Virus record (IMG/VR): IMGVR_UViG_3300036783_000180 | Location: 32,001-96,000 of that record | Length of the DNA: 64,000 bases | Direction: 5' to 3' (one strand) | Origin: a virus | Lineage: Duplodnaviria; Caudoviricetes | Part shown: positions 1-64,000 of the stretch, one piece after another | Layout: each line of letters opens with the position of its first letter | Numbering within the stretch: the first letter of the stretch is position 1 | Notes under the pieces: model-generated | The model's input: the letters and a program-made list of their open reading frames with translations, nothing else | Databases searched by the model: none | What the model was told of the DNA's origin: nothing | Made by a program: the position numbers and the translations under genes

Positions 1-41
1 AATTATTGCGTTGAAGTTTGGTAAATAAAGGAGAATGTAAA

Positions 42-518
42 ATGGAAATGGAAGCAACAGGCTTATACGGATTACAATTAGAAACGGAAGCGCCATACAG
101 ATTATTATATGTAATGGGCGACGAAGAATTAAAACAAGTAATGAGAGATGTGTACTTAGCAACTTGCACTGCAATAAAGCCACCTTTATTTAAAAGGATT
201 TTATCTGAAGTTATGATGAATGGAGTTCTTGTTTATGTATTCGCAGAACACGCAAAACGCTCCCCCGAACGTTTTGGACTAGAACAACGAACTGCTGATA
301 TGTTTCATGCAGATGTAATGAGTTTCGGTATGGGCGAAAACAGTGAGTTCTTAGAATTTGCACTTTCTCATGTATCCGATTACTTCTTAGGAGAGTTCGA
401 AAGCGACATAGAAATATTTATGAACATACAGAACTACAGCTACTTAGTAGAAGATAGAGTTAATATTCATTCATCTGAGGAAACTATCAGAAATCCACCT
501 GTTATCGGGGTTTGGTAA
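42..518 (+). CDS. hypothetical protein
   Basis: ORF 18..518; ATG at 42 follows AAGGAG SD. Confidence 0.7.
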   Translation: MEMEATGLYGLQLETEAPYRLLYVMGDEELKQVMRDVYLATCTAIKPPLFKRILSEVMMNGVLVYVFAEHAKRSPERFGLEQRTADMFHADVMSFGMGENSEFLEFALSHVSDYFLGEFESDIEIFMNIQNYSYLVEDRVNIHSSEETIRNPPVIGVW

Positions 519-557
519 TAGGTGGATTCTTTACATATAGAAGGGGAGTAAGGTGTA

Positions 558-1358
558 ATGGTGTTGGCGTTAAGTTCATTGAAGACACAGCAGTTAGTAA
601 AACGATTTGACGTAGCCAAGCTCTTAGAAAGTTCTTTGGACATGTCATATTGGAAGGGGGATGATTGCACAAAAGGAGTGTTTTTTACAGATGAATATGG
701 TTACTCACTCAACAAGGTAGTTGCTATTAGAGTAAATCATCATGAAGCTGCACCAGAAGTTTTTTATTCTTTTAATGAAAGTGAGGAAGAGGAAGGTGGT
801 ACCGTGATAACAACGTATCCTTATAAAGATTTAGCACTACTTCCAAGAAAGCATCATTTGTTATTTAACGAGGAAAGGATTGAGAAGAACAATTTGGACA
901 AAGTGTTCGAAAGAAAGGAGATATTAAAATCAATTAGTATAAAACCAAATGAGGTTGCCGAGACGATTGAAAAACAATTTCCAAACAAACGTCAGAGAGA
1001 TCGGACTCAATTGGTTATGAGTGTTAAGGATGATGAATTGTTACTTGAAGCAACCAAGAAAAAGAAAGTTACTTTTTCGGAAATCGTGAAGTATGATACA
1101 ATTACATCGCAAGACATTATTGAACTACAACAACCTACTTACGATTTGAGTCATTGGAAAACAGATAAAAAATCCAATGAAATAAAAGGAGCGATTAATG
1201 CTCATACTTTATGTTACTTGCTTCATGTGTTTCGAAGTTTCAATTCTGTTATCTTTCATTTTGAAGAGGATAGAATTTTTATGGTAAGCAACCCTACAGA
1301 CACAAAAACAGAAGTTGCACCTACTATCGAAGTTGTTGTAAGTTTAATGAAGAGTTAA
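558..1358 (+). CDS. hypothetical protein, possibly a divergent sliding-clamp-like replication factor
   Basis: 266 aa directly upstream of the primase; C-terminal INAHTLCYLL...VIFHF...EVVVSLMK loosely resembles a beta-clamp end; function speculative. Confidence 0.4.
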   Translation: MVLALSSLKTQQLVKRFDVAKLLESSLDMSYWKGDDCTKGVFFTDEYGYSLNKVVAIRVNHHEAAPEVFYSFNESEEEEGGTVITTYPYKDLALLPRKHHLLFNEERIEKNNLDKVFERKEILKSISIKPNEVAETIEKQFPNKRQRDRTQLVMSVKDDELLLEATKKKKVTFSEIVKYDTITSQDIIELQQPTYDLSHWKTDKKSNEIKGAINAHTLCYLLHVFRSFNSVIFHFEEDRIFMVSNPTDTKTEVAPTIEVVVSLMKS

Positions 1359-1384
1359 CGTGTGTTTAGAGGGAGGAAATAAGA

Positions 1385-4300
1385 TTGAGTTGGTATAAGA
1401 AGGTTAACAAATACATCGATGAAAATTTGCTAGATTTCATCAAGGAGTTTTACGGGGATAACGGTTGTGATACACAAAAAATTTCAAGAGCAATTCGTGT
1501 TAATCCTTGTCCTAGTTGCGGTCATAAGGATTGTTTCTCTTTCGCAACTGAAATGAATGCCTTCAACTGTTTCTCTTGTGAAGTCAGCGGCAACAGGATT
1601 AATTCATTATCAATTATTTTAAATTTATCGGATGAAGAAATAAGAAAGAGGATTTTTGACTGGTCTGGAATTGATTATGTACCTAACCAAGTTCATGACC
1701 AACAGGTTCAAAAAGAGCGCGAACACAATAGTAGGATTAAACTAATCCATGATACAGCATTACAATTGTTCTCGTATATGTTGAAGAACAACCAAGAATC
1801 AAAAGCACTTTATCATCAAACAGGAATAAGAAAGCATCAGGTTGAATACTTAGAAAAATACCATGTAGGTTATTCCGTTGATAATCGCATCTTAAGGAAT
1901 GGATTAGAAAAGTCACCGCATAATTTCACAGAAGAAGAAATTAAAGAAGGCTTGAAATTAGTAGGTGTACCAGAAGGATACTTTGTATATCCTTACTTCG
2001 ATAAGACGGGTAATCTAATTCGTGTTAATACAAAATTACATGAACGAATTTGTATGGGCAACCAACGTAATGATGGTAGTTTCGAATTCAATTGTGGATA
2101 CAGAACAACTGATTTATCTGCAAAAGCAATAGAAGATCATAAGGCTAGACCGTCAAATAAAAATCACGTACTGAGTTCGGATGGTTTTTCTCGTGGTGAA
2201 AAGACAGAAGCTTTCTACTATGCAAAAGGAAAATTGAAACGACAAAAGTTCGCTATACTTCTTGAAGGTGAGAACGATGTTATTTCGGTGGACGAAGCAC
2301 TAGGATGTTTACCTAAGCAATATCAACGCGACTTCATACCAATAGGTCTAGGTGGTCGAATGGATGAAGCTAGTTTCGATGGTTTATTCCTAAGACAATT
2401 CGATGCTATTTACGAATGTTTTGACCATGATGAAGCAGGCGACAAATACAGAGAATTGTTAGACGAAAAATTACCTGACATTCCTGTATACTCCATTAAA
2501 TTCGATGAAGATTACAACGACATCGATGCGTACTTAAAGTCCGGTGTAGTAGCGGATGGATTAAAAGATGCAATCGACAACGCTGAGTACAGAGAAACAC
2601 ATCACTTCATTATCAATCGTGATACAAAATCTCACAAATGGAGTTTGGTGAACAGAAAGTACGAAATTGTTTTCGATATAAATAGATACAATCACAAGAA
2701 AGGATTCCCTGAAGGAACGATTTCTGTAAATAAAGGTGGGCAACCAGTTTTCGAAAAAGATGGAGACTTAGCTTCAGCTAGATTGGATAACTATCTGAAT
2801 ACACCTAAGCTTCTATTCGTTCGAAAACTGAAAGAGTATTACCAAAGTGTAGAAATGACATCCAATGGACCACAAAGAAGTTTCGAAGAATTGATAGATA
2901 TCTATCCGTACACTGCAAAGAAAAACACAGTAGTTAAACATTTGTCTATTTACTTAGCAAATAAAGACGAAAAAGATTTCGAGATAGCAGTTAAACGTTT
3001 AGCAAAACTAGGCAGCAAAGTACGAAGCCAAGTTCTGCAAGAAGTCAATTCTTCAAGGTCTGACGACATAAAGAATCCTAATCAGATTCCTGAAGTTACG
3101 TTGTCTCAATTCTTCAGTGTCCAAAATGATGATGCTTTCTTTTACTTCACAAAGTTCTTAAAAGACGATGAGGAAGACACGAACGAAACAAAGAAGCTTC
3201 CATTTCTTCTTACAAATAAGAAAGAAGAAATCAGATTGGATTTAATCAAACGGAAAACACCACAAAGTGTATTACTCGTGAAAAAGAAATACCAATTACC
3301 TAGTGAGGTACCGACAGCCATCATGGACCCGGATGGAGCTTCTTTACAACAGGAATGGGCTGAAAAGTGGAGGCTAGGGCAATTAGATCCTGAAGAGTAC
3401 GCACCATCAAAGTTGATACAAGAAATAGAAGAGTTCGTTAACCGATGTTACTACCTAGAACCAGATACAGTAAAAGTTCTGTCTCTATGGATTTATGCAA
3501 CGTACTTCTATACGATATTCAAAGCAGGATTCCCTTACTTATTAATCACAGGTGAAAAGGGAACAGGTAAAACGACTGCCGATATGTTGATTTACCTACT
3601 ATCATTAAACGCAAAATTAGCATTACAAATGTCAGAGTCAGCGTTATTCCGTGCTATTAGTCAACAGGGCGGAACATTTATCCTGGATGAAATTGAGAAT
3701 TTAAATGATAAGAAAAACGTTGATAATAATGCAATGGCAACAATTCTAAAGGGTGGTTATTCCGATACAGGTAAAATCTATAGAACAAATATGGATCAAG
3801 GTTCTGGTGGTAATGTAGAAGGATTCTCTGCTTTTGGACCGAAGGTTATTTCAAACATCAATGGTTTGGATGAGGTTATTGGTGACCGTTGTATTTTCAT
3901 TAAAACGATTCGTGCACCTGAAAGTAAGATTCAAGATTTAGAAGATGTTCAGTTTTATAGAGATGGAACAGGTCTTGAGGAAGTAAAAGCCATCACTTCT
4001 AAATGTGTGATATCAGCATTAACTTACTTCAAAGAGGTGTACGATCTTTACTATAATCCGCGTTCTAAGATTTCGACAGGTAACGCACGTTTATCGCAAA
4101 TCGTTAAACCGTTAATGACTATGGCGCAATTTGTAGGTGAAGAGTACGAAGAGGCTTTAATGCGATTCTATAAAAATGAAATTTCTCCAGTCAAAGAAGA
4201 ATTATCCGTTTCTTCTCTAGAGGGTATGGTTAAACATTTAATCAAAACAGTTGCATTGGAATTATCTGGTGTAACTACAACTAAGTGGGCAACACAACAT

Positions 4301-4648
4301 CACGAAAGTATGTATCCCACACCTATCGACTACGACGAGAAAAGTGGAATATTCAGCATGGATATTATGCACTTCTTCACTTTAGCTGAAGCTTCTAATA
4401 ACGATACACCAGTTGAACTGAATGCACTACGCAAAACGATTAAACAAACGTTTAAGAATCAAGCTGAGTACATGGCTAGGACAACGAAGAGAAGCGTAGG
4501 TATTGTGGACGAAGGCTTGCAAAGACGTTTAAATGGAAAGAAGCGTATGTTAGTAGACGTAATTTCATTCAACGTAAATGATTACTTAACTGATGCAGAA
4601 AAAGAAACGATGAATCCAAACAGAGTTCCAGAAAAATCACTATTCTAA
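1385..4648 (+). CDS. primase-helicase fusion (Zn finger + TOPRIM + P-loop NTPase)
   Basis: N-terminal CPSC..DC..CFSC; TOPRIM LLEGEND and FDHDEAG; Walker A GEKGTGKT, Walker B ILDEIE; TTG start after GGAGG. Confidence 0.85.
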   Translation: MSWYKKVNKYIDENLLDFIKEFYGDNGCDTQKISRAIRVNPCPSCGHKDCFSFATEMNAFNCFSCEVSGNRINSLSIILNLSDEEIRKRIFDWSGIDYVPNQVHDQQVQKEREHNSRIKLIHDTALQLFSYMLKNNQESKALYHQTGIRKHQVEYLEKYHVGYSVDNRILRNGLEKSPHNFTEEEIKEGLKLVGVPEGYFVYPYFDKTGNLIRVNTKLHERICMGNQRNDGSFEFNCGYRTTDLSAKAIEDHKARPSNKNHVLSSDGFSRGEKTEAFYYAKGKLKRQKFAILLEGENDVISVDEALGCLPKQYQRDFIPIGLGGRMDEASFDGLFLRQFDAIYECFDHDEAGDKYRELLDEKLPDIPVYSIKFDEDYNDIDAYLKSGVVADGLKDAIDNAEYRETHHFIINRDTKSHKWSLVNRKYEIVFDINRYNHKKGFPEGTISVNKGGQPVFEKDGDLASARLDNYLNTPKLLFVRKLKEYYQSVEMTSNGPQRSFEELIDIYPYTAKKNTVVKHLSIYLANKDEKDFEIAVKRLAKLGSKVRSQVLQEVNSSRSDDIKNPNQIPEVTLSQFFSVQNDDAFFYFTKFLKDDEEDTNETKKLPFLLTNKKEEIRLDLIKRKTPQSVLLVKKKYQLPSEVPTAIMDPDGASLQQEWAEKWRLGQLDPEEYAPSKLIQEIEEFVNRCYYLEPDTVKVLSLWIYATYFYTIFKAGFPYLLITGEKGTGKTTADMLIYLLSLNAKLALQMSESALFRAISQQGGTFILDEIENLNDKKNVDNNAMATILKGGYSDTGKIYRTNMDQGSGGNVEGFSAFGPKVISNINGLDEVIGDRCIFIKTIRAPESKIQDLEDVQFYRDGTGLEEVKAITSKCVISALTYFKEVYDLYYNPRSKISTGNARLSQIVKPLMTMAQFVGEEYEEALMRFYKNEISPVKEELSVSSLEGMVKHLIKTVALELSGVTTTKWATQHHESMYPTPIDYDEKSGIFSMDIMHFFTLAEASNNDTPVELNALRKTIKQTFKNQAEYMARTTKRSVGIVDEGLQRRLNGKKRMLVDVISFNVNDYLTDAEKETMNPNRVPEKSLF

Positions 4649-4652
4649 TGTT

Positions 4653-4682
4653 AGACCGCTAAGTATACTTGGCGGTCTTTTC
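4653..4682 (+). terminator. intrinsic terminator after primase
   Basis: AGACCGCTAAG-TATA-CTTGGCGGTCT then T run. Confidence 0.8.
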
Positions 4683-4697
4683 ATATTCGGAAGGAGA

Positions 4698-4967
4698 ATG
4701 AATTTGAAAAGAAGAACACGCTTAGTATACGATGACAAAAATTATGTCGAAGCGGGCTATTTAGATGGCACTTGTCCAAACTGTAAGAGTTGGGAAGCAC
4801 CTACGACAACAACAGAATTAAAAAGGATAAGGAATCCAGAAGTGTACATAGGAAGTGGCCCTATCTTAAAAGATAAGAATGTCGGATACGATAAACTTGT
4901 TTGGAAAGAGTACTTTGAGTGCCCTGTTTGCCGCACAAGGTTCTCTGTACGGTTCAATGACCTTTAG
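4698..4967 (+). CDS. small Zn-ribbon protein
   Basis: CPNC...CPVC; AAGGAG upstream. Confidence 0.6.
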   Translation: MNLKRRTRLVYDDKNYVEAGYLDGTCPNCKSWEAPTTTTELKRIRNPEVYIGSGPILKDKNVGYDKLVWKEYFECPVCRTRFSVRFNDL

Positions 4968-4982
4968 TGTCATTTAGTGCCC

Positions 4983-5005
4983 AAAACTTGTTATAAGTAA
5001 AGTGA
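4983..5005 (+). promoter_or_regulatory. conserved 23-bp phage motif, copy 1 (AAAACTTGTTATAAGTAAAGTGA)
   Basis: identical copies at 45560 and 59923; followed by purine-rich leader, SD and short ORF. Confidence 0.8.
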
Positions 5006-5057
5006 GAAAAGGGAAGACAAATAAAATAAAATAACATATAAAAAGGAGAAATGAAAA

Positions 5058-5258
5058 ATGAACGGAATCGCAAAAGTAGGTTTACAGGTATTAAAAGGAG
5101 CAGGAAGATTAATGAAGATGGGGGCAATCTACACATTATCAAACGAATTACAAAGCATCAACAAAAATGAATCAAAGCAATTCAATAGGGAAGTAAGAAC
5201 AGGAGCAGAAGACACAGTAAGAAAGTTCAAACTAATCAAAAGTGATGACCAAATGTAG
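5058..5258 (+). CDS. small hypothetical protein, amphipathic N-terminus
   Basis: AAAAGGAG SD; downstream of motif copy 1. Confidence 0.75.
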   Translation: MNGIAKVGLQVLKGAGRLMKMGAIYTLSNELQSINKNESKQFNREVRTGAEDTVRKFKLIKSDDQM

Positions 5259-5283
5259 TAGCATTATGCTACTACATTTTTTT
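5251..5283 (+). terminator. terminator overlapping stop codon
   Basis: AAATGTAGTAGCAT-T-ATGCTACTACATTT (14-bp arms) then T run. Confidence 0.75.
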
Positions 5284-5308
5284 CGCCAAACTAAGGAGGA
5301 TATAAACC

Positions 5309-6097
5309 ATGATGAAAAACTTTGCAATTATGACACCTTTCAAATTGAACTGGAAGTATGTAGTTCCTTATGACTTTGAAAGACTGCAATACTTTGTTAC
5401 GCCACGAGTATCTATTTTATTTGATAGAATCACAAACGGAAAACGAAACTTCTTTTTAGGTTCATTTTTAGCCGGAGGAAATAGAGACAAATTCGCAAAT
5501 GAATTTATGCCACAGTTATCTAAAGAGCGTATTGATATGGCTTTTGAAACAGATACCATTTCAGCGTTCTTAACACAAGAGGATGCAGAAAGTTGCCAAG
5601 CTCTTTTTGATGAAGAACAATTCTTTTGCTTCCGCGTTACTTTGCTTTTAGATGGAGCGGAAACGGATCTAAGAGCATTGCCGGAAGAAGATTATTATAA
5701 AGCGTTAGAAATTCTATCAACAGAATTAAAAGTGGTAACGATTATGGATTTAGAAGCACAAGAAGAAACTCTTGCCGATATGTATAGAGAGACAAGAGAA
5801 GAAGTTGAAAAAGGAATGCTGAATGAAGCAAGAAAGAAAGAAGAAACAATTACAGACGGTGAACAATCTGGAAAGATAGCAATACTAAAAGGTGCTTTAG
5901 GTGCATTAGCTACCACTGCAAGTGTATATTGTGCGGCAACTACCAAAAGGATGATTAGACGAGGCGGTAAGGCAGGTATAGCAATCGGAAGTATTTGCAG
6001 TGTACTTAGTTTCGGATTCTCACTAGTAGGTCGGAGTTTAATGAAAACATCAATTAACCATTTCAAAAAAGGGAAGGTAGGATTCATCAATGTCTAA
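5309..6097 (+). CDS. hypothetical membrane protein
   Basis: AAGGAGG SD; two hydrophobic Gly/Ala-rich C-terminal segments. Confidence 0.7.
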   Translation: MMKNFAIMTPFKLNWKYVVPYDFERLQYFVTPRVSILFDRITNGKRNFFLGSFLAGGNRDKFANEFMPQLSKERIDMAFETDTISAFLTQEDAESCQALFDEEQFFCFRVTLLLDGAETDLRALPEEDYYKALEILSTELKVVTIMDLEAQEETLADMYRETREEVEKGMLNEARKKEETITDGEQSGKIAILKGALGALATTASVYCAATTKRMIRRGGKAGIAIGSICSVLSFGFSLVGRSLMKTSINHFKKGKVGFINV

Positions 6098-7076
6098 CAT
6101 CGTAGTATCACAACCGCAAGATGATTTTAATCACAGATTTTTTAAGGATGGTAGTGGCTTAGCGAATCCTCGTTCCAAAGAAGTTGCTTACAAATCAAAC
6201 GAAGAATTAGATGCTGAATACAAAGTAAACTTCGATAGCAAAATGAATAACTTCTTCGGCATTGAAGGTGGAATAGCAGAACTAACAAAGATGAGTATTC
6301 CGTCCATTAATTTAGCTCAAGAAGAAGTAAAGCATAAGCAATTAAAGGTAGAGAACTTAGAAGTAACGAAAGACAAATACAACGAAGATCGTTATGCTAT
6401 GGAAACCTTAACGTTCGATAAGGAATATGTTAAGCGTAAGCAAGAAGAAGAAAAAGAGAAAATTAGAAACGGCGAATCTATTTCTCGTTCTACAGATTAT
6501 GTAGTAGAAGATAAACCAGCTTATGCCGATGGTTCCCCTTGGAACAAAGATGAACCAGAATCAAGAGGTCGTGGTTACTTCGGTCAGAAAGAGAAAGGAG
6601 TAAACAAAGAAACAGTTTACTTCTCAGATAGAAACTCTTCTAATCGCGATACAAAACGTGGTGGCTATAACACGACAGATGATAAAGGAACACCTAGACG
6701 CGAAAGGAAAGTTGATTCAGTGTATGACCATATGGGGCGCATCGCACAAAGCACACAAGATACAGCAATGAAAACAAAACCTTGGAAGCATTACGCAAAA
6801 GAGGAATCTAATAAATCTGGTTGGAATTCTAGAAATGAAAAGAGATCGTTATTAGGTCGAGTTAAAGCATTTATGAGAAAGCCAAAATTCCGTATCACAG
6901 CAAAAGTCGGTATGCTGATGTCATTACAATTAGGAATGGCTATGGTCGGAAAGAAATATGAGTTCGAAGGAATGGGCCAAGCAGCAATGTTCCTTGCAAT
7001 GATGATGGGTGTATTCTACCTGACTAAAGAACTTCAGAATGAAGACTTCGACATCCGAGGTTTAGGTATTTTATAG
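6090..7076 (+). CDS. hypothetical membrane-anchored protein
   Basis: charged low-complexity body, two C-terminal hydrophobic helices; overlaps previous stop. Confidence 0.7.
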   Translation: MSNIVVSQPQDDFNHRFFKDGSGLANPRSKEVAYKSNEELDAEYKVNFDSKMNNFFGIEGGIAELTKMSIPSINLAQEEVKHKQLKVENLEVTKDKYNEDRYAMETLTFDKEYVKRKQEEEKEKIRNGESISRSTDYVVEDKPAYADGSPWNKDEPESRGRGYFGQKEKGVNKETVYFSDRNSSNRDTKRGGYNTTDDKGTPRRERKVDSVYDHMGRIAQSTQDTAMKTKPWKHYAKEESNKSGWNSRNEKRSLLGRVKAFMRKPKFRITAKVGMLMSLQLGMAMVGKKYEFEGMGQAAMFLAMMMGVFYLTKELQNEDFDIRGLGIL

Positions 7077-7077
7077 G

Positions 7078-7128
7078 TTGCACTTCCTTGTCTTTCTATA
7101 GTATAATAGCCCCATAAGGCAAGGAGGT
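7078..7128 (+). promoter_or_regulatory. sigma-A promoter inside an SD-occluding hairpin
   Basis: TTGCAC 7078-83, 18 bp, TATAAT 7102-07; arms 7082-94 and 7116-28 pair (13 bp, 2 GU) over AAGGAGG. Confidence 0.7.
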
Positions 7129-7136
7129 CATTGAAC

Positions 7137-7280
7137 ATGAAGGAACAATTTAAACAGGCAGCTAAAGAAATAGGAATCCAAATTGTAGTGTTAGCATGTA
7201 GCAAGGTGATTGAAATCATCAGTAGCGCACCTGTTAACGCACCGACAAAAGAATTACCAAGCGCTACACAAAGCAAGTAA
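7137..7280 (+). CDS. 47-aa protein MKEQFKQAAKEIGIQIVVLACSKVIEIISS... (not in ORF track)
   Basis: own promoter, AAGGAGG SD, downstream 17-bp hairpin. Confidence 0.7.
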   Translation: MKEQFKQAAKEIGIQIVVLACSKVIEIISSAPVNAPTKELPSATQSK

Positions 7281-7313
7281 TATTAATTATATAAACAATA
7301 TTTCATTTACATA

Positions 7314-7357
7314 GAAGATTGTGGGTTCCCTTAGGGGAGCTCGCAATCTTCATTTTA
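7314..7357 (+). terminator. hairpin/terminator
   Basis: GAAGATTGTGGGTTCCC-TTAG-GGGAGCTCGCAATCTTC, GU pairs favour + strand. Confidence 0.6.
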
Positions 7358-7374
7358 TATCGAGGTGATAACAC

Positions 7375-9372
7375 ATGAAGTTGGATATAAGAAGTAATGA
7401 ACTTGTCTTTACTTATATAGAGAGCAACAAAGTACCTCTAGTACTAGCTGCTTTAGAACGAGACAAGTCTATACGCTATCGTAATGTAAAAGGAACTATA
7501 CATGTACCACTTAGATATTTCGATAAAGCGCGTAGTGTACTGCGTGAATTTAGAAATGATATCAGCTATACGTTACGGTATGAAAAGTTTGCTCATTTGT
7601 TCGTAACGAACAACAATACAATCACAATAGATTGGTATCCTTGTGAATCGTATATAACAGGGAAAATTCCGTTCGATTTAATCATTCCAAACACATCTTA
7701 CTTTAACAAAGGCGCACACAATAACGAGTCGTACAAAAAGGGGCGTTGGGACGGACTTGTACATCTATTTGATACAATGACAGGTAAGTTTCCTTCGGGA
7801 CTCATAGAGCGGATTGTGAAGGGTTTAAATGAACGTGGTTTACAATACAGAGTGAATCGCATGTTTGATTACCCTACTCCTGACTTAGATATGAATCCTA
7901 AGTTTACATTCACACCGATGGAAGACCAAGTGAAAGCGGTAGACTCGCTAGACAAAAGCAACACAGGAATCGCAAAGTGTCCTACAGGATTCGGGAAAAC
8001 ATCTTACGTAGCGGCTGAATTAATTAGTCGAAAAGGAGTACGTTCTTTATTCTTAGCGAACCAACGCATCCTTATTAACGATGCTAAGAAAGACTTTTTA
8101 GCAGTCTTCTCTGATTCAAATGTGAAAATCGGAGTGATCGGCGACGGCGAATTTAATCCAGGAGATATTACAGTAGCTTCTATTCAAGGTATAGTAGCCG
8201 CACTAACTCCACCTTCACCTTTAGAGCGAACAAAAATTGAAACAGAATTGAAGTACGCTGAAGCGAAAGGCGATCCGAAAGAAATCAAAAAGTTCAAAAC
8301 GAAATTAACTAGATATGACAATCGAGTAGAACGTCATAAGTTAATCGTGCCATTCTTAAAAACCGTTAAATTATTTATAGTGGATGAAGGACAGGTATTA
8401 GGAACCGATATGTGGAACAAGTTTTTAACAGCTTGTCCAGCTCCATATCGTTATACTTTATCAGCTACACCTATTCGTACCGACGGTGGCGAAATATCCA
8501 TTATAGGCGCAACCGGAGAACGAAGATTCGAGTCATCAGCAGATGAACAAATACAAAAAGGTAGGCTATCGGAGTTCAGAAGTTACTTTCGTAAATTTGA
8601 CCACAAGGTATCGAAAGATATACAGAAAACATTAACGATGGATTACCACCAAGCGTACAATATGTTCATCGTTGAAAATAGGCCTAGAAACGAACACCTT
8701 TGCAACGTTGTAATTGATTTAATAAAAGAAGGTTATAGTGTATTAGCACTTGTGACAAGAAAAGCACACGCTGCCATCATACAAGAAATGCTGATAGAAA
8801 AAGGAATATCCGAAGATAAATTCTTCTACGTGGACGGAGACACCGCTAAGAAGAAACGAGAAACAAAGATAGATGAATTTCGAGCAAGTAAGTTCCCTGT
8901 ATTAATTGGAACATCCGTTTTCGATGTAGGTTTTAATGCTAAGAACGCTTCTAAAATTGTTCGCTTTAATGGTGGAGGTTCAGAGGTTAGAGAGCCACAA
9001 CGTGCAGGTCGTACCGTTCGTAAACGTGATGACAATAGTATCGGAGAAAGTTACGACTTACTTGATATTAACGTTCCTTTCTTCGAGAACCAAGCGCATA
9101 AACGAATCAAAATTCTAAAAGAAGAATTCGGTCATCATCGTGTACAAGTTTTACCGGATATGCCGATTGAAGGTGAATTCGATGTTGTTCGTCTCCAAGA
9201 GTTTGCGATGCGAGTTCAAGAGACAGACGAAGCTAGAGGCAAGGAAATCCTAGAGCAGTTAACGTTTGTGGGCACAGACATAGAAGCGCCAACCGAATTC
9301 GAAAACTTAAAAGACGAGTTCAAAGATAGAAATTTAGAAAGTTTATTTGCAGAATTAGAATTTAAAGAATAG
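7375..9372 (+). CDS. superfamily 2 DNA helicase (UvsW/SSL2-like)
   Basis: CPTGFGKT, motif II VDEGQ, SATP, DVGFN, QRAGR. Confidence 0.85.
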   Translation: MKLDIRSNELVFTYIESNKVPLVLAALERDKSIRYRNVKGTIHVPLRYFDKARSVLREFRNDISYTLRYEKFAHLFVTNNNTITIDWYPCESYITGKIPFDLIIPNTSYFNKGAHNNESYKKGRWDGLVHLFDTMTGKFPSGLIERIVKGLNERGLQYRVNRMFDYPTPDLDMNPKFTFTPMEDQVKAVDSLDKSNTGIAKCPTGFGKTSYVAAELISRKGVRSLFLANQRILINDAKKDFLAVFSDSNVKIGVIGDGEFNPGDITVASIQGIVAALTPPSPLERTKIETELKYAEAKGDPKEIKKFKTKLTRYDNRVERHKLIVPFLKTVKLFIVDEGQVLGTDMWNKFLTACPAPYRYTLSATPIRTDGGEISIIGATGERRFESSADEQIQKGRLSEFRSYFRKFDHKVSKDIQKTLTMDYHQAYNMFIVENRPRNEHLCNVVIDLIKEGYSVLALVTRKAHAAIIQEMLIEKGISEDKFFYVDGDTAKKKRETKIDEFRASKFPVLIGTSVFDVGFNAKNASKIVRFNGGGSEVREPQRAGRTVRKRDDNSIGESYDLLDINVPFFENQAHKRIKILKEEFGHHRVQVLPDMPIEGEFDVVRLQEFAMRVQETDEARGKEILEQLTFVGTDIEAPTEFENLKDEFKDRNLESLFAELEFKE

Positions 9373-9383
9373 GAGAAAATATC

Positions 9384-9836
9384 ATGAAGAATACAAAAAT
9401 CATATCAGGGTTCCCCGGAGTGGGGAAAAGCTTCGCCACTAATAATACAAGTGGCGAACTAATCATTTTAGATTCAGACAGCAGCAACTTTTCTTGGATT
9501 GCACCTGGAGAAAGACATCCGTTATTCCCTCAAAATTACATGCAACACATTGAAGAAAACTTAGGGAAAGTGGATTACATCTTTGTTTCTTCTCACGATA
9601 ATGTGCGAGAAGCTTTAGCTGATAGAGGAATAGAGTATACATTGGTATATCCAGCAGCAGGTTTAAAAGAGGAATACATTGAACGATACCGCAAAAGAGG
9701 GAACCCACCTGCATTTATTAATTTTATTGACGGAAAGTGGGATGATTTTATCGCTAACATCGAACAAGAGACATTCCCTAAATTAGTTGAATTAACAAAT
9801 GGAGAATACCTCGCTGACGTTTTAGATAAGATATAA
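9384..9836 (+). CDS. small P-loop kinase-like protein
   Basis: N-terminal IISGFPGVGKS, LDSDSS. Confidence 0.7.
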   Translation: MKNTKIISGFPGVGKSFATNNTSGELIILDSDSSNFSWIAPGERHPLFPQNYMQHIEENLGKVDYIFVSSHDNVREALADRGIEYTLVYPAAGLKEEYIERYRKRGNPPAFINFIDGKWDDFIANIEQETFPKLVELTNGEYLADVLDKI

Positions 9837-9862
9837 AAAAGAGTGCCATATGGCACTCTTTT
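9837..9862. terminator. bidirectional terminator between convergent genes
   Basis: perfect 26-bp palindrome AAAAGAGTGCCATATGGCACTCTTTT. Confidence 0.8.
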
Positions 9863-10130
9863 ACTTTTTGCTTGTAGTTTGCTTAATGACTTGATGACCA
9901 AGTACAGAAGCTCCTGAAACTAATACACCCTGAATGATAGCTTGTACACTGAATCCCATTAAACCAATAGAACCAGCGATACCTAAACCAATTAAGATCC
10001 AAGGGATTACCCAATCAGCAACTTTATTAGATTGCTTCAAGAAATACCCAATGATCCATAATACAGGAATTAAAACTAAAGCATCTTCTAAAATAAATGA
10101 TGATGCTAATTCCATCATATTTGTATCCAT
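9861..10130 (-). CDS. holin (Hol44 / Phage_holin_5_2-like)
   Basis: 89 aa, three hydrophobic segments, LIPVLWIIGYFLK..KVADWVIPWIL..AIIQGVLVSG..HQVIKQ; last gene of the tail cluster. Confidence 0.8.
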   Translation of the reverse strand: MDTNMMELASSFILEDALVLIPVLWIIGYFLKQSNKVADWVIPWILIGLGIAGSIGLMGFSVQAIIQGVLVSGASVLGHQVIKQTTSKK

Positions 10131-10135
10131 AAGAA

Positions 10136-10183
10136 AACCTCCTTTTCATGATTATATTTTCATTCTATCATAAAAAGGAGGTT
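10136..10183 (-). promoter_or_regulatory. holin SD-occluding hairpin containing extended -10 TGATAGAAT
   Basis: 16-bp arms 10168-83 and 10136-51; SD AAAGGAGG in 3' arm; -10 element at 10162-70. Confidence 0.75.
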
Positions 10184-10188
10184 GTGAA

Positions 10189-11070
10189 TTATTCTTTTTC
10201 TGTATGGATACCCGCTTGATCATTTACAGAAATATCAAACATCGTTCCGTCATTAGCTTGCATTTTAAACGATTCTTTTCCTGCTTCAGAAGTTCGCTCT
10301 GTTGTAATCGCCCCTTCGTCACTAACACCAAGATAATAGTTACCAACAGGAGAAGCAAGAACTCTTCTTCTCATATCTATACCCGAAGTATCTTCGATTT
10401 GACTTGTGACAATCTCACCTTTGTTATTGATTTCTACCAAGTAAGAAATGTCACTCGGTGATACAGCACCCCATGATTTCTGACTTACTACAGTTGACCA
10501 AAGAGCTCCATCTTCATCTACTGTAACTTCAAATGATAGAGTTTCATCACCAGCAGCTTTTAACACCCAAGGTCCGGTTTCAGATTGATATGTTTGGTCA
10601 GTCCAAATCCGTCCGTCATCATCAACTGATAACCCAAAGCGTTTTTGCTTCGGCGTCTTTAAAATGACAGTAAATGTAGAAGGTTCGAAACTAGTTGCAG
10701 AAGTACTTAAAACGCCGTTTTGGTCTATAAAAATTTCATAATTAATACCACTTGGAGAGCGTAAAATAAGTTTATCTTCGTAACTTTGTACAGCTCCGAT
10801 ATCTTCAGTTGTGACTTGTCCTCGGTCTGTAACACTTAACTCAAAGATTGTTCCGTTTTGAGAAATCAGAACAGGTTTACCATTTTGCATTCCACTCGGA
10901 TCTCGGAATTTACCATCAATATAAATTCGAGTTTGTGTTGTAGCAGGAGAATACCAGAACACTCCATCAGATACACCTTCGATTGGTTCGGTATTTGTTT
11001 TTATGATACGAACTCGACTGTTACTACCCAAGCCATGACTTCGTAGGATATCTTCAATACTAAAAGACAT
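10189..11070 (-). CDS. repeat-containing tail/baseplate fibre-like protein
   Basis: about 8 repeats of L-x-SP-x-G-xx-[FY]-x-[IL]-x-V-x-D-x-G-x-[LI]-x-T. Confidence 0.6.
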   Translation of the reverse strand: MSFSIEDILRSHGLGSNSRVRIIKTNTEPIEGVSDGVFWYSPATTQTRIYIDGKFRDPSGMQNGKPVLISQNGTIFELSVTDRGQVTTEDIGAVQSYEDKLILRSPSGINYEIFIDQNGVLSTSATSFEPSTFTVILKTPKQKRFGLSVDDDGRIWTDQTYQSETGPWVLKAAGDETLSFEVTVDEDGALWSTVVSQKSWGAVSPSDISYLVEINNKGEIVTSQIEDTSGIDMRRRVLASPVGNYYLGVSDEGAITTERTSEAGKESFKMQANDGTMFDISVNDQAGIHTEKE

Positions 11071-11072
11071 TT

Positions 11073-11786
11073 TTATTCAACTCCTTCCTGTTTGATACCT
11101 GCCGCTTTTTCTAATGCATCTACTTTTTCTTGTAATGTATTTACGATGTCCACTAAACTTTTCACCGTTTGTTTATCGGTAGCTGTCATAAAACCTGCTT
11201 TAGTAACAGTCGCGAATGCAGATCGGTGAACAGAACCACTCATTCTTATGTCACCCGCAAAATTTATGGTACCGTCAACTTCCAAGTTTCCACCAATACG
11301 TGTGTCACCAAGAACGCGTAATTCTTTCAGTCCATGTTGTTTAGGCTCCAGATGTTCGTCTAATAACATTCGGTTATTAGGAGGCACAACCACATATCCT
11401 AGTAAAGTGTGAGTTTCTTTTGGTTTCTCTACAGGTAATTCTTCTCTTTCAGCATTACCTGTTATAGAGATATAATCCACTACATCCGTACCGTGTATAT
11501 GAACTGCATATATCGCATCAATTCTATTATTGGTTGCATGATCATTAGGGTAGATATAGATAACCTCTTTCTTATCTTCATCTTCTATCGACACTCCTGT
11601 ATGCGTTATTAACAGGTTTTTTTCGTCTGTACCTTTTAGTAAACTGACATAACCACTCTTGTCAGTAAGTCCAAAACGATAACCTTTCATAATAGAACCA
11701 CCAAAGAAATCAGCAAAACGTTCGTTAAAATCTCGCGCTCGTAAGTCAGCTTTATAAGGGAAACTTACTTTTGCGGTTTGCATCAT
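11073..11786 (-). CDS. baseplate/short fibre protein (paralog of 11783..12619)
   Basis: RIDAIY...LLGYV motif shared with neighbour; beta-repeat C-terminus. Confidence 0.6.
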   Translation of the reverse strand: MMQTAKVSFPYKADLRARDFNERFADFFGGSIMKGYRFGLTDKSGYVSLLKGTDEKNLLITHTGVSIEDEDKKEVIYIYPNDHATNNRIDAIYAVHIHGTDVVDYISITGNAEREELPVEKPKETHTLLGYVVVPPNNRMLLDEHLEPKQHGLKELRVLGDTRIGGNLEVDGTINFAGDIRMSGSVHRSAFATVTKAGFMTATDKQTVKSLVDIVNTLQEKVDALEKAAGIKQEGVE

Positions 11787-12619
11787 ACCTCATCACCATC
11801 TTCTAAGTTGGAAAGCATTTTAGAGAAGACATTTCCGAACTCATCATATAGAAGTTGCCATTTGATATGCGTTTTAACTCGTTTACCTGTCGGATCATAA
11901 TACTTCGCTGATACGAATTGGTAACGTTTTTCTCCACCTACTGTATATTCAGGATTCAATAAACTTGTTTCGATATAAATAATGTTATCCGGAGTTGTGT
12001 ATGTGACATTTGTATAGACACCGATATCTTTATCGTAATCAGAACCGATGATATTTAATTTACCATCCATTGTACCACCCTGGAATGAAACCATTTCATT
12101 GAATACAACCGGGCCGTTAAATGTAGCAGAACCGTTAAACTGAGCATGACCAGCAACATTTAATTTACTGAATCCATAAGGAGTTGATTTTATATCTTCT
12201 TCTAAAATATAATCGGCTCTAGGGCGGATTTTAACATGACCTAAAAGTAAATGCGTATTAGGATTAGGGTTAGGTGGCGCTACATGTGTACCTGTGACAA
12301 CCACATATCTCGCTTCAGAACGTTCCCCGAAAATGTATTCCATGTAAATTGCATCTACACGATCTTTCGTGTTCCCTTTATTTGACGTAAGGAATAAAAC
12401 ATCAATCAAATCCCCTGTCTCTGTAACTTTAGCCCCAGAAGGAGTCACAGCGGAACTCGTATTAAACTTATCTCGCACCAAGTGTAGCGATAGTTTTTGT
12501 GAGCCTTTCTTCACTCTAAACCCTCGAATAATAGAAGGTCCAGTTATATCTAAGTAACGTTGGTTAATAACGTCAGATTCAGCTTTCGCCCTATACCGGA
12601 TGTCAATGATTTGTGTCAT
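11783..12619 (-). CDS. baseplate/short fibre protein
   Basis: RVDAIY...LLGHV; FNGSATFNGPVVFN beta repeats. Confidence 0.6.
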   Translation of the reverse strand: MTQIIDIRYRAKAESDVINQRYLDITGPSIIRGFRVKKGSQKLSLHLVRDKFNTSSAVTPSGAKVTETGDLIDVLFLTSNKGNTKDRVDAIYMEYIFGERSEARYVVVTGTHVAPPNPNPNTHLLLGHVKIRPRADYILEEDIKSTPYGFSKLNVAGHAQFNGSATFNGPVVFNEMVSFQGGTMDGKLNIIGSDYDKDIGVYTNVTYTTPDNIIYIETSLLNPEYTVGGEKRYQFVSAKYYDPTGKRVKTHIKWQLLYDEFGNVFSKMLSNLEDGDEV

Positions 12620-12636
12620 TATCCTTCACCTCTCCC

Positions 12637-13251
12637 TTACATAACTTCTTTAACAGGGAATGGTTCCTCTGTCGCTTGATTAAAGTTGAAGCGCCAAATA
12701 ATTTCAATTCCAGTACCTTTATCAACAGTCAAACGAACTGTTGGGAATGTAATGCGCGCAAACATGATTTTCTTTTTAGTTTCATCTTCTTCGAACATCA
12801 TAGCTGCTTCATTTACATCATCATTGATTTCGTCACAAATTAATGTTTCGCGGTACTCTAGTTCAGTTCTAGATAACTTTTTAGGTACTGATAATACCTT
12901 GTCTTTTAGGAAGATACCGATATCAATATCATTATCTTGTACAGGAATCGCATCTAGTGGATCACCCTTAGGAAACTTTAATGCGCCACCTTGTCCGTAA
13001 CGGATATATTTCAAATGCATTTTTTTTGCGCCGCTTAAAATATCTAACAACCCTTCTCGTCCTTGCATAACGATTAAGTTATTCTTTTTGAAGTCATCGA
13101 TGTATTGCTTCTCTCCATCCACCATTTTAAATTGACGGATACATACCGAACCTACTGCTCGGAAGCTTTCTTTTTTAGCCACTAGGGAACCTGCTCTCGC
13201 TCCGTCACCCATACCTAAAACTTCATTTTTATTAAATTCCATTTTTTGCAC
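12637..13251 (-). CDS. baseplate wedge / fibre-attachment protein
   Basis: NLIVMQG..YGQG..NEAAM..MFARITFP pattern typical of myophage collar/wedge proteins; synteny. Confidence 0.6.
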   Translation of the reverse strand: MQKMEFNKNEVLGMGDGARAGSLVAKKESFRAVGSVCIRQFKMVDGEKQYIDDFKKNNLIVMQGREGLLDILSGAKKMHLKYIRYGQGGALKFPKGDPLDAIPVQDNDIDIGIFLKDKVLSVPKKLSRTELEYRETLICDEINDDVNEAAMMFEEDETKKKIMFARITFPTVRLTVDKGTGIEIIWRFNFNQATEEPFPVKEVM

Positions 13252-13284
13252 GCCCTTTCAATTTGTTATCTATTATCATGATAC

Positions 13285-13325
13285 ACTTTTATCGGTGTCT
13301 TTGCATTATAGACACCGATAAAAGT
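13285..13325 (-). terminator. 16-bp inverted repeat (terminator or processing site)
   Basis: ACTTTTATCGGTGTCT-9nt-AGACACCGATAAAAGT between genes. Confidence 0.55.
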
Positions 13326-13329
13326 TAAA

Positions 13330-14916
13330 TCAGAATAACATTTCTAATGTTTTCATACTATTAAAGGAACCATTAACTGTAGCTCGTAGTCTAACACCTA
13401 TTATATCATTAGGTATATCTTTTACGACTCCTTCAGAGCGTTCTTTTACTGAAATGTTTTGTATTTTACCGAGTAATACTTCTTCCTTTGTTTCAGTCCT
13501 AATGCCATACACTTCAATTTCTGTTGTACCGTCATTGTTAGAATCGAACGATATTTTGTAGTCGTTACCTGTTGCACGTTGTGCAGTAGCTTTTCTAGGG
13601 ATACGAGGAAATGCATGTTCAGTCACTTGTACAACTTCAGCAGGTTTGTCGATTTCTTGGTCAAATGTATAACCAGAGTCCATTTTGAAACCACCATCTG
13701 TATGAACAAATCGATTTCTATCATAGAAGAAGTTACGAGTGTAGTATCCATCTGTATCGTATTTATCTAAAAGAGAACTACCCATCCATAAATGTTCCGC
13801 CCGTCCAATAGTCACCTTACTGATTTTTGCGGTATCTAGATTACGAACTGTCTCCACTACAGGTATCACTTGTCTACCTTTCACACTAGTGCCGATTAAT
13901 AAAGGTTCACGAAGTGCCTTAATGAACGTAACTTTCCTCTTATCTTGGAATTTACCTCTTTCCAATACAGGGAGATGAATTATTTTTCCAGCTTTAAACA
14001 CTACAGGTATTGGATCATTCCGAACAATATCGAAGAATACATTATAATCTGTACCCGCTTGCTTTGCTTCGTCTAGTAAGAATAGCAACATATTTAATCG
14101 CATCTTATCTTTAATTAAATTTTCCGGAAGTGTAGCGATAAACTTAGAAGGAGATAGCCATAAATTATCGTAGTACTTTCTCTTAGCTGGAGACAACGAC
14201 TTAGAATACATATCTTGAATAGCGAAAGTTTCCCAACCGATTGCCTTACTAATACCTTCCGATATTTCTCTAATTGTTAGATTACTATTCAACGCATAAT
14301 CTAAGCCTTCCAAATAATCTCTATACTTATGTTTAGGGACTAAGGCACCTACTTGTACATCGTATTCAGTTCCCCAATTCTTCTCTAGCAAACGCTCGTC
14401 TATTTTAATATGCATAGCATGCAAATGAGTCCGAACTCGTTCATGCTGCATCATAAACTCAGGCATTAAGTATAGTCTATTATCTCGAATGAAATAATGT
14501 TCATATAACTTAAGTGGTTCTTTCGCTGTAAAAGTCGGTTTCAATACCATAGAAACGATTGTTGCGTTACGTAAATTCGGGTCATTGAACTCGAATGTTG
14601 TAAATCTACCTTGCCGATCTAACGTATTTACCACTTCTTCAAATTCTAACTCACGAAGCAAGAAAGCCTCGTGAGTTGAATAAACACAATCAGTAATTTC
14701 GATTTTTGCATATGGAAGAGTGTACAAAGTATGCGCAGTCGGCAAGTTAGTATTAGCCATCGTGTAGCGATATTCGTATTCTACATACTCTAGAATCTTC
14801 TTATAAATCCCTAACATTTCAGCCAATCTAGGATTCTCAGGCATGTATGTTTTATAGAAGGAAGACATTTGCCATAACGTATCGTCTACGTCGTATGGTT
14901 TCTTCATACTACTCAC
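13330..14916 (-). CDS. baseplate wedge subunit
   Basis: follows the J-like gene; AKQAGT resembles the KPAG motif of gpI/gp7-type wedges. Confidence 0.55.
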   Translation of the reverse strand: MSSMKKPYDVDDTLWQMSSFYKTYMPENPRLAEMLGIYKKILEYVEYEYRYTMANTNLPTAHTLYTLPYAKIEITDCVYSTHEAFLLRELEFEEVVNTLDRQGRFTTFEFNDPNLRNATIVSMVLKPTFTAKEPLKLYEHYFIRDNRLYLMPEFMMQHERVRTHLHAMHIKIDERLLEKNWGTEYDVQVGALVPKHKYRDYLEGLDYALNSNLTIREISEGISKAIGWETFAIQDMYSKSLSPAKRKYYDNLWLSPSKFIATLPENLIKDKMRLNMLLFLLDEAKQAGTDYNVFFDIVRNDPIPVVFKAGKIIHLPVLERGKFQDKRKVTFIKALREPLLIGTSVKGRQVIPVVETVRNLDTAKISKVTIGRAEHLWMGSSLLDKYDTDGYYTRNFFYDRNRFVHTDGGFKMDSGYTFDQEIDKPAEVVQVTEHAFPRIPRKATAQRATGNDYKISFDSNNDGTTEIEVYGIRTETKEEVLLGKIQNISVKERSEGVVKDIPNDIIGVRLRATVNGSFNSMKTLEMLF

Positions 14917-14922
14917 CTCTTG

Positions 14923-17004
14923 TTATAGTTTTAAATCAATTTCTTTGTTGTTGTTTGTATACTTACGTAAGAAATCGATTAAGAAATTCATCGAAATGTC
15001 TTCCGTTTTTAATGCCGAAACAAATGTAACGACAGCTGCAAACACAGAGAAATCAATCCACTTTTTGCCTTTATAATCAAGGTCTATATTTGTGATGATT
15101 TCTCCATTTTCATCACGATCAGCTGGGCCATTTACAATGTTTTGTCCTGTCCATAACATCTGTTGCACTTCATCTTTGCTATATTGCTTATACTCGTATA
15201 CATTTAAATTGGAAAGTTCGAAGAACTCATTTTCTTGTACAGTTGTTACCGTAGGAGAAAGCATTTTAGCAACTAAGGCATTCGCAATATAACCTCTAGC
15301 CTTACGGATATGATTAACTGGAATACTCTCATCCGTAACTTCTTTTGCGGCTTCCTTTTCAAGAATAGCGAATATATCTTCTACGTTTTGTTGATAAGTG
15401 AAAGCATGCATAATATCGAAAAAGTCATACGTTGTCACGCGGTCTTTATAACGATCAATGATCGCTTTCAAAGGTTTACTTAGCGAACATACAGATTGAA
15501 TAACAAATCGTCTTTTCTCATCCAATGAATGATACAAGTATCTATTGTCGTTTTCTAACAATAGAAATTGCGGCGGTAAATCGATATAATCTACAAGTTG
15601 CTCTGATTCATCGACACCTATATTAACCGTATCTACAAACGGAGCTAATACATCACTGTACTGTAATTCATCACCCATACGAATTGAATTTACCGCATCG
15701 TAACCTTGTCTAAACATTGTATTTCTTTCTTTATCTCGAATACCAGAGCCAGCTTTCAATCGAACTGTCATTGAGAAATGTAAAAACTTTTTATTCGCTT
15801 CCTTGATTTTAACATCTTCAGCTGGTGGTCTTTCATCGTATTGATTCATGTGATCATCAATAATTTTAATCAATGCATTCTTTCTATATCTAATTTGCAC
15901 GAGTGAACCATTTTGTAATTCATCATGCTCCATTATGACAACAGATTTTTCTTGCAATGTACCCATTGTTTCAAAGCTTTCGTCTTTTTCTAAATGGAAG
16001 TCGCGGATGAATAATTTACTTTGATTCACATCAGGGTCATCATTTGAACCGAACGGATCATACAATTTCACACTGATAATATCCCAAACAGGTTTCTCGG
16101 TTAATGTAGCTTCATAGTGATTTCGTTTTGGGTTGAACTTTACTTCTACATTTTCCTCGTATTCTTCGAGTTGTTTACCGCGAATATACAAGTCAACTTT
16201 CTGTCCCCAATGTACGTCACGTATCGTTTGAATGAATGGACCATCAGGTTTATACTGACCGATAATATCTCGTTTCATAAGAGGATGGCCGTAACCTACA
16301 ACACGAACTTCTTCTACATTCTCGAAGCTTTTTAGGTAACGTTCGTACCCACGAGTGTTACCTAAGTTCGGCGCTGCAACACTTTCTTTTACGCGGATAG
16401 CTAATTCTTCGTTCGTTTCCTTATCTTTTCCTCCAGCAAATCTCGCTTCGTTCTTTACTTCATCTAAGAACGGAAGGTCTGTACCTGTAGTGTTGATGTC
16501 ACCTTCTTCTGCATTGTATTCTTTACCAGGTGCTTCAGCTATTGCAAGTACAACGATTTTATAACGGAATGTATCAGGTTCATACATATCAACCAATTGG
16601 TCTTCAGTGTACATTCTCGTTACATCAGTTACGTATGTTAAACCTTGTTTAGAACGAACTTCCGTTCTTTCAGGAATTGTTACAACGCCACTCTTAGGAA
16701 TGTCATTGAAATAAAACGCAACGAAGCCTTTAGCTTTTTCACCAAGATTTCGATACACAGTTTTTCTAGCAGCGAGTTCATCCATTTCTTCTTCTGTCAT
16801 GACATCAGCGTTATCCAAACTTTGTGTCAACTTCACTCTGTCTGCATAGTCGATAAGTGGTACCATCATCTTTACATGTGGCATACCTATCATTTCCATA
16901 AACGGACCATTATCTCTTGTGTCTACATTAGGAAATGCGGCTTTCGTAAGTTCTTTTACATAATTTATCAGCATTTCTTCTTTGTCAGATAAACGGTTTA
17001 CCAT
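14923..17004 (-). CDS. baseplate J-like wedge protein
   Basis: IPERTEV, AEAPGKEYN, FAGGKDKETNEEL motifs. Confidence 0.85.
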   Translation of the reverse strand: MVNRLSDKEEMLINYVKELTKAAFPNVDTRDNGPFMEMIGMPHVKMMVPLIDYADRVKLTQSLDNADVMTEEEMDELAARKTVYRNLGEKAKGFVAFYFNDIPKSGVVTIPERTEVRSKQGLTYVTDVTRMYTEDQLVDMYEPDTFRYKIVVLAIAEAPGKEYNAEEGDINTTGTDLPFLDEVKNEARFAGGKDKETNEELAIRVKESVAAPNLGNTRGYERYLKSFENVEEVRVVGYGHPLMKRDIIGQYKPDGPFIQTIRDVHWGQKVDLYIRGKQLEEYEENVEVKFNPKRNHYEATLTEKPVWDIISVKLYDPFGSNDDPDVNQSKLFIRDFHLEKDESFETMGTLQEKSVVIMEHDELQNGSLVQIRYRKNALIKIIDDHMNQYDERPPAEDVKIKEANKKFLHFSMTVRLKAGSGIRDKERNTMFRQGYDAVNSIRMGDELQYSDVLAPFVDTVNIGVDESEQLVDYIDLPPQFLLLENDNRYLYHSLDEKRRFVIQSVCSLSKPLKAIIDRYKDRVTTYDFFDIMHAFTYQQNVEDIFAILEKEAAKEVTDESIPVNHIRKARGYIANALVAKMLSPTVTTVQENEFFELSNLNVYEYKQYSKDEVQQMLWTGQNIVNGPADRDENGEIITNIDLDYKGKKWIDFSVFAAVVTFVSALKTEDISMNFLIDFLRKYTNNNKEIDLKL

Positions 17005-17017
17005 ATTATCCCTCCTT

Positions 17018-17887
17018 CTAGAATCCTAATCTAAAGTTACCTGTTGTAGCTTGTGTTGTAATTAATAACTCAATTACAATCATACGAGGATTAGCTTGTG
17101 GTTTGTATACATTTTTCACTCGTAATGAAACGAAAGTTTCATCTTCGGAAAGTGTATCCCTGTAGTCCAATTGTTCTTCTAAATACTTATCTTCTACCTC
17201 TGAAACAATCAGTCGAATGTTATCAAATAAATCATCATCCGTTTTAGATTGATGCATAATCGTAGCATGAAGTGTAGTTCCGTATTCATTATCCAATTGG
17301 CTAGTACCTAACTTAGTTAATAAGTCTTTTACGACTTTTTGAAGCACTAAGTGTACACCTTCAGCTTGACTAAAATCTCCGTTTTCATCTAGCAAATCAA
17401 TAAACCAATTTCTACCTCCACAACGTGGACACATATCTGATTTGTAGTATTCTTTGTTATTACTAGTATAAAACACTTTCATTTTAACATAGTACTTTTT
17501 AGGAGGTTTTACATTCCATTTTATACGGTTATGTAAAAATCTCTCATAAAACTTAGAAGGAAGTGGCGCCGATCTATCTTTCCCTTCCGTAAAGTACTTA
17601 CGGAAATCGACTAAGAATTCATCGTCACCATCATAAAATCCATCCGTTGGGTCAGGGTCATCATATGTTTGTCTTTCAGAAGTCATATCGTATTCGAAAT
17701 CTTCGTAGTCATCTATCGTATCGAAATCGATAGCTCTGACCTCCAGAATCTCTAGCACCTTCGCCTTCTCTATCAAAATATCCCTTTGCGTACCATTATT
17801 AGTAATGATAACTTCCTTCAAAAATCCCTCTCTATCGTCATTCAACATTAAATGACTACAAAAATGAAGATGCTTTGGCACTTTCAA
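17018..17887 (-). CDS. gp25/GPW-like baseplate protein
   Basis: C-terminal GDFSQAEG..LQKVVKDLLT.LG...EYGT; upstream of J-like gene. Confidence 0.7.
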   Translation of the reverse strand: MKVPKHLHFCSHLMLNDDREGFLKEVIITNNGTQRDILIEKAKVLEILEVRAIDFDTIDDYEDFEYDMTSERQTYDDPDPTDGFYDGDDEFLVDFRKYFTEGKDRSAPLPSKFYERFLHNRIKWNVKPPKKYYVKMKVFYTSNNKEYYKSDMCPRCGGRNWFIDLLDENGDFSQAEGVHLVLQKVVKDLLTKLGTSQLDNEYGTTLHATIMHQSKTDDDLFDNIRLIVSEVEDKYLEEQLDYRDTLSEDETFVSLRVKNVYKPQANPRMIVIELLITTQATTGNFRLGF

Positions 17888-18439
17888 TTATTCCACCGCC
17901 TGTCTCACGAATTTACCGTACACACTATCTAATTGGTCTTGGGATAACGTTTCTAAATTTATTTTATTTCCTTTGATAAACTTATACACATTCTCACAAA
18001 CATCAAGACCACGTAGTTCACTATCTATTTTATCAATTTCCCGAATAACGGACATTAAAATTTTAGCCGAACGAGTCTGTCTTAATTTGTTCTCGTTGAT
18101 AGATTTTCTAAGCATATCTATTCTTTGGTTGCATTCCGTTATTCTTCCAATTGTAAGTTTCTTAGATTGCGTGTAAATACTGCTCTTTTGTTGTTCGATT
18201 AATCGTTTCTGCAATTTAGGTATTTCCAAACCATTAATATCACCAATTTGGTTTTCATACCTCTTGTTAGCGGTTTGAACGTTAGCGTATACATTTTCCA
18301 GTTCCATTCTGTACTTCTTTTGCTCTATTTCTAACTCTTTCCTTTGTTCCTTCATCATATCTCTACTCGACATTAAATCTTCAAATGTGTACCTTTGAAG
18401 GACAATGATGGCTTCTGTAAATAAGGCTCTCGTTATCAT
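17888..18439 (-). CDS. coiled-coil hypothetical protein
   Basis: coupled ORF within baseplate cluster. Confidence 0.6.
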   Translation of the reverse strand: MITRALFTEAIIVLQRYTFEDLMSSRDMMKEQRKELEIEQKKYRMELENVYANVQTANKRYENQIGDINGLEIPKLQKRLIEQQKSSIYTQSKKLTIGRITECNQRIDMLRKSINENKLRQTRSAKILMSVIREIDKIDSELRGLDVCENVYKFIKGNKINLETLSQDQLDSVYGKFVRQAVE

Positions 18440-19443
18440 TTGCTATCACCCTTTTTCAAAGTATCAACTTCGTTTTTTAATGCTTCGATTTGTCCAATCA
18501 GTTGAGAGAAAGACGTTTTCTTATCTCCGATTTTAATAACTACATCTTCACTACCAATCATAAATGACGTTTCGCCAACCTCGTATTTTAACGCACCCTG
18601 CTTTGACACAGTTAGTCTTGTTTGATTTCCTTTGTGTTTGAACTCTGATTTTAACAACAACTCGCTACCGTCGTCAGAAGACTTTTCTTTGTTATCTTTG
18701 TCATCAAATACATTCAAAGCTTGTATAGTTAGTTCGTCCGAACCTTCCTCTATCGAAATACCAGTGTGATTATTAGTTAAAATAGCTTGAGCCAAGTCTC
18801 TATCATCTAAGGTTGTTACAACTTGAGGGATAGAAGTCTTAGCCTCCAATCGGTAATTTTGTTCATTCGTTTTTGTTCCATCTTTCTTTATATACTCACC
18901 TAACTTACTTTTTAAACCGCCAACCTCTAAAGTTGTTTTATCAACCTGAATGTTAAATGATCCGTCCGATTCACTAAGTGTTAATCGATGTAACTTTTGT
19001 GTAGCTATTTCGATTTCACCCATGTTCTTAACAAATACGTACGCTCCACCTAGGGAGCGTAGCATAATTTCTCCTAATTGGATGTTGGATATATCGAACA
19101 TGCTATCAAACTTAGAAGGGGAAGCATTTTGTTTCATTGCACCATCTTTAACTTCAACATCAGGTAACATGTATTGAGCAGGTAAAACATAAGGTATTCT
19201 ATCCGCTCCCCAAAAAGCTAAAGCCGTAGTGTTCGGTGGCGGTGGACTTATGATTCCAGAATTTAAAAACAAAGCAGGGAAGAGTACTATTACATCTTCC
19301 CTTTTTTGCTTCGAATTGAGGAATTGCACAGTCCCAACCATTCTACTCATATCAAATTCTAAAATCTTACATGGCTCGAAAATAGAATCTTTATTTCCAT
19401 TTACGATGCTCATCAATCTTTCGTAGTACTCATTGTTTTCCAT
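18436..19443 (-). CDS. baseplate central spike (gpV/gp5-like)
   Basis: N-terminal OB-like region with GIISPPP, beta-strand-rich C-terminus; synteny after hub genes. Confidence 0.6.
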   Translation of the reverse strand: MENNEYYERLMSIVNGNKDSIFEPCKILEFDMSRMVGTVQFLNSKQKREDVIVLFPALFLNSGIISPPPPNTTALAFWGADRIPYVLPAQYMLPDVEVKDGAMKQNASPSKFDSMFDISNIQLGEIMLRSLGGAYVFVKNMGEIEIATQKLHRLTLSESDGSFNIQVDKTTLEVGGLKSKLGEYIKKDGTKTNEQNYRLEAKTSIPQVVTTLDDRDLAQAILTNNHTGISIEEGSDELTIQALNVFDDKDNKEKSSDDGSELLLKSEFKHKGNQTRLTVSKQGALKYEVGETSFMIGSEDVVIKIGDKKTSFSQLIGQIEALKNEVDTLKKGDSK

Positions 19444-19459
19444 GCACTTCTCTCCTTTC

Positions 19460-22400
19460 TCAATCTCTTTGCATCAGCAAGAATCTAGCGTAATCTTCTA
19501 ACGATGCATCTAATGCTTTTTCTAATTCTTTTACTCGTTCGGCTACAGAAGAAGTACCACTCTTTACATGGTTGTTGATGATCTTCTCTATCTCGTCTTT
19601 CGTTAAATCCTTATTCCATACAGTACTTATGTCTTCTTTTGGCGCTTTATCATTCTTATACAAATCACGTAACTCTTTAGAATCAGAAGCAATCATGACA
19701 ACGTTATTATGATTATCATGCATCTGTTTTAACTTCTCACGCAACTTATTCATATCTCCTTTTTGAACTACTTCACCAAAATCAGAAGCTTTCGCGGTCG
19801 TTTCTCCTAACATTACGGAATCCTCTATATCATTATAACTTTCTGGAGAGCGTAAGTAACCACCTGAAACGTTTGTTTTTACACCTTTCTGGAATTCGCC
19901 TTCATGCGTTACTCCTGTTACATAAAACACTATGTTCTCTCTCGTAGGCTCAAGCCATGCATTGAAGCCCGGTCTAATTGCAGGGTTCAGTGTAGTAAGC
20001 CCTACGTTAATCGTATGGGCGTTCGCTCTACTTAGATGCATAATGTACTTAGCGTACCTCTCCATCATCGTATCAACAGTATTTACACCGTCATTGACAT
20101 TCTTTAAATCATTACGTATCAGCAATTGTTCCGCGATGCGTAAGTTCATTTTGTACTTTCTTTCTTCTTCACTTAATGTAGGCTCGTAATTCGACTTAAA
20201 CTCAGGTAACTCAGTAGGATAGCTTTGCACTAAATGACCACCATCTGTAGGTGACATTCCACCACCGCCTCCACTATCTCCACCGGGATAAGCTGCGTCG
20301 CCTGTCACATGACCATCTATAGGTTTTACATCTTTACCTTGGCTTCGCACTCCACTGCCACGCTGAATCATTCTCATCCTAACAGTACGTTTTCCCCATC
20401 CATAAGCAGTATCATGATCTTTGGATAAAAGGTCAATATGCTTTACCTTAATCGCTCCACCTGTATCTAAGGCTACAGCAAGAAATTTAGCAGGGGCAGC
20501 AGGGTGAACATCACCAACCTGTTCGATTTCGACAATAGAATATAAAGGAATATATTTAGGGTCTACAGCTATAATTCGATACCCTTTATACAAAATAGTT
20601 CCTCTAATTGAAAAACCTACAGCAGTACTAAAACCACCTTGCAGTGGATCATCAGCGGCGTAGTAAGATGTACATAAAATGTTATCTGCCCATCCACCAC
20701 TATCCATAGCAGCTTTTAAAGAACCGCCGTCATTGACTTGCGCTTTTGTCGGTGGCCCGAAAGCTCGCGGTGAAGCAGCTATTCTAGGTTGTATCGATGG
20801 AGATAGCGCAGCTATTTTAGGTTGCATAGGCGCTTGCAATCCTTTTAATTGCGGTATTTGTATTACATCTTGCGTTGTTTTTAATGGTTTAGGTCCGAAC
20901 CTTTCCATAAGTGAACCAGAAGGAACAGTTGAGTTCCCGACCTTCCCTATGCAAGCATTGTATTCAGCAACTACATCTTTTAATAACATAGCGTAACTTT
21001 TACCGATTTTACCTAAAGCATCACCTGGATCTACACGTCGAGCAGGATCTAAGATTTGGTGAGAAGTTATAGAAGTGGCAGGGTTCAATTTAAAATGATA
21101 ACAAAGATAAGCAAGAACCCACACATATCGTTTGTACGCTTCTTCATTATTACCTGTCCCTTTTAATGAATAACAGAACTCTACACCTATTGCATTACTG
21201 TTCGGCTGCACTCCATATAGTTGTATAGCTTTCTGACTATCCCTAACGTGGTTAGCAGTTTCTGGTGTCCCTGTTATAGCAGGGACGCATTCTAATATGT
21301 TTTGCCAATCTACAAACATATGAGCCGAAGCGAAATCTTGATTACGACTATTCTCATAGTAATTAATGTTTTGCGGAGCAAATGATTCAGGAGAACCAAC
21401 ATCATGCGCTACGATGAATTTAACTTGCCCTAGTTTAGTCCCCGGCCTACGTTTACTAGGAGCAGTTAAATACTTGGTAGATATTGGATACTTCATATTG
21501 AAGTTAACACCAGAAGGAGGTGTCCAATTTCCGTTATCTATTGAACCAGCTTCTCCACCACCACCGTCAGCAGAACCACTTCCACCTACCATTTGCTTAC
21601 CATATATTTTCGCTTCGATAAATTGAGAAACATACTTACCTTTCTCCGGTGTACCAATGTAAAGTCCCATAGGAACAGAAGCGACCACTTGAGTCCCTAC
21701 GTCTGCTCCTGCTCTTAGGGAACTAGCCATAGCTTCACTCGTTCCGCCTTGCACAAGAACACGCGTGGGTTCTTCTTCCCAATTGTTATAATATGACGAA
21801 CTACTTACAATTGATTCATCTAATACATGCGTTTTTAAAATATCATCCTTCCAGGAAGGAGGTTTGATTTTAAACGTTCCGTCTCTATCTTGATAAAATT
21901 CAAAAGCTATTTGCGACAACAACTCGTTCAAGTACGTATAGAATGTATCTATTTTCGTAGCTTGAGAGAACGTAACGCCATCTAGCATACCTGCTGCTCT
22001 AAATACTTTATCTATATCACCCATTACTTTGAATCTGTTTTTTAAGCCTGTAAAATCGAATGTGGTATCACCTTTACCTATATCGTAATAAGACTTATGG
22101 ATTATATCGAATAAAGCTGCAATAAATTCTTGCACGCTCTTATCCTTCAATAATGTATCTTTTTGCAAATTAAACATTTCGTATGCTTGTTGCGAATTAA
22201 TATTTTGCGCTTCATATTGGAATCTCGTAGCGTTAACATACGAATCTTCTTTCGATATGTTCAAAGGAACAGCTATATCTAACCAATGATAAAAACCTTT
22301 TATATTAAAGGTAACGAGTCCTAAATACCCTCTACTTTCATTCCAAGACTTGTTTATAATCTCCCCTTCAAATAACATGCAAAACTTACCGCTGAATGGA

Positions 22401-22591
22401 TTTTTCCCAAACACCCTCACCTGATATAAATACAACTTTAACTTATCAAGAGCAGGAGTTTTGAGCATCGTCACAGTTCCTGTTGCACCGTCGGCAAACA
22501 ATCCTAGACTCGTTTTCCAATTGATAACGTAAGGGTCAACCCTTACGTTATCAAAATAGATAAGATAATCCGATTGTTCGATTAACATCAT
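19460..22591 (-). CDS. baseplate hub / tail lysin with Amidase_2 and 3D domains
   Basis: IVAHD, ASAHMFVD, IGVEFC, SHQ..DPG; 3D: IAVDPKYIPL..DTGGAIK..HIDL. Confidence 0.85.
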   Translation of the reverse strand: MMLIEQSDYLIYFDNVRVDPYVINWKTSLGLFADGATGTVTMLKTPALDKLKLYLYQVRVFGKNPFSGKFCMLFEGEIINKSWNESRGYLGLVTFNIKGFYHWLDIAVPLNISKEDSYVNATRFQYEAQNINSQQAYEMFNLQKDTLLKDKSVQEFIAALFDIIHKSYYDIGKGDTTFDFTGLKNRFKVMGDIDKVFRAAGMLDGVTFSQATKIDTFYTYLNELLSQIAFEFYQDRDGTFKIKPPSWKDDILKTHVLDESIVSSSSYYNNWEEEPTRVLVQGGTSEAMASSLRAGADVGTQVVASVPMGLYIGTPEKGKYVSQFIEAKIYGKQMVGGSGSADGGGGEAGSIDNGNWTPPSGVNFNMKYPISTKYLTAPSKRRPGTKLGQVKFIVAHDVGSPESFAPQNINYYENSRNQDFASAHMFVDWQNILECVPAITGTPETANHVRDSQKAIQLYGVQPNSNAIGVEFCYSLKGTGNNEEAYKRYVWVLAYLCYHFKLNPATSITSHQILDPARRVDPGDALGKIGKSYAMLLKDVVAEYNACIGKVGNSTVPSGSLMERFGPKPLKTTQDVIQIPQLKGLQAPMQPKIAALSPSIQPRIAASPRAFGPPTKAQVNDGGSLKAAMDSGGWADNILCTSYYAADDPLQGGFSTAVGFSIRGTILYKGYRIIAVDPKYIPLYSIVEIEQVGDVHPAAPAKFLAVALDTGGAIKVKHIDLLSKDHDTAYGWGKRTVRMRMIQRGSGVRSQGKDVKPIDGHVTGDAAYPGGDSGGGGGMSPTDGGHLVQSYPTELPEFKSNYEPTLSEEERKYKMNLRIAEQLLIRNDLKNVNDGVNTVDTMMERYAKYIMHLSRANAHTINVGLTTLNPAIRPGFNAWLEPTRENIVFYVTGVTHEGEFQKGVKTNVSGGYLRSPESYNDIEDSVMLGETTAKASDFGEVVQKGDMNKLREKLKQMHDNHNNVVMIASDSKELRDLYKNDKAPKEDISTVWNKDLTKDEIEKIINNHVKSGTSSVAERVKELEKALDASLEDYARFLLMQRD

Positions 22592-22604
22592 AGACTATCA
22601 CCTC

Positions 22605-25600
22605 TTAAAATTTCTGCATCAACAAGTGCTTCACAAAGAATTCCTCGGAATCAGAGATAGCTTTTTCGATTTCTTTCGCTCTCTCTTTAATTAATTTAGG
22701 AGCTTTGCTATACACATTTTGTATTTGCTTGTTTAATTCATCGTCTGTAAATTCCTTATTCCAAATCGTCGCATAATTACCTACTTTGTCCTCAGGTATT
22801 GTATACAATTCTCTCAACAAATCAATCTCACTAGCATCAGCAACAACACTTTCATTGTTAGCATGTAGTGTTTTTAACCTATTTCGCAGGTCATCCATTT
22901 TGTCTTTTTCAACAACAGCACCAAAATCTTTAGCTGTAGTATTAGCCAATCCAACAAATACAGAAGCATCTATCTCATCATATTTACCCGGTTCTCTAAT
23001 ATAACCACCACTCACAGAACTTGCACAACCATTACCATAAGAACCATGATGCGAGATTCCCGTAATATAAAATACAATATCCTGTCTAGTCGGCTCAAGC
23101 CATGCATTATAACCCGGACGTAAATTGGGAAGACATGCATTTAATGTAACTTGTATATTGTGCGATTGCGCCCTAGAAATATACATAATGTACTTAGCAT
23201 AATCCTCAAGAACTTTATCTAAGCTTTTCGCTTCCACACCATTTAAGTCATTCTTAATCAACTGTTGTTCTACAATCTTTAAATTCATTTTATATTTCTT
23301 TTCTTCATCACTCAACATCGCTCTATAATTAGATTCAAAGTCAGGTAGCGATGTATTTGTAGCAGAACCCGGGAACATAATACTTTCGTTTTGGTTCGGA
23401 TTCATTGGATCGAAGTTTTTATTCGGGTCACCTTCGACATAATTACCGTCAAATAACGCAGTATACTCTTTAATTACACTATCAACGAATTTTAGTTCTG
23501 TCTTCCCTGCATCGCTTCCTTCTAATGATTTACGAGCATTTTTGAAGTTTAATCCACCCTCCGTTTTGGTTGCTAATTCTTGAACTGTACCCATTTCCCC
23601 ACGGTAGTAAGCTAATAAAGAAAATGTAACTTTACCTTTAAAACGTTCCATACATTTCGAGAAGAATTCAGAACCCTTATCAATCGATGTAAAACCGAAC
23701 TTTTTATCGTCTTCTTTCATCATATCTTTACCAAAATGCTCTTTATTGACACCCATCAAACCTATATGTGTCTTATTATCAAACGACATATTCCAGTTTG
23801 ATTGATACGAAATAATACAACAAAGTAAGTTACCTTCAACACCATGAGGATTTTGACTTAAAGCCATCCCATAGAATACACCCTTTTGCGGTACTTTGTA
23901 TTTTAATTCTCGTTTCGGATCATACTTAACAGGTTTAGGTTCAACCTTCTTTTGCATCTCATTAAGTTGATCTAACACGCTTGGTATTTTAATAGGATTA
24001 TTAAGGTCTGGTACAAAGTTAATAGCAGGAGTTGCCACTCTAGGTGAAAGCGACATCGCTTTTTTTACACCTAATTTATCCATAGGATTAATAACCATAC
24101 TATTATTGTTATTGCCACCCTTCAAGCCGAACGGATCATCTTTCTTAGAATTGTCAGCTTGTGTTTTTACAGGACTTCCACCACTTCCACCACTTCCACC
24201 ACTTGACTTTTGTTGTCCTGCACCACTATCTTTCATCTTCTTTAAAAATTCAACAGGATTTAAATCTTTACCGCCATTATGTCTATCGCCTTCCCAAATT
24301 TCAAAGTGAAGGTGAGGTCCTGTAGATTCGCCCGTATTACCAGATATCCCTAACTCTTGACCAGGAGATACATTATCCCCTACTTTCACAGAGAACTTAC
24401 TCATATGCATATACACAAACTGATGCATTTTACCATTGAGATCTTGCTCTACAATTATCCAGTTACCAGCTGTAACTGAACCCTTATTCGCTAACGTAAC
24501 TTTTCCATGCGTTCCGATGCTAAGTATCGGTTGGTATCTAAAGCCGTAGTCGGTACCTTTATGACTTGGATTTTTACTTTGTGCAGTTCTATGTTTTTGT
24601 GTAATAGGATATTGATCTAAGTTATCAAACCACCCACCAGCTACTCCGCCTACAAAATTACTACCATCATTCACTCCACTAGGAGGTGCCATTCCATAAT
24701 CTTTCATAAAACGTTGTATACGTTGTGAGAAGAATTCGCCTTTCTCCGGTGTACCAATGTAGAGTCCCATCGGAACATCACCAAGAAATTGAGAAGCACC
24801 TGGACTACCCGGTACAGTAGTCGCTTGTAGTAATTCACTCGTGCCGCCTTTCGCCAAAACACGAGTTGGTTCAGATTCCCAATTACTCATTCCAGAAACA
24901 TTCTGCACTAAGAATTCATCAAGTACATGGTTTTTTAAAATGTTTTCCGACCAACTAGGTGGTTTGATTTTAAATGTACCATCCCTATCTTGAAAGAACT
25001 CAAACATCATTTGAGATAGCATTTCGTTTAAATACACATAAAACGAATCAATTTGTGTAGCCGTTACGAATGTTACGGTATCTAAAAAACCCGCTTGTCT
25101 AAACGTTTCATTCATTTCACCTAGCACTTTGAATCGATTCTTCAAATCTACAAAATCAAAGGCAGTTTCATTTTTACCTAAATCAAAATAACCAGTGTGT
25201 ATTTGTTCCAATAGTAAATCGATAATTTGTTGAATTGTCTTTTCTTTAAACAACATATCCTTTTGCGTAATGAAATTTTTCAATATATTTTCCGTATTGA
25301 TATTTTGCGCTTCATATAGAAAACGTTTCGCGTTAACGAATTCGTCATAAGTGTTAATCATTAACGGAACAGAAATGTTAAGCCAGTGATAATAACCACG
25401 AACCGCATAAGTTACAGTGCCTACATTAGCTCTACTGCTACTATGACTACGATTTATAATTTCCCCATCGAACACCATTGCAAATTTCTTTGTAAAAATG
25501 TTTCTAGCAAAAATTTTAACTTGTGCCAAATACGGTTTTATCTTGTCTAACGCAGGAGAACGATATAGCGTAATTGCCGCATTAGCATCAGAAGCAAATA

Positions 25601-25691
25601 AGCCCAATCTACTATTCCAGTCGATAATGTATGGATCAACACGAACATTATCTATATAAATTCTATAATCACTTGTTTGTATCAGATTCAT
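22605..25691 (-). CDS. baseplate hub / tail lysin with M23 peptidase and degenerate SLT domain
   Basis: HKGTD, YMHM, STGPHLHFE; SLT-like ISYQSNWN..GLMGV..LLAYYRG; termini paralogous to 19460..22591. Confidence 0.85.
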   Translation of the reverse strand: MNLIQTSDYRIYIDNVRVDPYIIDWNSRLGLFASDANAAITLYRSPALDKIKPYLAQVKIFARNIFTKKFAMVFDGEIINRSHSSSRANVGTVTYAVRGYYHWLNISVPLMINTYDEFVNAKRFLYEAQNINTENILKNFITQKDMLFKEKTIQQIIDLLLEQIHTGYFDLGKNETAFDFVDLKNRFKVLGEMNETFRQAGFLDTVTFVTATQIDSFYVYLNEMLSQMMFEFFQDRDGTFKIKPPSWSENILKNHVLDEFLVQNVSGMSNWESEPTRVLAKGGTSELLQATTVPGSPGASQFLGDVPMGLYIGTPEKGEFFSQRIQRFMKDYGMAPPSGVNDGSNFVGGVAGGWFDNLDQYPITQKHRTAQSKNPSHKGTDYGFRYQPILSIGTHGKVTLANKGSVTAGNWIIVEQDLNGKMHQFVYMHMSKFSVKVGDNVSPGQELGISGNTGESTGPHLHFEIWEGDRHNGGKDLNPVEFLKKMKDSGAGQQKSSGGSGGSGGSPVKTQADNSKKDDPFGLKGGNNNNSMVINPMDKLGVKKAMSLSPRVATPAINFVPDLNNPIKIPSVLDQLNEMQKKVEPKPVKYDPKRELKYKVPQKGVFYGMALSQNPHGVEGNLLCCIISYQSNWNMSFDNKTHIGLMGVNKEHFGKDMMKEDDKKFGFTSIDKGSEFFSKCMERFKGKVTFSLLAYYRGEMGTVQELATKTEGGLNFKNARKSLEGSDAGKTELKFVDSVIKEYTALFDGNYVEGDPNKNFDPMNPNQNESIMFPGSATNTSLPDFESNYRAMLSDEEKKYKMNLKIVEQQLIKNDLNGVEAKSLDKVLEDYAKYIMYISRAQSHNIQVTLNACLPNLRPGYNAWLEPTRQDIVFYITGISHHGSYGNGCASSVSGGYIREPGKYDEIDASVFVGLANTTAKDFGAVVEKDKMDDLRNRLKTLHANNESVVADASEIDLLRELYTIPEDKVGNYATIWNKEFTDDELNKQIQNVYSKAPKLIKERAKEIEKAISDSEEFFVKHLLMQKF

Positions 25692-25718
25692 AAAATCACT
25701 CCTTATAATGACAAAACC

Positions 25719-27002
25719 CTATCCGCCGATAGGGTTTTTAATCACGTTCTTAATATCACTTAGCCAATCAGTTTCCTTTTGACCATCCCTACCGTGGATA
25801 ACAGGAATACTATTGACTTCTGAAGGACTTAATCCTTTCTCACTAAGCACCATAAATTGCAATTGGAACTTACGATGCAAGGATTCTTCTTGTCTATCCG
25901 AATAACTAAAACTAGCTATCAGACCTTTGTATAATCTCTCTTTATAGAACAACTCACAGATAGCCATTGTGTAATGATTGCCACTTTTACTAGGCTCGAT
26001 AAACTTCTTATAGTGTTCTAAAAACTTATCAAACTCTCTATTGGTCTTCGTGTCCAACCAATAACCAGCTATATTTAATACTGATAAATTAGCTCCGGCT
26101 AAATTAAAGAACCAACCGCCATTTGATTTTTGAGATTGAATAGCATTACTGTAACTACCGTTAACAGACATAACACGCATTTCCATATGGAGTGTAGTGC
26201 CGTTACTCTTAACTCGTAATATCGGACGTCTATAATTGGGTTGTTCAAATGCAGGCAACCTAGTAGGGACACTAGCCGAACTATACGCAACAGATGCAGC
26301 GACTGGAGGTACAGGTAGCTGTATTCCGTAACTAGACATTTCAGTAGCACTCACGCTGTTTTGGACTTCTCCAGCAGCAACTGCTACAGGACTAATATTA
26401 TTAGGAACATCACCACTAGCAACCGCTATACTTTGAGCAGAGAATCGAGTGGCAACTTTTAGAGCTGGAGCTTCTTCAATAACACCGCCAGTGATCTCCA
26501 GTAATTTTTCAGGTAATGGAATAAATAAAACTGTTTCTTCATCAGATTCTACCCATTCGTTCGGGCCTATTAGCCACTTCTTACCTTTCAAATCAGAGAA
26601 GCCAAACACATACCTTACTTCTCCTTCTTGCATATCTCTGACCCTCATTATATCCGTTCCGTTTCGTACAGTTCTATACAACGGAACTTTTTCTAGTACT
26701 TCTAACGTTCCTATTTGACCAATACGAACGAGTCTATTTTTATACTTAGTTTCTGCAATCAAATCACTACGATGGTATAAGTCGATAGATTTATCTAAAC
26801 TATCAGCACTTTGTTCAGCGGCAACTTCAGACTGTTCCTGAGAATACTCAGAAACAGTCCTAACCTTAACTTTCGTCCTTTCTGGAACAAAGTAAGGGCT
26901 CTTTATCTCAGGGTTGTCTCTCCAAAGGATAGAAACCTTAGAATTAAATCGATATGCCACGCTATATAAATTTTCGCCACGTTGTGTAGTATATGTTATC
27001 AT
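25719..27002 (-). CDS. LysM-domain baseplate/tube-initiator protein
   Basis: N-terminal YTTQRGENLYSVAYRF..NPEI LysM; position after tape measure. Confidence 0.7.
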   Translation of the reverse strand: MITYTTQRGENLYSVAYRFNSKVSILWRDNPEIKSPYFVPERTKVKVRTVSEYSQEQSEVAAEQSADSLDKSIDLYHRSDLIAETKYKNRLVRIGQIGTLEVLEKVPLYRTVRNGTDIMRVRDMQEGEVRYVFGFSDLKGKKWLIGPNEWVESDEETVLFIPLPEKLLEITGGVIEEAPALKVATRFSAQSIAVASGDVPNNISPVAVAAGEVQNSVSATEMSSYGIQLPVPPVAASVAYSSASVPTRLPAFEQPNYRRPILRVKSNGTTLHMEMRVMSVNGSYSNAIQSQKSNGGWFFNLAGANLSVLNIAGYWLDTKTNREFDKFLEHYKKFIEPSKSGNHYTMAICELFYKERLYKGLIASFSYSDRQEESLHRKFQLQFMVLSEKGLSPSEVNSIPVIHGRDGQKETDWLSDIKNVIKNPIGG

Positions 27003-27292
27003 TTTGCGTCACGATCCTTTCTAAAGAGTGGACCAGAAGAAAATAAGGCGTACACATCATCCACTTGAGTTTGTAATGAATACATAGAAATAGCTTCTGC
27101 TGCATCATTATCAATTTCATTTAGGATACGTGCTTCTTCATGTTGTGGCAATCGTCCTGTATTCACAGATAGGAAATCATTCATTTGTGCATTTCGGACA
27201 ATCAACTCATCGCCATTTGTTCGTAACATACGGTCAATGTCATGCGAATTGAATTCTTGAAGCCTTAGATTTCTATACGCTCTTCTGTTCAA
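26999..27292 (-). CDS. hypothetical protein
   Basis: AGGTGG SD, TTG start, coupled to next gene. Confidence 0.6.
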   Translation of the reverse strand: MNRRAYRNLRLQEFNSHDIDRMLRTNGDELIVRNAQMNDFLSVNTGRLPQHEEARILNEIDNDAAEAISMYSLQTQVDDVYALFSSGPLFRKDRDAK

Positions 27293-27304
27293 TTATAGCA
27301 CCAC

Positions 27305-30300
27305 CTATCCTGTAAATGTGTTCTTAGTTCGATAAGAACCGTTTTTAATGCTCTTTGTAGCTTCATCTAATTTTTTCGCTTCGCCCACCATCGCATTAAC
27401 GAAGTTATCCATAGCTTTCTCATGCTTGTCAGCCGCCTTCTTAGAATCCTTGCCACCATCTTTATTTTCCTTGCCATTGACGATACTATCATCATCATCT
27501 TTATCCTTGTGACCTTGACGAATAATATCATTACTCAAGCTATTAAATACTTTTTGAGCATCAACAGTTTGACCGTTATCATCCAGTAAGTCTTGGTACT
27601 TAATTTGCCCTTGCGTTTTAGCTTCCATCGCTTTAGCGATTTTTGTTAACTTTTCAGGGCTCATATTTTCGAATATTTCTTTACCTTGTTTGTACATAGC
27701 TTCGGATTGATCTATAGAATCGTTGACGGATATCTTACCATCCTTCAATTGTTCTTTATAAGTATCGCCGTATTTTTCATACGACTTGAACAATGCATTC
27801 AATTCATCTTCATCCATAGCGCCAGATATACCTACGAAACTTTTTAAATCTCCTGCAAGTCTAGCGTAACCTTCAGATTGCCTTCCAAGGTCTTTCATGC
27901 TCTTTGTAGCGTCTTTTTGTTCATCTTTCTTCTTAGTAAATGACTCGTATTTCTCTGCTAATTTAATGATATCATCGCTTTTGGTCATTTCTTTAACTTT
28001 ATCTATTTCACCAGATTTAATTAAGCTCTCTAGTTTTGCGTAGTCCTTTTTATCCACATCGTTCATTTTAGATCCACTAAAAACTTTCTTAAACTCTTTG
28101 CTTAATTTTTCGCCTTCTTTATCCAACTCTTTCGTACTTGCTTCTATACCTTTCAACGCTTCATTGTAATTGGTATTTCCATTTACTTTAAAGTTACCTT
28201 TTTCTAAATCTTTTCCACTACCGAACCAAGGTGTTTCAGGAGTAAAGGCGATAGACGTTCTATCGTAAGCTTGCTTTAATGTACCTGTGACTCCATCGTA
28301 TTCACCCGTAGCCTTATTCAAAGCGTAATCCGCACGTTGTTTATCGATGCCTTTGAGTTGCCCATCATTAATTTGGTCTTTCAATTTACGCAAGCTAGAA
28401 CCGGTAATTGTATCGTCATCAATACTATCTATAATTCCGCTAAAGGAGTCTTTGGATATACGTGCTCTTTCGTCCTTCTTGAAATCATTCAGATTAATTT
28501 TACCTTTTTCCATTTGTTGCAATCGTAGGTTTTCATCGTAGTCTCTTTCTAAGATATCTTTCGATTGTAAACGTTGCGCATCTCTTTCGAGAACCTTGTT
28601 AATTTTATCAACCCGTTCTTTCGTACCTTTACCTAAATCTTCTTCACCGAACTCATTCAACAGTGTACCACCGATAATACTTCTATCTCCTATACCTGTC
28701 TGCCACTTTTGGAAACTTGTAGAGAAATCAGCGATTTCGTCACCAACGTATTGTCCAAAGTCACCTAAATGAGAAGATACATTTCGTCTCCACCAATACT
28801 TAGCTGATTTAACCATTCCGGTTGTGTTGGATTGCGCTTGAGCATCCATTTCTTCTCGAATGGATTTAGCGTTAAGGGCGTTATACACATCCCCTTGACT
28901 CAAACTTTGTGATTGTGCATCGAACAATTTCGCTTGTTCAGCGCTTAAATTAGGTAATAGAGTCTTGATAGCAGTTTCCCTGTTCTCAAACTTACCTCCA
29001 GCCATAGCAGCATCAACCATCGAGTTCATTGCTTGCGATATTTGTTGCCCTGTCTTGTCTGTTAATAAGTTTTCTGAAATAGTTGTTCTTATCGTAAATT
29101 GATCTTCAGGACTAAGTTGGCTTAATTGACTGCTTGTTTTTCTAGCTAATTCATTAACATCCATACTTCCCGATGCTAACCCATCACTAATTTCTTTCAT
29201 CTTTTTGTTGTCTATCTTAAATCCATCTTCAGTCTTCTCGACCGCTTGACCATACAAACCAACAAGAAGTTCCTTACCTTTGTCACCTTCAATGAATTGA
29301 CGTGTTAAATTATCAAATCCGATAGCAACTTGATCCGACCCACCACTATTTTTAATTAAGTGATACATTGAATCGTTGCCCTCTTTTTTATACTTCTCTT
29401 CCAGTTTTGTCATGGAATAGGCAGAAGCAGTCAAATCACCAATGACTTTATTTGGATCAATGGCAGTACCTTGTACAATTTGGTCAGTTGCCCCTAAGAA
29501 CTTTTGAGCCGCTTTATCAGCATCGATACCTAAGAAAGAGCCTGTTACTTTCATCTTCGCAGAAACAGTAGACATATTCTCTACGCCTACCCCACGACGT
29601 TCCATCTCACCCATAAATGCAGTAGCTTCTTCGATAGATTGATTCATTGTTAACGTAATTTGTTTCACTTGATCTACAATGTTATCAAACTTTTTCTTAA
29701 AGCTTTCGATATCCGTAGCACTTTTTAATAACTTGTTATCTAAAGCACCATTTAATATTTTTTGCATCTCTTGGTCTTCTAATAACTTTTCGGGTGCCAA
29801 ATGTCTGATGTGTTTCGCTAGGTCCTGTCGGTCATTTAAGTTGATCCCAGCACCACCAAATTCATTCGTGGACTCCATCGCATTTAAAGCTTTGTGCCCT
29901 TTTTTACGTAGGATTTCTTGTATTGCAGAAGAAGAATCAGCGCCATCTGTAATTGCACCAATCGTACCGCCTACGAGTGCCCCTCCTGCCGCTCCGACTG
30001 CCAACGAAGGCAATAAGCCCGGAACAAAGAAAGAACCTGCAAACGCAGCACCTTGCGCTAATGCAGAACCACCACCGATTACCTTATCTTGAATTGATTT
30101 CGTTTGTTCAGCAAACATATCAGAAGTGCTTTCTTTTGAATTCCTACTTGCATCGTATTCAAAGAAGTTCCCTACCGTTTGCGCTACAAAACCGTCCTTC
30201 GCATCGTAGTTCTTTTTGCCACTACCATAAACAGCTGGAGAAGAAGCCATTAAAGGTTCATATGTAGCGTACCCATTATAAGGACGCATAGCAGGAGTAG

Positions 30301-30460
30301 GTGTATTCGCCATCGATTGTGCTTGCGCTAAAGCCGAAGTCATTGCAGTCTTTTCTGCATCAGGTTGCGCCTTTTGTAACTGTTGTGTCCCTTGCATACT
30401 TTGCAACAACATATTTTGCGTGTTTATGACCTGCATTAACGCACTGTTATCCATTTCCAT
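27305..30460 (-). CDS. tail tape measure protein
   Basis: about 1050 aa, helical, Gly/Ala hydrophobic stretch; follows chaperones; ATG 30460 after GAGGGGTG. Confidence 0.85.
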   Translation of the reverse strand: MEMDNSALMQVINTQNMLLQSMQGTQQLQKAQPDAEKTAMTSALAQAQSMANTPTPAMRPYNGYATYEPLMASSPAVYGSGKKNYDAKDGFVAQTVGNFFEYDASRNSKESTSDMFAEQTKSIQDKVIGGGSALAQGAAFAGSFFVPGLLPSLAVGAAGGALVGGTIGAITDGADSSSAIQEILRKKGHKALNAMESTNEFGGAGINLNDRQDLAKHIRHLAPEKLLEDQEMQKILNGALDNKLLKSATDIESFKKKFDNIVDQVKQITLTMNQSIEEATAFMGEMERRGVGVENMSTVSAKMKVTGSFLGIDADKAAQKFLGATDQIVQGTAIDPNKVIGDLTASAYSMTKLEEKYKKEGNDSMYHLIKNSGGSDQVAIGFDNLTRQFIEGDKGKELLVGLYGQAVEKTEDGFKIDNKKMKEISDGLASGSMDVNELARKTSSQLSQLSPEDQFTIRTTISENLLTDKTGQQISQAMNSMVDAAMAGGKFENRETAIKTLLPNLSAEQAKLFDAQSQSLSQGDVYNALNAKSIREEMDAQAQSNTTGMVKSAKYWWRRNVSSHLGDFGQYVGDEIADFSTSFQKWQTGIGDRSIIGGTLLNEFGEEDLGKGTKERVDKINKVLERDAQRLQSKDILERDYDENLRLQQMEKGKINLNDFKKDERARISKDSFSGIIDSIDDDTITGSSLRKLKDQINDGQLKGIDKQRADYALNKATGEYDGVTGTLKQAYDRTSIAFTPETPWFGSGKDLEKGNFKVNGNTNYNEALKGIEASTKELDKEGEKLSKEFKKVFSGSKMNDVDKKDYAKLESLIKSGEIDKVKEMTKSDDIIKLAEKYESFTKKKDEQKDATKSMKDLGRQSEGYARLAGDLKSFVGISGAMDEDELNALFKSYEKYGDTYKEQLKDGKISVNDSIDQSEAMYKQGKEIFENMSPEKLTKIAKAMEAKTQGQIKYQDLLDDNGQTVDAQKVFNSLSNDIIRQGHKDKDDDDSIVNGKENKDGGKDSKKAADKHEKAMDNFVNAMVGEAKKLDEATKSIKNGSYRTKNTFTG

Positions 30461-30465
30461 ATTTA

Positions 30466-31011
30466 TCACCCCTCTTCGATTGGTGTTGGTGTGAATCCAG
30501 TTGTGCTTTGTGGATCCCAACCACTAATCGGTTCGTCAATAGTTTCCGTTCTCGCATTCTCTCTCAAGTGACTGAATCGATTACTCTTCGACTCCCATTT
30601 GCCAAACGTTTCTTCCATCTCGGTATCTACTGGAGGTAATTTATCAATAGGGTTAACTTCTGGTATATCTGAAACTTCGTATGTCTCAGGAATGAATGCC
30701 ATAAGATCATTCCACATATCCGGGAATTCTTCCGTTTTAACTTCAGCTTGCAGAACTTTAAGTTGTTTCTGTTCTTCCACTAGTTTGTATGCTTCTGGAT
30801 TTACAAACATTAATAAAGTATCGAAATGTATATCCATTTTCTTCGTCCAGAAATTATTAAGAACTTTGATTAATTCTAATTTATCATCGTTCTTTTGTTG
30901 CCTATCTTGAATCACCTGTTCGTACAGTATCCTCAGTTGAAGAAAGTCCATATCAAGAAAACGCTTCTCAAAGGCGTGTCCACCATAGTGAGAAGCGACT
31001 ATATTCCTCAT
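30466..31011 (-). CDS. tail assembly chaperone, GT-like frameshift extension
   Basis: in the -1 frame of 31032..31466 with no stop between slippery site and ATG; no good SD. Confidence 0.75.
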   Translation of the reverse strand: MRNIVASHYGGHAFEKRFLDMDFLQLRILYEQVIQDRQQKNDDKLELIKVLNNFWTKKMDIHFDTLLMFVNPEAYKLVEEQKQLKVLQAEVKTEEFPDMWNDLMAFIPETYEVSDIPEVNPIDKLPPVDTEMEETFGKWESKSNRFSHLRENARTETIDEPISGWDPQSTTGFTPTPIEEG

Positions 31012-31031
31012 TTTCCAAACGGGGTCGTTTA

Positions 31032-31466
31032 TTACTTTTTTGCAGTTTCGTCTAGATCTTCAAATAACGCATCGCGTTTCTTAACAAGCTTGTTATATGA
31101 ATCGACGATTTGATCATAGATTGTAACTTCTAGACTAGCTAATTCATCACGAAACTCCATTCGTTGTTTGAACTGTTCCTCTACAGGTAACGTTTCATCA
31201 ACAGGAGATTGTCCATTCACCTTTTTAATAGCGAATGTCATTTGAGATAAAGAACGTTGTTTTACGATTCCGTCTCCCATGATTTGGAATCGTTCGTCAG
31301 CACCATACTTTTCTTTTAAACTTTTAAAATCTACTAACGCATCAGCTAAAAAGATTTCTTCCGTACTAAGTAATTCCATTTCAAACTTTGTCCCGTGAAT
31401 TGTGAACTCGTGGTCAATTTTCCCCTTGATTACTAGACCTTCTAATGCAGCTTTAACTAAACTCAT
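31032..31466 (-). CDS. tail assembly chaperone (G-like)
   Basis: between tube and tape measure; ends on slippery heptamer. Confidence 0.8.
   Translation of the reverse strand: MSLVKAALEGLVIKGKIDHEFTIHGTKFEMELLSTEEIFLADALVDFKSLKEKYGADERFQIMGDGIVKQRSLSQMTFAIKKVNGQSPVDETLPVEEQFKQRMEFRDELASLEVTIYDQIVDSYNKLVKKRDALFEDLDETAKK
31035..31041 (-). other. programmed -1 frameshift site A AAA AAG
   Basis: GCA AAA AAG TAA; -1 frame reads AAA GTA ATA AAC GAC CCC GTT TGG AAA ATG AGG. Confidence 0.8.
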
Positions 31467-31513
31467 AATTTATTTCCTCCTAAACTTTAATAATTCCATT
31501 ATACACAACAAAC

Positions 31514-31546
31514 AAAAAGAAGTGCACTAAGCAAGCGCACTTCTTT
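31514..31546 (-). terminator. terminator after tail tube gene
   Basis: AAGAAGTGCGCT..AGTGCACTTCTT plus T run on - strand. Confidence 0.7.
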
Positions 31547-31550
31547 AAGA

Positions 31551-32129
31551 TTATTGCAAGTTGAATGTAACTTTAGGGATTGTAGTATACATGATGTTCA
31601 ATTGTTCGAACACTACAACTCCACCTGCCGAGATAGATTCAGAACGAGATTGAATCTGACAACCACGGAACAGGATAGTTGATACAGCTTTCGTAGCTTG
31701 CGTTGCATCCTCTAATACAGGGTACTTCGCCATCATTAAGTCGAACGGATGGTTGACGTCACGAATACTACGTAAAATCTGATCGTTTGTTAAGTTTGTT
31801 TTATCTACACCATGATAGATAGCATTCAGTAAATCCACACCGTTTAATAATACACGTTGGATATTTAACTGACCTTGCGTTAAACCAGGAATGATAATCG
31901 GAGCGTCAGAACCTAACTCGAAAATCATTTGTAATTGCTTTTGCTCACTATGAGACATACCTTGAATCAGACCGATAGCCTTCATACTAACTTGGCTATT
32001 CGCTTGAGTTGGTGTAGGGCCTGCATAAATTACCGTACGGTCAGCACGAGTAAAGTTCTTTTCAGCTACACCACCCTGAATATTCTTATCATGGTAGTCC
32101 CACTTTGGTACTCCAATACCGTTAGACAT
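31551..32129 (-). CDS. tail tube protein
   Basis: 192 aa after sheath; IGLIQ, IFELGS, FRGC. Confidence 0.75.
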   Translation of the reverse strand: MSNGIGVPKWDYHDKNIQGGVAEKNFTRADRTVIYAGPTPTQANSQVSMKAIGLIQGMSHSEQKQLQMIFELGSDAPIIIPGLTQGQLNIQRVLLNGVDLLNAIYHGVDKTNLTNDQILRSIRDVNHPFDLMMAKYPVLEDATQATKAVSTILFRGCQIQSRSESISAGGVVVFEQLNIMYTTIPKVTFNLQ

Positions 32130-32147
32130 ATTCGGTCACCTCACCTA

Positions 32148-33644
32148 TTAAATTTGGATGTAAACATCTAAGTTGTTCGCAGGGTATGCAGGAGTCATTC
32201 GTAAACGAGTAACTAAGTTACGTTCGTTACGACGTTCTGTTGTGCTTGTTCCGCTTTGACGCATCTGCCATCCTGTTATAACCTTGATGTCTCGTGCAAG
32301 ACCTAATTCCTTACACTCTTCGATAGAACTCGTCAGCGTACCATCTAGGCGCTCCATGAACCCATCAGTGATGTTGTTTTTACCACTGTATGGTTTCAGA
32401 CGATCACGAATTCGTTTTACAACTACGTCAAAGTTTTTGATCATGGAGTACTCTTGTTCCTCAGCACGTTCACTTTGCGCAGTAGTTAATTGATGACGAA
32501 TTACTAAAGGTCCGTCAGTTTCCTCTTGGTACACAATAAACACACCACGTTTTGCTAACTCGTCCCATTTACGAGGACGGAATTTAGGTGTGTTAACACG
32601 ATAGAATACACCTATGATTTCACGTAAGGATAATGGTTCTACAGGACCAACAACTGAATCTAAAGCTACGATAGCTGCGTTAACAAAGTAACTTGGTAGG
32701 TCACTATAAACAACTCCGCCATGTAAGATATCAACAGTTTTCACACCGAAGACATTTACAATACGAGTGTTGTTTAGAGACTCTGACAATCCACCAACTT
32801 TGTCAATTAACTCGTCCATGTCGTTGATGTTAGTGATTTTTCTCATATCAAATCCAGTGAATCCAACAGTCTCACGACGGTCATTCGGATTTGATATAGC
32901 AGAAACGAATTCCGTTAACGCATTCGTAACATCTTGATCTTGACTCAACGGACAAATGCGGTAAGCATTGTTTTTATAGTACGCTTTTTCCATTATTTTT
33001 ATAATTTCTTTAGAAGTCGCAGCTTCACCAAAATTACGAGGAACCTCTAAATAATAGAAATACGGACAACCTAATCGGAATGCAATTTCTGCTGCAACAG
33101 CAATGTCATTTACAACTGTTTTTCCGTTCTCTTCTAAAAGGAATGGACCAAAGATTTCACGAGCATAAAAACGATCTTCCATACCAATTATACGTAAATC
33201 GAAAGCTGAATCAGATACCTCTGTACTTAATGTTACGTTGAACATTAAATCAGAGTTTTTCACCGTTTCACCAATAAATTCAACATCTACCTCTAGCACA
33301 ACGGAGTTAGAAGTAACCTTATGAATCTTTGTGATATTATAATCTTTTCCCTCTTCTAAAATAGCCTCTCCACTATCTTTCACTATAGATAATGTGTGAA
33401 GTTTAAATTCAGTATCCTTAAATACTTGTAAGTTAATAGCATTTTGTACAGATACGGAAAACTTAGTGTTAGGGAATTCTTTGTGATTCGCTTTCACGTT
33501 TTCAATTTTGATATCACGTTTTAGTGAAGTCATACCTGTTCCGATATATACCGGATGAAACTCAGTCATAGAATTAGACTGTGTTTGTGGTTGACGTTCA
33601 ATGATAACGTTAGTACCTGGTGGAGTATAATCTTTGTATGCCAC
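32148..33644 (-). CDS. contractile tail sheath protein
   Basis: N-terminal YTPPG; C-terminal IRHQLTT..EYSMIKNFD..PAYPAN. Confidence 0.8.
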   Translation of the reverse strand: MAYKDYTPPGTNVIIERQPQTQSNSMTEFHPVYIGTGMTSLKRDIKIENVKANHKEFPNTKFSVSVQNAINLQVFKDTEFKLHTLSIVKDSGEAILEEGKDYNITKIHKVTSNSVVLEVDVEFIGETVKNSDLMFNVTLSTEVSDSAFDLRIIGMEDRFYAREIFGPFLLEENGKTVVNDIAVAAEIAFRLGCPYFYYLEVPRNFGEAATSKEIIKIMEKAYYKNNAYRICPLSQDQDVTNALTEFVSAISNPNDRRETVGFTGFDMRKITNINDMDELIDKVGGLSESLNNTRIVNVFGVKTVDILHGGVVYSDLPSYFVNAAIVALDSVVGPVEPLSLREIIGVFYRVNTPKFRPRKWDELAKRGVFIVYQEETDGPLVIRHQLTTAQSERAEEQEYSMIKNFDVVVKRIRDRLKPYSGKNNITDGFMERLDGTLTSSIEECKELGLARDIKVITGWQMRQSGTSTTERRNERNLVTRLRMTPAYPANNLDVYIQI

Positions 33645-33712
33645 TATAACTCAACTACCTTTCTCTAAAATATTTACTATTTAAATTGTAAAACACATTG
33701 GATAATAAATCA

Positions 33713-34504
33713 CTACTTATTATCCTGCTGCTTCCGCCATTCTTGGTACACTCTAATGCCAGGTGTTTGAACTTCATTGGAGAATGGTCTTTCTTCGTTG
33801 TCATCTTTTTTAATTAAATTTCCCTCTATATCGTGATAACCTGTTCTAGCTTCCTTGTCCTGCACAACAACACTAGCACCAGGAGGGCGGTATCCATGAA
33901 TTTCTTCATCAGGATCAGTCTCGATTTCAGGATTTACAATTACTTCATCCGTTTCTCCAGATGACTTTTTGTTTTCCCAAGGAACATCGATGATAAATTG
34001 GATGGTAGTTTGATAGACTTTTTTATCTTCACGATATACATCCGTTTCAGAAACTTGAGCCCCATTAATAATCAAACCAACATTACTATACATACCTTTA
34101 CAAGCGAACAAACAAATCTCTGATAATTCATCAGCTAAATCACTTGATTCTTCTTCCGTAAAGGCATGAACGATAACGACGATAGTTGGAGAAATCATTT
34201 TAAAATACTTCGTCCCTACAATTGCTCCAGTTGAATCTGTTACAAAACCAGACATATTGTTATTTAGCATATCGTTGAATCCTTTTTGGTATCCACCCGC
34301 TTTTACAATAAATCGTGGTTGTGTACCACTAACACTTGGATTTCCGTAAGACGGATAAATCATGATTTTCGTTTTCAAATCATTATCATCGTATTTGTAA
34401 GCAGGATGATTTTTATAAATCTCGTGCGTTACACTTAAAAAACGTTCTGTTATCTCTTTCTTAAATAAATTAAGTTCAGGAAATATCGTTCGTTTATTAG
34501 CCAT
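33713..34504 (-). CDS. tail terminator/completion protein (putative)
   Basis: between neck and sheath; ATG 34504 after GAGGTGG. Confidence 0.55.
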   Translation of the reverse strand: MANKRTIFPELNLFKKEITERFLSVTHEIYKNHPAYKYDDNDLKTKIMIYPSYGNPSVSGTQPRFIVKAGGYQKGFNDMLNNNMSGFVTDSTGAIVGTKYFKMISPTIVVIVHAFTEEESSDLADELSEICLFACKGMYSNVGLIINGAQVSETDVYREDKKVYQTTIQFIIDVPWENKKSSGETDEVIVNPEIETDPDEEIHGYRPPGASVVVQDKEARTGYHDIEGNLIKKDDNEERPFSNEVQTPGIRVYQEWRKQQDNK

Positions 34505-35252
34505 CAAAATCCACCTCAACTTTGTAAGCAGGATCTCCCATCTCAATAGGTACCATACTTAATATCTGTCTGATTATATAACGAGACTTCGTGCGTGGGG
34601 TGACTTGAGTAACCCTGTATCTGTAATTCATCGTATCTACAATTACATCCCCCGGTGTGATTAACGGATAATTAGCTAACCAAGCATTCACAGGAGTTTT
34701 AGATACTTCGTCACTGTCTAGCATTCCTGATTCATCTACAAATGCGCTGATATCGGTAGAAATTAAAAATTCAATAGGAGGATAATATCCACCTACTATA
34801 ACTCCTGTTCCGTTACAAGTATCGCAGTCAGCAAAACGTACACGCTTCGTGATAGGATTCCAACATTCGGGACATGTCTTATCACCTTCACCGTTATCTC
34901 TACGCTTAATCAATAACGCTACAGGTGGGTTTTTCATAACACGTAGTGCAACTTTCGCTTCATGGATAACTACATTAGCGATGTTATCTTTCGGTTGATA
35001 ACGTAGTGTTTCTATATCACTTTCAGCGACTTTATTACCATTCGAATATCCTTCTACACGATAGAAGTATTTCAATGAATGATTCATAAAATTAACCTTT
35101 GTATCAACAAAATGATTCATATTAACATCTTTTGCTATTACTTCAAATTCATCTTGTGGAGAATGCGAGCGAAGTACTGTAAAAGTGTCTCCTTCTATAC
35201 CTTTCCATTCCACATACAATTCTTTAGTAGAAAGTGGTACCGTCTTAATCAC
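34497..35252 (-). CDS. neck/head-closure protein with FN3-like N-terminus and Zn finger
   Basis: VEW..F.V.RS..D....YFYRV; CPECW..CDTCNGTG. Confidence 0.6.
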   Translation of the reverse strand: MIKTVPLSTKELYVEWKGIEGDTFTVLRSHSPQDEFEVIAKDVNMNHFVDTKVNFMNHSLKYFYRVEGYSNGNKVAESDIETLRYQPKDNIANVVIHEAKVALRVMKNPPVALLIKRRDNGEGDKTCPECWNPITKRVRFADCDTCNGTGVIVGGYYPPIEFLISTDISAFVDESGMLDSDEVSKTPVNAWLANYPLITPGDVIVDTMNYRYRVTQVTPRTKSRYIIRQILSMVPIEMGDPAYKVEVDFDG

Positions 35253-35253
35253 A

Positions 35254-35697
35254 CTACCACCTCCAACCCATAGGACTTCCTAAACCTCTAAAACGAGGAA
35301 CTTGCCCTCTTTTAAAATCACTAAGCTTACGTAAATAGTTAACAATCTTTTGCTGCATCCAACTTTGATAATGACCAGACTTATCATTTAAATTGACAGA
35401 GAATCCTGCATCACTGTAACTAACTTGATTTCGTAAATGCAATAACCCTCTAGCTTGGAACATAAAGAGTTCAGCGCCATCTAAAAGTAAACTTGTTTTT
35501 GGGAAGTTATCTAATCTGTAATTGTTTCGTGGTTCTTCCTCATTAATATCTGAAAGTGCTTCTAGAATGTAACCTTCAAGCTGATCATCTGTAAATTCTA
35601 AATCCTCATCCAAAATATTTTTAATTGGATCAGTATCATAAATACGTAAACGAAGCCTTTTAATCAAACTTTCCATTAGTTCCGTTCTTTCAGCCAT
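35254..35697 (-). CDS. head-tail adaptor
   Basis: LRLRIYD..FTDDQL..YSDAGFSV; synteny. Confidence 0.65.
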   Translation of the reverse strand: MAERTELMESLIKRLRLRIYDTDPIKNILDEDLEFTDDQLEGYILEALSDINEEEPRNNYRLDNFPKTSLLLDGAELFMFQARGLLHLRNQVSYSDAGFSVNLNDKSGHYQSWMQQKIVNYLRKLSDFKRGQVPRFRGLGSPMGWRW

Positions 35698-35710
35698 AGT
35701 ATATCACCCC

Positions 35711-36118
35711 TTATTCTGCATCAGCAGGAGTTACTTCAAACCCAAAGTGAATTAGTACAGCATCCTTCACTTCTTGTTCTTTTGTACGGCTATGAACACC
35801 TTCTAGTTCAATTGCATTATCCTTTAAGAACTTAAGTAAATCTTTCTTACCCATGCCCTCGATTTCTTCTTTTGTTAAAGTGACAGGTTCGGCGGGCGTA
35901 ATAACTTCTTCTGTATCCTCAACCTCTTCCGCAACTACATCTTCATCAATTGAGATAGCACCTTGTTCTTTCAAGAAATACGCAGTATCTAAGTCTGCTT
36001 GTTTCTTGAATGTCACAGGTTGATTAATTCCCGGTTGCAATACCGTTCGAGCTAAAGCTAACGCAATTTTCGTTTCGTTCTTAATCCATAATGTGTGTTT
36101 GATTTTTTTATTTGCCAT
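35711..36118 (-). CDS. hypothetical protein with C-terminal HeH/Rho-N-like motif
   Basis: IEGMGKKDLLKFLKDNAIEL..TKEQEV; acidic linker. Confidence 0.55.
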   Translation of the reverse strand: MANKKIKHTLWIKNETKIALALARTVLQPGINQPVTFKKQADLDTAYFLKEQGAISIDEDVVAEEVEDTEEVITPAEPVTLTKEEIEGMGKKDLLKFLKDNAIELEGVHSRTKEQEVKDAVLIHFGFEVTPADAE

Positions 36119-36139
36119 ATTAAAAACACCTCCATCGTC

Positions 36140-36148
36140 ATTATAGCA
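36140..36148 (-). promoter_or_regulatory. extended -10 promoter TGCTATAAT
   Basis: consensus TGnTATAAT between the MCP terminator and the SD of 36118. Confidence 0.65.
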
Positions 36149-36149
36149 T

Positions 36150-36188
36150 AAGAAAAAGCGAGACTCGTTAGAAGTCCCGCTTTTTCTT
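36150..36188 (-). terminator. terminator after major capsid gene
   Basis: AAGAAAAAGCGGGACT..AGTCTCGCTTTTTCTT on - strand. Confidence 0.8.
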
Positions 36189-36211
36189 TATATTATATGG
36201 AATTAGTTAAC

Positions 36212-37138
36212 TTAAGGTTTTTTAGGACCTGTAGCACCAAGTTCTAAACGAGCAACTGCTTTCGCATCGTGAATGAACATTCCGATGAACTCGTAAGCCA
36301 TTACTTCTTTATCCTTAGTTTCAGGAATACGTTGAACATCCATTGTGATGTCACGTAGGATTGGCATACGTCCAAGTACTTCTTTTGGAGAAAGACCGTA
36401 AACGTATTTCTCTTCAACGATGATACCTGTAACCATTTTAATGCCGCCCCAAATTGTAGGAAGCTCACCAGTTTCTAACACTGTACGTTGAGAAACTTCG
36501 TCAAGATCATCTTCGCCCCATAGTAAGAAGTCATCGTAAGTAGCTGGGTTCATTAAGTACGCAGCGAACGCAACGTTGTTACGAGAGAAGATTTTCTTAA
36601 CAGATAGCAAACCAGCTTTTGTGATAGCTGTTTCAGCTTGGAAAGCTTGTTGTTTTGGAGAGTTGTCGATAAGCATATTTACAACACGTAAGAATTCTTT
36701 ATCTTCAACTTCTGCCATAGCTTGTCCAGCTTTTTCTTGTGTACGACGCATTAAGTCGTAAGGTTGAGTGTCAAGATCCCATTGAGTAATCGTTAAGCGT
36801 GGTGTAGCGATTTCGTAGAAATCAACTTTAACAGTGTCGCCTTTGATGATTAAACTTGGAACTTCACCTTCACGTGGCATTACAGCAGCTGTAGCGTCAA
36901 CATCTTTAGAGTAAGTAACGTAAACCTCTTCGTTAAAACGAGTTAAGTCTTCAGGAGAAACGTCAGTTACAGTGATAACGTCACGTACGAAACCTTCGTA
37001 GTCACGAACAACTTGGATAAATTCAGGCATTTTCGTTGCCGCATAACGCTCGAATCCTTCCGATTGTTCAAGCAATTGTTTTAAGTCATATTCTTCTTCG
37101 CGCATTTCGTTACCCATGCGTGGTTCATGTAATGGCAT
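36212..37138 (-). CDS. major capsid protein (HK97 fold)
   Basis: 308 aa; REGEVP, AMAEVEDKEFL, YLMNPATY.D, IWGGIK; strongly biased codons; terminator follows. Confidence 0.85.
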   Translation of the reverse strand: MPLHEPRMGNEMREEEYDLKQLLEQSEGFERYAATKMPEFIQVVRDYEGFVRDVITVTDVSPEDLTRFNEEVYVTYSKDVDATAAVMPREGEVPSLIIKGDTVKVDFYEIATPRLTITQWDLDTQPYDLMRRTQEKAGQAMAEVEDKEFLRVVNMLIDNSPKQQAFQAETAITKAGLLSVKKIFSRNNVAFAAYLMNPATYDDFLLWGEDDLDEVSQRTVLETGELPTIWGGIKMVTGIIVEEKYVYGLSPKEVLGRMPILRDITMDVQRIPETKDKEVMAYEFIGMFIHDAKAVARLELGATGPKKP

Positions 37139-37171
37139 TTTAATAGCCCCTTTCTGTATCCGTTATTTTAA

Positions 37172-37618
37172 TTAGCCTTCAATACGTAGGTATTGATATT
37201 CCTGAGAAGGAATACGTGTTACAGTGCCGACAATTAAATGTGCAGCAGTTTCAGGTTTAGCAGGAACTAATAATCCACCAGCTTTTGTTGTAACAGCTTG
37301 ACCATTTTTGAATGAAGCTGTTTTATCGAATTGGTCAGTACCTAATTCGTAGTTACCTTTAAGACAAGCAATCATTCCAACGCGGCTAACGTTATCGCGA
37401 CCTTCTAAAAGTTCCATTTGTAATCCGCGACCTTTTCCAGCCCAACGTTCGTTTAATGTTGGGTATGCAGGACGAGTACCGTCAGCGTATTCCCATTCAC
37501 CTTCGTCGTTTAAGTGGAAAAACTGTCCAGCTTGGATTTCGCCTACTGTTTCGCTAACGCGGTGACCAGATAAGCGGTGTGCTTTTTGATGATAAATGTT
37601 TTGTCTATCAAGTGCCAT
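37172..37618 (-). CDS. capsid decoration/cement protein
   Basis: 148 aa just before MCP; TDQFD..GQAV..GGLL..IVGTV. Confidence 0.7.
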   Translation of the reverse strand: MALDRQNIYHQKAHRLSGHRVSETVGEIQAGQFFHLNDEGEWEYADGTRPAYPTLNERWAGKGRGLQMELLEGRDNVSRVGMIACLKGNYELGTDQFDKTASFKNGQAVTTKAGGLLVPAKPETAAHLIVGTVTRIPSQEYQYLRIEG

Positions 37619-37639
37619 TTTGTATATCCTCCCTTTGAT

Positions 37640-38845
37640 TTAATGTTTGTTTAATTCTCGTGCTGCTTCGCCGATAGTTTGTCCTCGTTTGGATAAACCT
37701 CTCTCGACTGGCGCTGCATAAGAATCGAATCCATTACTATTATAATCTACTAAAATGTCCAAACTTGCAAGCCCTTCTTCTTGATTCTTCGCTTGTTTGA
37801 TTAACATATTGTAAAGATTTAATACATCTTCACTAGCAGTTTTCAATTCACCCAAACGTTCGTCATATTGAGATTGCTTAATCATGCCCAATTCTAGCAT
37901 ATCGCCGATCATATCGAAAGCTACTTTTTCGCGCTCTTTTGTAAAGACTGATTCTTTATAAGAAGAAAATTCAGAAGCAGTTTTATCTAATTCTCTTCGA
38001 ACACTAGATAATTCACTTTGCACTTCCGCAGTCTTCTTACGCTCATAAGAAGCTTCCTTTCGCAATAGTTGATTCTCATTTGTTAAGCTACCAATCTCAG
38101 CAGCACTCTTTTCTAGACTGTCTTCGAGTTGGGCAATCTTGTTCATTGAAGCTTGTTTGTCCATCTCTAAAGACAAAATTTCCTCTTCTAATATACCACG
38201 AACTTCCATACCGTTGCCATTACTTTCCGCAACTTTCGTCGTTCCTGATTCCTCTTCCTCTTTTCCATACATCTTTTCACCGACATATGCAGTAGCTAAG
38301 AATGGAGATACAACCTTTGTTGTATTCGTAACAGGTCCCATTAATGAAGGTCTTCTATCTTGACCACCCGAACCTTCAAATAACTGACTCACGCTACCAT
38401 CAGGGTTAACTTTTTCACCAACTGCAACACCTCGCCCTGCTTCTCCCGTAGGAGTCGAGAAGAACTTACCCCTTGCGGTTTCAGGTGTTTTACCCGCTAA
38501 CTTTTTACCCGCCCAAGTATCAGCGGCTACTGTTTTTTCTTTTAAATACGCCATACCGTCTTTTGCTTTTTGACTGATTTTATCACCTTTAGGAAGAAAT
38601 TTTAAAGCGCCCATACCTGCATCTAGTACAAGTCCATTCGACTCTCTATCCAATTCTTCCCTCTGTATTTTTTTTATTTTTTCTGCATCATACATTCGAA
38701 CAGGACCATTCACTGCGCCTAACTCTCGTCCGTTGTTCATAACGAATTTACCCATATTCTTACCACGACTAGCCCCGCCAAAAAGCTTTCCGAAGAAAGC
38801 TTTTTTTTCTAAAAAGGCTTGGCCGCTTAAGTCTACATTACTCAT
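37640..38845 (-). CDS. scaffold/head-internal protein with KxA repeats
   Basis: C-terminal coiled coil; about 11 KxA motifs; upstream of decoration and MCP genes. Confidence 0.65.
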   Translation of the reverse strand: MSNVDLSGQAFLEKKAFFGKLFGGASRGKNMGKFVMNNGRELGAVNGPVRMYDAEKIKKIQREELDRESNGLVLDAGMGALKFLPKGDKISQKAKDGMAYLKEKTVAADTWAGKKLAGKTPETARGKFFSTPTGEAGRGVAVGEKVNPDGSVSQLFEGSGGQDRRPSLMGPVTNTTKVVSPFLATAYVGEKMYGKEEEESGTTKVAESNGNGMEVRGILEEEILSLEMDKQASMNKIAQLEDSLEKSAAEIGSLTNENQLLRKEASYERKKTAEVQSELSSVRRELDKTASEFSSYKESVFTKEREKVAFDMIGDMLELGMIKQSQYDERLGELKTASEDVLNLYNMLIKQAKNQEEGLASLDILVDYNSNGFDSYAAPVERGLSKRGQTIGEAARELNKH

Positions 38846-38878
38846 GAGATGCGCCTCCCTTCTTTTCCCTATTATACT

Positions 38879-39562
38879 TTAGTTCAAGTATGTGCGTAAT
38901 CCATCAATTAAAACTTTAGAGTCTTTTATGTCATACGCAATAGAAGGGTTCGCTCTGTCTTTCATCAAACTTACAATCGCATCAGCGATTTTCTGTTTTG
39001 TATGAGGTCGTAACATTGTTGTTAAATCGCCAGCTTGTTTTACAATCGTTAATTTAAGACGGTCAGCTTCATAAGAACTCAACATTAATTCTTGCATCAA
39101 TCTCTCTTTAACGTATTCTAGTAAATCTTTATTACTCACTACTTTCATGTTAACCATGCCAAATGAACTCTTTAATGCATTGGGATTCGTAGAAAGTTCT
39201 GTACCCATCGCATCTACAATTCCGTCAATAATCTTACCTTGATCTCCTTGAAATCGATTTTGAATTTTCTCGGATTGCGTAATAACACGAGAAGAAAATT
39301 CATGAGCAACGCCATCAGATACACCCAATCGTTGAGCGATTAAATTTTTTGTACTGTCAAACAAATCGATACCTCTAGAAACAAAAGCTTCTTTTGTCAT
39401 AGTATTTTCACTAGCTGTTTTTTCAAGCGAGTCTGGAACTAGACTCGCTTGTTTTTCTAAATACTCTCGTAAACCTTTGTTTTCTGTATGCGATAATTTA
39501 TCTAAAGATAACTCTTCTTTCTTCGCACGATTTGACTTCATTAAAACATCATAATTTCGCAT
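38879..39562 (-). CDS. putative head-internal protein with KxA motifs
   Basis: LEKQAS, LEKTAS, MTKEAF; between protease and scaffold. Confidence 0.55.
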   Translation of the reverse strand: MRNYDVLMKSNRAKKEELSLDKLSHTENKGLREYLEKQASLVPDSLEKTASENTMTKEAFVSRGIDLFDSTKNLIAQRLGVSDGVAHEFSSRVITQSEKIQNRFQGDQGKIIDGIVDAMGTELSTNPNALKSSFGMVNMKVVSNKDLLEYVKERLMQELMLSSYEADRLKLTIVKQAGDLTTMLRPHTKQKIADAIVSLMKDRANPSIAYDIKDSKVLIDGLRTYLN

Positions 39563-42032
39563 CCATATTCACTCCATTCTGTTCTAATGTGTGTTTCACA
39601 CTCTCAGGATTTAATTGACTTTTAGGTTTAGCACCACTTGAGTTGAGAAGCTTTCCGAATACAAACGCATCTACCATTCGTCCAGGGATAGAACCTGCAA
39701 ATGATCTATTGTCAGCGATTGTATCTAAAACTAATGTGTTAAGAAAATCATTTGAAGCTTCTTTGATTTGACCATGTGTATATTCAGCCGCAGACTTTAA
39801 GAATAATCCTTTCGCATTACTCGGAAGACCTGCATGACCTAACAATTCTTTCGCTTCTTTTTCCATATTACCACTAGATAATAATGTAGCAGTTTTTAAA
39901 AGCGCCACTTCATTAGCGTTCAATCCATTTTCAGAAGCGAACTTAGTTAGGAACTCTTCGTTAAATGCGCTGAAATTACCAGAAGGATACACAGACGCTT
40001 CTTTAACTAATTCTTCGAACTCTTGCGCCGCACTCTTTGTAATAGCACTCTTCGCTTTATTAACTGCTTCAGGGAAATCTTTCATAACGACTTTACTTAC
40101 AGGCTTACCTGCAATTACGCCACCTAGTGTAAGCATTCCCGGACGGTCTGCAATGAAGTTTTCAGCATCAGATAAGTTTCTTCCGTTCTCTCGTCTGTTT
40201 TTTTCGAATGCACTAGCACCGTAAACAAGAGGGGCAGTGATACCTAGTAACTTCATTGTGCCTAGTCCACCTGCACGTTTGTTTTGAACGATACGAGCCG
40301 CTTCTTCTTGTTGTAGACGTTTACCTTCTGCAACGCCATTATTATACAATAACGCCTCATTCATACCGTTAAATGGATTAGTGAATGCGGCAGTTTTTTC
40401 TAATTCAGAATCAAGGTATTGCGCCATTTTAATTAATCGTGTTACACGAATTTTAGGACGCATATCTTGATAACTACGGTAAGCGAGTGTGCCTAAAATA
40501 TCACCTAGAGATTTAGGATTAACCATCATGTCGATATCTCGTCTTACATCGCTTCCTCCAACTAATGAATGCCCACCTGTTAGCACCGCAGCTAAACGCG
40601 GAATTAAATAATCAGCACCTTGACTACGAGATTCTAAGAATGGAGACATTTGACTACGAATGACTTTTACTACCTTCGTAGATGGGATATCATCTAAGTC
40701 ATCATGAACATTAATGCCACCCATGAATCCGAATGGATCAGAATTAAAACCTTTCATATCATGAGCAGTGCCATCATATAATTCAGTTAATCCCGATGGA
40801 TCGTTAATGTCAGGTAATTGTTCTGTAGCAAGAGAAGTTACTTTAAATGCTTTCGCTACATCAGACGGGAATACATCTTTGCTATCAGAATCCGATAAAG
40901 ATAATTCAGGTCTGTAATGAGCGTCAGTTAATCCAGAAAGAATCGTATGCAATTCACCTGGGAAGAATTCAATCCCCAATGTTTCTGCAATTACTAAGAA
41001 TGTAGAGAATACTTTATGCTCAGATAAACCTTCTTCTTCAGCTAACGATTTTAGCGTCCCTGCAATGTTCATTAACGATTCATCATCGAAACGTTTTTCT
41101 GTTAAGAATTTAACGATACGTAACATTTCTCCGCCTTTTTCCATATCCTCTTCGGTAGGAATAGAAGAAACGTTTACGATTTTACCTGTTAACTCTTTTT
41201 CTAATTCCGCTAGCTTTTGGAACATAGGGTTTGTGTGAGAAGCCACTTTTTCGATATCCCTTTGAACTAAAGGATGCAGTACTTTATCATGACTAGCCAC
41301 TTTATCCATTTCATAATCACTTAAACGAATGAAGCGAGTTTTTCCGTTTGCAGAAGCTACTTTTTGGAATGCAGTTTTAGATTGACCTTGACCAGAATCA
41401 AAAACAACTAAAGCTTTTGCAACACGCTCAGCGCCATTTAGTACCGCAGAAGAGTCGTGGAATTTCGGCTTGTGGTTAATTTCATAAACTCGTTCTCCAT
41501 TACCTAAGAACTGCATACGGTATTGTCTGATATGGTCACAGAATTCAGTTTGTTTACGAGCTTTATTACCGCAAACAGAGCAGATTGTGTAAGGCACTCG
41601 GCAACCCATAGAAACGTCAGTTAAGTATCCTTTTTCGAAACCACGCACAATTTCAGGAGCGATTTTTTTATCGATACTTTTGAAGATTTCTACACATTTT
41701 AAAACAGGGTTCCAACGAACAGAAATGATTTCACCAATTGCTTGTTCAATCTTTTTGTTTTCGTGGTTTTTAAATACATGACCATCTTTGAAAGTTTCAT
41801 ATGTGTCGATTAATTCACTTTCAGGGAAGTAGTCACCGTTTTTGTTCGGGCCATAATATTCGCCTGCACTGATAATCCGCACCCATAAGTACATGAAATC
41901 AGGATCGAACTCAAAGCCATCAGGTAAATCTACATTTGTACTTGCCACTTTTTCTAAGTGTTCAGCACTTGCTACATTGTACAATTCGTACTCAGAAATT
42001 TGAGAAGGGATTGATTTGTCAAAACCGTTCAC
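39549..42032 (-). CDS. prohead maturation protease with long KxA-rich extension
   Basis: NKNGDYFP, VFKNH, DVSMGC, CSVCG..FCDH, FHDSSAV (HK97/assemblin-like His/Ser protease plus Cys/His cluster); GTG 42032 after AAAGGAG. Confidence 0.75.
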   Translation of the reverse strand: MNGFDKSIPSQISEYELYNVASAEHLEKVASTNVDLPDGFEFDPDFMYLWVRIISAGEYYGPNKNGDYFPESELIDTYETFKDGHVFKNHENKKIEQAIGEIISVRWNPVLKCVEIFKSIDKKIAPEIVRGFEKGYLTDVSMGCRVPYTICSVCGNKARKQTEFCDHIRQYRMQFLGNGERVYEINHKPKFHDSSAVLNGAERVAKALVVFDSGQGQSKTAFQKVASANGKTRFIRLSDYEMDKVASHDKVLHPLVQRDIEKVASHTNPMFQKLAELEKELTGKIVNVSSIPTEEDMEKGGEMLRIVKFLTEKRFDDESLMNIAGTLKSLAEEEGLSEHKVFSTFLVIAETLGIEFFPGELHTILSGLTDAHYRPELSLSDSDSKDVFPSDVAKAFKVTSLATEQLPDINDPSGLTELYDGTAHDMKGFNSDPFGFMGGINVHDDLDDIPSTKVVKVIRSQMSPFLESRSQGADYLIPRLAAVLTGGHSLVGGSDVRRDIDMMVNPKSLGDILGTLAYRSYQDMRPKIRVTRLIKMAQYLDSELEKTAAFTNPFNGMNEALLYNNGVAEGKRLQQEEAARIVQNKRAGGLGTMKLLGITAPLVYGASAFEKNRRENGRNLSDAENFIADRPGMLTLGGVIAGKPVSKVVMKDFPEAVNKAKSAITKSAAQEFEELVKEASVYPSGNFSAFNEEFLTKFASENGLNANEVALLKTATLLSSGNMEKEAKELLGHAGLPSNAKGLFLKSAAEYTHGQIKEASNDFLNTLVLDTIADNRSFAGSIPGRMVDAFVFGKLLNSSGAKPKSQLNPESVKHTLEQNGVNMDAKL

Positions 42033-42063
42033 AGCATTCACTCCTTTATTTTGTTCTAAAAAA

Positions 42064-42072
42064 AGTATAGCA
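42064..42072 (-). promoter_or_regulatory. extended -10 promoter TGCTATACT heading the morphogenesis cluster
   Basis: near-consensus element about 30 bp upstream of protease start. Confidence 0.6.
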
Positions 42073-42189
42073 CACGTTGTATAGCAGGAGAACAAAAGAA
42101 AAACCGCCCCAAAGGGCAGTTCTCATTTTAATCTGAAAAGCAAAAAAATAAAGCCACGCCCCGAAGGGCGCAGCATATGTTTTTTTATC

Positions 42190-42720
42190 TTAGAAAGGTA
42201 AGTCGTCATCAGAAATATCAATTGGTTGACCAACATTCTTAAATGGATCGTCGTTTTGGTTGCTACCTTGATTACCCCATTGTCCACTATTGCCTTGATT
42301 TCCTTGGTTGCCTTGGTTTCCTTGGTTGCCTTGGTTGCCCCATTGGCTACCATTATTACCTTGATTAGAAAATTGACCATTAGCACGTGATTCTGTCGTG
42401 TTACGTGGTTCTAAGAATTGCACACTCTCTGCAAGTACTTCTGTTACATATACACGCTTACCATCTTGACCATCATAGTTACGAGTTTGAAGACGACCAT
42501 CAACTCCTGCTAAACTACCTTTCTTTAGGTAATTAGCTACGTTTTCCGCTTGCTTACGCCAAATTACACAATTAATAAAATCCGCTTCACGTTCACCTTG
42601 TTGATTTGAAAACGGACGATTTACAGCTAATGTAATTGTACAAACTGCTACTCCATTAGGTGTGTAACGTAAATCAGGATCTTTCGTTAAACGCCCTACC
42701 AAAATCACTCTATTCATCAT
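42190..42720 (-). CDS. ssb: single-stranded DNA-binding protein
   Basis: [31 protein letters not shown]; C-terminal DDDLPF. Confidence 0.95.
42290..42337 (-). repeat. 9-nt tandem repeat encoding (GNQ)n in the SSB linker
   Basis: about 5 copies of GGC/GGA AAC CAA. Confidence 0.7.
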
Positions 42721-42898
42721 AATCAATCTCTCCATTTCGCTTCTTTAGATTTGGGTACTTCTCTTTAAAGTACCTTTCGATTTCTTCTGGTGTCATATAA
42801 TACACCGTCACTTCACTTGGTAAACGATTTGTTTGTTCACCGCGCTTTTCCACACTATAAGGCTTTTTACCATAATGCGTTCTTACTTGTTTTACCAT
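42710..42898 (-). CDS. small hypothetical protein
   Basis: ATG 42898 after GGAGGTG; [12 protein letters not shown]; overlaps ssb start. Confidence 0.7.
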
Positions 42899-42900
42899 TT

Positions 42901-42959
42901 TTGCCACCTCCATCATTTAGGTTCAATTAATTATTACCATTCAAACGATAGAGGTGCAA
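42901..42959 (-). promoter_or_regulatory. promoter inside SD-occluding hairpin (ssb operon)
   Basis: TTGCACCTCTATCGTTT pairs with AAATGATGGAGGTGGCAA; TTGCAC-17-TAATAA spans arm and loop. Confidence 0.65.
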
Positions 42960-42971
42960 GGAAGTATATCG

Positions 42972-43502
42972 TTATTTCTTACACCAACGATTTATTACAC
43001 CTTCAATAATTTTTACGTTTAACTCTAAATCATCAAGATCGTTATTAGGGATTAACATATCGTAATCGGTGAAGTTAGGGAATATCGCGCCATCATGCTT
43101 CACCCTTTCTCTTGCATGTTCCATGCTTCTCGTTCGAGCCATACGAGAAAAACAAATACGCGAAGGAACTTTTAAGAAAATAACATATAGGTTTCCTCTA
43201 CCTACTGTCGCTCTTAAATCCATTACTCCGTCTGGATCTACAACATACAAATCATTTGCTTCGACTTGTTCCATTGTCGCTCCATATTCATGACCAGCGA
43301 ACTCGGTATATGCAACCAAATCAAGGCGAATCTCTTCAAATTCTTCCTCTGTTACAAAAGTACGACTATCTTCGTCAGGAAAACGTCTTCCGCGTGTAGT
43401 GTAACTTTTTAATACATTGTACCCAAGATTTGTTATCCTATCCTCTAGCTCTGTTTTCCCACTTCCACTCGGTCCAACTAAACAAACAATTTTTCGAGAC
43501 AT
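42972..43502 (-). CDS. gmk: guanylate kinase-like protein
   Basis: GPSGSGKT, SYTTR..R..E, EFAGHEYG, VVDPDG. Confidence 0.85.
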   Translation of the reverse strand: MSRKIVCLVGPSGSGKTELEDRITNLGYNVLKSYTTRGRRFPDEDSRTFVTEEEFEEIRLDLVAYTEFAGHEYGATMEQVEANDLYVVDPDGVMDLRATVGRGNLYVIFLKVPSRICFSRMARTRSMEHARERVKHDGAIFPNFTDYDMLIPNNDLDDLELNVKIIEGVINRWCKK

Positions 43503-43581
43503 ACAAACACCCTTTCTCTATTTATCACTTTGCTTTTAACAATGCAAAAATTAAAATACCATTAAATAAAAATAACGAAGT

Positions 43582-44541
43582 CTAAGCTTCGTTATTTTTT
43601 CGGTATAAGTATAACTCAACATTGCCTAAACCGCGAACTTTATCTGTCCATTCGCCACGAGCACCCTCTACCGCTTCACGTACCATGTACATTTTCGCAT
43701 CCATGTTATCTAAGAAGTGCAAGAATACCGCTTCAGGCATTTGTGGTTTTTTCGGGCTACCCCACTCAGCCTTGTCATGATGACTCACAACTAAGTGCTG
43801 TAATGCTTCTTTTGTATCTTGCGGAGTATTATATTCTATCGATAGTTGTTCAATTAACATAACACCTTGTACGATGTGCCCTAACAACTTTCCGCCACTT
43901 GTATAGTTAGTAACACTACCATGTTCAGCGTCCGTTTCAGTTGTTTTTTCAATGTCGTGCAAGATAACACCTGCATATACTAGGTCTTTATTCAAGAACG
44001 GATATAAAGGTAATAGTGCATCAGCTAAACGTAACATAGATAATTCGTGGAATAATAACCCTCCGTAAATCGCATGGTGCATACCCATTGCAGCGGGATA
44101 TGTTTTTAAATCATGTTGTCGCTTCGTAACAGCTCCTGCCACAATACTACGAATGTTATCATCCTCAATATTTTTACCGAACTCAATCAATTCTTTAAAC
44201 ATATCGTCAATAGGAATTGGTGCTGATTTAATGAAATCAGCGATATTCATTTTACCCTTTGGTGCTGGTTCAATATGAGTGACCTTCAATTGAAGTTTTC
44301 CATCCCATTCATTACCTACACCAACTACACGCACAAATTTGTTTTCTAACATCGCTTTTTCGTTTTGAATTAAAGCAGCATCCCAAACTTTAGCTAAGAT
44401 TTCACCTGTACTATCTTGCAACCAAACATCAAAGTAATCAGTGTTCTTAGTTGTTTTTCCTCGTTCCAAACTCTTAATCATAAAGAATCCGTGAGCTTTT
44501 TGATTTAATTCAATATCTTTAACTTGATAATTCGCTTCCAT
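43582..44541 (-). CDS. yhaM: YhaM/Cbf1-like 3'-5' exoribonuclease (OB + HD)
   Basis: LQDSTGEI.AKVWD OB fold; HHA..GGL..H, LHDIEK, GHI, SHH, DNMDAK. Confidence 0.85.
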   Translation of the reverse strand: MEANYQVKDIELNQKAHGFFMIKSLERGKTTKNTDYFDVWLQDSTGEILAKVWDAALIQNEKAMLENKFVRVVGVGNEWDGKLQLKVTHIEPAPKGKMNIADFIKSAPIPIDDMFKELIEFGKNIEDDNIRSIVAGAVTKRQHDLKTYPAAMGMHHAIYGGLLFHELSMLRLADALLPLYPFLNKDLVYAGVILHDIEKTTETDAEHGSVTNYTSGGKLLGHIVQGVMLIEQLSIEYNTPQDTKEALQHLVVSHHDKAEWGSPKKPQMPEAVFLHFLDNMDAKMYMVREAVEGARGEWTDKVRGLGNVELYLYRKNNEA

Positions 44542-44552
44542 TTGATATCCCT

Positions 44553-44945
44553 CTATTTCTTGTTCTTTTTCTTCTTCTCAATCTTTACAAGTCTTACTGA
44601 TACGCCTTCTTTTTCATCTTCGTATTTATTCTTTTTATATTCATCAAAGCTATATTTACGCTCATCAATTTTCTTCATAATTACTTCCGGCTTAACGTTA
44701 TCCTCAGTAATATTTAATTGTTCCGCAACCGCTTCTTTATCCAATTTAACCGAGCGTCTATATGACTTTTCGATTTTAATATCTTTATCTTCAGTGTATG
44801 GATAGCGAACCACATCATCAGCGCTATCTTTCATTAGTTTTTCGATGATTTGTTTTTCTTGGTCAATTCGTACTCCCAAACTTTTCTTTTCTTCTGTCAT
44901 GTTAATTAATCTCTGAGCATGAAAATGTAATTTATCTTCTCCCAC
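44553..44945 (-). CDS. hypothetical protein
   Basis: GAAAGGGT SD; TAGACC-17-TATGAT promoter upstream. Confidence 0.65.
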   Translation of the reverse strand: MGEDKLHFHAQRLINMTEEKKSLGVRIDQEKQIIEKLMKDSADDVVRYPYTEDKDIKIEKSYRRSVKLDKEAVAEQLNITEDNVKPEVIMKKIDERKYSFDEYKKNKYEDEKEGVSVRLVKIEKKKKNKK

Positions 44946-45056
44946 AAAAACCACCCTTTCAATTCGTCTGTAATTATCATACTATAAAGAAGTTCAAAGG
45001 TCTATAAATTTTTATTCATTTCTAGTTAGAAGGAAAATAGCAGATAAACAAACTCT

Positions 45057-45487
45057 TTTTACGAGGTGCCAACCAATAAAAATTAGGAGGAATGTTTATG
45101 TTAGTTGCAATGACAACGCAAGAATCCACGGCATTTTTAATGCTAGCGGGATTCTTGCTTTCTTTTTATTTCTTAGTGATTAGAAAGGTCAACGCCAATC
45201 CAGTTATAGCAGAAGAGGTAGTAGAGGATATTAATTTCGAACACGCTCGCAAGCATAACGAGAGATTAAAACATCAACGTAAACAGACAGATGATTTAAA
45301 GGTGTCTATTTCCTTTCAGGAGGCTTCGAAAGAACCGACGAACACTATAACACCTATCAAGACTCCTAAGCATAAAATCGAGAACTACACACTTAAAGAG
45401 TACATCCAAGAAACTCGTAGATGCGAACAATTACTTTCATCATTAAGACACACTAGTTGACGTGAGTAAACTTGGCACCTTGTAAAA
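45057..45487 (+). repeat. 16-bp inverted repeats flanking one gene
   Basis: TTTTACGAGGTGCCAA 45057-72 and TTGGCACCTTGTAAAA 45472-87, one GU. Confidence 0.75.
45098..45460 (+). CDS. hypothetical protein with N-terminal TM helix
   Basis: AGGAGG SD; AFLMLAGFLLSFYFLVI. Confidence 0.7.
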   Translation: MLVAMTTQESTAFLMLAGFLLSFYFLVIRKVNANPVIAEEVVEDINFEHARKHNERLKHQRKQTDDLKVSISFQEASKEPTNTITPIKTPKHKIENYTLKEYIQETRRCEQLLSSLRHTS

Positions 45488-45523
45488 TTATCCAACACTT
45501 CTGTCATTGCGGCTAACTCTTAT

Positions 45524-45555
45524 AAACACAAGGCCTTCGGGCCTTGTGTTTTTTT
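45524..45555 (+). terminator. intrinsic terminator
   Basis: AAACACAAGGCC-TTCG-GGCCTTGTGTTT plus T run. Confidence 0.85.
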
Positions 45556-45559
45556 CGTC

Positions 45560-45582
45560 AAAACTTGTTATAAGTAAAGTGA
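45560..45582 (+). promoter_or_regulatory. conserved 23-bp motif, copy 2
   Basis: exact match to copy 1. Confidence 0.8.
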
Positions 45583-45615
45583 AGGAAGAATATAAATGAA
45601 AAAGGAGAATTAGAA

Positions 45616-45840
45616 ATGAACAACACATTAAAGTTAGTAGGAAAAATCGGAGTAGGAATCGTAGGATACGTACTAGGAAGAAAAGTAATAATTAAAAGTG
45701 CAGATTATGCAGGACAAGCAATCATAGATTACATGGATAACAAAACAAAGAAAAGAGCGGAAGAACTAGCAAAGGAACAGGAAGAGTTAATTAAGGAACA
45801 CGAAGAAACAAAAGAAGATAACAAAACAGAAGCAATATAA
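45616..45840 (+). CDS. small protein, hydrophobic N-terminus and charged tail
   Basis: AAAGGAG SD; hairpin 45848-45875 follows. Confidence 0.75.
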   Translation: MNNTLKLVGKIGVGIVGYVLGRKVIIKSADYAGQAIIDYMDNKTKKRAEELAKEQEELIKEHEETKEDNKTEAI

Positions 45841-45921
45841 ATAGCAGTAACACATACGAGGAATCGTGTGTGTTATTTCACTTCCCAATAAATACAATCA
45901 GTAGAGAGAGGATAAAACAAC

Positions 45922-46560
45922 ATGTGTCAAAACCACAAAGAATTATACTTAAAAATGAAGGACGGGGAAAAAGAAACAGAGTTAAGAATCCCTTCATTCG
46001 ACGAACAAAACCAATTAGCAATCATACAAGGAGTATTTAACTTCTTTGATGTTCCTGTAGATTTTAAAGAAATGGCTGAAGTCGATATCAAAACAAGACA
46101 AGCCTATGCATCTTTCTACAACGGAAGACCAACAGAATTCACAGAGATAGGTGAGGATGTCGCATTAACAAAACCTACAACGGAATTCTCTATTAAAACC
46201 GAAGGTACAGAAGAAACATTGATTCAGGAGCAAGACCAGATACAGGAAGCGTACATTATCAAGGAAGAAGAAAAACATATCGAGGAAACAGAAAAGATAC
46301 AGGAAGAAAATGATTACATTATTACAGGAATAAAAACTATAGGCGGAAAGAAACGATATCGTTGTAGATACACTTGTCCGAAATGTGACCACAGATCAAA
46401 TCATTACGTTTTAGAAAACGAAAAAACATTATATTGTTACGAGTGCAAAAAGAAAATGGTTATAAAGACAGCAACTCCAGAGCCTTTTCCAACACAAGAT
46501 AAGTTCGGTAATTTCTTTATTGCAGGAAACAACAAACAAACAGAACCCAAGGAGGAATGA
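45922..46560 (+). CDS. hypothetical Zn-ribbon protein
   Basis: YRCRYTCPKC..CYEC. Confidence 0.7.
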   Translation: MCQNHKELYLKMKDGEKETELRIPSFDEQNQLAIIQGVFNFFDVPVDFKEMAEVDIKTRQAYASFYNGRPTEFTEIGEDVALTKPTTEFSIKTEGTEETLIQEQDQIQEAYIIKEEEKHIEETEKIQEENDYIITGIKTIGGKKRYRCRYTCPKCDHRSNHYVLENEKTLYCYECKKKMVIKTATPEPFPTQDKFGNFFIAGNNKQTEPKEE

Positions 46561-46563
46561 AAG

Positions 46564-46842
46564 ATGGATACATGTTTTTCGAGTCACGCATGGAATCAAT
46601 GTACAGAACGTTCAATTTTACCATTACAAGTTTCAAAGGCGATTAGTTCTTTGCAACGGAAATTAAGAGAATTAAACCCTAATGAAGAGTGTATGATAAT
46701 AGATCGGGATTCCGAAGCAAGTTATGTGTGTGCGGTTCAAGATACTGATACACCAGATAAGAAACAAGCTGTTGTAATTACAGTTATCGATAAGAAAGAA
46801 CCATTCGTAAAACATGGAACCAAGGTTCTGTATTGTGAATAA
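46564..46842 (+). CDS. DUF4258-like small protein
   Basis: FSSHA..QC.ER.I N-terminus and VVITV C-terminus. Confidence 0.55.
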   Translation: MDTCFSSHAWNQCTERSILPLQVSKAISSLQRKLRELNPNEECMIIDRDSEASYVCAVQDTDTPDKKQAVVITVIDKKEPFVKHGTKVLYCE

Positions 46843-46878
46843 TAAAAGAGTAGCCCTTCGGGGGGCTACTCTTTTATT
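46841..46878. terminator. bidirectional terminator
   Basis: AATAAAAGAGTAGCCC-loop-GGGCTACTCTTTTATT between convergent genes. Confidence 0.85.
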
Positions 46879-47842
46879 TATTTCGTTTCATTTCTTCAGC
46901 TATTTTAATCAAACCAAAACTAATTTCATTCGCTTGTTGATTAAATCCCGGTTCCATTTGCGGAGGAACGTAAGGTGTAGGCATTTGAGGTTGTGGCATA
47001 TTATCCAACAATTGTTGGTCTTTCTTTTGTTGTTGCTCTTGCATCGCTTGTTGCGTACCAACTCCAACCAATCCGATGCCAGCAGTACCACGAGCCAGTC
47101 GTTGGTCCATTGTTTTTTGTTTTAAATTCTTCTCAGCAGCACGAACTTGATCATTGATTTTATTTGTAGTGTCCGATATTTTTTGACTCTCCTGTGTCAT
47201 ACGAAGAGTCTTTTCAGAAGAACGCCAGTTAGGATCTAACTTGTGAGCTGTATCGTAATAAGACCTTTGCGCTGCATCGAAACTCTTCACACCTTGTTGA
47301 TGTGTCGCACTAATATTTTTAATGTTAGCCAGTTCTTGCGTAGCCTTCTTTTTTCCTGTCCCTAATAGTCCAGCACCAAAACGTTTACCAACGTTAAGAA
47401 GACCACTTACAAAGGCTTTCTTAGGCATACCAACATTCAGTTTCTTTTCGTGCATTTCTTTATCCCAAGGACCATTCTTTTCAGTCACTTCACCAACGTA
47501 AGCTTTAATAGAATCTTCCCCTGCATGTTTGAATCCTAGTGTCCGGTGATAACCATCAGCTATTTTCAAAGTACCGTCAGGTAACTTAGTTAACACGACA
47601 GGTTCCATCGGTTTTCCATCTTTAACCGCTTGAGCAATACCTTTTACTTTATCCATTTCCCTAGCGCCACCCGGACGTTTTGCCATCTTAATATCAGCTA
47701 GAGGAACTGACTTTTGCAACGACCATTTTGCATCTTTTACCCATTGCAAACAATCAGTTGGATAATTCTCTTTCAAATAATCAAATACAGTTTGTGTTAT
47801 TTTCTGTTTTTGTTCTTCTGCAATCTTAATTAAACTCATCAT
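46874..47842 (-). CDS. ParB/Srx-domain protein carrying KxA motifs (putative virion cargo)
   Basis: EPVVL..IADGYHR; LIKIAEE at both termini; start after GAGGTG. Confidence 0.7.
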   Translation of the reverse strand: MMSLIKIAEEQKQKITQTVFDYLKENYPTDCLQWVKDAKWSLQKSVPLADIKMAKRPGGAREMDKVKGIAQAVKDGKPMEPVVLTKLPDGTLKIADGYHRTLGFKHAGEDSIKAYVGEVTEKNGPWDKEMHEKKLNVGMPKKAFVSGLLNVGKRFGAGLLGTGKKKATQELANIKNISATHQQGVKSFDAAQRSYYDTAHKLDPNWRSSEKTLRMTQESQKISDTTNKINDQVRAAEKNLKQKTMDQRLARGTAGIGLVGVGTQQAMQEQQQKKDQQLLDNMPQPQMPTPYVPPQMEPGFNQQANEISFGLIKIAEEMKRNK

Positions 47843-47849
47843 CCACACC

Positions 47850-47993
47850 TCACTTAGATGGCACAACGACTGCATCTTTGTTAGCAGCAGCTATTTTTTG
47901 AGCTTCAACAAGCGGTAAGAATGATTCAATAACTTTCCCCTCTTTTACAACCTCATACATTTCTTGTTCTACTCCGTATTTCTCCATAGCCAT
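47850..47993 (-). CDS. 47-aa protein MAMEKYGVEQEMYEVVKEG... (not in ORF track)
   Basis: GAAAGGGTG SD; TGTTATACT at 48027-35; stop overlaps SD of next gene. Confidence 0.7.
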   Translation of the reverse strand: MAMEKYGVEQEMYEVVKEGKVIESFLPLVEAQKIAAANKDAVVVPSK

Positions 47994-48045
47994 ATAAAAC
48001 ACCCTTTCTGTTAATGATTTATTTAAAGTATAACAGACACACGTT

Positions 48046-48068
48046 AAAAATAGTTATAAGTAAAATGA
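48046..48068 (+). promoter_or_regulatory. conserved motif, copy 3 (3 mismatches)
   Basis: AAAAATAGTTATAAGTAAAATGA. Confidence 0.65.
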
Positions 48069-48082
48069 AAGGAGGGGAGAAT

Positions 48083-48403
48083 ATGGATTCCTTATTTTTA
48101 TTTTTTCTTTGCTATTGCGCTCTAGGAATATTGACAGTGAATTACATACCCAGGCAAATCGAAAAACGACTACAAGAAATATTGGTTGTGAAATCTACAC
48201 TTGTCATACAAATTAGATACGCAAAAGAATTGGATATATCCAATGAAGAAAGAAACAGGAAGATAAAGCACAAGGAGGAAATTTCAGAAGAAATAACGGC
48301 ATACAAATCTCTACTTAAAGACCTTGAAAGTAGCAAAACAATCTTCAAAATTTTTGTCTTTTGGTTTGTATATTTACCGAGAACTTTAGGTATAAAACAC
48401 TAG
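48083..48403 (+). CDS. hypothetical membrane protein
   Basis: AAAGGAGG SD; hydrophobic N- and C-terminal segments. Confidence 0.7.
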   Translation: MDSLFLFFLCYCALGILTVNYIPRQIEKRLQEILVVKSTLVIQIRYAKELDISNEERNRKIKHKEEISEEITAYKSLLKDLESSKTIFKIFVFWFVYLPRTLGIKH

Positions 48404-48418
48404 TGTTTTATACCTAAA
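48385..48418. repeat. perfect 34-bp palindrome centred on the stop codon
   Basis: TTTAGGTATAAAACACT|AGTGTTTTATACCTAAA. Confidence 0.85.
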
Positions 48419-48438
48419 ACTCGTTATAAGTAAAGTGA
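48416..48438 (+). promoter_or_regulatory. conserved motif, copy 4 (1 mismatch)
   Basis: AAAACTCGTTATAAGTAAAGTGA. Confidence 0.8.
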
Positions 48439-48470
48439 AGGAAGAATAAAAATATGTAAGAAAAAGGAGA

Positions 48471-48836
48471 ATGAATAAAATGGCAGTAGGATTATTAACA
48501 GTAGCAGGATCGGTATACGTAGGAACAGGAATTTATAAAAGTGGAATGAAATTATATTCAGCATTAAATACTAAAAGAAATATCAAGTTAGCAGAATCAA
48601 AATTACAACAAATCGTAAATAGAACGAACGATATGGCAATTAGAGCAAGAGCACTAAAAGAAATGGATAGAACAATTCAAGAAGTAAAAGAAATATCATA
48701 TGACCCAGAATTTACACAGGAAGTATTATATGGAAGCGGAACAACAGCATTTATGAAAAACATCATAACATGGCCGGCATCAAAAGAAATGGTAGAAAAG
48801 ACAAAGGAATTTGCATACAAATACATTATTGCATAG
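48471..48836 (+). CDS. hypothetical protein, hydrophobic N-terminus
   Basis: downstream of motif copy 4; very A-rich coding strand. Confidence 0.7.
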   Translation: MNKMAVGLLTVAGSVYVGTGIYKSGMKLYSALNTKRNIKLAESKLQQIVNRTNDMAIRARALKEMDRTIQEVKEISYDPEFTQEVLYGSGTTAFMKNIITWPASKEMVEKTKEFAYKYIIA

Positions 48837-48867
48837 AATAACGATAAACGTTATTCTATGCTTTTTT
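48831..48867 (+). terminator. terminator overlapping stop
   Basis: GCATAGAATAACG-ATAAA-CGTTATTCTATGC plus T6. Confidence 0.8.
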
Positions 48868-48893
48868 CGCATAAACCAAAAGGAGAGATTGAA

Positions 48894-49220
48894 ATGAATT
48901 TAAAAGAAGAAGCTTTACAGGCACTAAAATCAGATGAACAGATTGTGGCAACAGGAGTTAACTTAGAACTATTAGCAGATTTGATTGAACCTAAATTTGA
49001 ATCACCAGAAGGTTCTACTTCAGAACAAATTGAATTACAAAAAGAGAATCATCAAAAACTAATTAACTCTATTAAAGAAGCTTGGAATCCAAAATCATAT
49101 GCAGAGAACGCATATATGTTCATTACAAAAGTACAAATAGCTAAACAAGAAGGTCAAGATATTTCATGGTTAGATGCAATACCGAAATCAGAAGAGATTT
49201 TCAAAAACTTAAAACTATAG
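48894..49220 (+). CDS. hypothetical protein
   Basis: AAAAGGAG SD before ATG 48894. Confidence 0.7.
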   Translation: MNLKEEALQALKSDEQIVATGVNLELLADLIEPKFESPEGSTSEQIELQKENHQKLINSIKEAWNPKSYAENAYMFITKVQIAKQEGQDISWLDAIPKSEEIFKNLKL

Positions 49221-49232
49221 GAGGTTCTTAAA

Positions 49233-49301
49233 GTGGGATGGATTATTTTTGGAGCAATTACAGGCGCAGTACTATTCACTCATCGCAAGAAAAACAAATA
49301 A
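49233..49301 (+). CDS. 22-aa hydrophobic peptide MGWIIFGAITGAVLFTHRKKNK
   Basis: TAGGAGG SD, GTG start, terminator directly after. Confidence 0.5.
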   Translation: MGWIIFGAITGAVLFTHRKKNK

Positions 49302-49331
49302 TTGGCACCCTTCGGGGTGTCAATTATTTTT
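49297..49331 (+). terminator. intrinsic terminator
   Basis: AATAATTGGCACCC-TTCG-GGGTGTCAATTATT plus T run. Confidence 0.85.
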
Positions 49332-49356
49332 CCTCGAAATATCATTTACGATATAC

Positions 49357-49410
49357 TATTCACTTCCTTGTGGTAAAATGAAGAAAGATTAAAATACAAA
49401 GGAGTGAATA
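49357..49410 (+). promoter_or_regulatory. extended -10 TGGTAAAAT inside SD-occluding hairpin (fibre operon)
   Basis: TATTCACTTCCTTGT pairs with ACAAAGGAGTGAATA (14/15). Confidence 0.65.
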
Positions 49411-49413
49411 CAC

Positions 49414-50487
49414 ATGGCAAAACACCTTATTCCGAAAGACTTGGAAAACTTGCCTAATTTCCCAATCACACAAGATCAGTTACCACCCGGTAACCCAAAA
49501 TTAAATCATTGGTGGTTAGACCTTAGTACGACACCACACGCACTTTCCCGTTGGAATGGCATGAAATGGACTCCAATCGGTACTATCGGCGGTTCTGGTA
49601 ACGGAGGCGGCGGAATAGACACAGGTGCTCTTTATCAATTACAAGAGCGCATTTCTACAATCGACTCTCAAATCATCGTATTAAAGAACGATCTAGATTC
49701 TAAAGTGCCTCGTACACAATACGACGCAGAACGTGTTTCTACAGCAAACCGTATTTCTAACTTAGAATCTAAAGCTGTACAACATCTAGATATGATTAAC
49801 TTAAAGGTATCTCTAGTGGATTACCAACGAGATAAAACTAGCATCTTAGGTCGTTTAACAGCTTCAGAAGATAGAATCACTGAACACAACAACTTATTAG
49901 GAAATGTTGTACAACGTGACGTTATCATTACTACACTTAACCAATCGGCAGAAAAAGTTAAAATCAAAGGTGCTTTAGTTGACTTAACTGGACTTGTACG
50001 TCCAGAGGATTTAAAATCCACACAGTTAACAATTTCTCGTGCTGATGGTTATAACACAATCGACAAAGGTACTTTCAATTTACCGTTATACATCCCTGCC
50101 GCAGCGCCACCTAACATTTCGGATAACGTAGATATTGTAAAAGGTTTCTTCCGAACAACTTCTGCAAACAGAGAAGACGTACATGAATTAGTATTCCATC
50201 ACACTGCTCGTTACTTAAAAATCATTTTAGGTATGTATTCCGAAAATGGTGTTTCTGCAAGTATGGCAGCTGAAGAAGTTGACTCAAAAGGAACAAGAAC
50301 CGTTTTAGGTTCTAAAAACTCTGCAAACCCAAGCAAAGATTCTCCTGACGCTATAGATGGTCAAGTTTTAACAATCGACCTTGGTGCGCCGAAAGGCGTC
50401 CAAAAGAAAGTAGTCGTAACATTACGCTCTACCCTTGCAGGTAAAAATGCATACGGACGAGTTATTCAATCTTATTTAGAAGGCTAA
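49414..50487 (+). CDS. tail fibre protein 1
   Basis: N-terminal WLD.S..P..L.RWNG.KW.P module shared with next fibres; coiled coil; C-terminal HTARY..DLG.P..YLEG. Confidence 0.7.
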   Translation: MAKHLIPKDLENLPNFPITQDQLPPGNPKLNHWWLDLSTTPHALSRWNGMKWTPIGTIGGSGNGGGGIDTGALYQLQERISTIDSQIIVLKNDLDSKVPRTQYDAERVSTANRISNLESKAVQHLDMINLKVSLVDYQRDKTSILGRLTASEDRITEHNNLLGNVVQRDVIITTLNQSAEKVKIKGALVDLTGLVRPEDLKSTQLTISRADGYNTIDKGTFNLPLYIPAAAPPNISDNVDIVKGFFRTTSANREDVHELVFHHTARYLKIILGMYSENGVSASMAAEEVDSKGTRTVLGSKNSANPSKDSPDAIDGQVLTIDLGAPKGVQKKVVVTLRSTLAGKNAYGRVIQSYLEG

Positions 50488-50503
50488 GAAAGGACTGATC
50501 TGA

Positions 50504-52324
50504 ATGGCTAGACACATTCATTCGTTACTAGAGGATTTCCAAATCATTCACGATAAAGTTCCGCCAGCCAAACCGAGAGAAAACCTATGGTGGTGTGATA
50601 TTACCATCGAGCCTAACAGATTGTATCGTTGGGATGGAGCAAAATGGATTCCTCTAGGTTCAATCGCTGTCGGCGGTGGTAACGGTGTAGACGAAGAGAT
50701 TATCATTAGATTAGAAGATAAAATCAATAACCTACAATCTCAAATTACACTATCAGCAAAAGAAATTGCTACGAAAGTCAGCAAACAAGACTATGAAAAA
50801 GATATAAAAGGTGTTCTGCAACGTGTTACGTTAGCTGAAAGTTCTATCTCACAAACCGCTGAACAAATTAAATCTACCGTTTCCAAAGAAGTGTACGAAC
50901 GTGACCAACAAGGTGTATTACAACGTGTTAGTACGATGGAGAGCTCTATCTCACAGACCGCAGAAAGCATTAAATCTGTAGTAAAAAAAGACAACATTAT
51001 TTCCATGATTAATCAATCTGCTGAAAAAATACAAATTTCAGCAGATAAAATTTCATTCGAAGGTACAGCGATTTTTGATAACTTAGAAGGTGAAATCAAA
51101 GATCAAATGTACAAAATCGAACAAGCAGCTAACCAAGCAAAACAATTAGTTGATTTGTGGAAAGTTAGTGGTACAACTACAATTAACGGTGGTCTTATCG
51201 CATCCGATACAATTACTGCAAAAAGTTTAATGATTGGTAACTTTGAAAACTTATTCTCAAACGGTACATTAGAATTCGGTTCAAAAGGTTTCATCCTTCC
51301 TAGCCAAGCTAGAATTTTAGCAGAGAATCCTTATAGTGGTAAATACGCCATGAGGATAGGACTAAACGGTAATTTTATCGATGTAATGGATGAGAAACCT
51401 ATCAAAGTCAAAAACGGGGACAAATTCAAATACGAAGTCTACGCGCGCACAGATAAAAGCACTCTTTATGAACGAATATTCATAGCTAAGTTTTTCGATA
51501 GCAAAGGCGGTGTTACATTCCACATCGCTGCCGGAACAATTACGACTTCATACAAGAAATTCAGCGGAATATTCTCAGTTCCTGATGGTACCGTCGAAAT
51601 GACTATAGGTGTTGGAACGAGCCTTCCTTCAGGTACAACAAACTATGTTTACTTTGACAATTTGTACTGCCGCAGTATGTTAGATGGGGATACAATCATT
51701 GATGGTACTCTTTCATTTGATAAAGCAAGAGGTGGCAGCCTTATTTTAGGTGGATCAGACAACCAAAATGGAGCTATGATGATTCAAGACCAATATGGAA
51801 ACAATATTGTTTATGCAAACAAAAATGGAGTCAATATCCAAAATGGTAAATTAACTGTAGTTCGTCCCGATGGCGCTACTCTAATTCAAGACGGTATAAT
51901 GAAATATGACTTTACAGTTACTCCGCACCAACCTCCATTCCGAGGTGCAAATATCGGAATAGAAGGATGGGATTGGGTAACGACGAGCGGTTACACTGGA
52001 CCTAACGCACGTGATTACCAAGTTTGTGAGTTCTTCTCATTTAGACATACATCACGTTATATTAATTTCGAAATGGATTACAGAATGACTAAAGGTAATG
52101 GTGTATTGGTATTCACAAAAGCTGGTTACATCGATGAAAACAACAACGAGTTAACATTACGTTATATAGATTTCAAAAATACATCAGCATTACCACAAGG
52201 AACAGGTCATGTCATTTGCGACTTAGGAACACCTACTTATCAAAAGATGGGGATATATGTTGTCCTATACGCTTGGGACGGCAAAGCAAAAGCTCGTTGT
52301 ATTAGAGCATATTTGGAGGGATAA
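50504..52324 (+). CDS. tail fibre protein 2 with carbohydrate-binding module
   Basis: same N-terminal module; ESSISQTAEQI repeats; NLFSNG..YFDN CBM-like; ends YLEG. Confidence 0.75.
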   Translation: MARHIHSLLEDFQIIHDKVPPAKPRENLWWCDITIEPNRLYRWDGAKWIPLGSIAVGGGNGVDEEIIIRLEDKINNLQSQITLSAKEIATKVSKQDYEKDIKGVLQRVTLAESSISQTAEQIKSTVSKEVYERDQQGVLQRVSTMESSISQTAESIKSVVKKDNIISMINQSAEKIQISADKISFEGTAIFDNLEGEIKDQMYKIEQAANQAKQLVDLWKVSGTTTINGGLIASDTITAKSLMIGNFENLFSNGTLEFGSKGFILPSQARILAENPYSGKYAMRIGLNGNFIDVMDEKPIKVKNGDKFKYEVYARTDKSTLYERIFIAKFFDSKGGVTFHIAAGTITTSYKKFSGIFSVPDGTVEMTIGVGTSLPSGTTNYVYFDNLYCRSMLDGDTIIDGTLSFDKARGGSLILGGSDNQNGAMMIQDQYGNNIVYANKNGVNIQNGKLTVVRPDGATLIQDGIMKYDFTVTPHQPPFRGANIGIEGWDWVTTSGYTGPNARDYQVCEFFSFRHTSRYINFEMDYRMTKGNGVLVFTKAGYIDENNNELTLRYIDFKNTSALPQGTGHVICDLGTPTYQKMGIYVVLYAWDGKAKARCIRAYLEG

Positions 52325-52328
52325 AAAA

Positions 52329-52667
52329 ATGAAAACAACAACTTCTTTAATGGTTGCCTTAGACGAAAACGGTCATATAATAGTAGCGCAACACGGTGAA
52401 CGTTTAGTTCTAACTCCTGGTTACAATTTAGTTTTGCATGATGTTGATATAGAGATTGCAAAAATGGCAACATTCTACAAAATTGAGATGGATGGTTTTA
52501 CACCTAAACTAGTTGCCTTAGATGGTGTAGAAATCCCTGAACAACCAGAACGTCCAAAACCACCTGTTCCTGTTGAAGAACAACTTAAAGAATTACGAGA
52601 GGAAAACCAATCTTTACAGATGGCTCTTCTCGATTTAACAGACATGTTTTATAGTTCCCAAAAATAA
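52329..52667 (+). CDS. tail fibre assembly chaperone-like protein
   Basis: GGAGG SD; C-terminal EEQLKELREENQSLQMALLDL. Confidence 0.6.
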   Translation: MKTTTSLMVALDENGHIIVAQHGERLVLTPGYNLVLHDVDIEIAKMATFYKIEMDGFTPKLVALDGVEIPEQPERPKPPVPVEEQLKELREENQSLQMALLDLTDMFYSSQK

Positions 52668-52676
52668 AATAGTAAC

Positions 52677-52710
52677 AAAAAGCGAGTGTGAATTTCACAC
52701 TCGCTTTTTT
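52677..52710 (+). terminator. intrinsic terminator
   Basis: AAAAAGCGAGTGTGAA-T-TTCACACTCGCTTTTT. Confidence 0.85.
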
Positions 52711-52750
52711 AATGATAAAATAGATTTATTACAACTAAGGAGTTGAAAAG

Positions 52751-55700
52751 ATGCCTAAACATTTGACGACGTTGGATGAAATATTATTTCAGTCCAATAT
52801 TTTAAAGCAACCTAACTATCCTGAAAATCCGCTTCCCAACCAGGTATGGATGGATACTAGTAAGGAACCAAATATACTATTTCGTTGGGATGGAACAAAA
52901 TGGATTCCAGTAGGTTTCCAAAAGGATGATGGCACAATTCAAATCATAGAAGATTTGAAAGACCAAATCGATAGACTTATAGATGATATCGATACAAAAG
53001 CCGACAAGGAATCAATCTTACAAAAGGTTAAAGAAATCGAAGATGATTTAGCCAAGAAAGTTGATGGTCAATTCGTTGATGGAAAGTTAATCATTGTTAA
53101 TAACGAGATTGATGCAAAGTTAAAAGATCTCGCAGCTAAATTAGATGAAAAAGTTAATGACAAAGTGTTTACAGATGAAATCACTGGAATCATCAATTCA
53201 CTTAAAGAGAAGGCTGATTTAGAATTCATCAATGGTCAACTCGTTTCTAAAGCTGACAAAGACAATACTTTCACCAAAGAGGAAACAGTCAATGCATTGA
53301 ATTCTAAAGTCAGTAAAACAGAATATACAACTGACCAGGAAGGTATTGTGAAGCAATTAACAGACCAAGAAAGTCGCGTTACGCAAACAGAAGCAGAGTT
53401 AAAAGCGACTGTTAAAAAGACTGACTACGAAGCCGACCAAAAAGGCGTAGTCAATCGTTTAACTCAAGCGGAAAGTGCTTTAACGCAAACCGCAGAACAA
53501 ATTTCTTCTACTGTTAAAAAGACCGACTATGAATTGGACAAGAAGAACATTAATGATTCTTTAGCCGGAAAAGCTGGAGCTGACGACTTAGGCTTACTAG
53601 CAGATCGCGTCACAAAGAACGAAAGTGCTATCACACAAACCGCAGAGGAAATTGCTTCTACTGTTAAGAAAACAACATACGAGAAAGATTTAAAAGATAA
53701 CAAAGTAAGAATGGACCAACTAGGTCAGGACTTAGATAACAAAGCTTCTAAGAACGACTTGAATAGCGCAGTCATTAGAATTACAGAAGCAGAAAGCTCA
53801 ATCAAACAGAATGCAGAAGAAATCACTTCTACTGTTAAGAAGACTGATTACGAAAAAGACCAACAAGGCGTTACAACTCGTCTGACAAATGCTGAAAGTA
53901 AGATTACACAACAAGCAGGACTTATCGAAAGTACCGTTACTAAAACTGAGTTGCAAGGCGAGAAAGAAGCTTTAGATAAAAAGATAAACGACAATAATAC
54001 GGCAACAACTCAACGTTTTGTTCAAGCTGAATCTCGTATCACACAAACAGAGAAAGATATCACTTCTTCTGTAAAAAAAGTTGATTACGATATTGACCAA
54101 CAAGGTGTAGTAAGTCGTTTAGATACTACCGAAAGTAAGATTAAACAAACAGAACTAGACATCACTTCAAAGGTATCTAATTCTAAGTACACACAAGACC
54201 AAACGACATTGAACACACGTGTAAGTAATGCTGAAAGTAAGATTACACAGCAAGCAGAATTAATTGAAAGTAAAGTTACAAAAACCGATTACGAAAAAGA
54301 TAAAGGGACAACACTTAGTCGTCTAACCGAAGCAGAAAGTAAGATTACGCAACAAGCAGGACTTATCGAAAGCACTGTAACTAAAACCGAATACGAAGTT
54401 AACAACAAAGCAATAAATGATAAAATCGAAGCTGTTAAAGTTCAAGCAGGTGACGGAGAAGCAATCAATACTCGTTTCGTCCAAGCCGAGTCTCGTATTA
54501 CTCAGACAGAAAAAGATATCACAACAATGGTCAAGAAGACAGCTTACGAAACTGATCAGCAAGGTGTAATTAATCGCATCAGCAAAGCAGAATCTCGACT
54601 AACTCAAACAGAGAGTGATATTACTGCTAGGGTTGTGAAGTCAGATTTTGATAACTCTATGAAGGGTAAATTAGATGTATCTACGTTCAATAGTAAGGTT
54701 GCAGAAATCAAAGCAACCACTGATTCCATTTCATCTACAGTAGGAAGTGTGAAAACTTCGTTTGAAGGAATGAAGGTTGGTGGACGTAATTTACTTATGG
54801 GCACAAAAGGAAAATCATTGTCAGTTACTAACGCCTCTACAACTCAAGCCAATATGTCATTTTCTTTTGTAAGTAACATGTACCCTGTTATTCAAGGCAG
54901 TCAATTAACACTTAGTTTAAAAGCATCTTCCAGTGGTTTTAAGAAAGGTACCGTTAACCCTTGGGTTGGAATAGAATTAGGCATTGTCTATTCTGATGGC
55001 ACTAAGGAATGGCTACCACTCAGAATACAAGATTTATTACCATCTACATCTGATTTCACAATGTATTCAACTGTCATACGACTTGCGAATAAACCAATTT
55101 CATCTATCAACACCAACACTTTAATTCGAGATTCACAAGGTACAGTAGAATTAAAAGAATGGCAAGTTGAAATGGGTAACGTTGCTACCGACTACAAACC
55201 AGCTAACGAAGAAATCGATGCTAATTTAAACGACAAAGCTAATAACTCTGATTTAGAAGCTGTAACAAAGCGTGTAACAAATACGGAATCCCGTATTACG
55301 CAAACAGAAGGCGCTATTTCTTTACGTGCAACTAAAGAAGAATTAACTACGCAAATCAATAACATCGCTGTAGGTAGTCGAAATTTAATTCAGCAATCCG
55401 ACTTTATCATTACTACTCTATGGAAAGCTTCAACCAACACAAAATTTGAAACAGGAATTATGCCTGATGGAATAATTAACGCTTTATGTTGGAATACAGG
55501 AGATGGATATTCAGAAATTAATTTCTATATAAAAAATATCGAACCAAACACAGAATATACATTGTCTTTTAATGCAGGAGGTTCTTTCCAGACATTCCTT
55601 TGGGAAAAAACAGCAGACAACAAACCGACCGCTGTTTATAAAGATAACACTGTAAAACAAAATGCACCTTTCGATATGTCTGCTATTAGAAAAACTTTTA

Positions 55701-58700
55701 CAAGGACAATTCGCACACAACCCGACACACAGATGATTCAATTCATTTTCCGTGTAACTGACGTTTCAGCTAACAAAACAGGAACATCAGGGCGAATTGC
55801 TTTGCCGAAATTAGAAAAAGGTAACGTTGCAACCGATTGGTCACAAGCTCCAGAAGATATCAACAATATGGTTAACGGTATTCAAGTTGGTGGCAACAAC
55901 ATTATCCCTAATTCCTTGTTTAAAACAAAAGGGAAGTGGAGAGATTGGGGTACTTCCGGAGGAACAAGAACTATTGGTGTCCCTGTAGATATAGCTGGTT
56001 TCAGTCACGGATTCCAATTCGACGCACCAGCAGCAGGCGAATATGGTTACGCGGTAGATAAAATTGAAGTAACTCAAGGGGAAACATACACCCTTTCAGC
56101 TTGGTTCAAATTAACAAAGGCCGGGACTGTAAAAGTTCAAGAAGGTGACACTACTATGAAGTGGACTTCTACAAACGCTACTCCCGATATTAATAAGTGG
56201 ATTAGAATTACACATACATTCGTGGCTAAAGCAAGTTCAACAAGTCTCTATTTTGGTCAAGATAGTGGATCTGTTGCGTGTGCCGGATTTGTTACTGGAG
56301 CTCAATTAGAACGAGGAAACAAAGCTACAGACTGGAGCGTATCTACTCAAGATTTAGATGATGCCATCAACGACAAAGTATCCAACGCAGAATACACAAA
56401 GAAGATATCTGAGTTAAAGGTTACAACAGATAAAATAGAAAGTTCTGTAAGCAGCACGAATCAACGTATCGATGGTATTTCTATCGGCGGAGCGAACTTG
56501 ATGGATAATACATCCAAATTCCTGGATACCCGATTGTGGACTTTAAACGGAGGAACATCATTAAAAGCAATTACACAGCAAGATGGAATTGTCGTTTTAG
56601 AAGCTGTAGGTTCTATCCAACACGGACAACAAGTTCCTGTAAAGCCTAATACCGAATATGTATTAACTACTGAAATTATGTTTTCAAAAGATACTTCACT
56701 ATCTGGCACTACTCCTGTACATTGGTGGTTAACTGATGGAGTACAAGCGAGCGGTCAATTAGGATTGCAAACTAGCAAAATCATATCACCTACAGGATCA
56801 ACCATTAAAGCAAATACATGGACGACTATATCGATAGTGATGAAATCAAAAAGTGACATAAAAGTTGGAGCGTTCTTTAAATTCTTTATTTACGGGGCGG
56901 CCCAATTAACATCAGATAATAAATATTGGTTAAAAACTGTAAAGTTCGAAGAAGGTAATATCCCAACATCTTATAGTCCTAGCGCATCCGATTCATCATA
57001 TGGTGAATTGTACGTAAGAGGTGTAGGTAACGACAGACCATCTGGAGGTAGTTCAGTATTATTAAACGGATCGGAAATTTCTAAGACAGGAAGAGGACAT
57101 AACTTAATTTGCATCAAACGAAATGATCTATCTATTGTCTCTAACGAAATATTTGATACACATTCTAATTTACAAACACCCGCTTTAATAACGAAACTGA
57201 ATTCTTTAAATGACGATGTAATTATTGTTTTAACAACTTGGGATTCAGCTTACGTCAATACCGCCCTAGCAACAGCGTTAAAACGTTTTGGTGGTTCTGG
57301 TAGAGAAGCTAATAAAATGCGTGTACCTCACGCATTCATAGGTATCGCAGGAATCGGAGAAGGTGCAGGCATTGAGTCTATGACTGATTCAGGAGCAACT
57401 GTACCACCCGCTGAAATCTCAACGAAGATCATCAACGGGATTCCGCAAGGAATTAACATTGGCGCAAGTGAAGCTTTATCAAGAGTAGCGAGTGCCGAAT
57501 CACGCATTACACAAACGGAAAAAGATATCACTCAACGAGTGACTATCACTGATTACAACGGAACAAAGTTAGTCTCTATGATTAACCAAACAGCCTCTAC
57601 TGTTATGATTGATGCGAAAAACATCAACTTAAATGGATTTCTTACAATCGGTCATTTTAGCGGTGATGTACAAAATAAAATTCAAACAGGCGTTGACGCA
57701 AAAGGTGTTGCCGACTCTGCAAAGAGTGTCGCTGATACAGCTACCAATACAATCAATAGTAACAAGGGAACTTGGGACAGAGCATCAAACATTAACTCAA
57801 ATGGCACGTTCAATACAGCTAAATTAAATGGTACATTATCTGATGCCCAAATCTCTTCTGCTAACAACTGGAATAGCGCTAAGTCTTTAATGGATTCTTG
57901 GAAATCAGGAACGACATTAATTGATGGTGGTAAAATCGCTACAAATACAATATTTGCTCAGCAGATTAATATTGGTGATTATACGAACTTATCTCAAGTT
58001 GATGAATTAAAGAATCCTAACGGAATACCTACCGCAGTCGTGAATGGAAAAAGATATTTTAAAATTGGTCCTGCCGCTTATGCGCCTTTAACTTTTGCAG
58101 ATACAACAATTCCTGAATTCAAATTAAATGACGAATACTACATCGCATTTAACGGGTACAGGGAAGCCGCTGTAACTAACGTGACTGCGATTATTAGAAT
58201 GTTCTACACAGACGGAACATGGGATAATGCAGCATCTATATCCATACTTCCAGGCACATCTGATTCTCGCGTCGCAAAAAACTTGAAAATCACAAGTGAG
58301 CCAAATAATGCAAAAACATTAAGCCGAGTGCAATTTTTCTTAGAAAAAGATAGTTCAACAAGCGGATATTATTACGTTAGGAATCTAGAATTCCGCAGAC
58401 GTTATGGTGGAGATTTAATCGTAGATGGTTCCATCACAGCTTCGCACGTCAATGTAGATAGCTTATTCGCTAGCACTGCTTTTATTAACAAATTAAAAAC
58501 ACAAAGTATCTCAGCTAGCCAAATTTCAGGCGGTACTATCGATGGTGTTACTTATACATCTAAGGGCACATCAGGCAACATACAGATCAGTAATGGAACT
58601 ATATCTATCGATAATGGCAAAACAGGAACAAGTAACATTAACGTTAAATTAGATAAAGGTGAATTAACATTCGGCAATGCTTATTCCAGCGCTAATATTC

Positions 58701-59524
58701 GATATGAATACGTCGGCGGTGCGAACTACCTAACAGTCTTATCTCAAGATGCCATGAGATTCTTTACGTTCGGTTATCAAGAATTCGAAGCGAATAAATT
58801 CACATTTAAAGGGCCGCTTCAATTATTCACAAACAACGATAACCCTGAAAAAGTTCTCGATTTCCAAGAATCAGAATCTATATTCATTGATAAATTTGGT
58901 AACTTTAGAGGTGGACCGACTTCTAGTCAATGGGCTACTTGGTCTATCAAGGATGCGGATCAACAGATTCGATTACTAATGGGTGTCGGAAAAGGAAATT
59001 CTTCTCACACTGATTACCGCGTTTACGGTGGCGCGCATCACTCGTTTTACCAAAACAATAGAAAGATAATAGGATTCTACGGAGGCAGTGATGGTACTTA
59101 CAACTCTGCTATCATAAACTTCCAAGATGAAGCTCTTATGAAGTTCCAACCCGACGGTGGAGCAGGTAAATTCCAATTCGTTAACTTGAATGGTTCCCAA
59201 TGGAAAGCTTTAGAAGCTGGTGGATTCAACAATAAATCTTCATTCATCTGGAAAACAGATATTAAAAATTATGAAGATGATGCATTATCTATTATCAAGA
59301 ATTCAGATTTAATGACATACAAATCGAAGCCAGAAGATACGGATGTTGATTTAGCTACATTAAAAACACACGTTGGCTTAATTGCTGAATTTGCACCGGA
59401 GATTGTTAGATCCGAAGGTGGATACGGTGTTGACCTTTATGCTATGATTTCTGTAGCATGGAGAGCTATTCAACAACTCGCATATAAAATTGATGGAAAA
59501 GTAAATGGAGATATCGTACAATAA
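52751..59524 (+). CDS. giant tail fibre (2257 aa): coiled-coil repeats, tandem CBMs, ILEI-like domain, peptidase S74 chaperone
   Basis: ES[RK]ITQ repeats; four G[GS]xN[LI]..[LFV]ExGNxxT modules; GRGHN..FDTH..WDS..FIG; SSFIWKTDI..GLIAE..AIQQL. Confidence 0.85.
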   Translation: MPKHLTTLDEILFQSNILKQPNYPENPLPNQVWMDTSKEPNILFRWDGTKWIPVGFQKDDGTIQIIEDLKDQIDRLIDDIDTKADKESILQKVKEIEDDLAKKVDGQFVDGKLIIVNNEIDAKLKDLAAKLDEKVNDKVFTDEITGIINSLKEKADLEFINGQLVSKADKDNTFTKEETVNALNSKVSKTEYTTDQEGIVKQLTDQESRVTQTEAELKATVKKTDYEADQKGVVNRLTQAESALTQTAEQISSTVKKTDYELDKKNINDSLAGKAGADDLGLLADRVTKNESAITQTAEEIASTVKKTTYEKDLKDNKVRMDQLGQDLDNKASKNDLNSAVIRITEAESSIKQNAEEITSTVKKTDYEKDQQGVTTRLTNAESKITQQAGLIESTVTKTELQGEKEALDKKINDNNTATTQRFVQAESRITQTEKDITSSVKKVDYDIDQQGVVSRLDTTESKIKQTELDITSKVSNSKYTQDQTTLNTRVSNAESKITQQAELIESKVTKTDYEKDKGTTLSRLTEAESKITQQAGLIESTVTKTEYEVNNKAINDKIEAVKVQAGDGEAINTRFVQAESRITQTEKDITTMVKKTAYETDQQGVINRISKAESRLTQTESDITARVVKSDFDNSMKGKLDVSTFNSKVAEIKATTDSISSTVGSVKTSFEGMKVGGRNLLMGTKGKSLSVTNASTTQANMSFSFVSNMYPVIQGSQLTLSLKASSSGFKKGTVNPWVGIELGIVYSDGTKEWLPLRIQDLLPSTSDFTMYSTVIRLANKPISSINTNTLIRDSQGTVELKEWQVEMGNVATDYKPANEEIDANLNDKANNSDLEAVTKRVTNTESRITQTEGAISLRATKEELTTQINNIAVGSRNLIQQSDFIITTLWKASTNTKFETGIMPDGIINALCWNTGDGYSEINFYIKNIEPNTEYTLSFNAGGSFQTFLWEKTADNKPTAVYKDNTVKQNAPFDMSAIRKTFTRTIRTQPDTQMIQFIFRVTDVSANKTGTSGRIALPKLEKGNVATDWSQAPEDINNMVNGIQVGGNNIIPNSLFKTKGKWRDWGTSGGTRTIGVPVDIAGFSHGFQFDAPAAGEYGYAVDKIEVTQGETYTLSAWFKLTKAGTVKVQEGDTTMKWTSTNATPDINKWIRITHTFVAKASSTSLYFGQDSGSVACAGFVTGAQLERGNKATDWSVSTQDLDDAINDKVSNAEYTKKISELKVTTDKIESSVSSTNQRIDGISIGGANLMDNTSKFLDTRLWTLNGGTSLKAITQQDGIVVLEAVGSIQHGQQVPVKPNTEYVLTTEIMFSKDTSLSGTTPVHWWLTDGVQASGQLGLQTSKIISPTGSTIKANTWTTISIVMKSKSDIKVGAFFKFFIYGAAQLTSDNKYWLKTVKFEEGNIPTSYSPSASDSSYGELYVRGVGNDRPSGGSSVLLNGSEISKTGRGHNLICIKRNDLSIVSNEIFDTHSNLQTPALITKLNSLNDDVIIVLTTWDSAYVNTALATALKRFGGSGREANKMRVPHAFIGIAGIGEGAGIESMTDSGATVPPAEISTKIINGIPQGINIGASEALSRVASAESRITQTEKDITQRVTITDYNGTKLVSMINQTASTVMIDAKNINLNGFLTIGHFSGDVQNKIQTGVDAKGVADSAKSVADTATNTINSNKGTWDRASNINSNGTFNTAKLNGTLSDAQISSANNWNSAKSLMDSWKSGTTLIDGGKIATNTIFAQQINIGDYTNLSQVDELKNPNGIPTAVVNGKRYFKIGPAAYAPLTFADTTIPEFKLNDEYYIAFNGYREAAVTNVTAIIRMFYTDGTWDNAASISILPGTSDSRVAKNLKITSEPNNAKTLSRVQFFLEKDSSTSGYYYVRNLEFRRRYGGDLIVDGSITASHVNVDSLFASTAFINKLKTQSISASQISGGTIDGVTYTSKGTSGNIQISNGTISIDNGKTGTSNINVKLDKGELTFGNAYSSANIRYEYVGGANYLTVLSQDAMRFFTFGYQEFEANKFTFKGPLQLFTNNDNPEKVLDFQESESIFIDKFGNFRGGPTSSQWATWSIKDADQQIRLLMGVGKGNSSHTDYRVYGGAHHSFYQNNRKIIGFYGGSDGTYNSAIINFQDEALMKFQPDGGAGKFQFVNLNGSQWKALEAGGFNNKSSFIWKTDIKNYEDDALSIIKNSDLMTYKSKPEDTDVDLATLKTHVGLIAEFAPEIVRSEGGYGVDLYAMISVAWRAIQQLAYKIDGKVNGDIVQ

Positions 59525-59561
59525 TACTTGTACGATATCTTCGAAAGGAGGTCGGAATGAA

Positions 59562-59792
59562 ATGACTGTAAATCAAGGAGAACAGCAAGAACAAAATCCG
59601 ATGCAAGAACAGAATCCAATGCAAAATCCACAAAGCGATCAAATCTCATTAGAAGTTGTTATCCAAAAACTAGGTCAGAGAATTGGCGTTTTAACTCAAG
59701 CGAACGTTGTACAAGAAACGTTACTTGAACAAAAGGATAAGAAAATAGAAGAACTTACACATCTCTTATCATTGAAAGGAGGTGACAAATAA
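59562..59792 (+). CDS. small coiled-coil protein (fibre accessory)
   Basis: AAAGGAGG SD; QEQNPM repeats. Confidence 0.6.
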   Translation: MTVNQGEQQEQNPMQEQNPMQNPQSDQISLEVVIQKLGQRIGVLTQANVVQETLLEQKDKKIEELTHLLSLKGGDK

Positions 59793-59917
59793 TGATTGAC
59801 TTCTATGCAGCTATGATTATCAAAGGTAACCGAACATTCGATGTTTGCCCGGCTCCTATCAAGCCACAAGTAAAAGAATGTTTAGTCTCTCTTGGCGTTG
59901 GACATCTTGCCGAGTAA
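59792..59917 (+). CDS. 41-aa CD1375/XkdX-like protein (not in ORF track)
   Basis: AAAGGAGG SD; MIDFYAAMIIKGNRTFDVCPAPIKPQVKECL; typical after Firmicute fibres. Confidence 0.7.
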   Translation: MIDFYAAMIIKGNRTFDVCPAPIKPQVKECLVSLGVGHLAE

Positions 59918-59922
59918 TATCC

Positions 59923-59945
59923 AAAACTTGTTATAAGTAAAGTGA
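59923..59945 (+). promoter_or_regulatory. conserved motif, copy 5
   Basis: exact match to copy 1. Confidence 0.8.
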
Positions 59946-59983
59946 AGGGAGTAAAGTATATTAATATACTTTACTCCCTTTTT
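59945..59983 (+). terminator. perfect 36-bp palindrome plus T run
   Basis: AAGGGAGTAAAGTATATT|AATATACTTTACTCCCTT. Confidence 0.7.
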
Positions 59984-60009
59984 ATATCCAGAAAGAAAGG
60001 ATGATTAAC

Positions 60010-60732
60010 ATGAAGAAGAAATTTCATTTATTTATCATGGTAACTATGTTCACACTCATCTCCAGTGGTCTTGAGTTAACTATATTGCATAATACTTTCA
60101 CCAGAGATAAAGCACAAGCAGAGGTAACAGAAAAATTATACAGAGAGAAAAATAGCGATCCTGTAGGAGCGTATGCAGAGCATTACAAGGACATTAGACA
60201 AATCGAATACGATGCATACCAAACCGTAAAAGAACTCACTACAAGAGATTCTAGTTACAATAATACATCTAATAAATTAAGGGAATTAGCTCAAAGTTCA
60301 AGTCGTCTATCAAGCATAATAAATAAAGATTGCGACAAAGCTTATGTCAATTACAGAAATACCGGGAACGACATTTGTTATCGATTATTGGAGTCAGCTA
60401 ATAAAATGAAGAGTGGCCTAGAATACATTTCAGAAATGGAATTAAAGACATACCCTAAAGACAATACAGTTATCATAACTTTATACGCAACAAATAAAGA
60501 TATAAAAACATCATCAGATATGGCAACTGAAGCTTTCGATATAATGAGAAGTTATGCTAACAATAATGATTTAGATATTGAAAAATATATCTCCAAGACA
60601 TATTGGGAATCAAAAGATTTATTACTTGATTTAAAAGAAAAAATAGATAAGCAGCAATTAGATCAGCAAAGACAGAAAGAACAAATCAGAGAGGATGTAT
60701 CAATATTATGGAACAGTTCGAGCACATATTAA
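60010..60732 (+). CDS. hypothetical exported/membrane-anchored protein
   Basis: MKKKFHLFIMVTMFTLISSG signal-like N-terminus. Confidence 0.7.
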   Translation: MKKKFHLFIMVTMFTLISSGLELTILHNTFTRDKAQAEVTEKLYREKNSDPVGAYAEHYKDIRQIEYDAYQTVKELTTRDSSYNNTSNKLRELAQSSSRLSSIINKDCDKAYVNYRNTGNDICYRLLESANKMKSGLEYISEMELKTYPKDNTVIITLYATNKDIKTSSDMATEAFDIMRSYANNNDLDIEKYISKTYWESKDLLLDLKEKIDKQQLDQQRQKEQIREDVSILWNSSSTY

Positions 60733-61196
60733 ACAAGAATTTACTAATGGAATTAAGCAAATATAAACGATACAAAATAGTAAGAACTTTATTAGATAAC
60801 CACACTGATTTTTATGGCATGTTGAATCATATAGATAAATCAAAAACAAAATCAAATGAAACATTAATACAAATCAGCTATACAGTATACGGACGTTCTT
60901 GCAAAGAATGGATTGTTAATCAATTGTTTGATAATGGCAGAACAAAAGAAGTTGCCAATCAAATCATGAATGCGCCTATCTCTTACAAACTAGCTTATGA
61001 ACCTGATTGGCACGATACAAGTGAAATGTACTATGAAGGTGAAATAGGCTTCTCCATTTATTTAGCCATCGAAATAGAAGAAACTCACATCGTCGCATAT
61101 GCAAATCGAAACATGAGATTTGATTATGACGACCCTGCAAGTCCAATACAAACAATGTTAATAACAATGCTGGACAGAGCGCTAGAAATAAAATAG
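60708..61196 (+). CDS. hypothetical protein
   Basis: GAGG SD; overlaps previous gene. Confidence 0.65.
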   Translation: MEQFEHILNKNLLMELSKYKRYKIVRTLLDNHTDFYGMLNHIDKSKTKSNETLIQISYTVYGRSCKEWIVNQLFDNGRTKEVANQIMNAPISYKLAYEPDWHDTSEMYYEGEIGFSIYLAIEIEETHIVAYANRNMRFDYDDPASPIQTMLITMLDRALEIK

Positions 61197-61226
61197 GAGT
61201 GCCCCACTAGGGGCACTCCTATTTTT
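61191..61226. terminator. bidirectional terminator
   Basis: AAATAGGAGTGCCCC-ACTA-GGGGCACTCCTATTT. Confidence 0.85.
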
Positions 61227-61551
61227 CTAACTTACAGCCACAAAATGCTGCAACCTTCTTCCATTTTTCTTCAGTTGTATGACCATCATAAACAGGTTCG
61301 ATTTCTTGCAATGTACCTAAATCAAAATCGTCCGGCACATGGAAATTACACGATCCACCGAATAAGGCAATCACTCGTTTCCAGCCATCCCAATTGTTTT
61401 CTGTATCGTAATACCAGCCGCATATTAAATCTTTATCTTTTACTTCACGCATTAAATTCGCAAGCAAAAGAGCAAGCATGTTTCTATCGAAATAACCGAC
61501 ATCAGCTTCTTTTTCTGGACTCATGCCATCTTTATACACTAGCATTTTCAT
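61219..61551 (-). CDS. phage hypothetical protein
   Basis: YFDRNML..FHVP..YDGHTTEEK; GAGG SD. Confidence 0.7.
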   Translation of the reverse strand: MKMLVYKDGMSPEKEADVGYFDRNMLALLLANLMREVKDKDLICGWYYDTENNWDGWKRVIALFGGSCNFHVPDDFDLGTLQEIEPVYDGHTTEEKWKKVAAFCGCKLEK

Positions 61552-61566
61552 ATCAGGTTTTTCCTC

Positions 61567-61926
61567 TCACACTTCTTTGCTAGCTACATCTTCCAGGAAC
61601 GTAGATACATTTACAAGTTCTGTATGTAACTCTTCTTTTTCAATAGTTCCCTCAGCAACTCTTCCACATAGAATAGCTACTTTATCAGCTGCATATTTCA
61701 CTTGCCCTAGTACACGAGCTTCTGTATCTTCAACCCACTCTTCACCTTCGATATATGACATAGAAACTTGTTGGTCAGTTCCTACAAAACATAATCCTAC
61801 TGCCGGAATATCACCCATATTATATTCTCTAACTTCGATTTTTTCGCTATTTTGTTCGCTTTTAAATATAGCACCTACATGAATTTCACCTTCTGTAATA
61901 CCTTTGAAAATTTCATAACGTTTCAT
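61567..61926 (-). CDS. hypothetical protein
   Basis: GGAGG SD; coupled to upstream gene. Confidence 0.7.
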   Translation of the reverse strand: MKRYEIFKGITEGEIHVGAIFKSEQNSEKIEVREYNMGDIPAVGLCFVGTDQQVSMSYIEGEEWVEDTEARVLGQVKYAADKVAILCGRVAEGTIEKEELHTELVNVSTFLEDVASKEV

Positions 61927-62507
61927 TATTTTCTTCCTCCATTTCTTCTTTTGCCAAATATAATAGAACGTAACGTAGGTCGCTTAGATTCGACAGGCTC
62001 TCTTGTTTTCTCTAGAGCTACCATCGCTTCATTATATCTATCAGCCGCCAATTTAGAGATATGATAGATATTTGTTTCACCACGTTCTACTTCATCTAAT
62101 ATTCGAGTAGCTTCTTCGTAATTAAACATCGTTAAAAGTTGTTTAATCGCAGCATCAGTTGTTTCGTCAATATAATTATAAACTCTTTCTTGTCCAACTG
62201 CATCAGCTTTTATTTGGAACAGTTCTTCTGATAATTTATTTCTTTCGTTTTGTACATCTGCCAAATCAATTCTAAGCTGTCTATTATCCTTCTCAGACTC
62301 GTCTAGAAGTTCCACTGACATTTCCCTTCTAATCTCGCTTTGTCGGTGTAAATCAGCCAATTCCTTTCTCGTAAGGTTAGTGTATTCAATAATGCCATCA
62401 CCTTTTACAACATCACCTTTTACAAGTTGGTGAAATAATCTTTTAAGCTTGCCTACTTCCTTTGTATTGTCTTTAACTACCTTCATGATCATTGCTTCCT
62501 GGTTCAT
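61926..62507 (-). CDS. coiled-coil hypothetical protein
   Basis: AGGAGG SD. Confidence 0.7.
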   Translation of the reverse strand: MNQEAMIMKVVKDNTKEVGKLKRLFHQLVKGDVVKGDGIIEYTNLTRKELADLHRQSEIRREMSVELLDESEKDNRQLRIDLADVQNERNKLSEELFQIKADAVGQERVYNYIDETTDAAIKQLLTMFNYEEATRILDEVERGETNIYHISKLAADRYNEAMVALEKTREPVESKRPTLRSIIFGKRRNGGRK

Positions 62508-62526
62508 TGTTTTTTCCTCCTAAATA

Positions 62527-62865
62527 TCATCTAAACAAATATAGACAAACCATCCCGATCGATAATGCCAATCCCATTAGATTACAGAAGATTAAAATGG
62601 CTACCCAACGTACAAGACGTTTAATCCTTGTATCTTGAAGTAAATTAACTTCCCTTTGCCCTTGAAAATTCTCGTGCAACATATCATACTCACGAGACAA
62701 AGCTTTTATCCCACTTCTGTTCTTTTCTAATTCAGAATGGACCGTTTGGAATTGCCCAATTGCCCAATCCTCATGTTTTTTTAAATCTCGTTTTGTCATC
62801 TTTTTCTCTAACGTTTCTACAACAGCTACATTCTGCGGTGCGCGTTTTTCTAAAACAGTAGTCAC
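62527..62865 (-). CDS. coiled-coil protein with C-terminal TM anchor
   Basis: AGGAGTG SD, GTG start; WVAILIFCNLMGLALSIGMVCLYLF. Confidence 0.7.
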   Translation of the reverse strand: MTTVLEKRAPQNVAVVETLEKKMTKRDLKKHEDWAIGQFQTVHSELEKNRSGIKALSREYDMLHENFQGQREVNLLQDTRIKRLVRWVAILIFCNLMGLALSIGMVCLYLFR

Positions 62866-62869
62866 TTTA

Positions 62870-62923
62870 ATTCACTCCTAACATGATATTTGATAGCTAA
62901 ATTATATCATCTTTAGAATGAAT
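62870..62923 (-). promoter_or_regulatory. extended -10 TGATATAAT inside SD-occluding hairpin
   Basis: ATTCATTCTAA/TTAGGAGTGAAT plus ATGATAT/ATATCAT on - strand. Confidence 0.6.
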
Positions 62924-62938
62924 AACATTGTTAAAATC

Positions 62939-63212
62939 TTACTTTTTAGGGCCGTAAGGTACAACTTCAAAATCTTTTCGGAATTTTGTCTCAATTTCTT
63001 CTCTAATACTTTTAGGTGCATAATACCATTCTACTTCTTCATCCTTATATCTTTTTTTCGAGTTCCTTATCAGTCATCGCACCAACAATTTTTGTAATAG
63101 TTCCATTAGCCGCCCCTGGTCTTTCGAAAGCAGCTCTAAAATTGATTCCCTCACATGGAGAACTACATGGTTTCCCATTTTGATAGATTACATACACTTC
63201 TTCTCTTGCCAT
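62939..63212 (-). pseudogene. frameshifted hypothetical gene (or sequencing error) at an A7 run
   Basis: 274 nt = 3n+1; removing one A at 63052-58 gives a 90-aa ORF ending FEVVPYGPKK. Confidence 0.65.
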
Positions 63213-63233
63213 AACTTTCCCCTTTCTAAACGC

Positions 63234-63263
63234 AAAAACCACACAGGATAATCCCATGTGGTT
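63234..63263 (-). terminator. intrinsic terminator
   Basis: AACCACATGGGA-TTA-TCCTGTGTGGTT plus T run; GU pairs work only on - strand. Confidence 0.7.
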
Positions 63264-63947
63264 GATACGGTTCAGTAGATGTTATATTCGTTCAGAATAT
63301 TATTTGTTTTGTATTGAAATTAGTAAAAGTCACGGGCTTTCCACACCACATAACCTTGTGTCGCAATGTATGATCTCACTCTTACATTGCTTTGAAAACA
63401 TGAAATCGAAAAAAACATACGTGAGACATATAGACTTGGAATAGTTTTATGATTTTTATTGTCACAAAAGTTCCGTATACGTCTGTATTACTACGTAAAC
63501 AAAGGCAATCGATATCTGGGGATATACATTTTTATTTGTTTACGCAATGCTTAGTTATCAGTTATCTGGATTCATGACAATCCTCACGCAATTACAAAAG
63601 CAAAAGTCCAGTTGAACAAGTCATGTGTCCATGACTCATATCGTAGAATGGTAGACGACTCATCATTCATTTCACACACTAGTAATATGCAATAAACAAT
63701 GTCTTTTGTAATTACCCTTAAAAGGTCATGATGTGAGTTATCAAATGTATTGATAACTCACATCATGACGGAAACTGTTGGGAGTCAGTTTCCGACTGAT
63801 GATGATAGGCTGTTTCAATTTTACAAAGATAACCTTTTCCGCAAATTACCTTTGAAGCATAAAGATAAATAAAACACATTTTATTTTTTTTACAAACTAA
63901 CTAGTCAAATCGGCTTGTATTTCAAGTCGGCAAGAAGCTAACCTGTT
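63234..63947 (-). ncRNA. candidate large structured non-coding RNA (~715 nt)
   Basis: bounded by promoter and terminator; no credible ORF; at least 8 helices, some nested. Confidence 0.5.
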
Positions 63948-63954
63948 GAAACAA

Positions 63955-63983
63955 AGTATACTATACAATCAAGTTCAAGGCAA
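63955..63983 (-). promoter_or_regulatory. sigma-A promoter TTGCCT-17-TATACT
   Basis: near-consensus hexamers with 17-bp spacing. Confidence 0.7.
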
Positions 63984-64000
63984 TAGCGAATTTAAAAGTT

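What the first reader, a model, noticed from the sequence alone, without database searches (positions are those of the whole stretch)
37640..42032. A hydrophobic-x-K-x-A motif saturates the prohead protease and head proteins: candidate maturation/cargo code
Seen: about 30 copies by eye in three adjacent proteins. Protease: LEKVAS, FQKVAS, MDKVAS, IEKVAS, FQKLAE, LIKMAQ, LEKTAA, ITKSAA, LVKEAS, LTKFAS, LLKTAT, MEKEAK, FLKSAA, QIKEAS. 38879..39562: LEKQAS, LEKTAS, MTKEAF, IVKQAG. Scaffold: LEKKAF, MDKQAS, MNKIAQ, LEKSAA, LRKEAS, LDKTAS, REKVAF, ELKTAS, LIKQAK. It appears scarce in the capsid, sheath, tube and baseplate proteins. Established: T4 gp21 and phiKZ gp175 cut head proteins at short recurring motifs ending in Glu. 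Inference: this protease cuts at KxA instead, destroying the scaffold and processing itself as a ~830-aa polyprotein. The motif would then predict virion-internal proteins genome-wide.
Basis: partly seen in the sequence, partly recalled or inferred. Interest (0 to 1): 0.85.

Follow-up and report, generated by a model that had tools for sequence, protein, structure and literature searches.

The report
Lys-x-Ala cutting code of head protease
The head-assembly proteins of this 175-kb Bacillus-type phage carry many copies of a short, conserved hydrophobic-x-Lys-x-Ala signal. It is most likely where the phage's own T4/herpesvirus-like capsid protease cuts them, a cutting rule found in none of the papers I could search and not yet shown by experiment.

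Summary
K-x-A-[S/A] occurs 17 times in the three proteins (1.4 expected). [LMIFV]-x-K-x-A occurs 24 times (2.7 expected). Shifted, reversed, charge-swapped, T4-type, phiKZ-type and herpes-type patterns are not enriched.

The K and A are invariant or nearly so in 27 homologues at 29-82% identity, while their flanks vary. The same enrichment recurs in five related loci, in phage G, Vibrio phage D69 and Salmonella phage Arash, and in 134 further cluster representatives.

[quoted passage not shown] Motifs bracket this domain.

Genome-wide, 58 of 101 strict motifs lie in nine proteins. These form two clusters: the protease-scaffold cluster in the window, and a second one around the portal and terminase genes outside it.

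Best reading (0.65): this is the protease's recognition and cleavage code, cutting probably after Ala. No cleavage has been measured. A cut after Lys, or a binding-only motif, remains possible.

This scan has already reported the same code in at least eight other genomes. I found no paper describing it.

The parts
39549..42032 (-). Protease polyprotein gene, 827 aa from GTG 42032. The open frame extends to TTG 42095, and residue numbers in this report use that 848-aa frame; subtract 21 for the 827-aa protein.
   Evidence: RBS AAAGGAG lies 6 nt upstream of GTG 42032, after two terminator-like hairpins and a TGCTATACT -10-like box. The closest homologue P0001 (96% identity) is 827 aa. 98 homologues found.
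41391..41918 (-). Protease domain (residues 60-235) with the gp21/assemblin fold. Invariant His111 (41763-41765) and Ser162 (41610-41612, in DVSMGC). Cys-x-x-Cys...Cys-x-His insert at 41532-41582.
   Evidence: AF2 model pLDDT 83. Foldseek top hits are herpesvirus proteases and T4 gp21, probability 0.99. VIA-align gives T4 gp21 5jbl_A Z 10.9, rmsd 2.6 A over 127 residues, and herpes proteases Z 7-10. phrog_18299 'head maturation protease' E 6.6e-11. Invariant columns. 36% identity to phage G gp19, E 9e-42.
41940..41957 (-). LEKVAS (residues 47-52), the motif just upstream of the protease domain; candidate N-terminal self-processing site.
   Evidence: K49 and A51 are invariant in 27 homologues. 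pLDDT below 50. It aligns with LVKTAA of phage G gp19.
41205..41369 (-). Linker after the protease domain with four motifs: FQKVAS, MDKVAS, IEKVAS, FQKLAE (residues 243-297). Candidate release sites.
   Evidence: K245/A247 and K294/A296 are invariant; K265 and K283 are 24 of 27. Residues 235-267 and 281-286 have pLDDT below 50. Phage G gp19 has LEKVAS and LLKIAS at the equivalent place.
40422..41207 (-). Confidently predicted helical domain (residues 297-558) that would be released as a piece of about 262 aa; function unknown.
   Evidence: pLDDT mostly 80-94. It is bounded by FQKLAE and LIKMAQ/LEKTAA.
40386..40436 (-). LIKMAQ and LEKTAA (residues 554-570) at the end of the helical domain.
   Evidence: K567 and A569 are invariant. 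Residues 563-591 have pLDDT below 50.
39753..40043 (-). C-terminal motif cluster (residues 685-781): ITKSAA, LVKEAS, LTKFAS, LLKTAT, MEKEAK, FLKSAA, QIKEAS.
   Evidence: K734 and A736 are 26 of 27. Sites 685-701 lie in low-confidence segments. Sites 716-781 lie in helices with pLDDT 72-87, so their accessibility is uncertain.
39552..39755 (-). 68-aa C-terminal tail after the last motif, with the conserved PGRxVDAFVF segment. Candidate capsid-binding tail, by analogy with the tail removed at the herpesvirus M-site.
   Evidence: Conserved segment in the consensus. The analogy rests on PMC4498786. This assignment is inference only.
38879..39562 (-). 227-aa head-module protein with an N-terminal motif cluster LEKQAS, LEKTAS, MTKEAF (39383-39460) and IVKQAG at residues 173-178. 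Candidate substrate with a propeptide.
   Evidence: Syntenic homologues in L001-L004 all carry 1-3 motifs in their N-terminal 75 residues, but at shifting positions.
37640..38845 (-). 401-aa scaffold-like protein. Leader motif LEKKAF is at 38795-38812 and a cluster of eight motifs at 37787-38164 (residues 228-353).
   Evidence: FLEKxAxF at the N-terminus and MDKQAS (K230 invariant) are conserved in L001-L003. Its position between protease and capsid genes is syntenic in all relatives. There is no similarity to the protease's C-terminal extension beyond the motif.
37172..37618 (-). 148-aa protein just upstream of the capsid gene, with a single FDKTAS (37313-37330). Weak candidate only.
   Evidence: One site (shuffle test 177 of 5000). 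It is kept in L003 (YDKDAS) but absent in L001 and L002.
36212..37138 (-). Major capsid protein, 308 aa, with no motif. It serves as the negative reference.
   Evidence: phrog_2522 E 1.7e-24. Homologous to phage G gp27, PDB 6wkk, E 2.8e-25. 0 K.A[SA] and 0 h.K.A.
46874..47875 (-). ParB-like protein with LIKIAE near both ends and MPKKAF in the middle. Candidate packaged and processed protein.
Evidence: Sequence. phrog_1033 ParB-like, E 4.1e-5. Not tested further.

Best explanation
h-x-K-x-A, in fuller form [L/M/F]-[E]-K-[V/I/L/T]-A-[S/A/E], is the substrate-recognition motif of this phage's prohead (capsid-maturation) serine protease. The protease is the N-terminal gp21/assemblin-fold domain of an 827-aa polyprotein. 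Inferred mechanism: the polyprotein, the scaffold, the 227-aa protein and a set of proteins encoded next to the portal and terminase genes are co-assembled into the procapsid. The protease then cuts at these motifs, most likely after the Ala, so that P5 = hydrophobic, P3 = Lys, P1 = Ala and P1' = Ser or another small residue. This frees the protease from its own flanks, in the way herpesvirus pUL26 is cut at its R-site, and chops the scaffold and the leaders of internal proteins. Shown here: the motif's enrichment, specificity and conservation, its family-wide spread, the protease fold and the invariant His and Ser. Inferred: that cleavage happens, which bond is cut, and what becomes of the fragments.
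For: (1) Enrichment and specificity: K.A[SA] 17 vs 1.4 expected and h.K.A 24 vs 2.7 in the three proteins. Register-shifted, reversed and charge-swapped patterns are not enriched.
(2) Conservation typical of a short linear motif: K49/A51, K245/A247, K294/A296 and K567/A569 are invariant in 27 homologues at 29-82% identity, with variable flanks. In the fast-evolving 227-aa family the motifs persist but move.
(3) Logo from 1236 K.A instances in 82 homologues: information sits at P5 (0.97 bit), P4, P2 and P1', and vanishes beyond P2'. This is the one-sided footprint expected of a protease site.
(4) The enzyme is there: Z 10.9 to T4 gp21 and Z 7-10 to herpes proteases. His111 and Ser162 are invariant and 51 residues apart, against gp21 H85/S140.
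(5) Placement: motifs bracket the protease domain. Seven of the 14 lie in segments with pLDDT below 50, which make up 29% of the chain. Phage G gp19 has the same before-and-after arrangement.
(6) Motif and protease family occur together. Five metagenomic or genomic relatives show it, as do phage G and Vibrio D69 and Salmonella Arash. In 134 further representatives at the 50%-identity cluster level the strict motif is 783 observed vs 87 expected. The family has 2453 clusters at E<=1e-10.
(7) Genome-wide, 58 of 101 strict motifs fall in 9 proteins (14.8 per 1000 aa, against 0.86 elsewhere). All but one of the nine (a 60-aa ORF) lie in the two head-gene clusters. The portal has MVKTAS at residues 30-35.
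(8) For the cut after Ala: assemblin cuts after Ala (YLQA-T and VQA-S in PrV; PMC4498786). Ala is replaced only by small residues such as Ser at some sites. With P1 = Ala, all three conserved residues fall on P1, P3 and P5.
Against: No cleavage product has been observed for this phage or for any relative in the papers I could read. The Arash virion proteome reports high coverage (80-100%) for the motif-rich proteins Gp220-225, which does not suggest loss of large parts, although those coverage figures look unreliable. Five sites (residues 716-781) lie in confidently predicted helices. The motif's hydrophobic positions also fit the a and d positions of a heptad repeat. The canonical herpes pattern [VLI]-x-A-[ST] is absent (0 vs 3.0 expected) and P3 is Lys, so the resemblance to assemblin sites is limited to Ala-Ser. 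Reading h-x-K as P3-P2-P1 matches T4's h-x-E geometry just as well, so the scissile bond is open.
Confidence: 0.65

Rival explanations
1. The same protease and the same motif, but the bond cut is after Lys: h-x-K|x-A, with P3 = hydrophobic and P1 = Lys. This would be a charge-reversed copy of T4's (L/I)-x-E| rule, with Ala at P2'.
For: T4 gp21 is the best structural match (Z 10.9), and its sites have a hydrophobic P3 and a charged P1 (I/LxE). The strongest flanking information is at the position two residues before Lys (0.97 bit). Lys is sometimes replaced by Arg (sites 556 and 718).
Against: It would require an invariant P2' Ala. I know of no precedent for that in this fold (from memory). P1' would then be mostly beta-branched or bulky (V, I, L, T), whereas T4 and herpes sites have small P1' residues. 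Ala tolerates only small substitutes such as Ser, which fits a shallow S1 pocket better.
Confidence: 0.2
2. K-x-A is a docking motif that is not cut. It would be a multivalent tag binding the inner capsid surface, the scaffold core or the protease, and loading proteins into the procapsid.
For: The motif is multi-copy in scaffold-like and internal-type proteins, and occurs in short N-terminal leaders (scaffold LEKKAF, 598-aa protein LLKLAG, ParB-like LIKIAE). Arash motif-rich proteins are found in virions at high stated coverage. Several sites lie in predicted helices.
Against: The motifs sit exactly at the borders of the protease domain in low-confidence linkers, here and in phage G. The information footprint is one-sided. 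The motif co-occurs across the family with a gp21/assemblin-fold enzyme whose characterised relatives all use short repeated cleavage motifs. Targeting and cleavage can also coexist, as in the T4 capsid-targeting sequence.
Confidence: 0.12
3. The pattern is a by-product of composition or helical periodicity in Lys-, Ala- and Glu-rich coiled-coil head proteins and has no specific function.
For: The proteins are rich in K, A, E and L and largely helical. h-x-K-h-A fits the a and d positions of a heptad.
Against: Composition-preserving shuffles never reach the observed counts. Shifted, reversed or charge-swapped patterns are at or below expectation in the same proteins. K and A are invariant across 27 homologues while their neighbours vary. 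The helical tape-measure protein (1071 aa) has only 4 h.K.A and 1 K.A[SA].
Confidence: 0.03

Closest known systems
Phage T4 prohead protease gp21 with its (L/I)-x-E| sites and the capsid-targeting leaders of internal proteins
   Same: Same protease fold (5jbl_A Z 10.9). His and Ser at similar spacing. A short motif repeated many times in scaffold, internal proteins and the protease itself. Short N-terminal leaders ending in the motif.
   Different: The motif is h-x-K-x-A rather than h-x-E, and [LI].E is not enriched here (17 vs 17.3). The protease is the head of an 827-aa polyprotein, not a protein of about 212 aa. It has a Cys-x-x-Cys...Cys-x-His insert. The major capsid protein carries no site.
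Herpesvirus assemblin (pUL26: protease-linker-scaffold, cut at R- and M-sites after Ala)
   Same: Same fold (Z 7-10). N-terminal protease fused to a long C-terminal extension. Candidate release sites right after the protease domain. A probable P1 Ala followed by Ser. A terminal tail left after the last site (PMC4498786).
   Different: P3 is Lys, not Val/Leu/Ile, and [VLI]-x-A-[ST] is absent. There are 14 candidate sites rather than 2. The scaffold gene is separate and unrelated in sequence, not a nested in-frame gene. The third catalytic residue is unclear. The enzyme is bacterial-viral and has a zinc-site-like insert.
phiKZ gp175 and SPN3US gp245 giant-phage prohead proteases with (S/A/G)-x-E| sites
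   Same: A gp21-like protease that processes many head and internal proteins at a short motif. The motif has been used to predict substrates across the proteome (PMC5694885, PMC10052503).
   Different: A Glu-ending motif there, against K-x-A here; [SAG].E is not enriched here (31 vs 30.2). There is no detectable sequence relationship beyond the fold.
Bacillus phage G gp19 (annotated head maturation protease) and its head module
   Same: True homologue: 36% identity, E 9e-42. The major capsid protein is homologous to gp27, PDB 6wkk. K-x-A lies before and after the protease domain and in gp7, gp11 and the portal gp14.
   Different: gp19 is a stand-alone 300-aa protease without the 600-aa extension. 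The phage G papers I could read describe no cleavage sites.

Membership tests
gp21/assemblin-fold prohead serine proteases (T4 gp21, herpesvirus assemblin, phiKZ gp175) | The characteristic protease fold | tested here: met
   AF2 model pLDDT 83. All top Foldseek hits are herpes proteases and T4 gp21, probability 0.99. VIA-align Z 10.9 (rmsd 2.6 A, 127 residues) to 5jbl_A, and Z 7-10 to herpes proteases, well above the unrelated MCE-domain rows at Z about 5.
gp21/assemblin-fold prohead serine proteases (T4 gp21, herpesvirus assemblin, phiKZ gp175) | Conserved catalytic His and Ser, in that order | tested here: met
   His111 and Ser162 (in DVSMGC) are invariant in 42 sequences, some down to 28% identity. 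They are 51 residues apart, against H85/S140 in gp21. Structural superposition of the residues themselves was not available.
gp21/assemblin-fold prohead serine proteases (T4 gp21, herpesvirus assemblin, phiKZ gp175) | Third member of the catalytic triad (His in herpesviruses) | tested here: inconclusive
   Asp214 is invariant. His188 is nearly invariant but belongs to the Cys-x-x-Cys...Cys-x-His cluster. No model coordinates were available to decide.
gp21/assemblin-fold prohead serine proteases (T4 gp21, herpesvirus assemblin, phiKZ gp175) | Encoded in the head module, next to the scaffold and major capsid genes | tested here: met
   The gene order protease, 227 aa, scaffold-like, 148 aa, capsid protein is conserved in L001-L004.
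gp21/assemblin-fold prohead serine proteases (T4 gp21, herpesvirus assemblin, phiKZ gp175) | Match to a curated sequence family | tested here: inconclusive
   No Pfam family at E<=0.01. PHROG phrog_18299 'head maturation protease' E 6.6e-11, and phrog_2774 (unknown function) E 3.5e-24.
gp21/assemblin-fold prohead serine proteases (T4 gp21, herpesvirus assemblin, phiKZ gp175) | Proteolytic activity on head proteins | not testable with these tools
   This needs mass spectrometry or a cleavage assay.
T4-type or phiKZ-type Glu-ending cleavage code | (L/I)-x-E or (S/A/G)-x-E enriched in scaffold and internal proteins | tested here: not met
   [LI].E 17 vs 17.3 expected, [LI].E[AGS] 3 vs 4.2 and [SAG].E 31 vs 30.2 in the three proteins. 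h.E.A is 0.51x expectation in the nine.
Herpesvirus pUL26-type protease-scaffold system | N-terminal protease fused to a C-terminal extension, with a release site at the end of the protease domain | tested here: inconclusive
   The architecture is met: domain at residues 60-235, followed by four motifs at 243-297 in a low-confidence linker. Cleavage itself is untested.
Herpesvirus pUL26-type protease-scaffold system | Scaffold expressed as a nested in-frame gene sharing the C-terminus of the protease precursor | tested here: not met
   The scaffold-like protein is a separate downstream gene. It has no significant similarity to the protease's C-terminal 583 residues (best E 1.5).
Herpesvirus pUL26-type protease-scaffold system | Site consensus (V/L/I)-x-A|S | tested here: not met
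   [VLI].A[ST] is 0 vs 3.0 expected. Only the Ala-Ser part is shared, and P3 is Lys.

The most novel reading that the evidence does not exclude
A very large family of phage head proteases (about 2,400 or more clusters at 50% identity, including cultured phages G, Arash and D69) has kept the herpesvirus-like habit of cutting after Ala, not after Glu as in every characterised T4-type phage protease. It reads Lys at P3 and a hydrophobic residue at P5. The same h-x-K-x-A signal would also serve as a load-then-cut tag. A simple motif count would then predict the internal and ejected head proteome, here including a ParB-like protein, a WYL-domain protein and several Gly- or Gln-rich proteins next to the portal and terminase genes.
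Probability: 0.35. Interest if true: 0.75.

Novelty: new variant of a known kind. Interest (0 to 1): 0.6.

Why it matters
Prohead proteases and their repeated cleavage motifs are the handle by which head-internal and injected proteins were identified in T4, phiKZ and SPN3US. Every characterised phage enzyme of this fold cuts after Glu. A K-x-A rule would matter in three ways.

1. It would give a one-line predictor of virion-internal proteins for thousands of uncultured large phages whose head proteins are all 'hypothetical'.
2. It would link phage and herpesvirus proteases by specificity (P1 Ala) as well as by fold.
3. It would say what bacterial immune sensors of phage protease activity would need to mimic. 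CBASS activation loops cut by T4 gp21 at an LPE motif are one example (bioRxiv 10.64898/2026.03.04.709575).

It can be tested at once in cultured phages (G, Arash, D69).

Tried and rejected
1. Complex prediction of the protease domain with the motif-rich N-terminus of the 227-aa protein gave no verdict (score 0.30, mark 0.32). It is not used as evidence either way.
2. Literature: I searched for prohead-protease cleavage motifs, 0305phi8-36, phage G, Arash, assemblin/Ala-Ser and KXA/K-X-A/Lys-X-Ala. No paper describing this motif turned up. The phage G structure paper (PMC7316594) and Cheng et al. 2004 (PMC2279824) are not held. The phage G 2025 paper has no supplement held as text.
3. Paralogy was rejected: the protease's C-terminal extension and the scaffold share nothing beyond the motif.
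4. Recent duplication was rejected: only 14-30-nt DNA repeats at about 80% identity.
5. Megablast of 36000-42100 against the phage collection found no match.
6. The 148-aa protein shows no BLAST similarity to the phage G decoration protein gp26.
7. ESM Atlas search with the 897-aa motif-rich protein gave no usable hit.
8. Pfam found nothing for seven of the eight head-module proteins. It also found nothing for seven of the eight proteins scanned from the portal/terminase cluster; the exception is the WYL domain of the 132-aa protein.
9. Mycobacteriophage Cali gp93 has a homologous protease domain at the head of a 1286-aa protein. It shows K-x-A mostly in its last 230 residues and no clear h-x-K-x-A-[SA] pattern, so I did not count it as support.

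Full report
WHAT IS THERE. The window is part of a single 175,348-bp phage-like contig (window = contig 32001-96000). GC content is about 37%. It carries a myovirus-type structural module on the minus strand.

The finding covers three adjacent genes:
- A long ORF at 39549-42095. Its real start is most likely GTG 42032, which has an AAAGGAG ribosome-binding site 6 nt upstream and follows two terminator-like hairpins downstream of the SSB gene. The nearest homologue is 827 aa.
- A 227-aa gene at 38879-39562.
- A 401-aa scaffold-like gene at 37640-38845.

These are followed by a 148-aa gene and the major capsid protein at 36212-37138. The capsid protein matches phrog_2522 and is homologous to phage G gp27, PDB 6wkk, E 2.8e-25. 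Residue numbers below use the 848-aa frame; subtract 21 for the 827-aa protein.

- Pooled over the three proteins, K.A[SA] is 17 vs 1.4 expected and [LMIFV].K.A is 24 vs 2.7.
- The capsid, sheath, tube and baseplate proteins have none or about the chance number.
- The signal is specific to this exact spacing and these residues. In the motif-rich proteins, KA, K..A, K...A, A.K, E.A, R.A, D.A, h.E.A and A.K.h are all at or below expectation. K.A is 2.4x and h.K.A is 6.5x. In the other 239 ORFs every pattern is about 1.0.
- T4-type [LI].E (17 vs 17.3), phiKZ-type [SAG].E (31 vs 30.2) and canonical herpes-type [VLI].A[ST] (0 vs 3.0) are not enriched.
- The copies are not recent duplications. DNA repeats are only 14-30 nt at about 80% identity, and the protease's C-terminal part and the scaffold share nothing but the motif.

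CONSERVATION. A word-based search found 98 homologues of the long protein, about 60 of them full-length at 42-54% identity. Two come from Priestia megaterium assemblies.
- In an alignment of 27 homologues (29-82% identity), the Lys and Ala of four sites (49/51, 245/247, 294/296, 567/569) are invariant. Three more sites are nearly so, while the flanking residues vary.
- A logo from 1236 K.A instances in 82 homologues gives P5 L/M/F (0.97 bit), P4 E, P2 V/I/L/T, P1' S/E/A and P2' E/D, with nothing beyond (positions named as if the cut follows Ala).
- Five related loci keep the gene order protease, ~220-250 aa protein, scaffold-like protein, ~150 aa protein, capsid protein. In each, the motif is concentrated in the first three.
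- In the scaffold family, the N-terminal FLEKxAxF and the MDKxAS site are conserved.
- In the fast-evolving 227-aa family, motifs persist in the N-terminal 75 residues but change position. That is typical of a short linear motif in a flexible region.
- Cultured relatives show the same pattern. Phage G gp19 has LVKTAA before and LEKVAS/LLKIAS after its protease domain, and gp7, gp11 and the portal gp14 carry motifs. Vibrio phage D69 and Salmonella phage Arash have 8-11 K.A in head-module proteins of 255-311 aa, and L[TV]KEAG at residues 25-30 of their capsid proteins.
- An exhaustive search with the protease domain finds 3983 clusters at 50% identity (2453 at E<=1e-10). In 134 new representatives the strict motif is 783 observed vs 87 expected.

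THE ENZYME. Residues about 60-235 give an AF2 model with pLDDT 83.
- The best structural matches are T4 gp21 (5jbl_A, Z 10.9, rmsd 2.6 A, 127 residues) and herpesvirus proteases (Z 7-10). These stand clearly above unrelated rows at Z about 5.
- His111 and Ser162 (in DVSMGC) are invariant in 42 sequences and 51 residues apart, against H85/S140 in gp21.
- Pfam has no match. PHROG 18299 'head maturation protease' matches at E 6.6e-11.
- An invariant Cys172-x-x-Cys175...Cys186-x-His188 cluster follows the catalytic Ser. It is also present in phage G gp19 and mycobacteriophage Cali gp93.

ANATOMY OF THE POLYPROTEIN. In a full-length AF2 model (mean pLDDT 66), the motifs at residues 47, 243, 263, 281, 565, 685 and 696 fall in segments with pLDDT below 50, between folded parts. 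These seven of 14 sites lie in the 29% of the chain that is of low confidence. The motifs at 716-781 lie in helices with pLDDT 72-87.

Cutting after every candidate Ala would give:
- a 30-residue leader;
- a 196-residue protease (52-247);
- three peptides of 11-20 residues;
- a 262-residue helical domain;
- an 11-residue peptide;
- a 120-residue piece;
- six peptides of 11-21 residues;
- a conserved 68-residue tail.

This mirrors herpesvirus pUL26, which has an N-terminal protease, a release site at the end of the domain, a scaffold-like extension and a terminal tail removed at the M-site, with cuts after Ala (PMC4498786). Here, however, the scaffold is a separate, unrelated gene.

Of 101 strict motifs in 248 ORFs (54,142 aa; 38.6 expected from shuffles), 58 lie in nine proteins: 14.8 per 1000 aa, against 0.86 elsewhere.
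- Three of the nine are the proteins of the finding.
- Five lie in a second minus-strand cluster at contig 3438-16810, outside the window. They are 132 (WYL domain), 598, 299, 447 and 897 aa. The ninth is a 60-aa ORF (contig 107549-107731, beyond the window's end) with two motifs.
- These surround the large terminase (phrog_675, E 3.3e-50) and lie next to the portal. A 609-aa protein in the same cluster has 3 K.A[SA] and 3 h.K.A but was not flagged by this test.
- None of the cluster proteins scanned has a known family apart from the WYL domain, and several have low-complexity stretches rich in Gly or in Ala, Gln and Glu.
- The portal has MVKTAS at residues 30-35, if the contig is read as circular.
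- A ParB-like protein in the window (46874-47875) carries LIKIAE near both ends.

So the motif picks out a coherent set of proteins. This fits head-internal proteins, but their presence in virions is untested here.

In Arash, the motif-rich neighbours of the protease (Gp218, 220-225) were all detected in purified particles. However, 116 of that phage's proteins were detected, so this is weak support. The high stated coverage also argues against wholesale loss of fragments.

MECHANISM AND ITS RIVALS. The most economical reading is that h-x-K-x-A is the protease's recognition and cleavage motif (0.65). I favour a cut after Ala, at about 60% given that cleavage occurs at all, for four reasons:
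- Assemblin cuts after Ala.
- Ala is replaced only by small residues at some sites.
- The three conserved residues then occupy P1, P3 and P5, the alternating positions that (from memory) this fold reads.
- The next residue is mostly small.

A cut after Lys would copy T4's h-x-E| geometry with reversed charge, and cannot be excluded (0.2). A binding-only tag (0.12) and a compositional artefact (0.03) are less likely, for the reasons given under the rivals. No experiment bearing on cleavage was found in any paper I could read.

RELATION TO EARLIER WORK OF THIS SCAN. After I had reached this reading, a look-up showed that the scan has already followed up the same K-x-A code in at least eight other genomes, with the same conclusion and the same missing experiment. 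Other readers also noted it on this same stretch.

My tests here were made independently of those reports: the shuffles, control patterns, alignments, fold search, genome-wide count, and the counts in phages G, Arash and D69. They add the specificity controls, the bimodal genome-wide distribution and the domain map of this 827-aa polyprotein. They do not add the decisive evidence.

VERDICT. I rate it a new variant of a known kind. It is already recurrent within this scan and, as far as I could search, not in the literature.

Noticed in passing
window 41532-41582 (-): An invariant Cys-x-x-Cys...Cys-x-His cluster (CSVCGNKARKQTEFCDH) sits just after the catalytic Ser of the protease domain. It is also present in phage G gp19 and mycobacteriophage Cali gp93. 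It looks like a zinc site, which I do not recall in T4 gp21 or assemblin.
   Followed up: partly
contig 3438-16810 (outside the window; L006:3438-16810, - strand): A second cluster of K-x-A-rich proteins of unknown family (132 aa with a WYL domain, 598, 299, 447 and 897 aa) surrounds the large terminase gene (L006:8381-9997) and lies next to the portal. A 609-aa protein at L006:1532-3361 also has 3 K.A[SA]. The 598-aa protein has 12 h-x-K-x-A and a long low-complexity stretch rich in Ala, Gln and Glu.
   Followed up: partly
window 46874-47875 (-): A ParB-like protein (phrog_1033, E 4.1e-5) has LIKIAE near both termini and MPKKAF between the ParB-like half and a Gly-rich half. It is a candidate packaged protein. 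ParB-like domains of the DdrB type are known in head-packaged polyvalent proteins (PMC5512222).
   Followed up: partly
contig ends (L006:3-1529 and contig 175348 backwards): The portal gene runs off the start of the contig and continues in frame at its end, giving 626 aa if the two are joined. The assembly is therefore circular or circularly permuted. The portal has MVKTAS at residues 30-35.
   Followed up: partly
L008:9896-13756 (Mycobacterium phage Cali gp93): Cali gp93 is annotated 'tape measure', but it begins with a homologue of this protease domain (His, Ser and the Cys cluster conserved) and lies two genes upstream of the major head protein. It is more likely a protease-scaffold polyprotein of 1286 aa.
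   Followed up: partly
window 42099-42174 and 42055-42063 (-): Two terminator-like hairpins follow the SSB gene. A TGCTATACT extended -10-like box without a clear -35 then precedes the protease gene, suggesting a separate late transcription unit for the head module.
   Followed up: no
L005 (metagenomic contig, 159 kb): A distant relative encodes the protease homologue beside an RNA polymerase beta'-like gene. K-x-A-[SA] occurs in about a dozen neighbouring proteins, for example 8 in a 430-aa protein and 6 in a 264-aa protein. The set of marked proteins can therefore be much larger in jumbo-like relatives.
   Followed up: no

What the first reader, a model, noticed from the sequence alone, without database searches (positions are those of the whole stretch)
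63234..63983. Candidate ~715-nt structured ncRNA with its own promoter and terminator
Seen on - strand: TTGCCT-17-TATACT (63983-63955), about 700 nt without a credible ORF in an otherwise gene-dense genome, then a strand-specific terminator (63263-63234). Helices: 20 bp 63725-44/63750-69; 8 bp 63770-77/63786-93; 11 bp long-range 63590-600/63703-13 enclosing 63619-25/63630-36; 7 bp 63458-64/63575-81 enclosing 10 bp 63494-503/63535-44; 8 bp 63363-70/63383-90; 6 bp 63284-89/63295-300. Established: Firmicute phages carry large ornate RNAs such as ROOL and GOLLD. I cannot assign this one to a family. Alternatives are a replication-control region or a long attenuated leader.
Basis: partly seen in the sequence, partly recalled or inferred. 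Interest (0 to 1): 0.8.

Follow-up and report, generated by a model that had tools for sequence, protein, structure and literature searches.

The report
New large structured phage RNA gene
The 0.76-kb gene-free gap holds a gene for a roughly 715-base, intricately folded non-coding RNA that six related uncultured phages conserve better than the neighbouring protein genes; it matches no catalogued RNA family and its job is unknown.

Summary
Window 63231-63983 (- strand) has a sigma-A-type promoter (TTGCCT-17-TATACT), about 715 nt with no conserved ORF, and an intrinsic terminator. It folds far better than shuffles (z -11.6 on the - strand, -6.8 on the + strand).

I recovered five further distinct homologues, giving two clades. 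All lie in the same slot, between an 87-aa and a 101-aa gene. The promoter is almost invariant. The conserved RNA domains are 74-77% identical across clades; the flanking genes are 63-69%.

The consensus fold has 37-40 base pairs kept through changes on both sides, against 4-10 in slid controls and 0 of 500 shuffles. It has 111 G.U cells against 7 A.C cells, so the structure is selected in the minus-strand RNA, not in DNA.

Rfam 15 gives no match. ROOL, GOLLD, OLE and the phage K lncRNA loci show no similarity, and the genome has no tRNA genes. A central ~170-nt domain cannot be aligned between the clades. One hairpin loop keeps a 6-nt palindrome through a double change (ACUAGU to GCUAGC).

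Best reading: a new family of large stand-alone phage RNAs, function unknown, possibly self-associating. A long cis leader for the downstream gene remains a rival. An iteron-type origin candidate lies elsewhere in the genome.

The scan read this same stretch once more in this genome. It has reported other, unrelated large phage RNAs on other DNA.

The parts
63978..63983 (-). -35 element TTGCCT; overlaps the last codons (L-P-stop) of the upstream 87-aa gene
   Evidence: Scan. Invariant in all six homologues including synonymous positions (A6 cols 3-8).
63955..63960 (-). -10 element TATACT, preceded by T-R-T-A-G. This resembles the TRTG '-16 region' of Firmicute sigma-A promoters (own knowledge); the only spacer positions that vary are one W and the R.
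   Evidence: A6 cols 19-31.
63231..63948 (-). Predicted RNA, about 715 nt. The 5' end is inferred from the -10 box (+/- 3 nt) and the 3' end from the terminator U-run. Relatives are 708-791 nt.
   Evidence: sense against antisense MFE.
63806..63954 (-). 5' domain of four hairpins: 63923-63945, 63891-63919, the invariant all-A-U hairpin 63867-63886, and 63828-63850 with a conserved GGAAAAG loop. The domain may be closed by UUUCAA/UUGAAA (63946-63951 with 63813-63818). That closing helix is invariant and needs a 5' end a few nt upstream of the one predicted, so it is uncertain.
63770..63793 (-). 8-bp hairpin GGAAACUG/CAGUUUCC; 4 of its 8 pairs change on both sides among homologues and 100% of cells are paired
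   Evidence: Helix 8.
63725..63769 (-). 20-bp perfect hairpin. It has 3 pairs with double changes, and further changes only to G.U. The lower 10 bp are invariant. It is a possible RNase III-type processing site (inference). In the window the apical loop is the reverse complement of the loop in L010 and L006.
   Evidence: (helix 9).
63589..63714 (-). Core domain closed by a 12-bp long-range helix (63703-63714 with 63589-63600; 4 covarying pairs). It encloses hairpin 63663-63699, hairpin 63616-63639 (2 covarying pairs) and the invariant junction.
   Evidence: helices 10-14; CM R1, 38 bp.
63678..63683 (-). Hairpin-loop palindrome ACUAGU. It is GCUAGC in clade B, so the outer positions change together and the palindrome is kept. 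Candidate self-complementary kissing loop, or a closing pair of a CUAG tetraloop.
63645..63654 (-). Invariant CUACCAUUCU within a ~17-nt block that varies at one position (CUACCAUUCUNCGAUAUG), mostly unpaired and running into the next helix. Its CAUUCU could pair with AGAGUG in the invariant loop of the 3' hairpin. That is an untestable 6-bp tertiary contact, seen by eye.
63392..63558 (-). Variable domain. It is 92-94% identical within clade A but about 32% (random level) between clades. Clade B is 50-80 nt longer and has its own helices.
63327..63390 (-). 3' domain of two hairpins: 63363-63390 with an invariant GUAAGAGUGAG apex, and 63327-63356 with a UGGAAAG loop. Each has 2 covarying pairs. 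The invariant UCAAUACA follows at 63310-63317.
   Evidence: (helices 23, 24).
63231..63269 (-). Intrinsic terminator: a 12-16-bp stem followed by a U-run. It is present in all six homologues, with 5 pairs changed on both sides.
   Evidence: (helix 25).
62905..63212 (-). Downstream gene, 101 aa in relatives, whose RBS and ATG lie about 20 nt after the terminator. In the window it is split into 55 aa plus a remainder by one extra A in an A-run (about 63050-63056). It always accompanies the RNA.
   Evidence: (table 4: relatives lack one base at L001:1353).

Best explanation
These phages are distantly Herelleviridae-like and the host is probably a Bacillota species.

Host sigma-A RNA polymerase would start at the conserved TTGCCT-17-TATACT promoter, and most transcripts would stop at the intrinsic terminator (inferred). 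The RNA folds into a 5' four-hairpin domain, two tandem hairpins including a 20-bp one, a core closed by a long-range helix, a clade-specific variable domain and a 3' two-hairpin domain (supported by comparison of the six homologues).

I think it acts in trans as a stable structural RNA in the manner of ROOL, GOLLD and the abundant Kayvirus lncRNAs. It may self-associate through the palindromic loop, and terminator read-through would supply the downstream 101-aa gene (inferred).

Sub-odds: real structured RNA gene about 0.9; trans-acting stand-alone RNA about 0.6; self-assembling about 0.2.
For: - Fold stability: z -11.6 on the - strand against -6.8 on the + strand. In all six homologues the sense strand folds 34-58 kcal/mol better than the antisense.
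- Synteny: six distinct homologues lie in the same slot (alignment).
- Conservation: the conserved RNA domains are 74-77% identical between clades, against 63-69% for four flanking genes. The promoter is 90-97% identical.
- Covariation: 40 of 211 consensus pairs change on both sides, against 4-10 in slid controls and 0 of 500 shuffles. Helices 8, 9, 13 and 23 are 100% paired. With six sequences, 37 of 168 pairs do so.
- Strand: 111 G.U cells against 7 A.C cells.
- No coding signal: there is no conserved ORF. Indels are not multiples of three, and a 2-nt indel shifts the frame of the best candidate.
- Terminator: it covaries in all six (helix 25).
- Copy number: single copy in two complete genomes.
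- Expression hint (weak): in a tick metatranscriptome the only contig on the 3.8-kb stretch laid lies wholly inside the RNA, at 63274-63806.
- Loop palindrome: ACUAGU becomes GCUAGC. This is the kind of signal used for symmetric kissing loops in OLE and GOLLD (PMC12286853).
- Precedent: Kayvirus phages make 0.5-0.6-kb lncRNAs that reach about 10% of phage reads, and lncRNA2 has a typical early promoter of its own (PMC7698491, PMC9241854).
Against: - No raw RNA reads, so start, end, strand and abundance of a transcript are not shown. The RNA-library contigs may contain DNA, and one of them spans the flanking genes as well.
- Only six sequences in two clades. Many double changes are the same clade split counted several times, and the consensus structure was derived from the same alignment.
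- The downstream gene begins about 20 nt after the terminator and no conserved promoter of its own was seen, which suits a leader just as well.
- Unlike ROOL, GOLLD and the Kayvirus lncRNAs, there is no tRNA gene nearby; the genome has none.
- The palindrome change can equally be an intramolecular pair closing a CUAG tetraloop.
- The predicted 5' closing helix needs a 5' end upstream of the one implied by the -10 box.
Confidence: 0.6

Rival explanations
1. Long cis-acting 5' leader. The ~700-nt structure is the untranslated leader of the 101-aa gene and sets how often transcription passes the terminator. This would be attenuation, a ligand- or factor-sensing switch, or processive antitermination, rather than a trans-acting RNA.
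For: The RBS and start codon of the 101-aa gene follow the terminator by about 20 nt. No promoter-like site conserved in both clades lies between the RNA promoter and that gene. The RNA and this gene always occur together, and only five protein clusters of this gene exist. In one metatranscriptome a single high-depth contig joins the 3' half of the RNA to the gene (record 13).
Against: I saw no antiterminator pairing conserved in both clades that competes with the terminator (inspection of A6). 700-790 nt with about 20 helices is far larger than known attenuators. In the window the downstream gene is frameshifted while the RNA is intact. The RNA is more conserved than the gene it would regulate: 74-77% against 62.7-63.4% nt.
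Confidence: 0.2
2. Precursor that is cut into smaller RNAs. The 20-bp perfect hairpin is an RNase III site. The functional products would be a ~180-nt 5' RNA and a ~480-nt 3' RNA, or still smaller sRNAs, rather than the full-length molecule.
For: A 20-bp uninterrupted duplex whose lower 10 bp are invariant is kept in all six homologues. RNase III cleavage of long perfect stems in phage early transcripts is established (T7, SP82; own knowledge). The tick RNA contig begins just 5' of this hairpin pair.
Against: No cleavage data exist. A candidate long-range pairing with 2 covarying pairs (A6 cols 269-276 with 725-732) links the region 3' of the hairpin to the 3' domain, which suggests an integrated fold. 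Contig ends are not RNA ends.
Confidence: 0.12
3. DNA-level element: a replication origin or control region, a packaging site or a protein-binding palindrome array. The inverted repeats would then act as DNA.
For: The region is AT-rich (31-37% GC) and carries many inverted repeats. The + strand also folds better than shuffles, z -6.8.
Against: Helix changes go to G.U on the minus strand (111 cells) and almost never to A.C (7 cells), which only RNA pairing explains. The region has no direct-repeat iterons and no local GC-skew turn. A textbook-style origin candidate lies at genome 132.4-133.4 kb: four exact GGACA-N3-GGAC repeats (0.01 expected) beside an A/T palindrome. That motif is absent from the window.
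Confidence: 0.03
4. Decayed coding sequence, or a set of small-protein genes.
For: Short ORFs of 20-62 aa occur on both strands. One 25-30-aa stretch is about 50% identical between clades.
Against: That similarity sits on the invariant 3' hairpins, and a 2-nt indel puts the conserved GUGUGGAAAGC in different frames in the two clades. ORF starts, ends and lengths differ in every homologue. No SD precedes them. A decayed gene would not show compensatory base-pair changes.
Confidence: 0.03

Closest known systems
ROOL (Rfam RF03087) and GOLLD (RF01998): large ornate RNAs of phages and prophages
   Same: Phage-borne, 0.6-0.8 kb, many helices and no protein partner known. They have a poorly conserved internal segment: ROOL has a disordered linker and GOLLD a variable 5' region. 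Palindromic or kissing loops matter in those RNAs (PMC12286853), and here one loop palindrome is kept through a double change.
   Different: No covariance-model match at gathering score, or at E up to 10. The sequence and helix layout are unrelated. ROOL and GOLLD usually sit beside tRNA genes, and this genome has no tRNA gene. Oligomerisation is untested here.
Kayvirus (Staphylococcus phage K / vB_SauM-515A1) lncRNA1 and lncRNA2
   Same: Intergenic minus-strand RNAs of 0.5-1.1 kb in large Bacillota myoviruses, very abundant and of unknown function. One of them has its own early sigma-70-type promoter (PMC7698491, PMC9241854). They are not in Rfam either. The nearest known relatives of this phage's helicase are Bacillus phages, most of them Herelleviridae.
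   Different: No similarity by blastn, by an nhmmer profile or by CM R1. The Kayvirus RNAs adjoin tRNA genes. Expression is measured for them and not here.
OLE RNA (RF01071)
   Same: A large (~600 nt), multi-domain bacterial RNA that dimerises through a symmetric palindromic kissing loop whose palindrome covaries (PMC12286853).
   Different: No CM match. OLE is a chromosomal RNA of extremophilic Bacillota with dedicated partner proteins (own knowledge), not a phage RNA.
phi29 pRNA (packaging RNA)
   Same: A phage-encoded early RNA with its own promoter that multimerises by loop-loop pairing (own knowledge).
   Different: pRNA is about 174 nt and is restricted to phi29-like podoviruses. Rfam gave no match for any family in the window. 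Size and architecture are unrelated.

Membership tests
ROOL (RF03087) | Match to the family covariance model | tested here: not met
   cmscan of the whole window at gathering score gave 0 matches. Permissive scan of 62800-64000 at E up to 10 gave only chance miRNA/snoRNA-type rows, with no ROOL.
ROOL / GOLLD | Usual location beside phage or prophage tRNA genes | tested here: not met
   ARAGORN found 0 tRNA genes in the window and 0 in the whole 175-kb genome.
GOLLD (RF01998) | Match to the family covariance model (conserved 3' region) | tested here: not met
   no match.
ROOL / GOLLD / OLE kind (self-assembling ornate RNAs) | Homo-oligomer formation through kissing loops and A-minor contacts | not testable with these tools
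   The only indirect hint is that the loop palindrome ACUAGU becomes GCUAGC between clades. An intramolecular closing pair explains it equally well.
OLE (RF01071) | Match to the family covariance model | tested here: not met
   no match.
Kayvirus lncRNA1/lncRNA2 | Sequence or structure similarity to phage K 13595-14229 or 37679-38832 | tested here: not met
   blastn word 7 gave only chance hits of 21 nt or less (E > 1), and the nhmmer profile of A6 gave no hit. CM R1 gave no hit in the loci or in the whole phage K record.
Kayvirus lncRNA kind (abundant early phage lncRNA) | Own early promoter, and a discrete, highly abundant transcript | tested here: inconclusive
   The promoter is predicted and almost invariant. 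Abundance is not measurable: only contigs from RNA libraries were available, one of which lies wholly inside the RNA.
Structured ncRNA gene (generic) | Conserved secondary structure with compensatory changes, strand-specific, with no conserved ORF | tested here: met
   37-40 pairs with double changes; controls 4-10; G.U 111 against A.C 7; no conserved ORF.
Self-splicing introns and small ribozymes (Rfam families) | Match to a family covariance model | tested here: not met
   no match to any of 4227 families.

The most novel reading that the evidence does not exclude
The RNA is the founding member of a new class of self-assembling RNA-only particles, a dimer or a higher oligomer. Assembly would go through the conserved palindromic loop and the invariant loops, with the clade-specific middle domain as a disordered or cargo-facing linker. 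A Herelleviridae-like phage would make it early in infection, with no link to tRNA genes.
Probability: 0.2. Interest if true: 0.85.

Novelty: new variant of a known kind. Interest (0 to 1): 0.62.

Why it matters
Large, intricately folded non-coding RNAs are rare. Those known from phages (ROOL, GOLLD, the Kayvirus lncRNAs) still have no assigned function, although ROOL and GOLLD build RNA-only cages.

This is another family of that size. It is unrelated in sequence, it has clear comparative support and a defined promoter and terminator, and it is not tied to tRNA genes. It therefore widens the set of phage lineages that invest in such RNAs, and it gives a compact, well-bounded target for in vitro transcription, chemical probing and cryo-EM.

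Its position in a block of small genes, behind a host-type promoter, suggests a role early in infection. That could be tested once a host or a cultivated relative is found.

Tried and rejected
- **Searches that found no relatives.**
  - blastn (distant mode) of the region against 50,697 GenBank phages: no match.
  - tblastn of a 401-aa head-module protein and of the 238-aa neighbour: no match.
  - The search for related loci with single flanking proteins in viral contigs: nothing.
- **DNA pattern scans.**
  - The promoter motif found nothing in viral or metagenome contigs.
  - The junction motif and the 3'-domain motif found only the L006 contig. They found nothing in metagenome or genome contigs.
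  - The hairpin-base palindrome pattern is unspecific. It hit 13 viral and more than 120 genome loci. CM R1 matched none of the 18 loci it was run on, and the nhmmer profile matched none of the 132 loci.
- **Distant homologues of the 87-aa protein.** In L007 and L009 no gap follows the gene, so the RNA is confined to this clade.
- **Antisense targets.** Reverse complements of the invariant segments were sought in the phage genome. One 10-mer hit was found, about what chance gives.
- **Neighbouring proteins.** Pfam and PHROGs give no RNA-related function.
- **The 101-aa neighbour.** The AlphaFold model has pLDDT 74. Foldseek against PDB gave nothing at E <= 0.001. VIA-align gave a best Z of 4.2, below the level that means anything for helical proteins. 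The Atlas feature search was not usable. There is therefore no support for, or against, its being an RNA partner.
- **CsrA-type sponge idea.** Three conserved loops carry GGA. I judged that close to what the base composition gives (rough estimate, not run as a tool test) and dropped the idea.
- **Antiterminator.** Inspection of the alignment showed no alternative to the terminator that is conserved in both clades.
- **Depth in RNA-library contigs.** It cannot rank genes or show transcript ends. Uncovered parts in those runs are not evidence.

Full report
**Where it lies.** The window is bases 32001-96000 of a 175,348-bp virus record from IMG/VR, which CheckV rates complete. GC content is 36.9% and the genome has no tRNA gene. 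On the minus strand an 87-aa gene ends with TGA at window 63975-63977. The next gene starts with ATG at 63212, behind a purine-rich RBS. Between them lie about 760 nt whose longest ORF is 42 aa. Only six ORF-free gaps of 300 nt or more exist in the whole genome.

**The observation.**
- The 20-bp, 11-bp and 10-bp helices are exact inverted repeats at the stated coordinates.
- The 722-nt minus-strand RNA folds to -211.1 kcal/mol, against -148.6 +/- 5.4 for dinucleotide shuffles (z -11.6). The plus strand gives -179.7 (z -6.8).
- In a scan of 200-nt windows over the genome, the window holding the 20-bp hairpin ranks second of 1168, with both strands pooled.

**Homologues.** DNA and single-protein searches in the phage, viral-contig and metagenome collections were mostly empty. 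The flanking proteins led to relatives instead.
- The 87-aa protein has clusters at 93% and 69% identity. Their contigs (L003, L004, L005) carry the same gap.
- A motif scan found a 174,193-bp IMG/VR genome (L006 = G001) with the same gene order.
- The downstream 101-aa protein led to a 108-kb Logan contig (L010) and a JGI contig (L011).
- That makes six distinct sequences in two clades: A is the window, L003/L004 and L010; B is L005, L006 and L011. All sit between the 87-aa and 101-aa genes (alignment A6).
- Sources include soil (probably the window's own sample), food-fermentation metatranscriptomes and a tick metatranscriptome.
- By its UvsW-like helicase, the nearest named phages are Bacillus and Staphylococcus phages, most of them Herelleviridae, at only about 28% identity. 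A Bacillota host is therefore inferred, not shown.

**Conservation pattern.**
- The promoter block is 90-97% identical in every pair, and the synonymous sites of the last three codons of the upstream gene are invariant. The only variable spacer positions are one W and the R of a T-R-T-A-G block just before the -10 box.
- Across clades the 5' domain, hairpins, core and 3' domain are 63-75% identical, or 74-77% when pooled and realigned. Four flanking genes are 63-69% identical at the nucleotide level.
- A central stretch (window 63392-63558) is 92-94% identical within clade A but about 32% between clades. It is 50-80 nt longer in clade B, which folds it into helices of its own.

**Structure and covariation.**
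- RNAalifold on five sequences predicts 211 pairs, 39 of them with both sides changed and the pair kept. On six sequences it predicts 168 pairs, 37 of them so.
- Counted independently, 91.6% of cells pair and 40 pairs have double changes. The controls with the 3' partner slid by 1-3 columns give 4-10, and none of 500 column shuffles reaches the observed values.
- The best-supported helices are these:
  - the 8-bp hairpin 63770-63793 (4 of 8 pairs covary);
  - the 20-bp hairpin;
  - the long-range core helix 63703-14/63589-600 (4 pairs);
  - hairpin 63616-63639 (2 pairs);
  - the two 3' hairpins (2 pairs each);
  - the terminator (5 pairs).
- Caveats: there are only two clades, so many double changes are one event counted several times, and the structure was derived from the same alignment.
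- Strand: over the consensus pairs there are 111 G.U cells and only 7 A.C cells. In every homologue the sense strand folds 34-58 kcal/mol better than the antisense. Selection therefore acts on a minus-strand RNA, not on DNA palindromes.

**Not coding.** ORFs of 20 aa or more differ in position and length in every homologue. The only cross-clade peptide similarity (25-30 aa at about 50%) lies on the invariant 3' hairpins, and a 2-nt indel puts the conserved GUGUGGAAAGC in different frames in the two clades.

**Not an origin.** The region has no iterons. Genome 132,422-133,353 holds four exact co-oriented GGACA-N3-GGAC repeats (0.01 expected), plus degenerate copies seen by eye, around a ~50-nt A/T palindrome. 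That motif is absent from the 64-kb window. It is a much better origin candidate.

**Known families.**
- Rfam 15 gives nothing at gathering score in the window, and only chance rows at E up to 10 in the 1.2 kb.
- ROOL and GOLLD are phage RNAs of similar size that assemble into RNA-only cages, usually lie beside tRNA genes, and have poorly conserved internal segments (PMC12286853). Size, a variable internal segment and phage origin are shared here. The model match and the tRNA context are not.
- Phage K and its relative 515A1 make two abundant lncRNAs of 0.5-1.1 kb; one of them (lncRNA2) has a typical early promoter of its own (PMC9241854, PMC7698491). I fetched both phage K loci. They are not in Rfam either. 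They show no similarity to this RNA by blastn, by the nhmmer profile or by the covariance model R1 built from the core.
- R1 finds exactly one copy in each of the two complete genomes.

**How it probably works.**
- Supported by comparison of the homologues: a conserved host-type promoter, a conserved terminator, and a conserved multi-domain fold on one strand.
- Inferred: the RNA is made early by host RNA polymerase, is stable, and acts in trans as a structural RNA.
- Two features hint at higher-order contacts.
  - A 7-nt hairpin loop carries the palindrome ACUAGU in clade A and GCUAGC in clade B. This is the pattern used to argue for symmetric kissing loops in OLE and GOLLD (PMC12286853). Here, however, the changed positions could also form an intramolecular pair closing a CUAG tetraloop.
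  - The invariant junction CUACCAUUCU could pair over 6 bp with the invariant AGAGUG of the 3' hairpin loop (seen by eye; invariant, so untestable).
- A candidate long-range helix with two covarying pairs would tie the segment after the 20-bp hairpin to the 3' domain, but it conflicts with local helices.
- The 20-bp duplex is a plausible RNase III site (inference).

**The main rival.** The 101-aa gene starts about 20 nt after the terminator and I saw no conserved promoter of its own, so it must be fed by read-through. The structure could then be a giant leader. Four points argue against this.
- I saw no conserved antiterminator.
- The RNA is better conserved than that gene.
- The gene is frameshifted in the window while the RNA is intact.
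- The size is far beyond known attenuators.

I cannot exclude the leader model.

**RNA evidence is thin.** All runs that hold the sequence are kept as contigs. A food-fermentation metatranscriptome contig spans the RNA and its neighbours. A tick metatranscriptome has a single 529-nt contig that lies wholly within the RNA (63274-63806). Another run joins the 3' half to the downstream gene at higher depth. None of this shows transcript ends, strand or level.

**Verdict.** This is a genuine structured RNA gene of a new family. It is closest in kind to ROOL, GOLLD and the Kayvirus lncRNAs but belongs to none of them, and its function is unknown. The scan read the same stretch once more in this genome (e1-5757610). 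It has reported other, unrelated large phage RNAs on other DNA, so the kind recurs while this family is new.

Noticed in passing
Outside the window: genome 132,422-133,353 (L012:2422-3353): A 932-nt ORF-free region with four exact co-oriented GGACA-N3-GGAC repeats (0.01 expected by chance), further degenerate copies, and a ~50-nt alternating A/T palindrome. It looks like an iteron plus AT-rich replication origin. The motif is absent from the 64-kb window.
   Followed up: partly
window 62905-63212 (-), A-run at about 63050-63056: The gene after the RNA is 100-101 aa and intact in four relatives (L003/L004, L010, L006, L011); L005 ends before it. In the window it is split by one extra A in a run of A (A7 against A6). 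This is either a homopolymer sequencing error or a real frameshift or slippage site. RNA-library contigs of relatives lack that base.
   Followed up: partly
window 63745-63749 (-), apical loop of the 20-bp hairpin: The 5-nt loop is UACAU in the window. It is AUGUA, its exact reverse complement, in L010 and L006, and GUGUA or GUAUA in the others. This is the signature of a loop inversion within a long palindrome. It suggests that the loop sequence itself is not under selection.
   Followed up: no
L001:2276-2539 (-); the gene ends at window 63975: The 87-aa protein upstream of the RNA (PHROG 3915, no Pfam) belongs to a large family: 466 representative clusters at E <= 0.001, some fused into longer proteins. 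Distant members (L007, L009) have no RNA beside them.
   Followed up: partly
window 62901-62909 (-): A perfect extended -10 element, TGATATAAT, lies just upstream of the 112-aa gene. The genes after the 101-aa gene therefore have their own promoter and do not depend on read-through from the RNA unit.
   Followed up: no
L015:1096-1730 and L016:680-1833 (Staphylococcus phage K, NC_005880.2): The two published Kayvirus lncRNA regions match no Rfam 15 family; only the neighbouring tRNAs match.
   Followed up: partly
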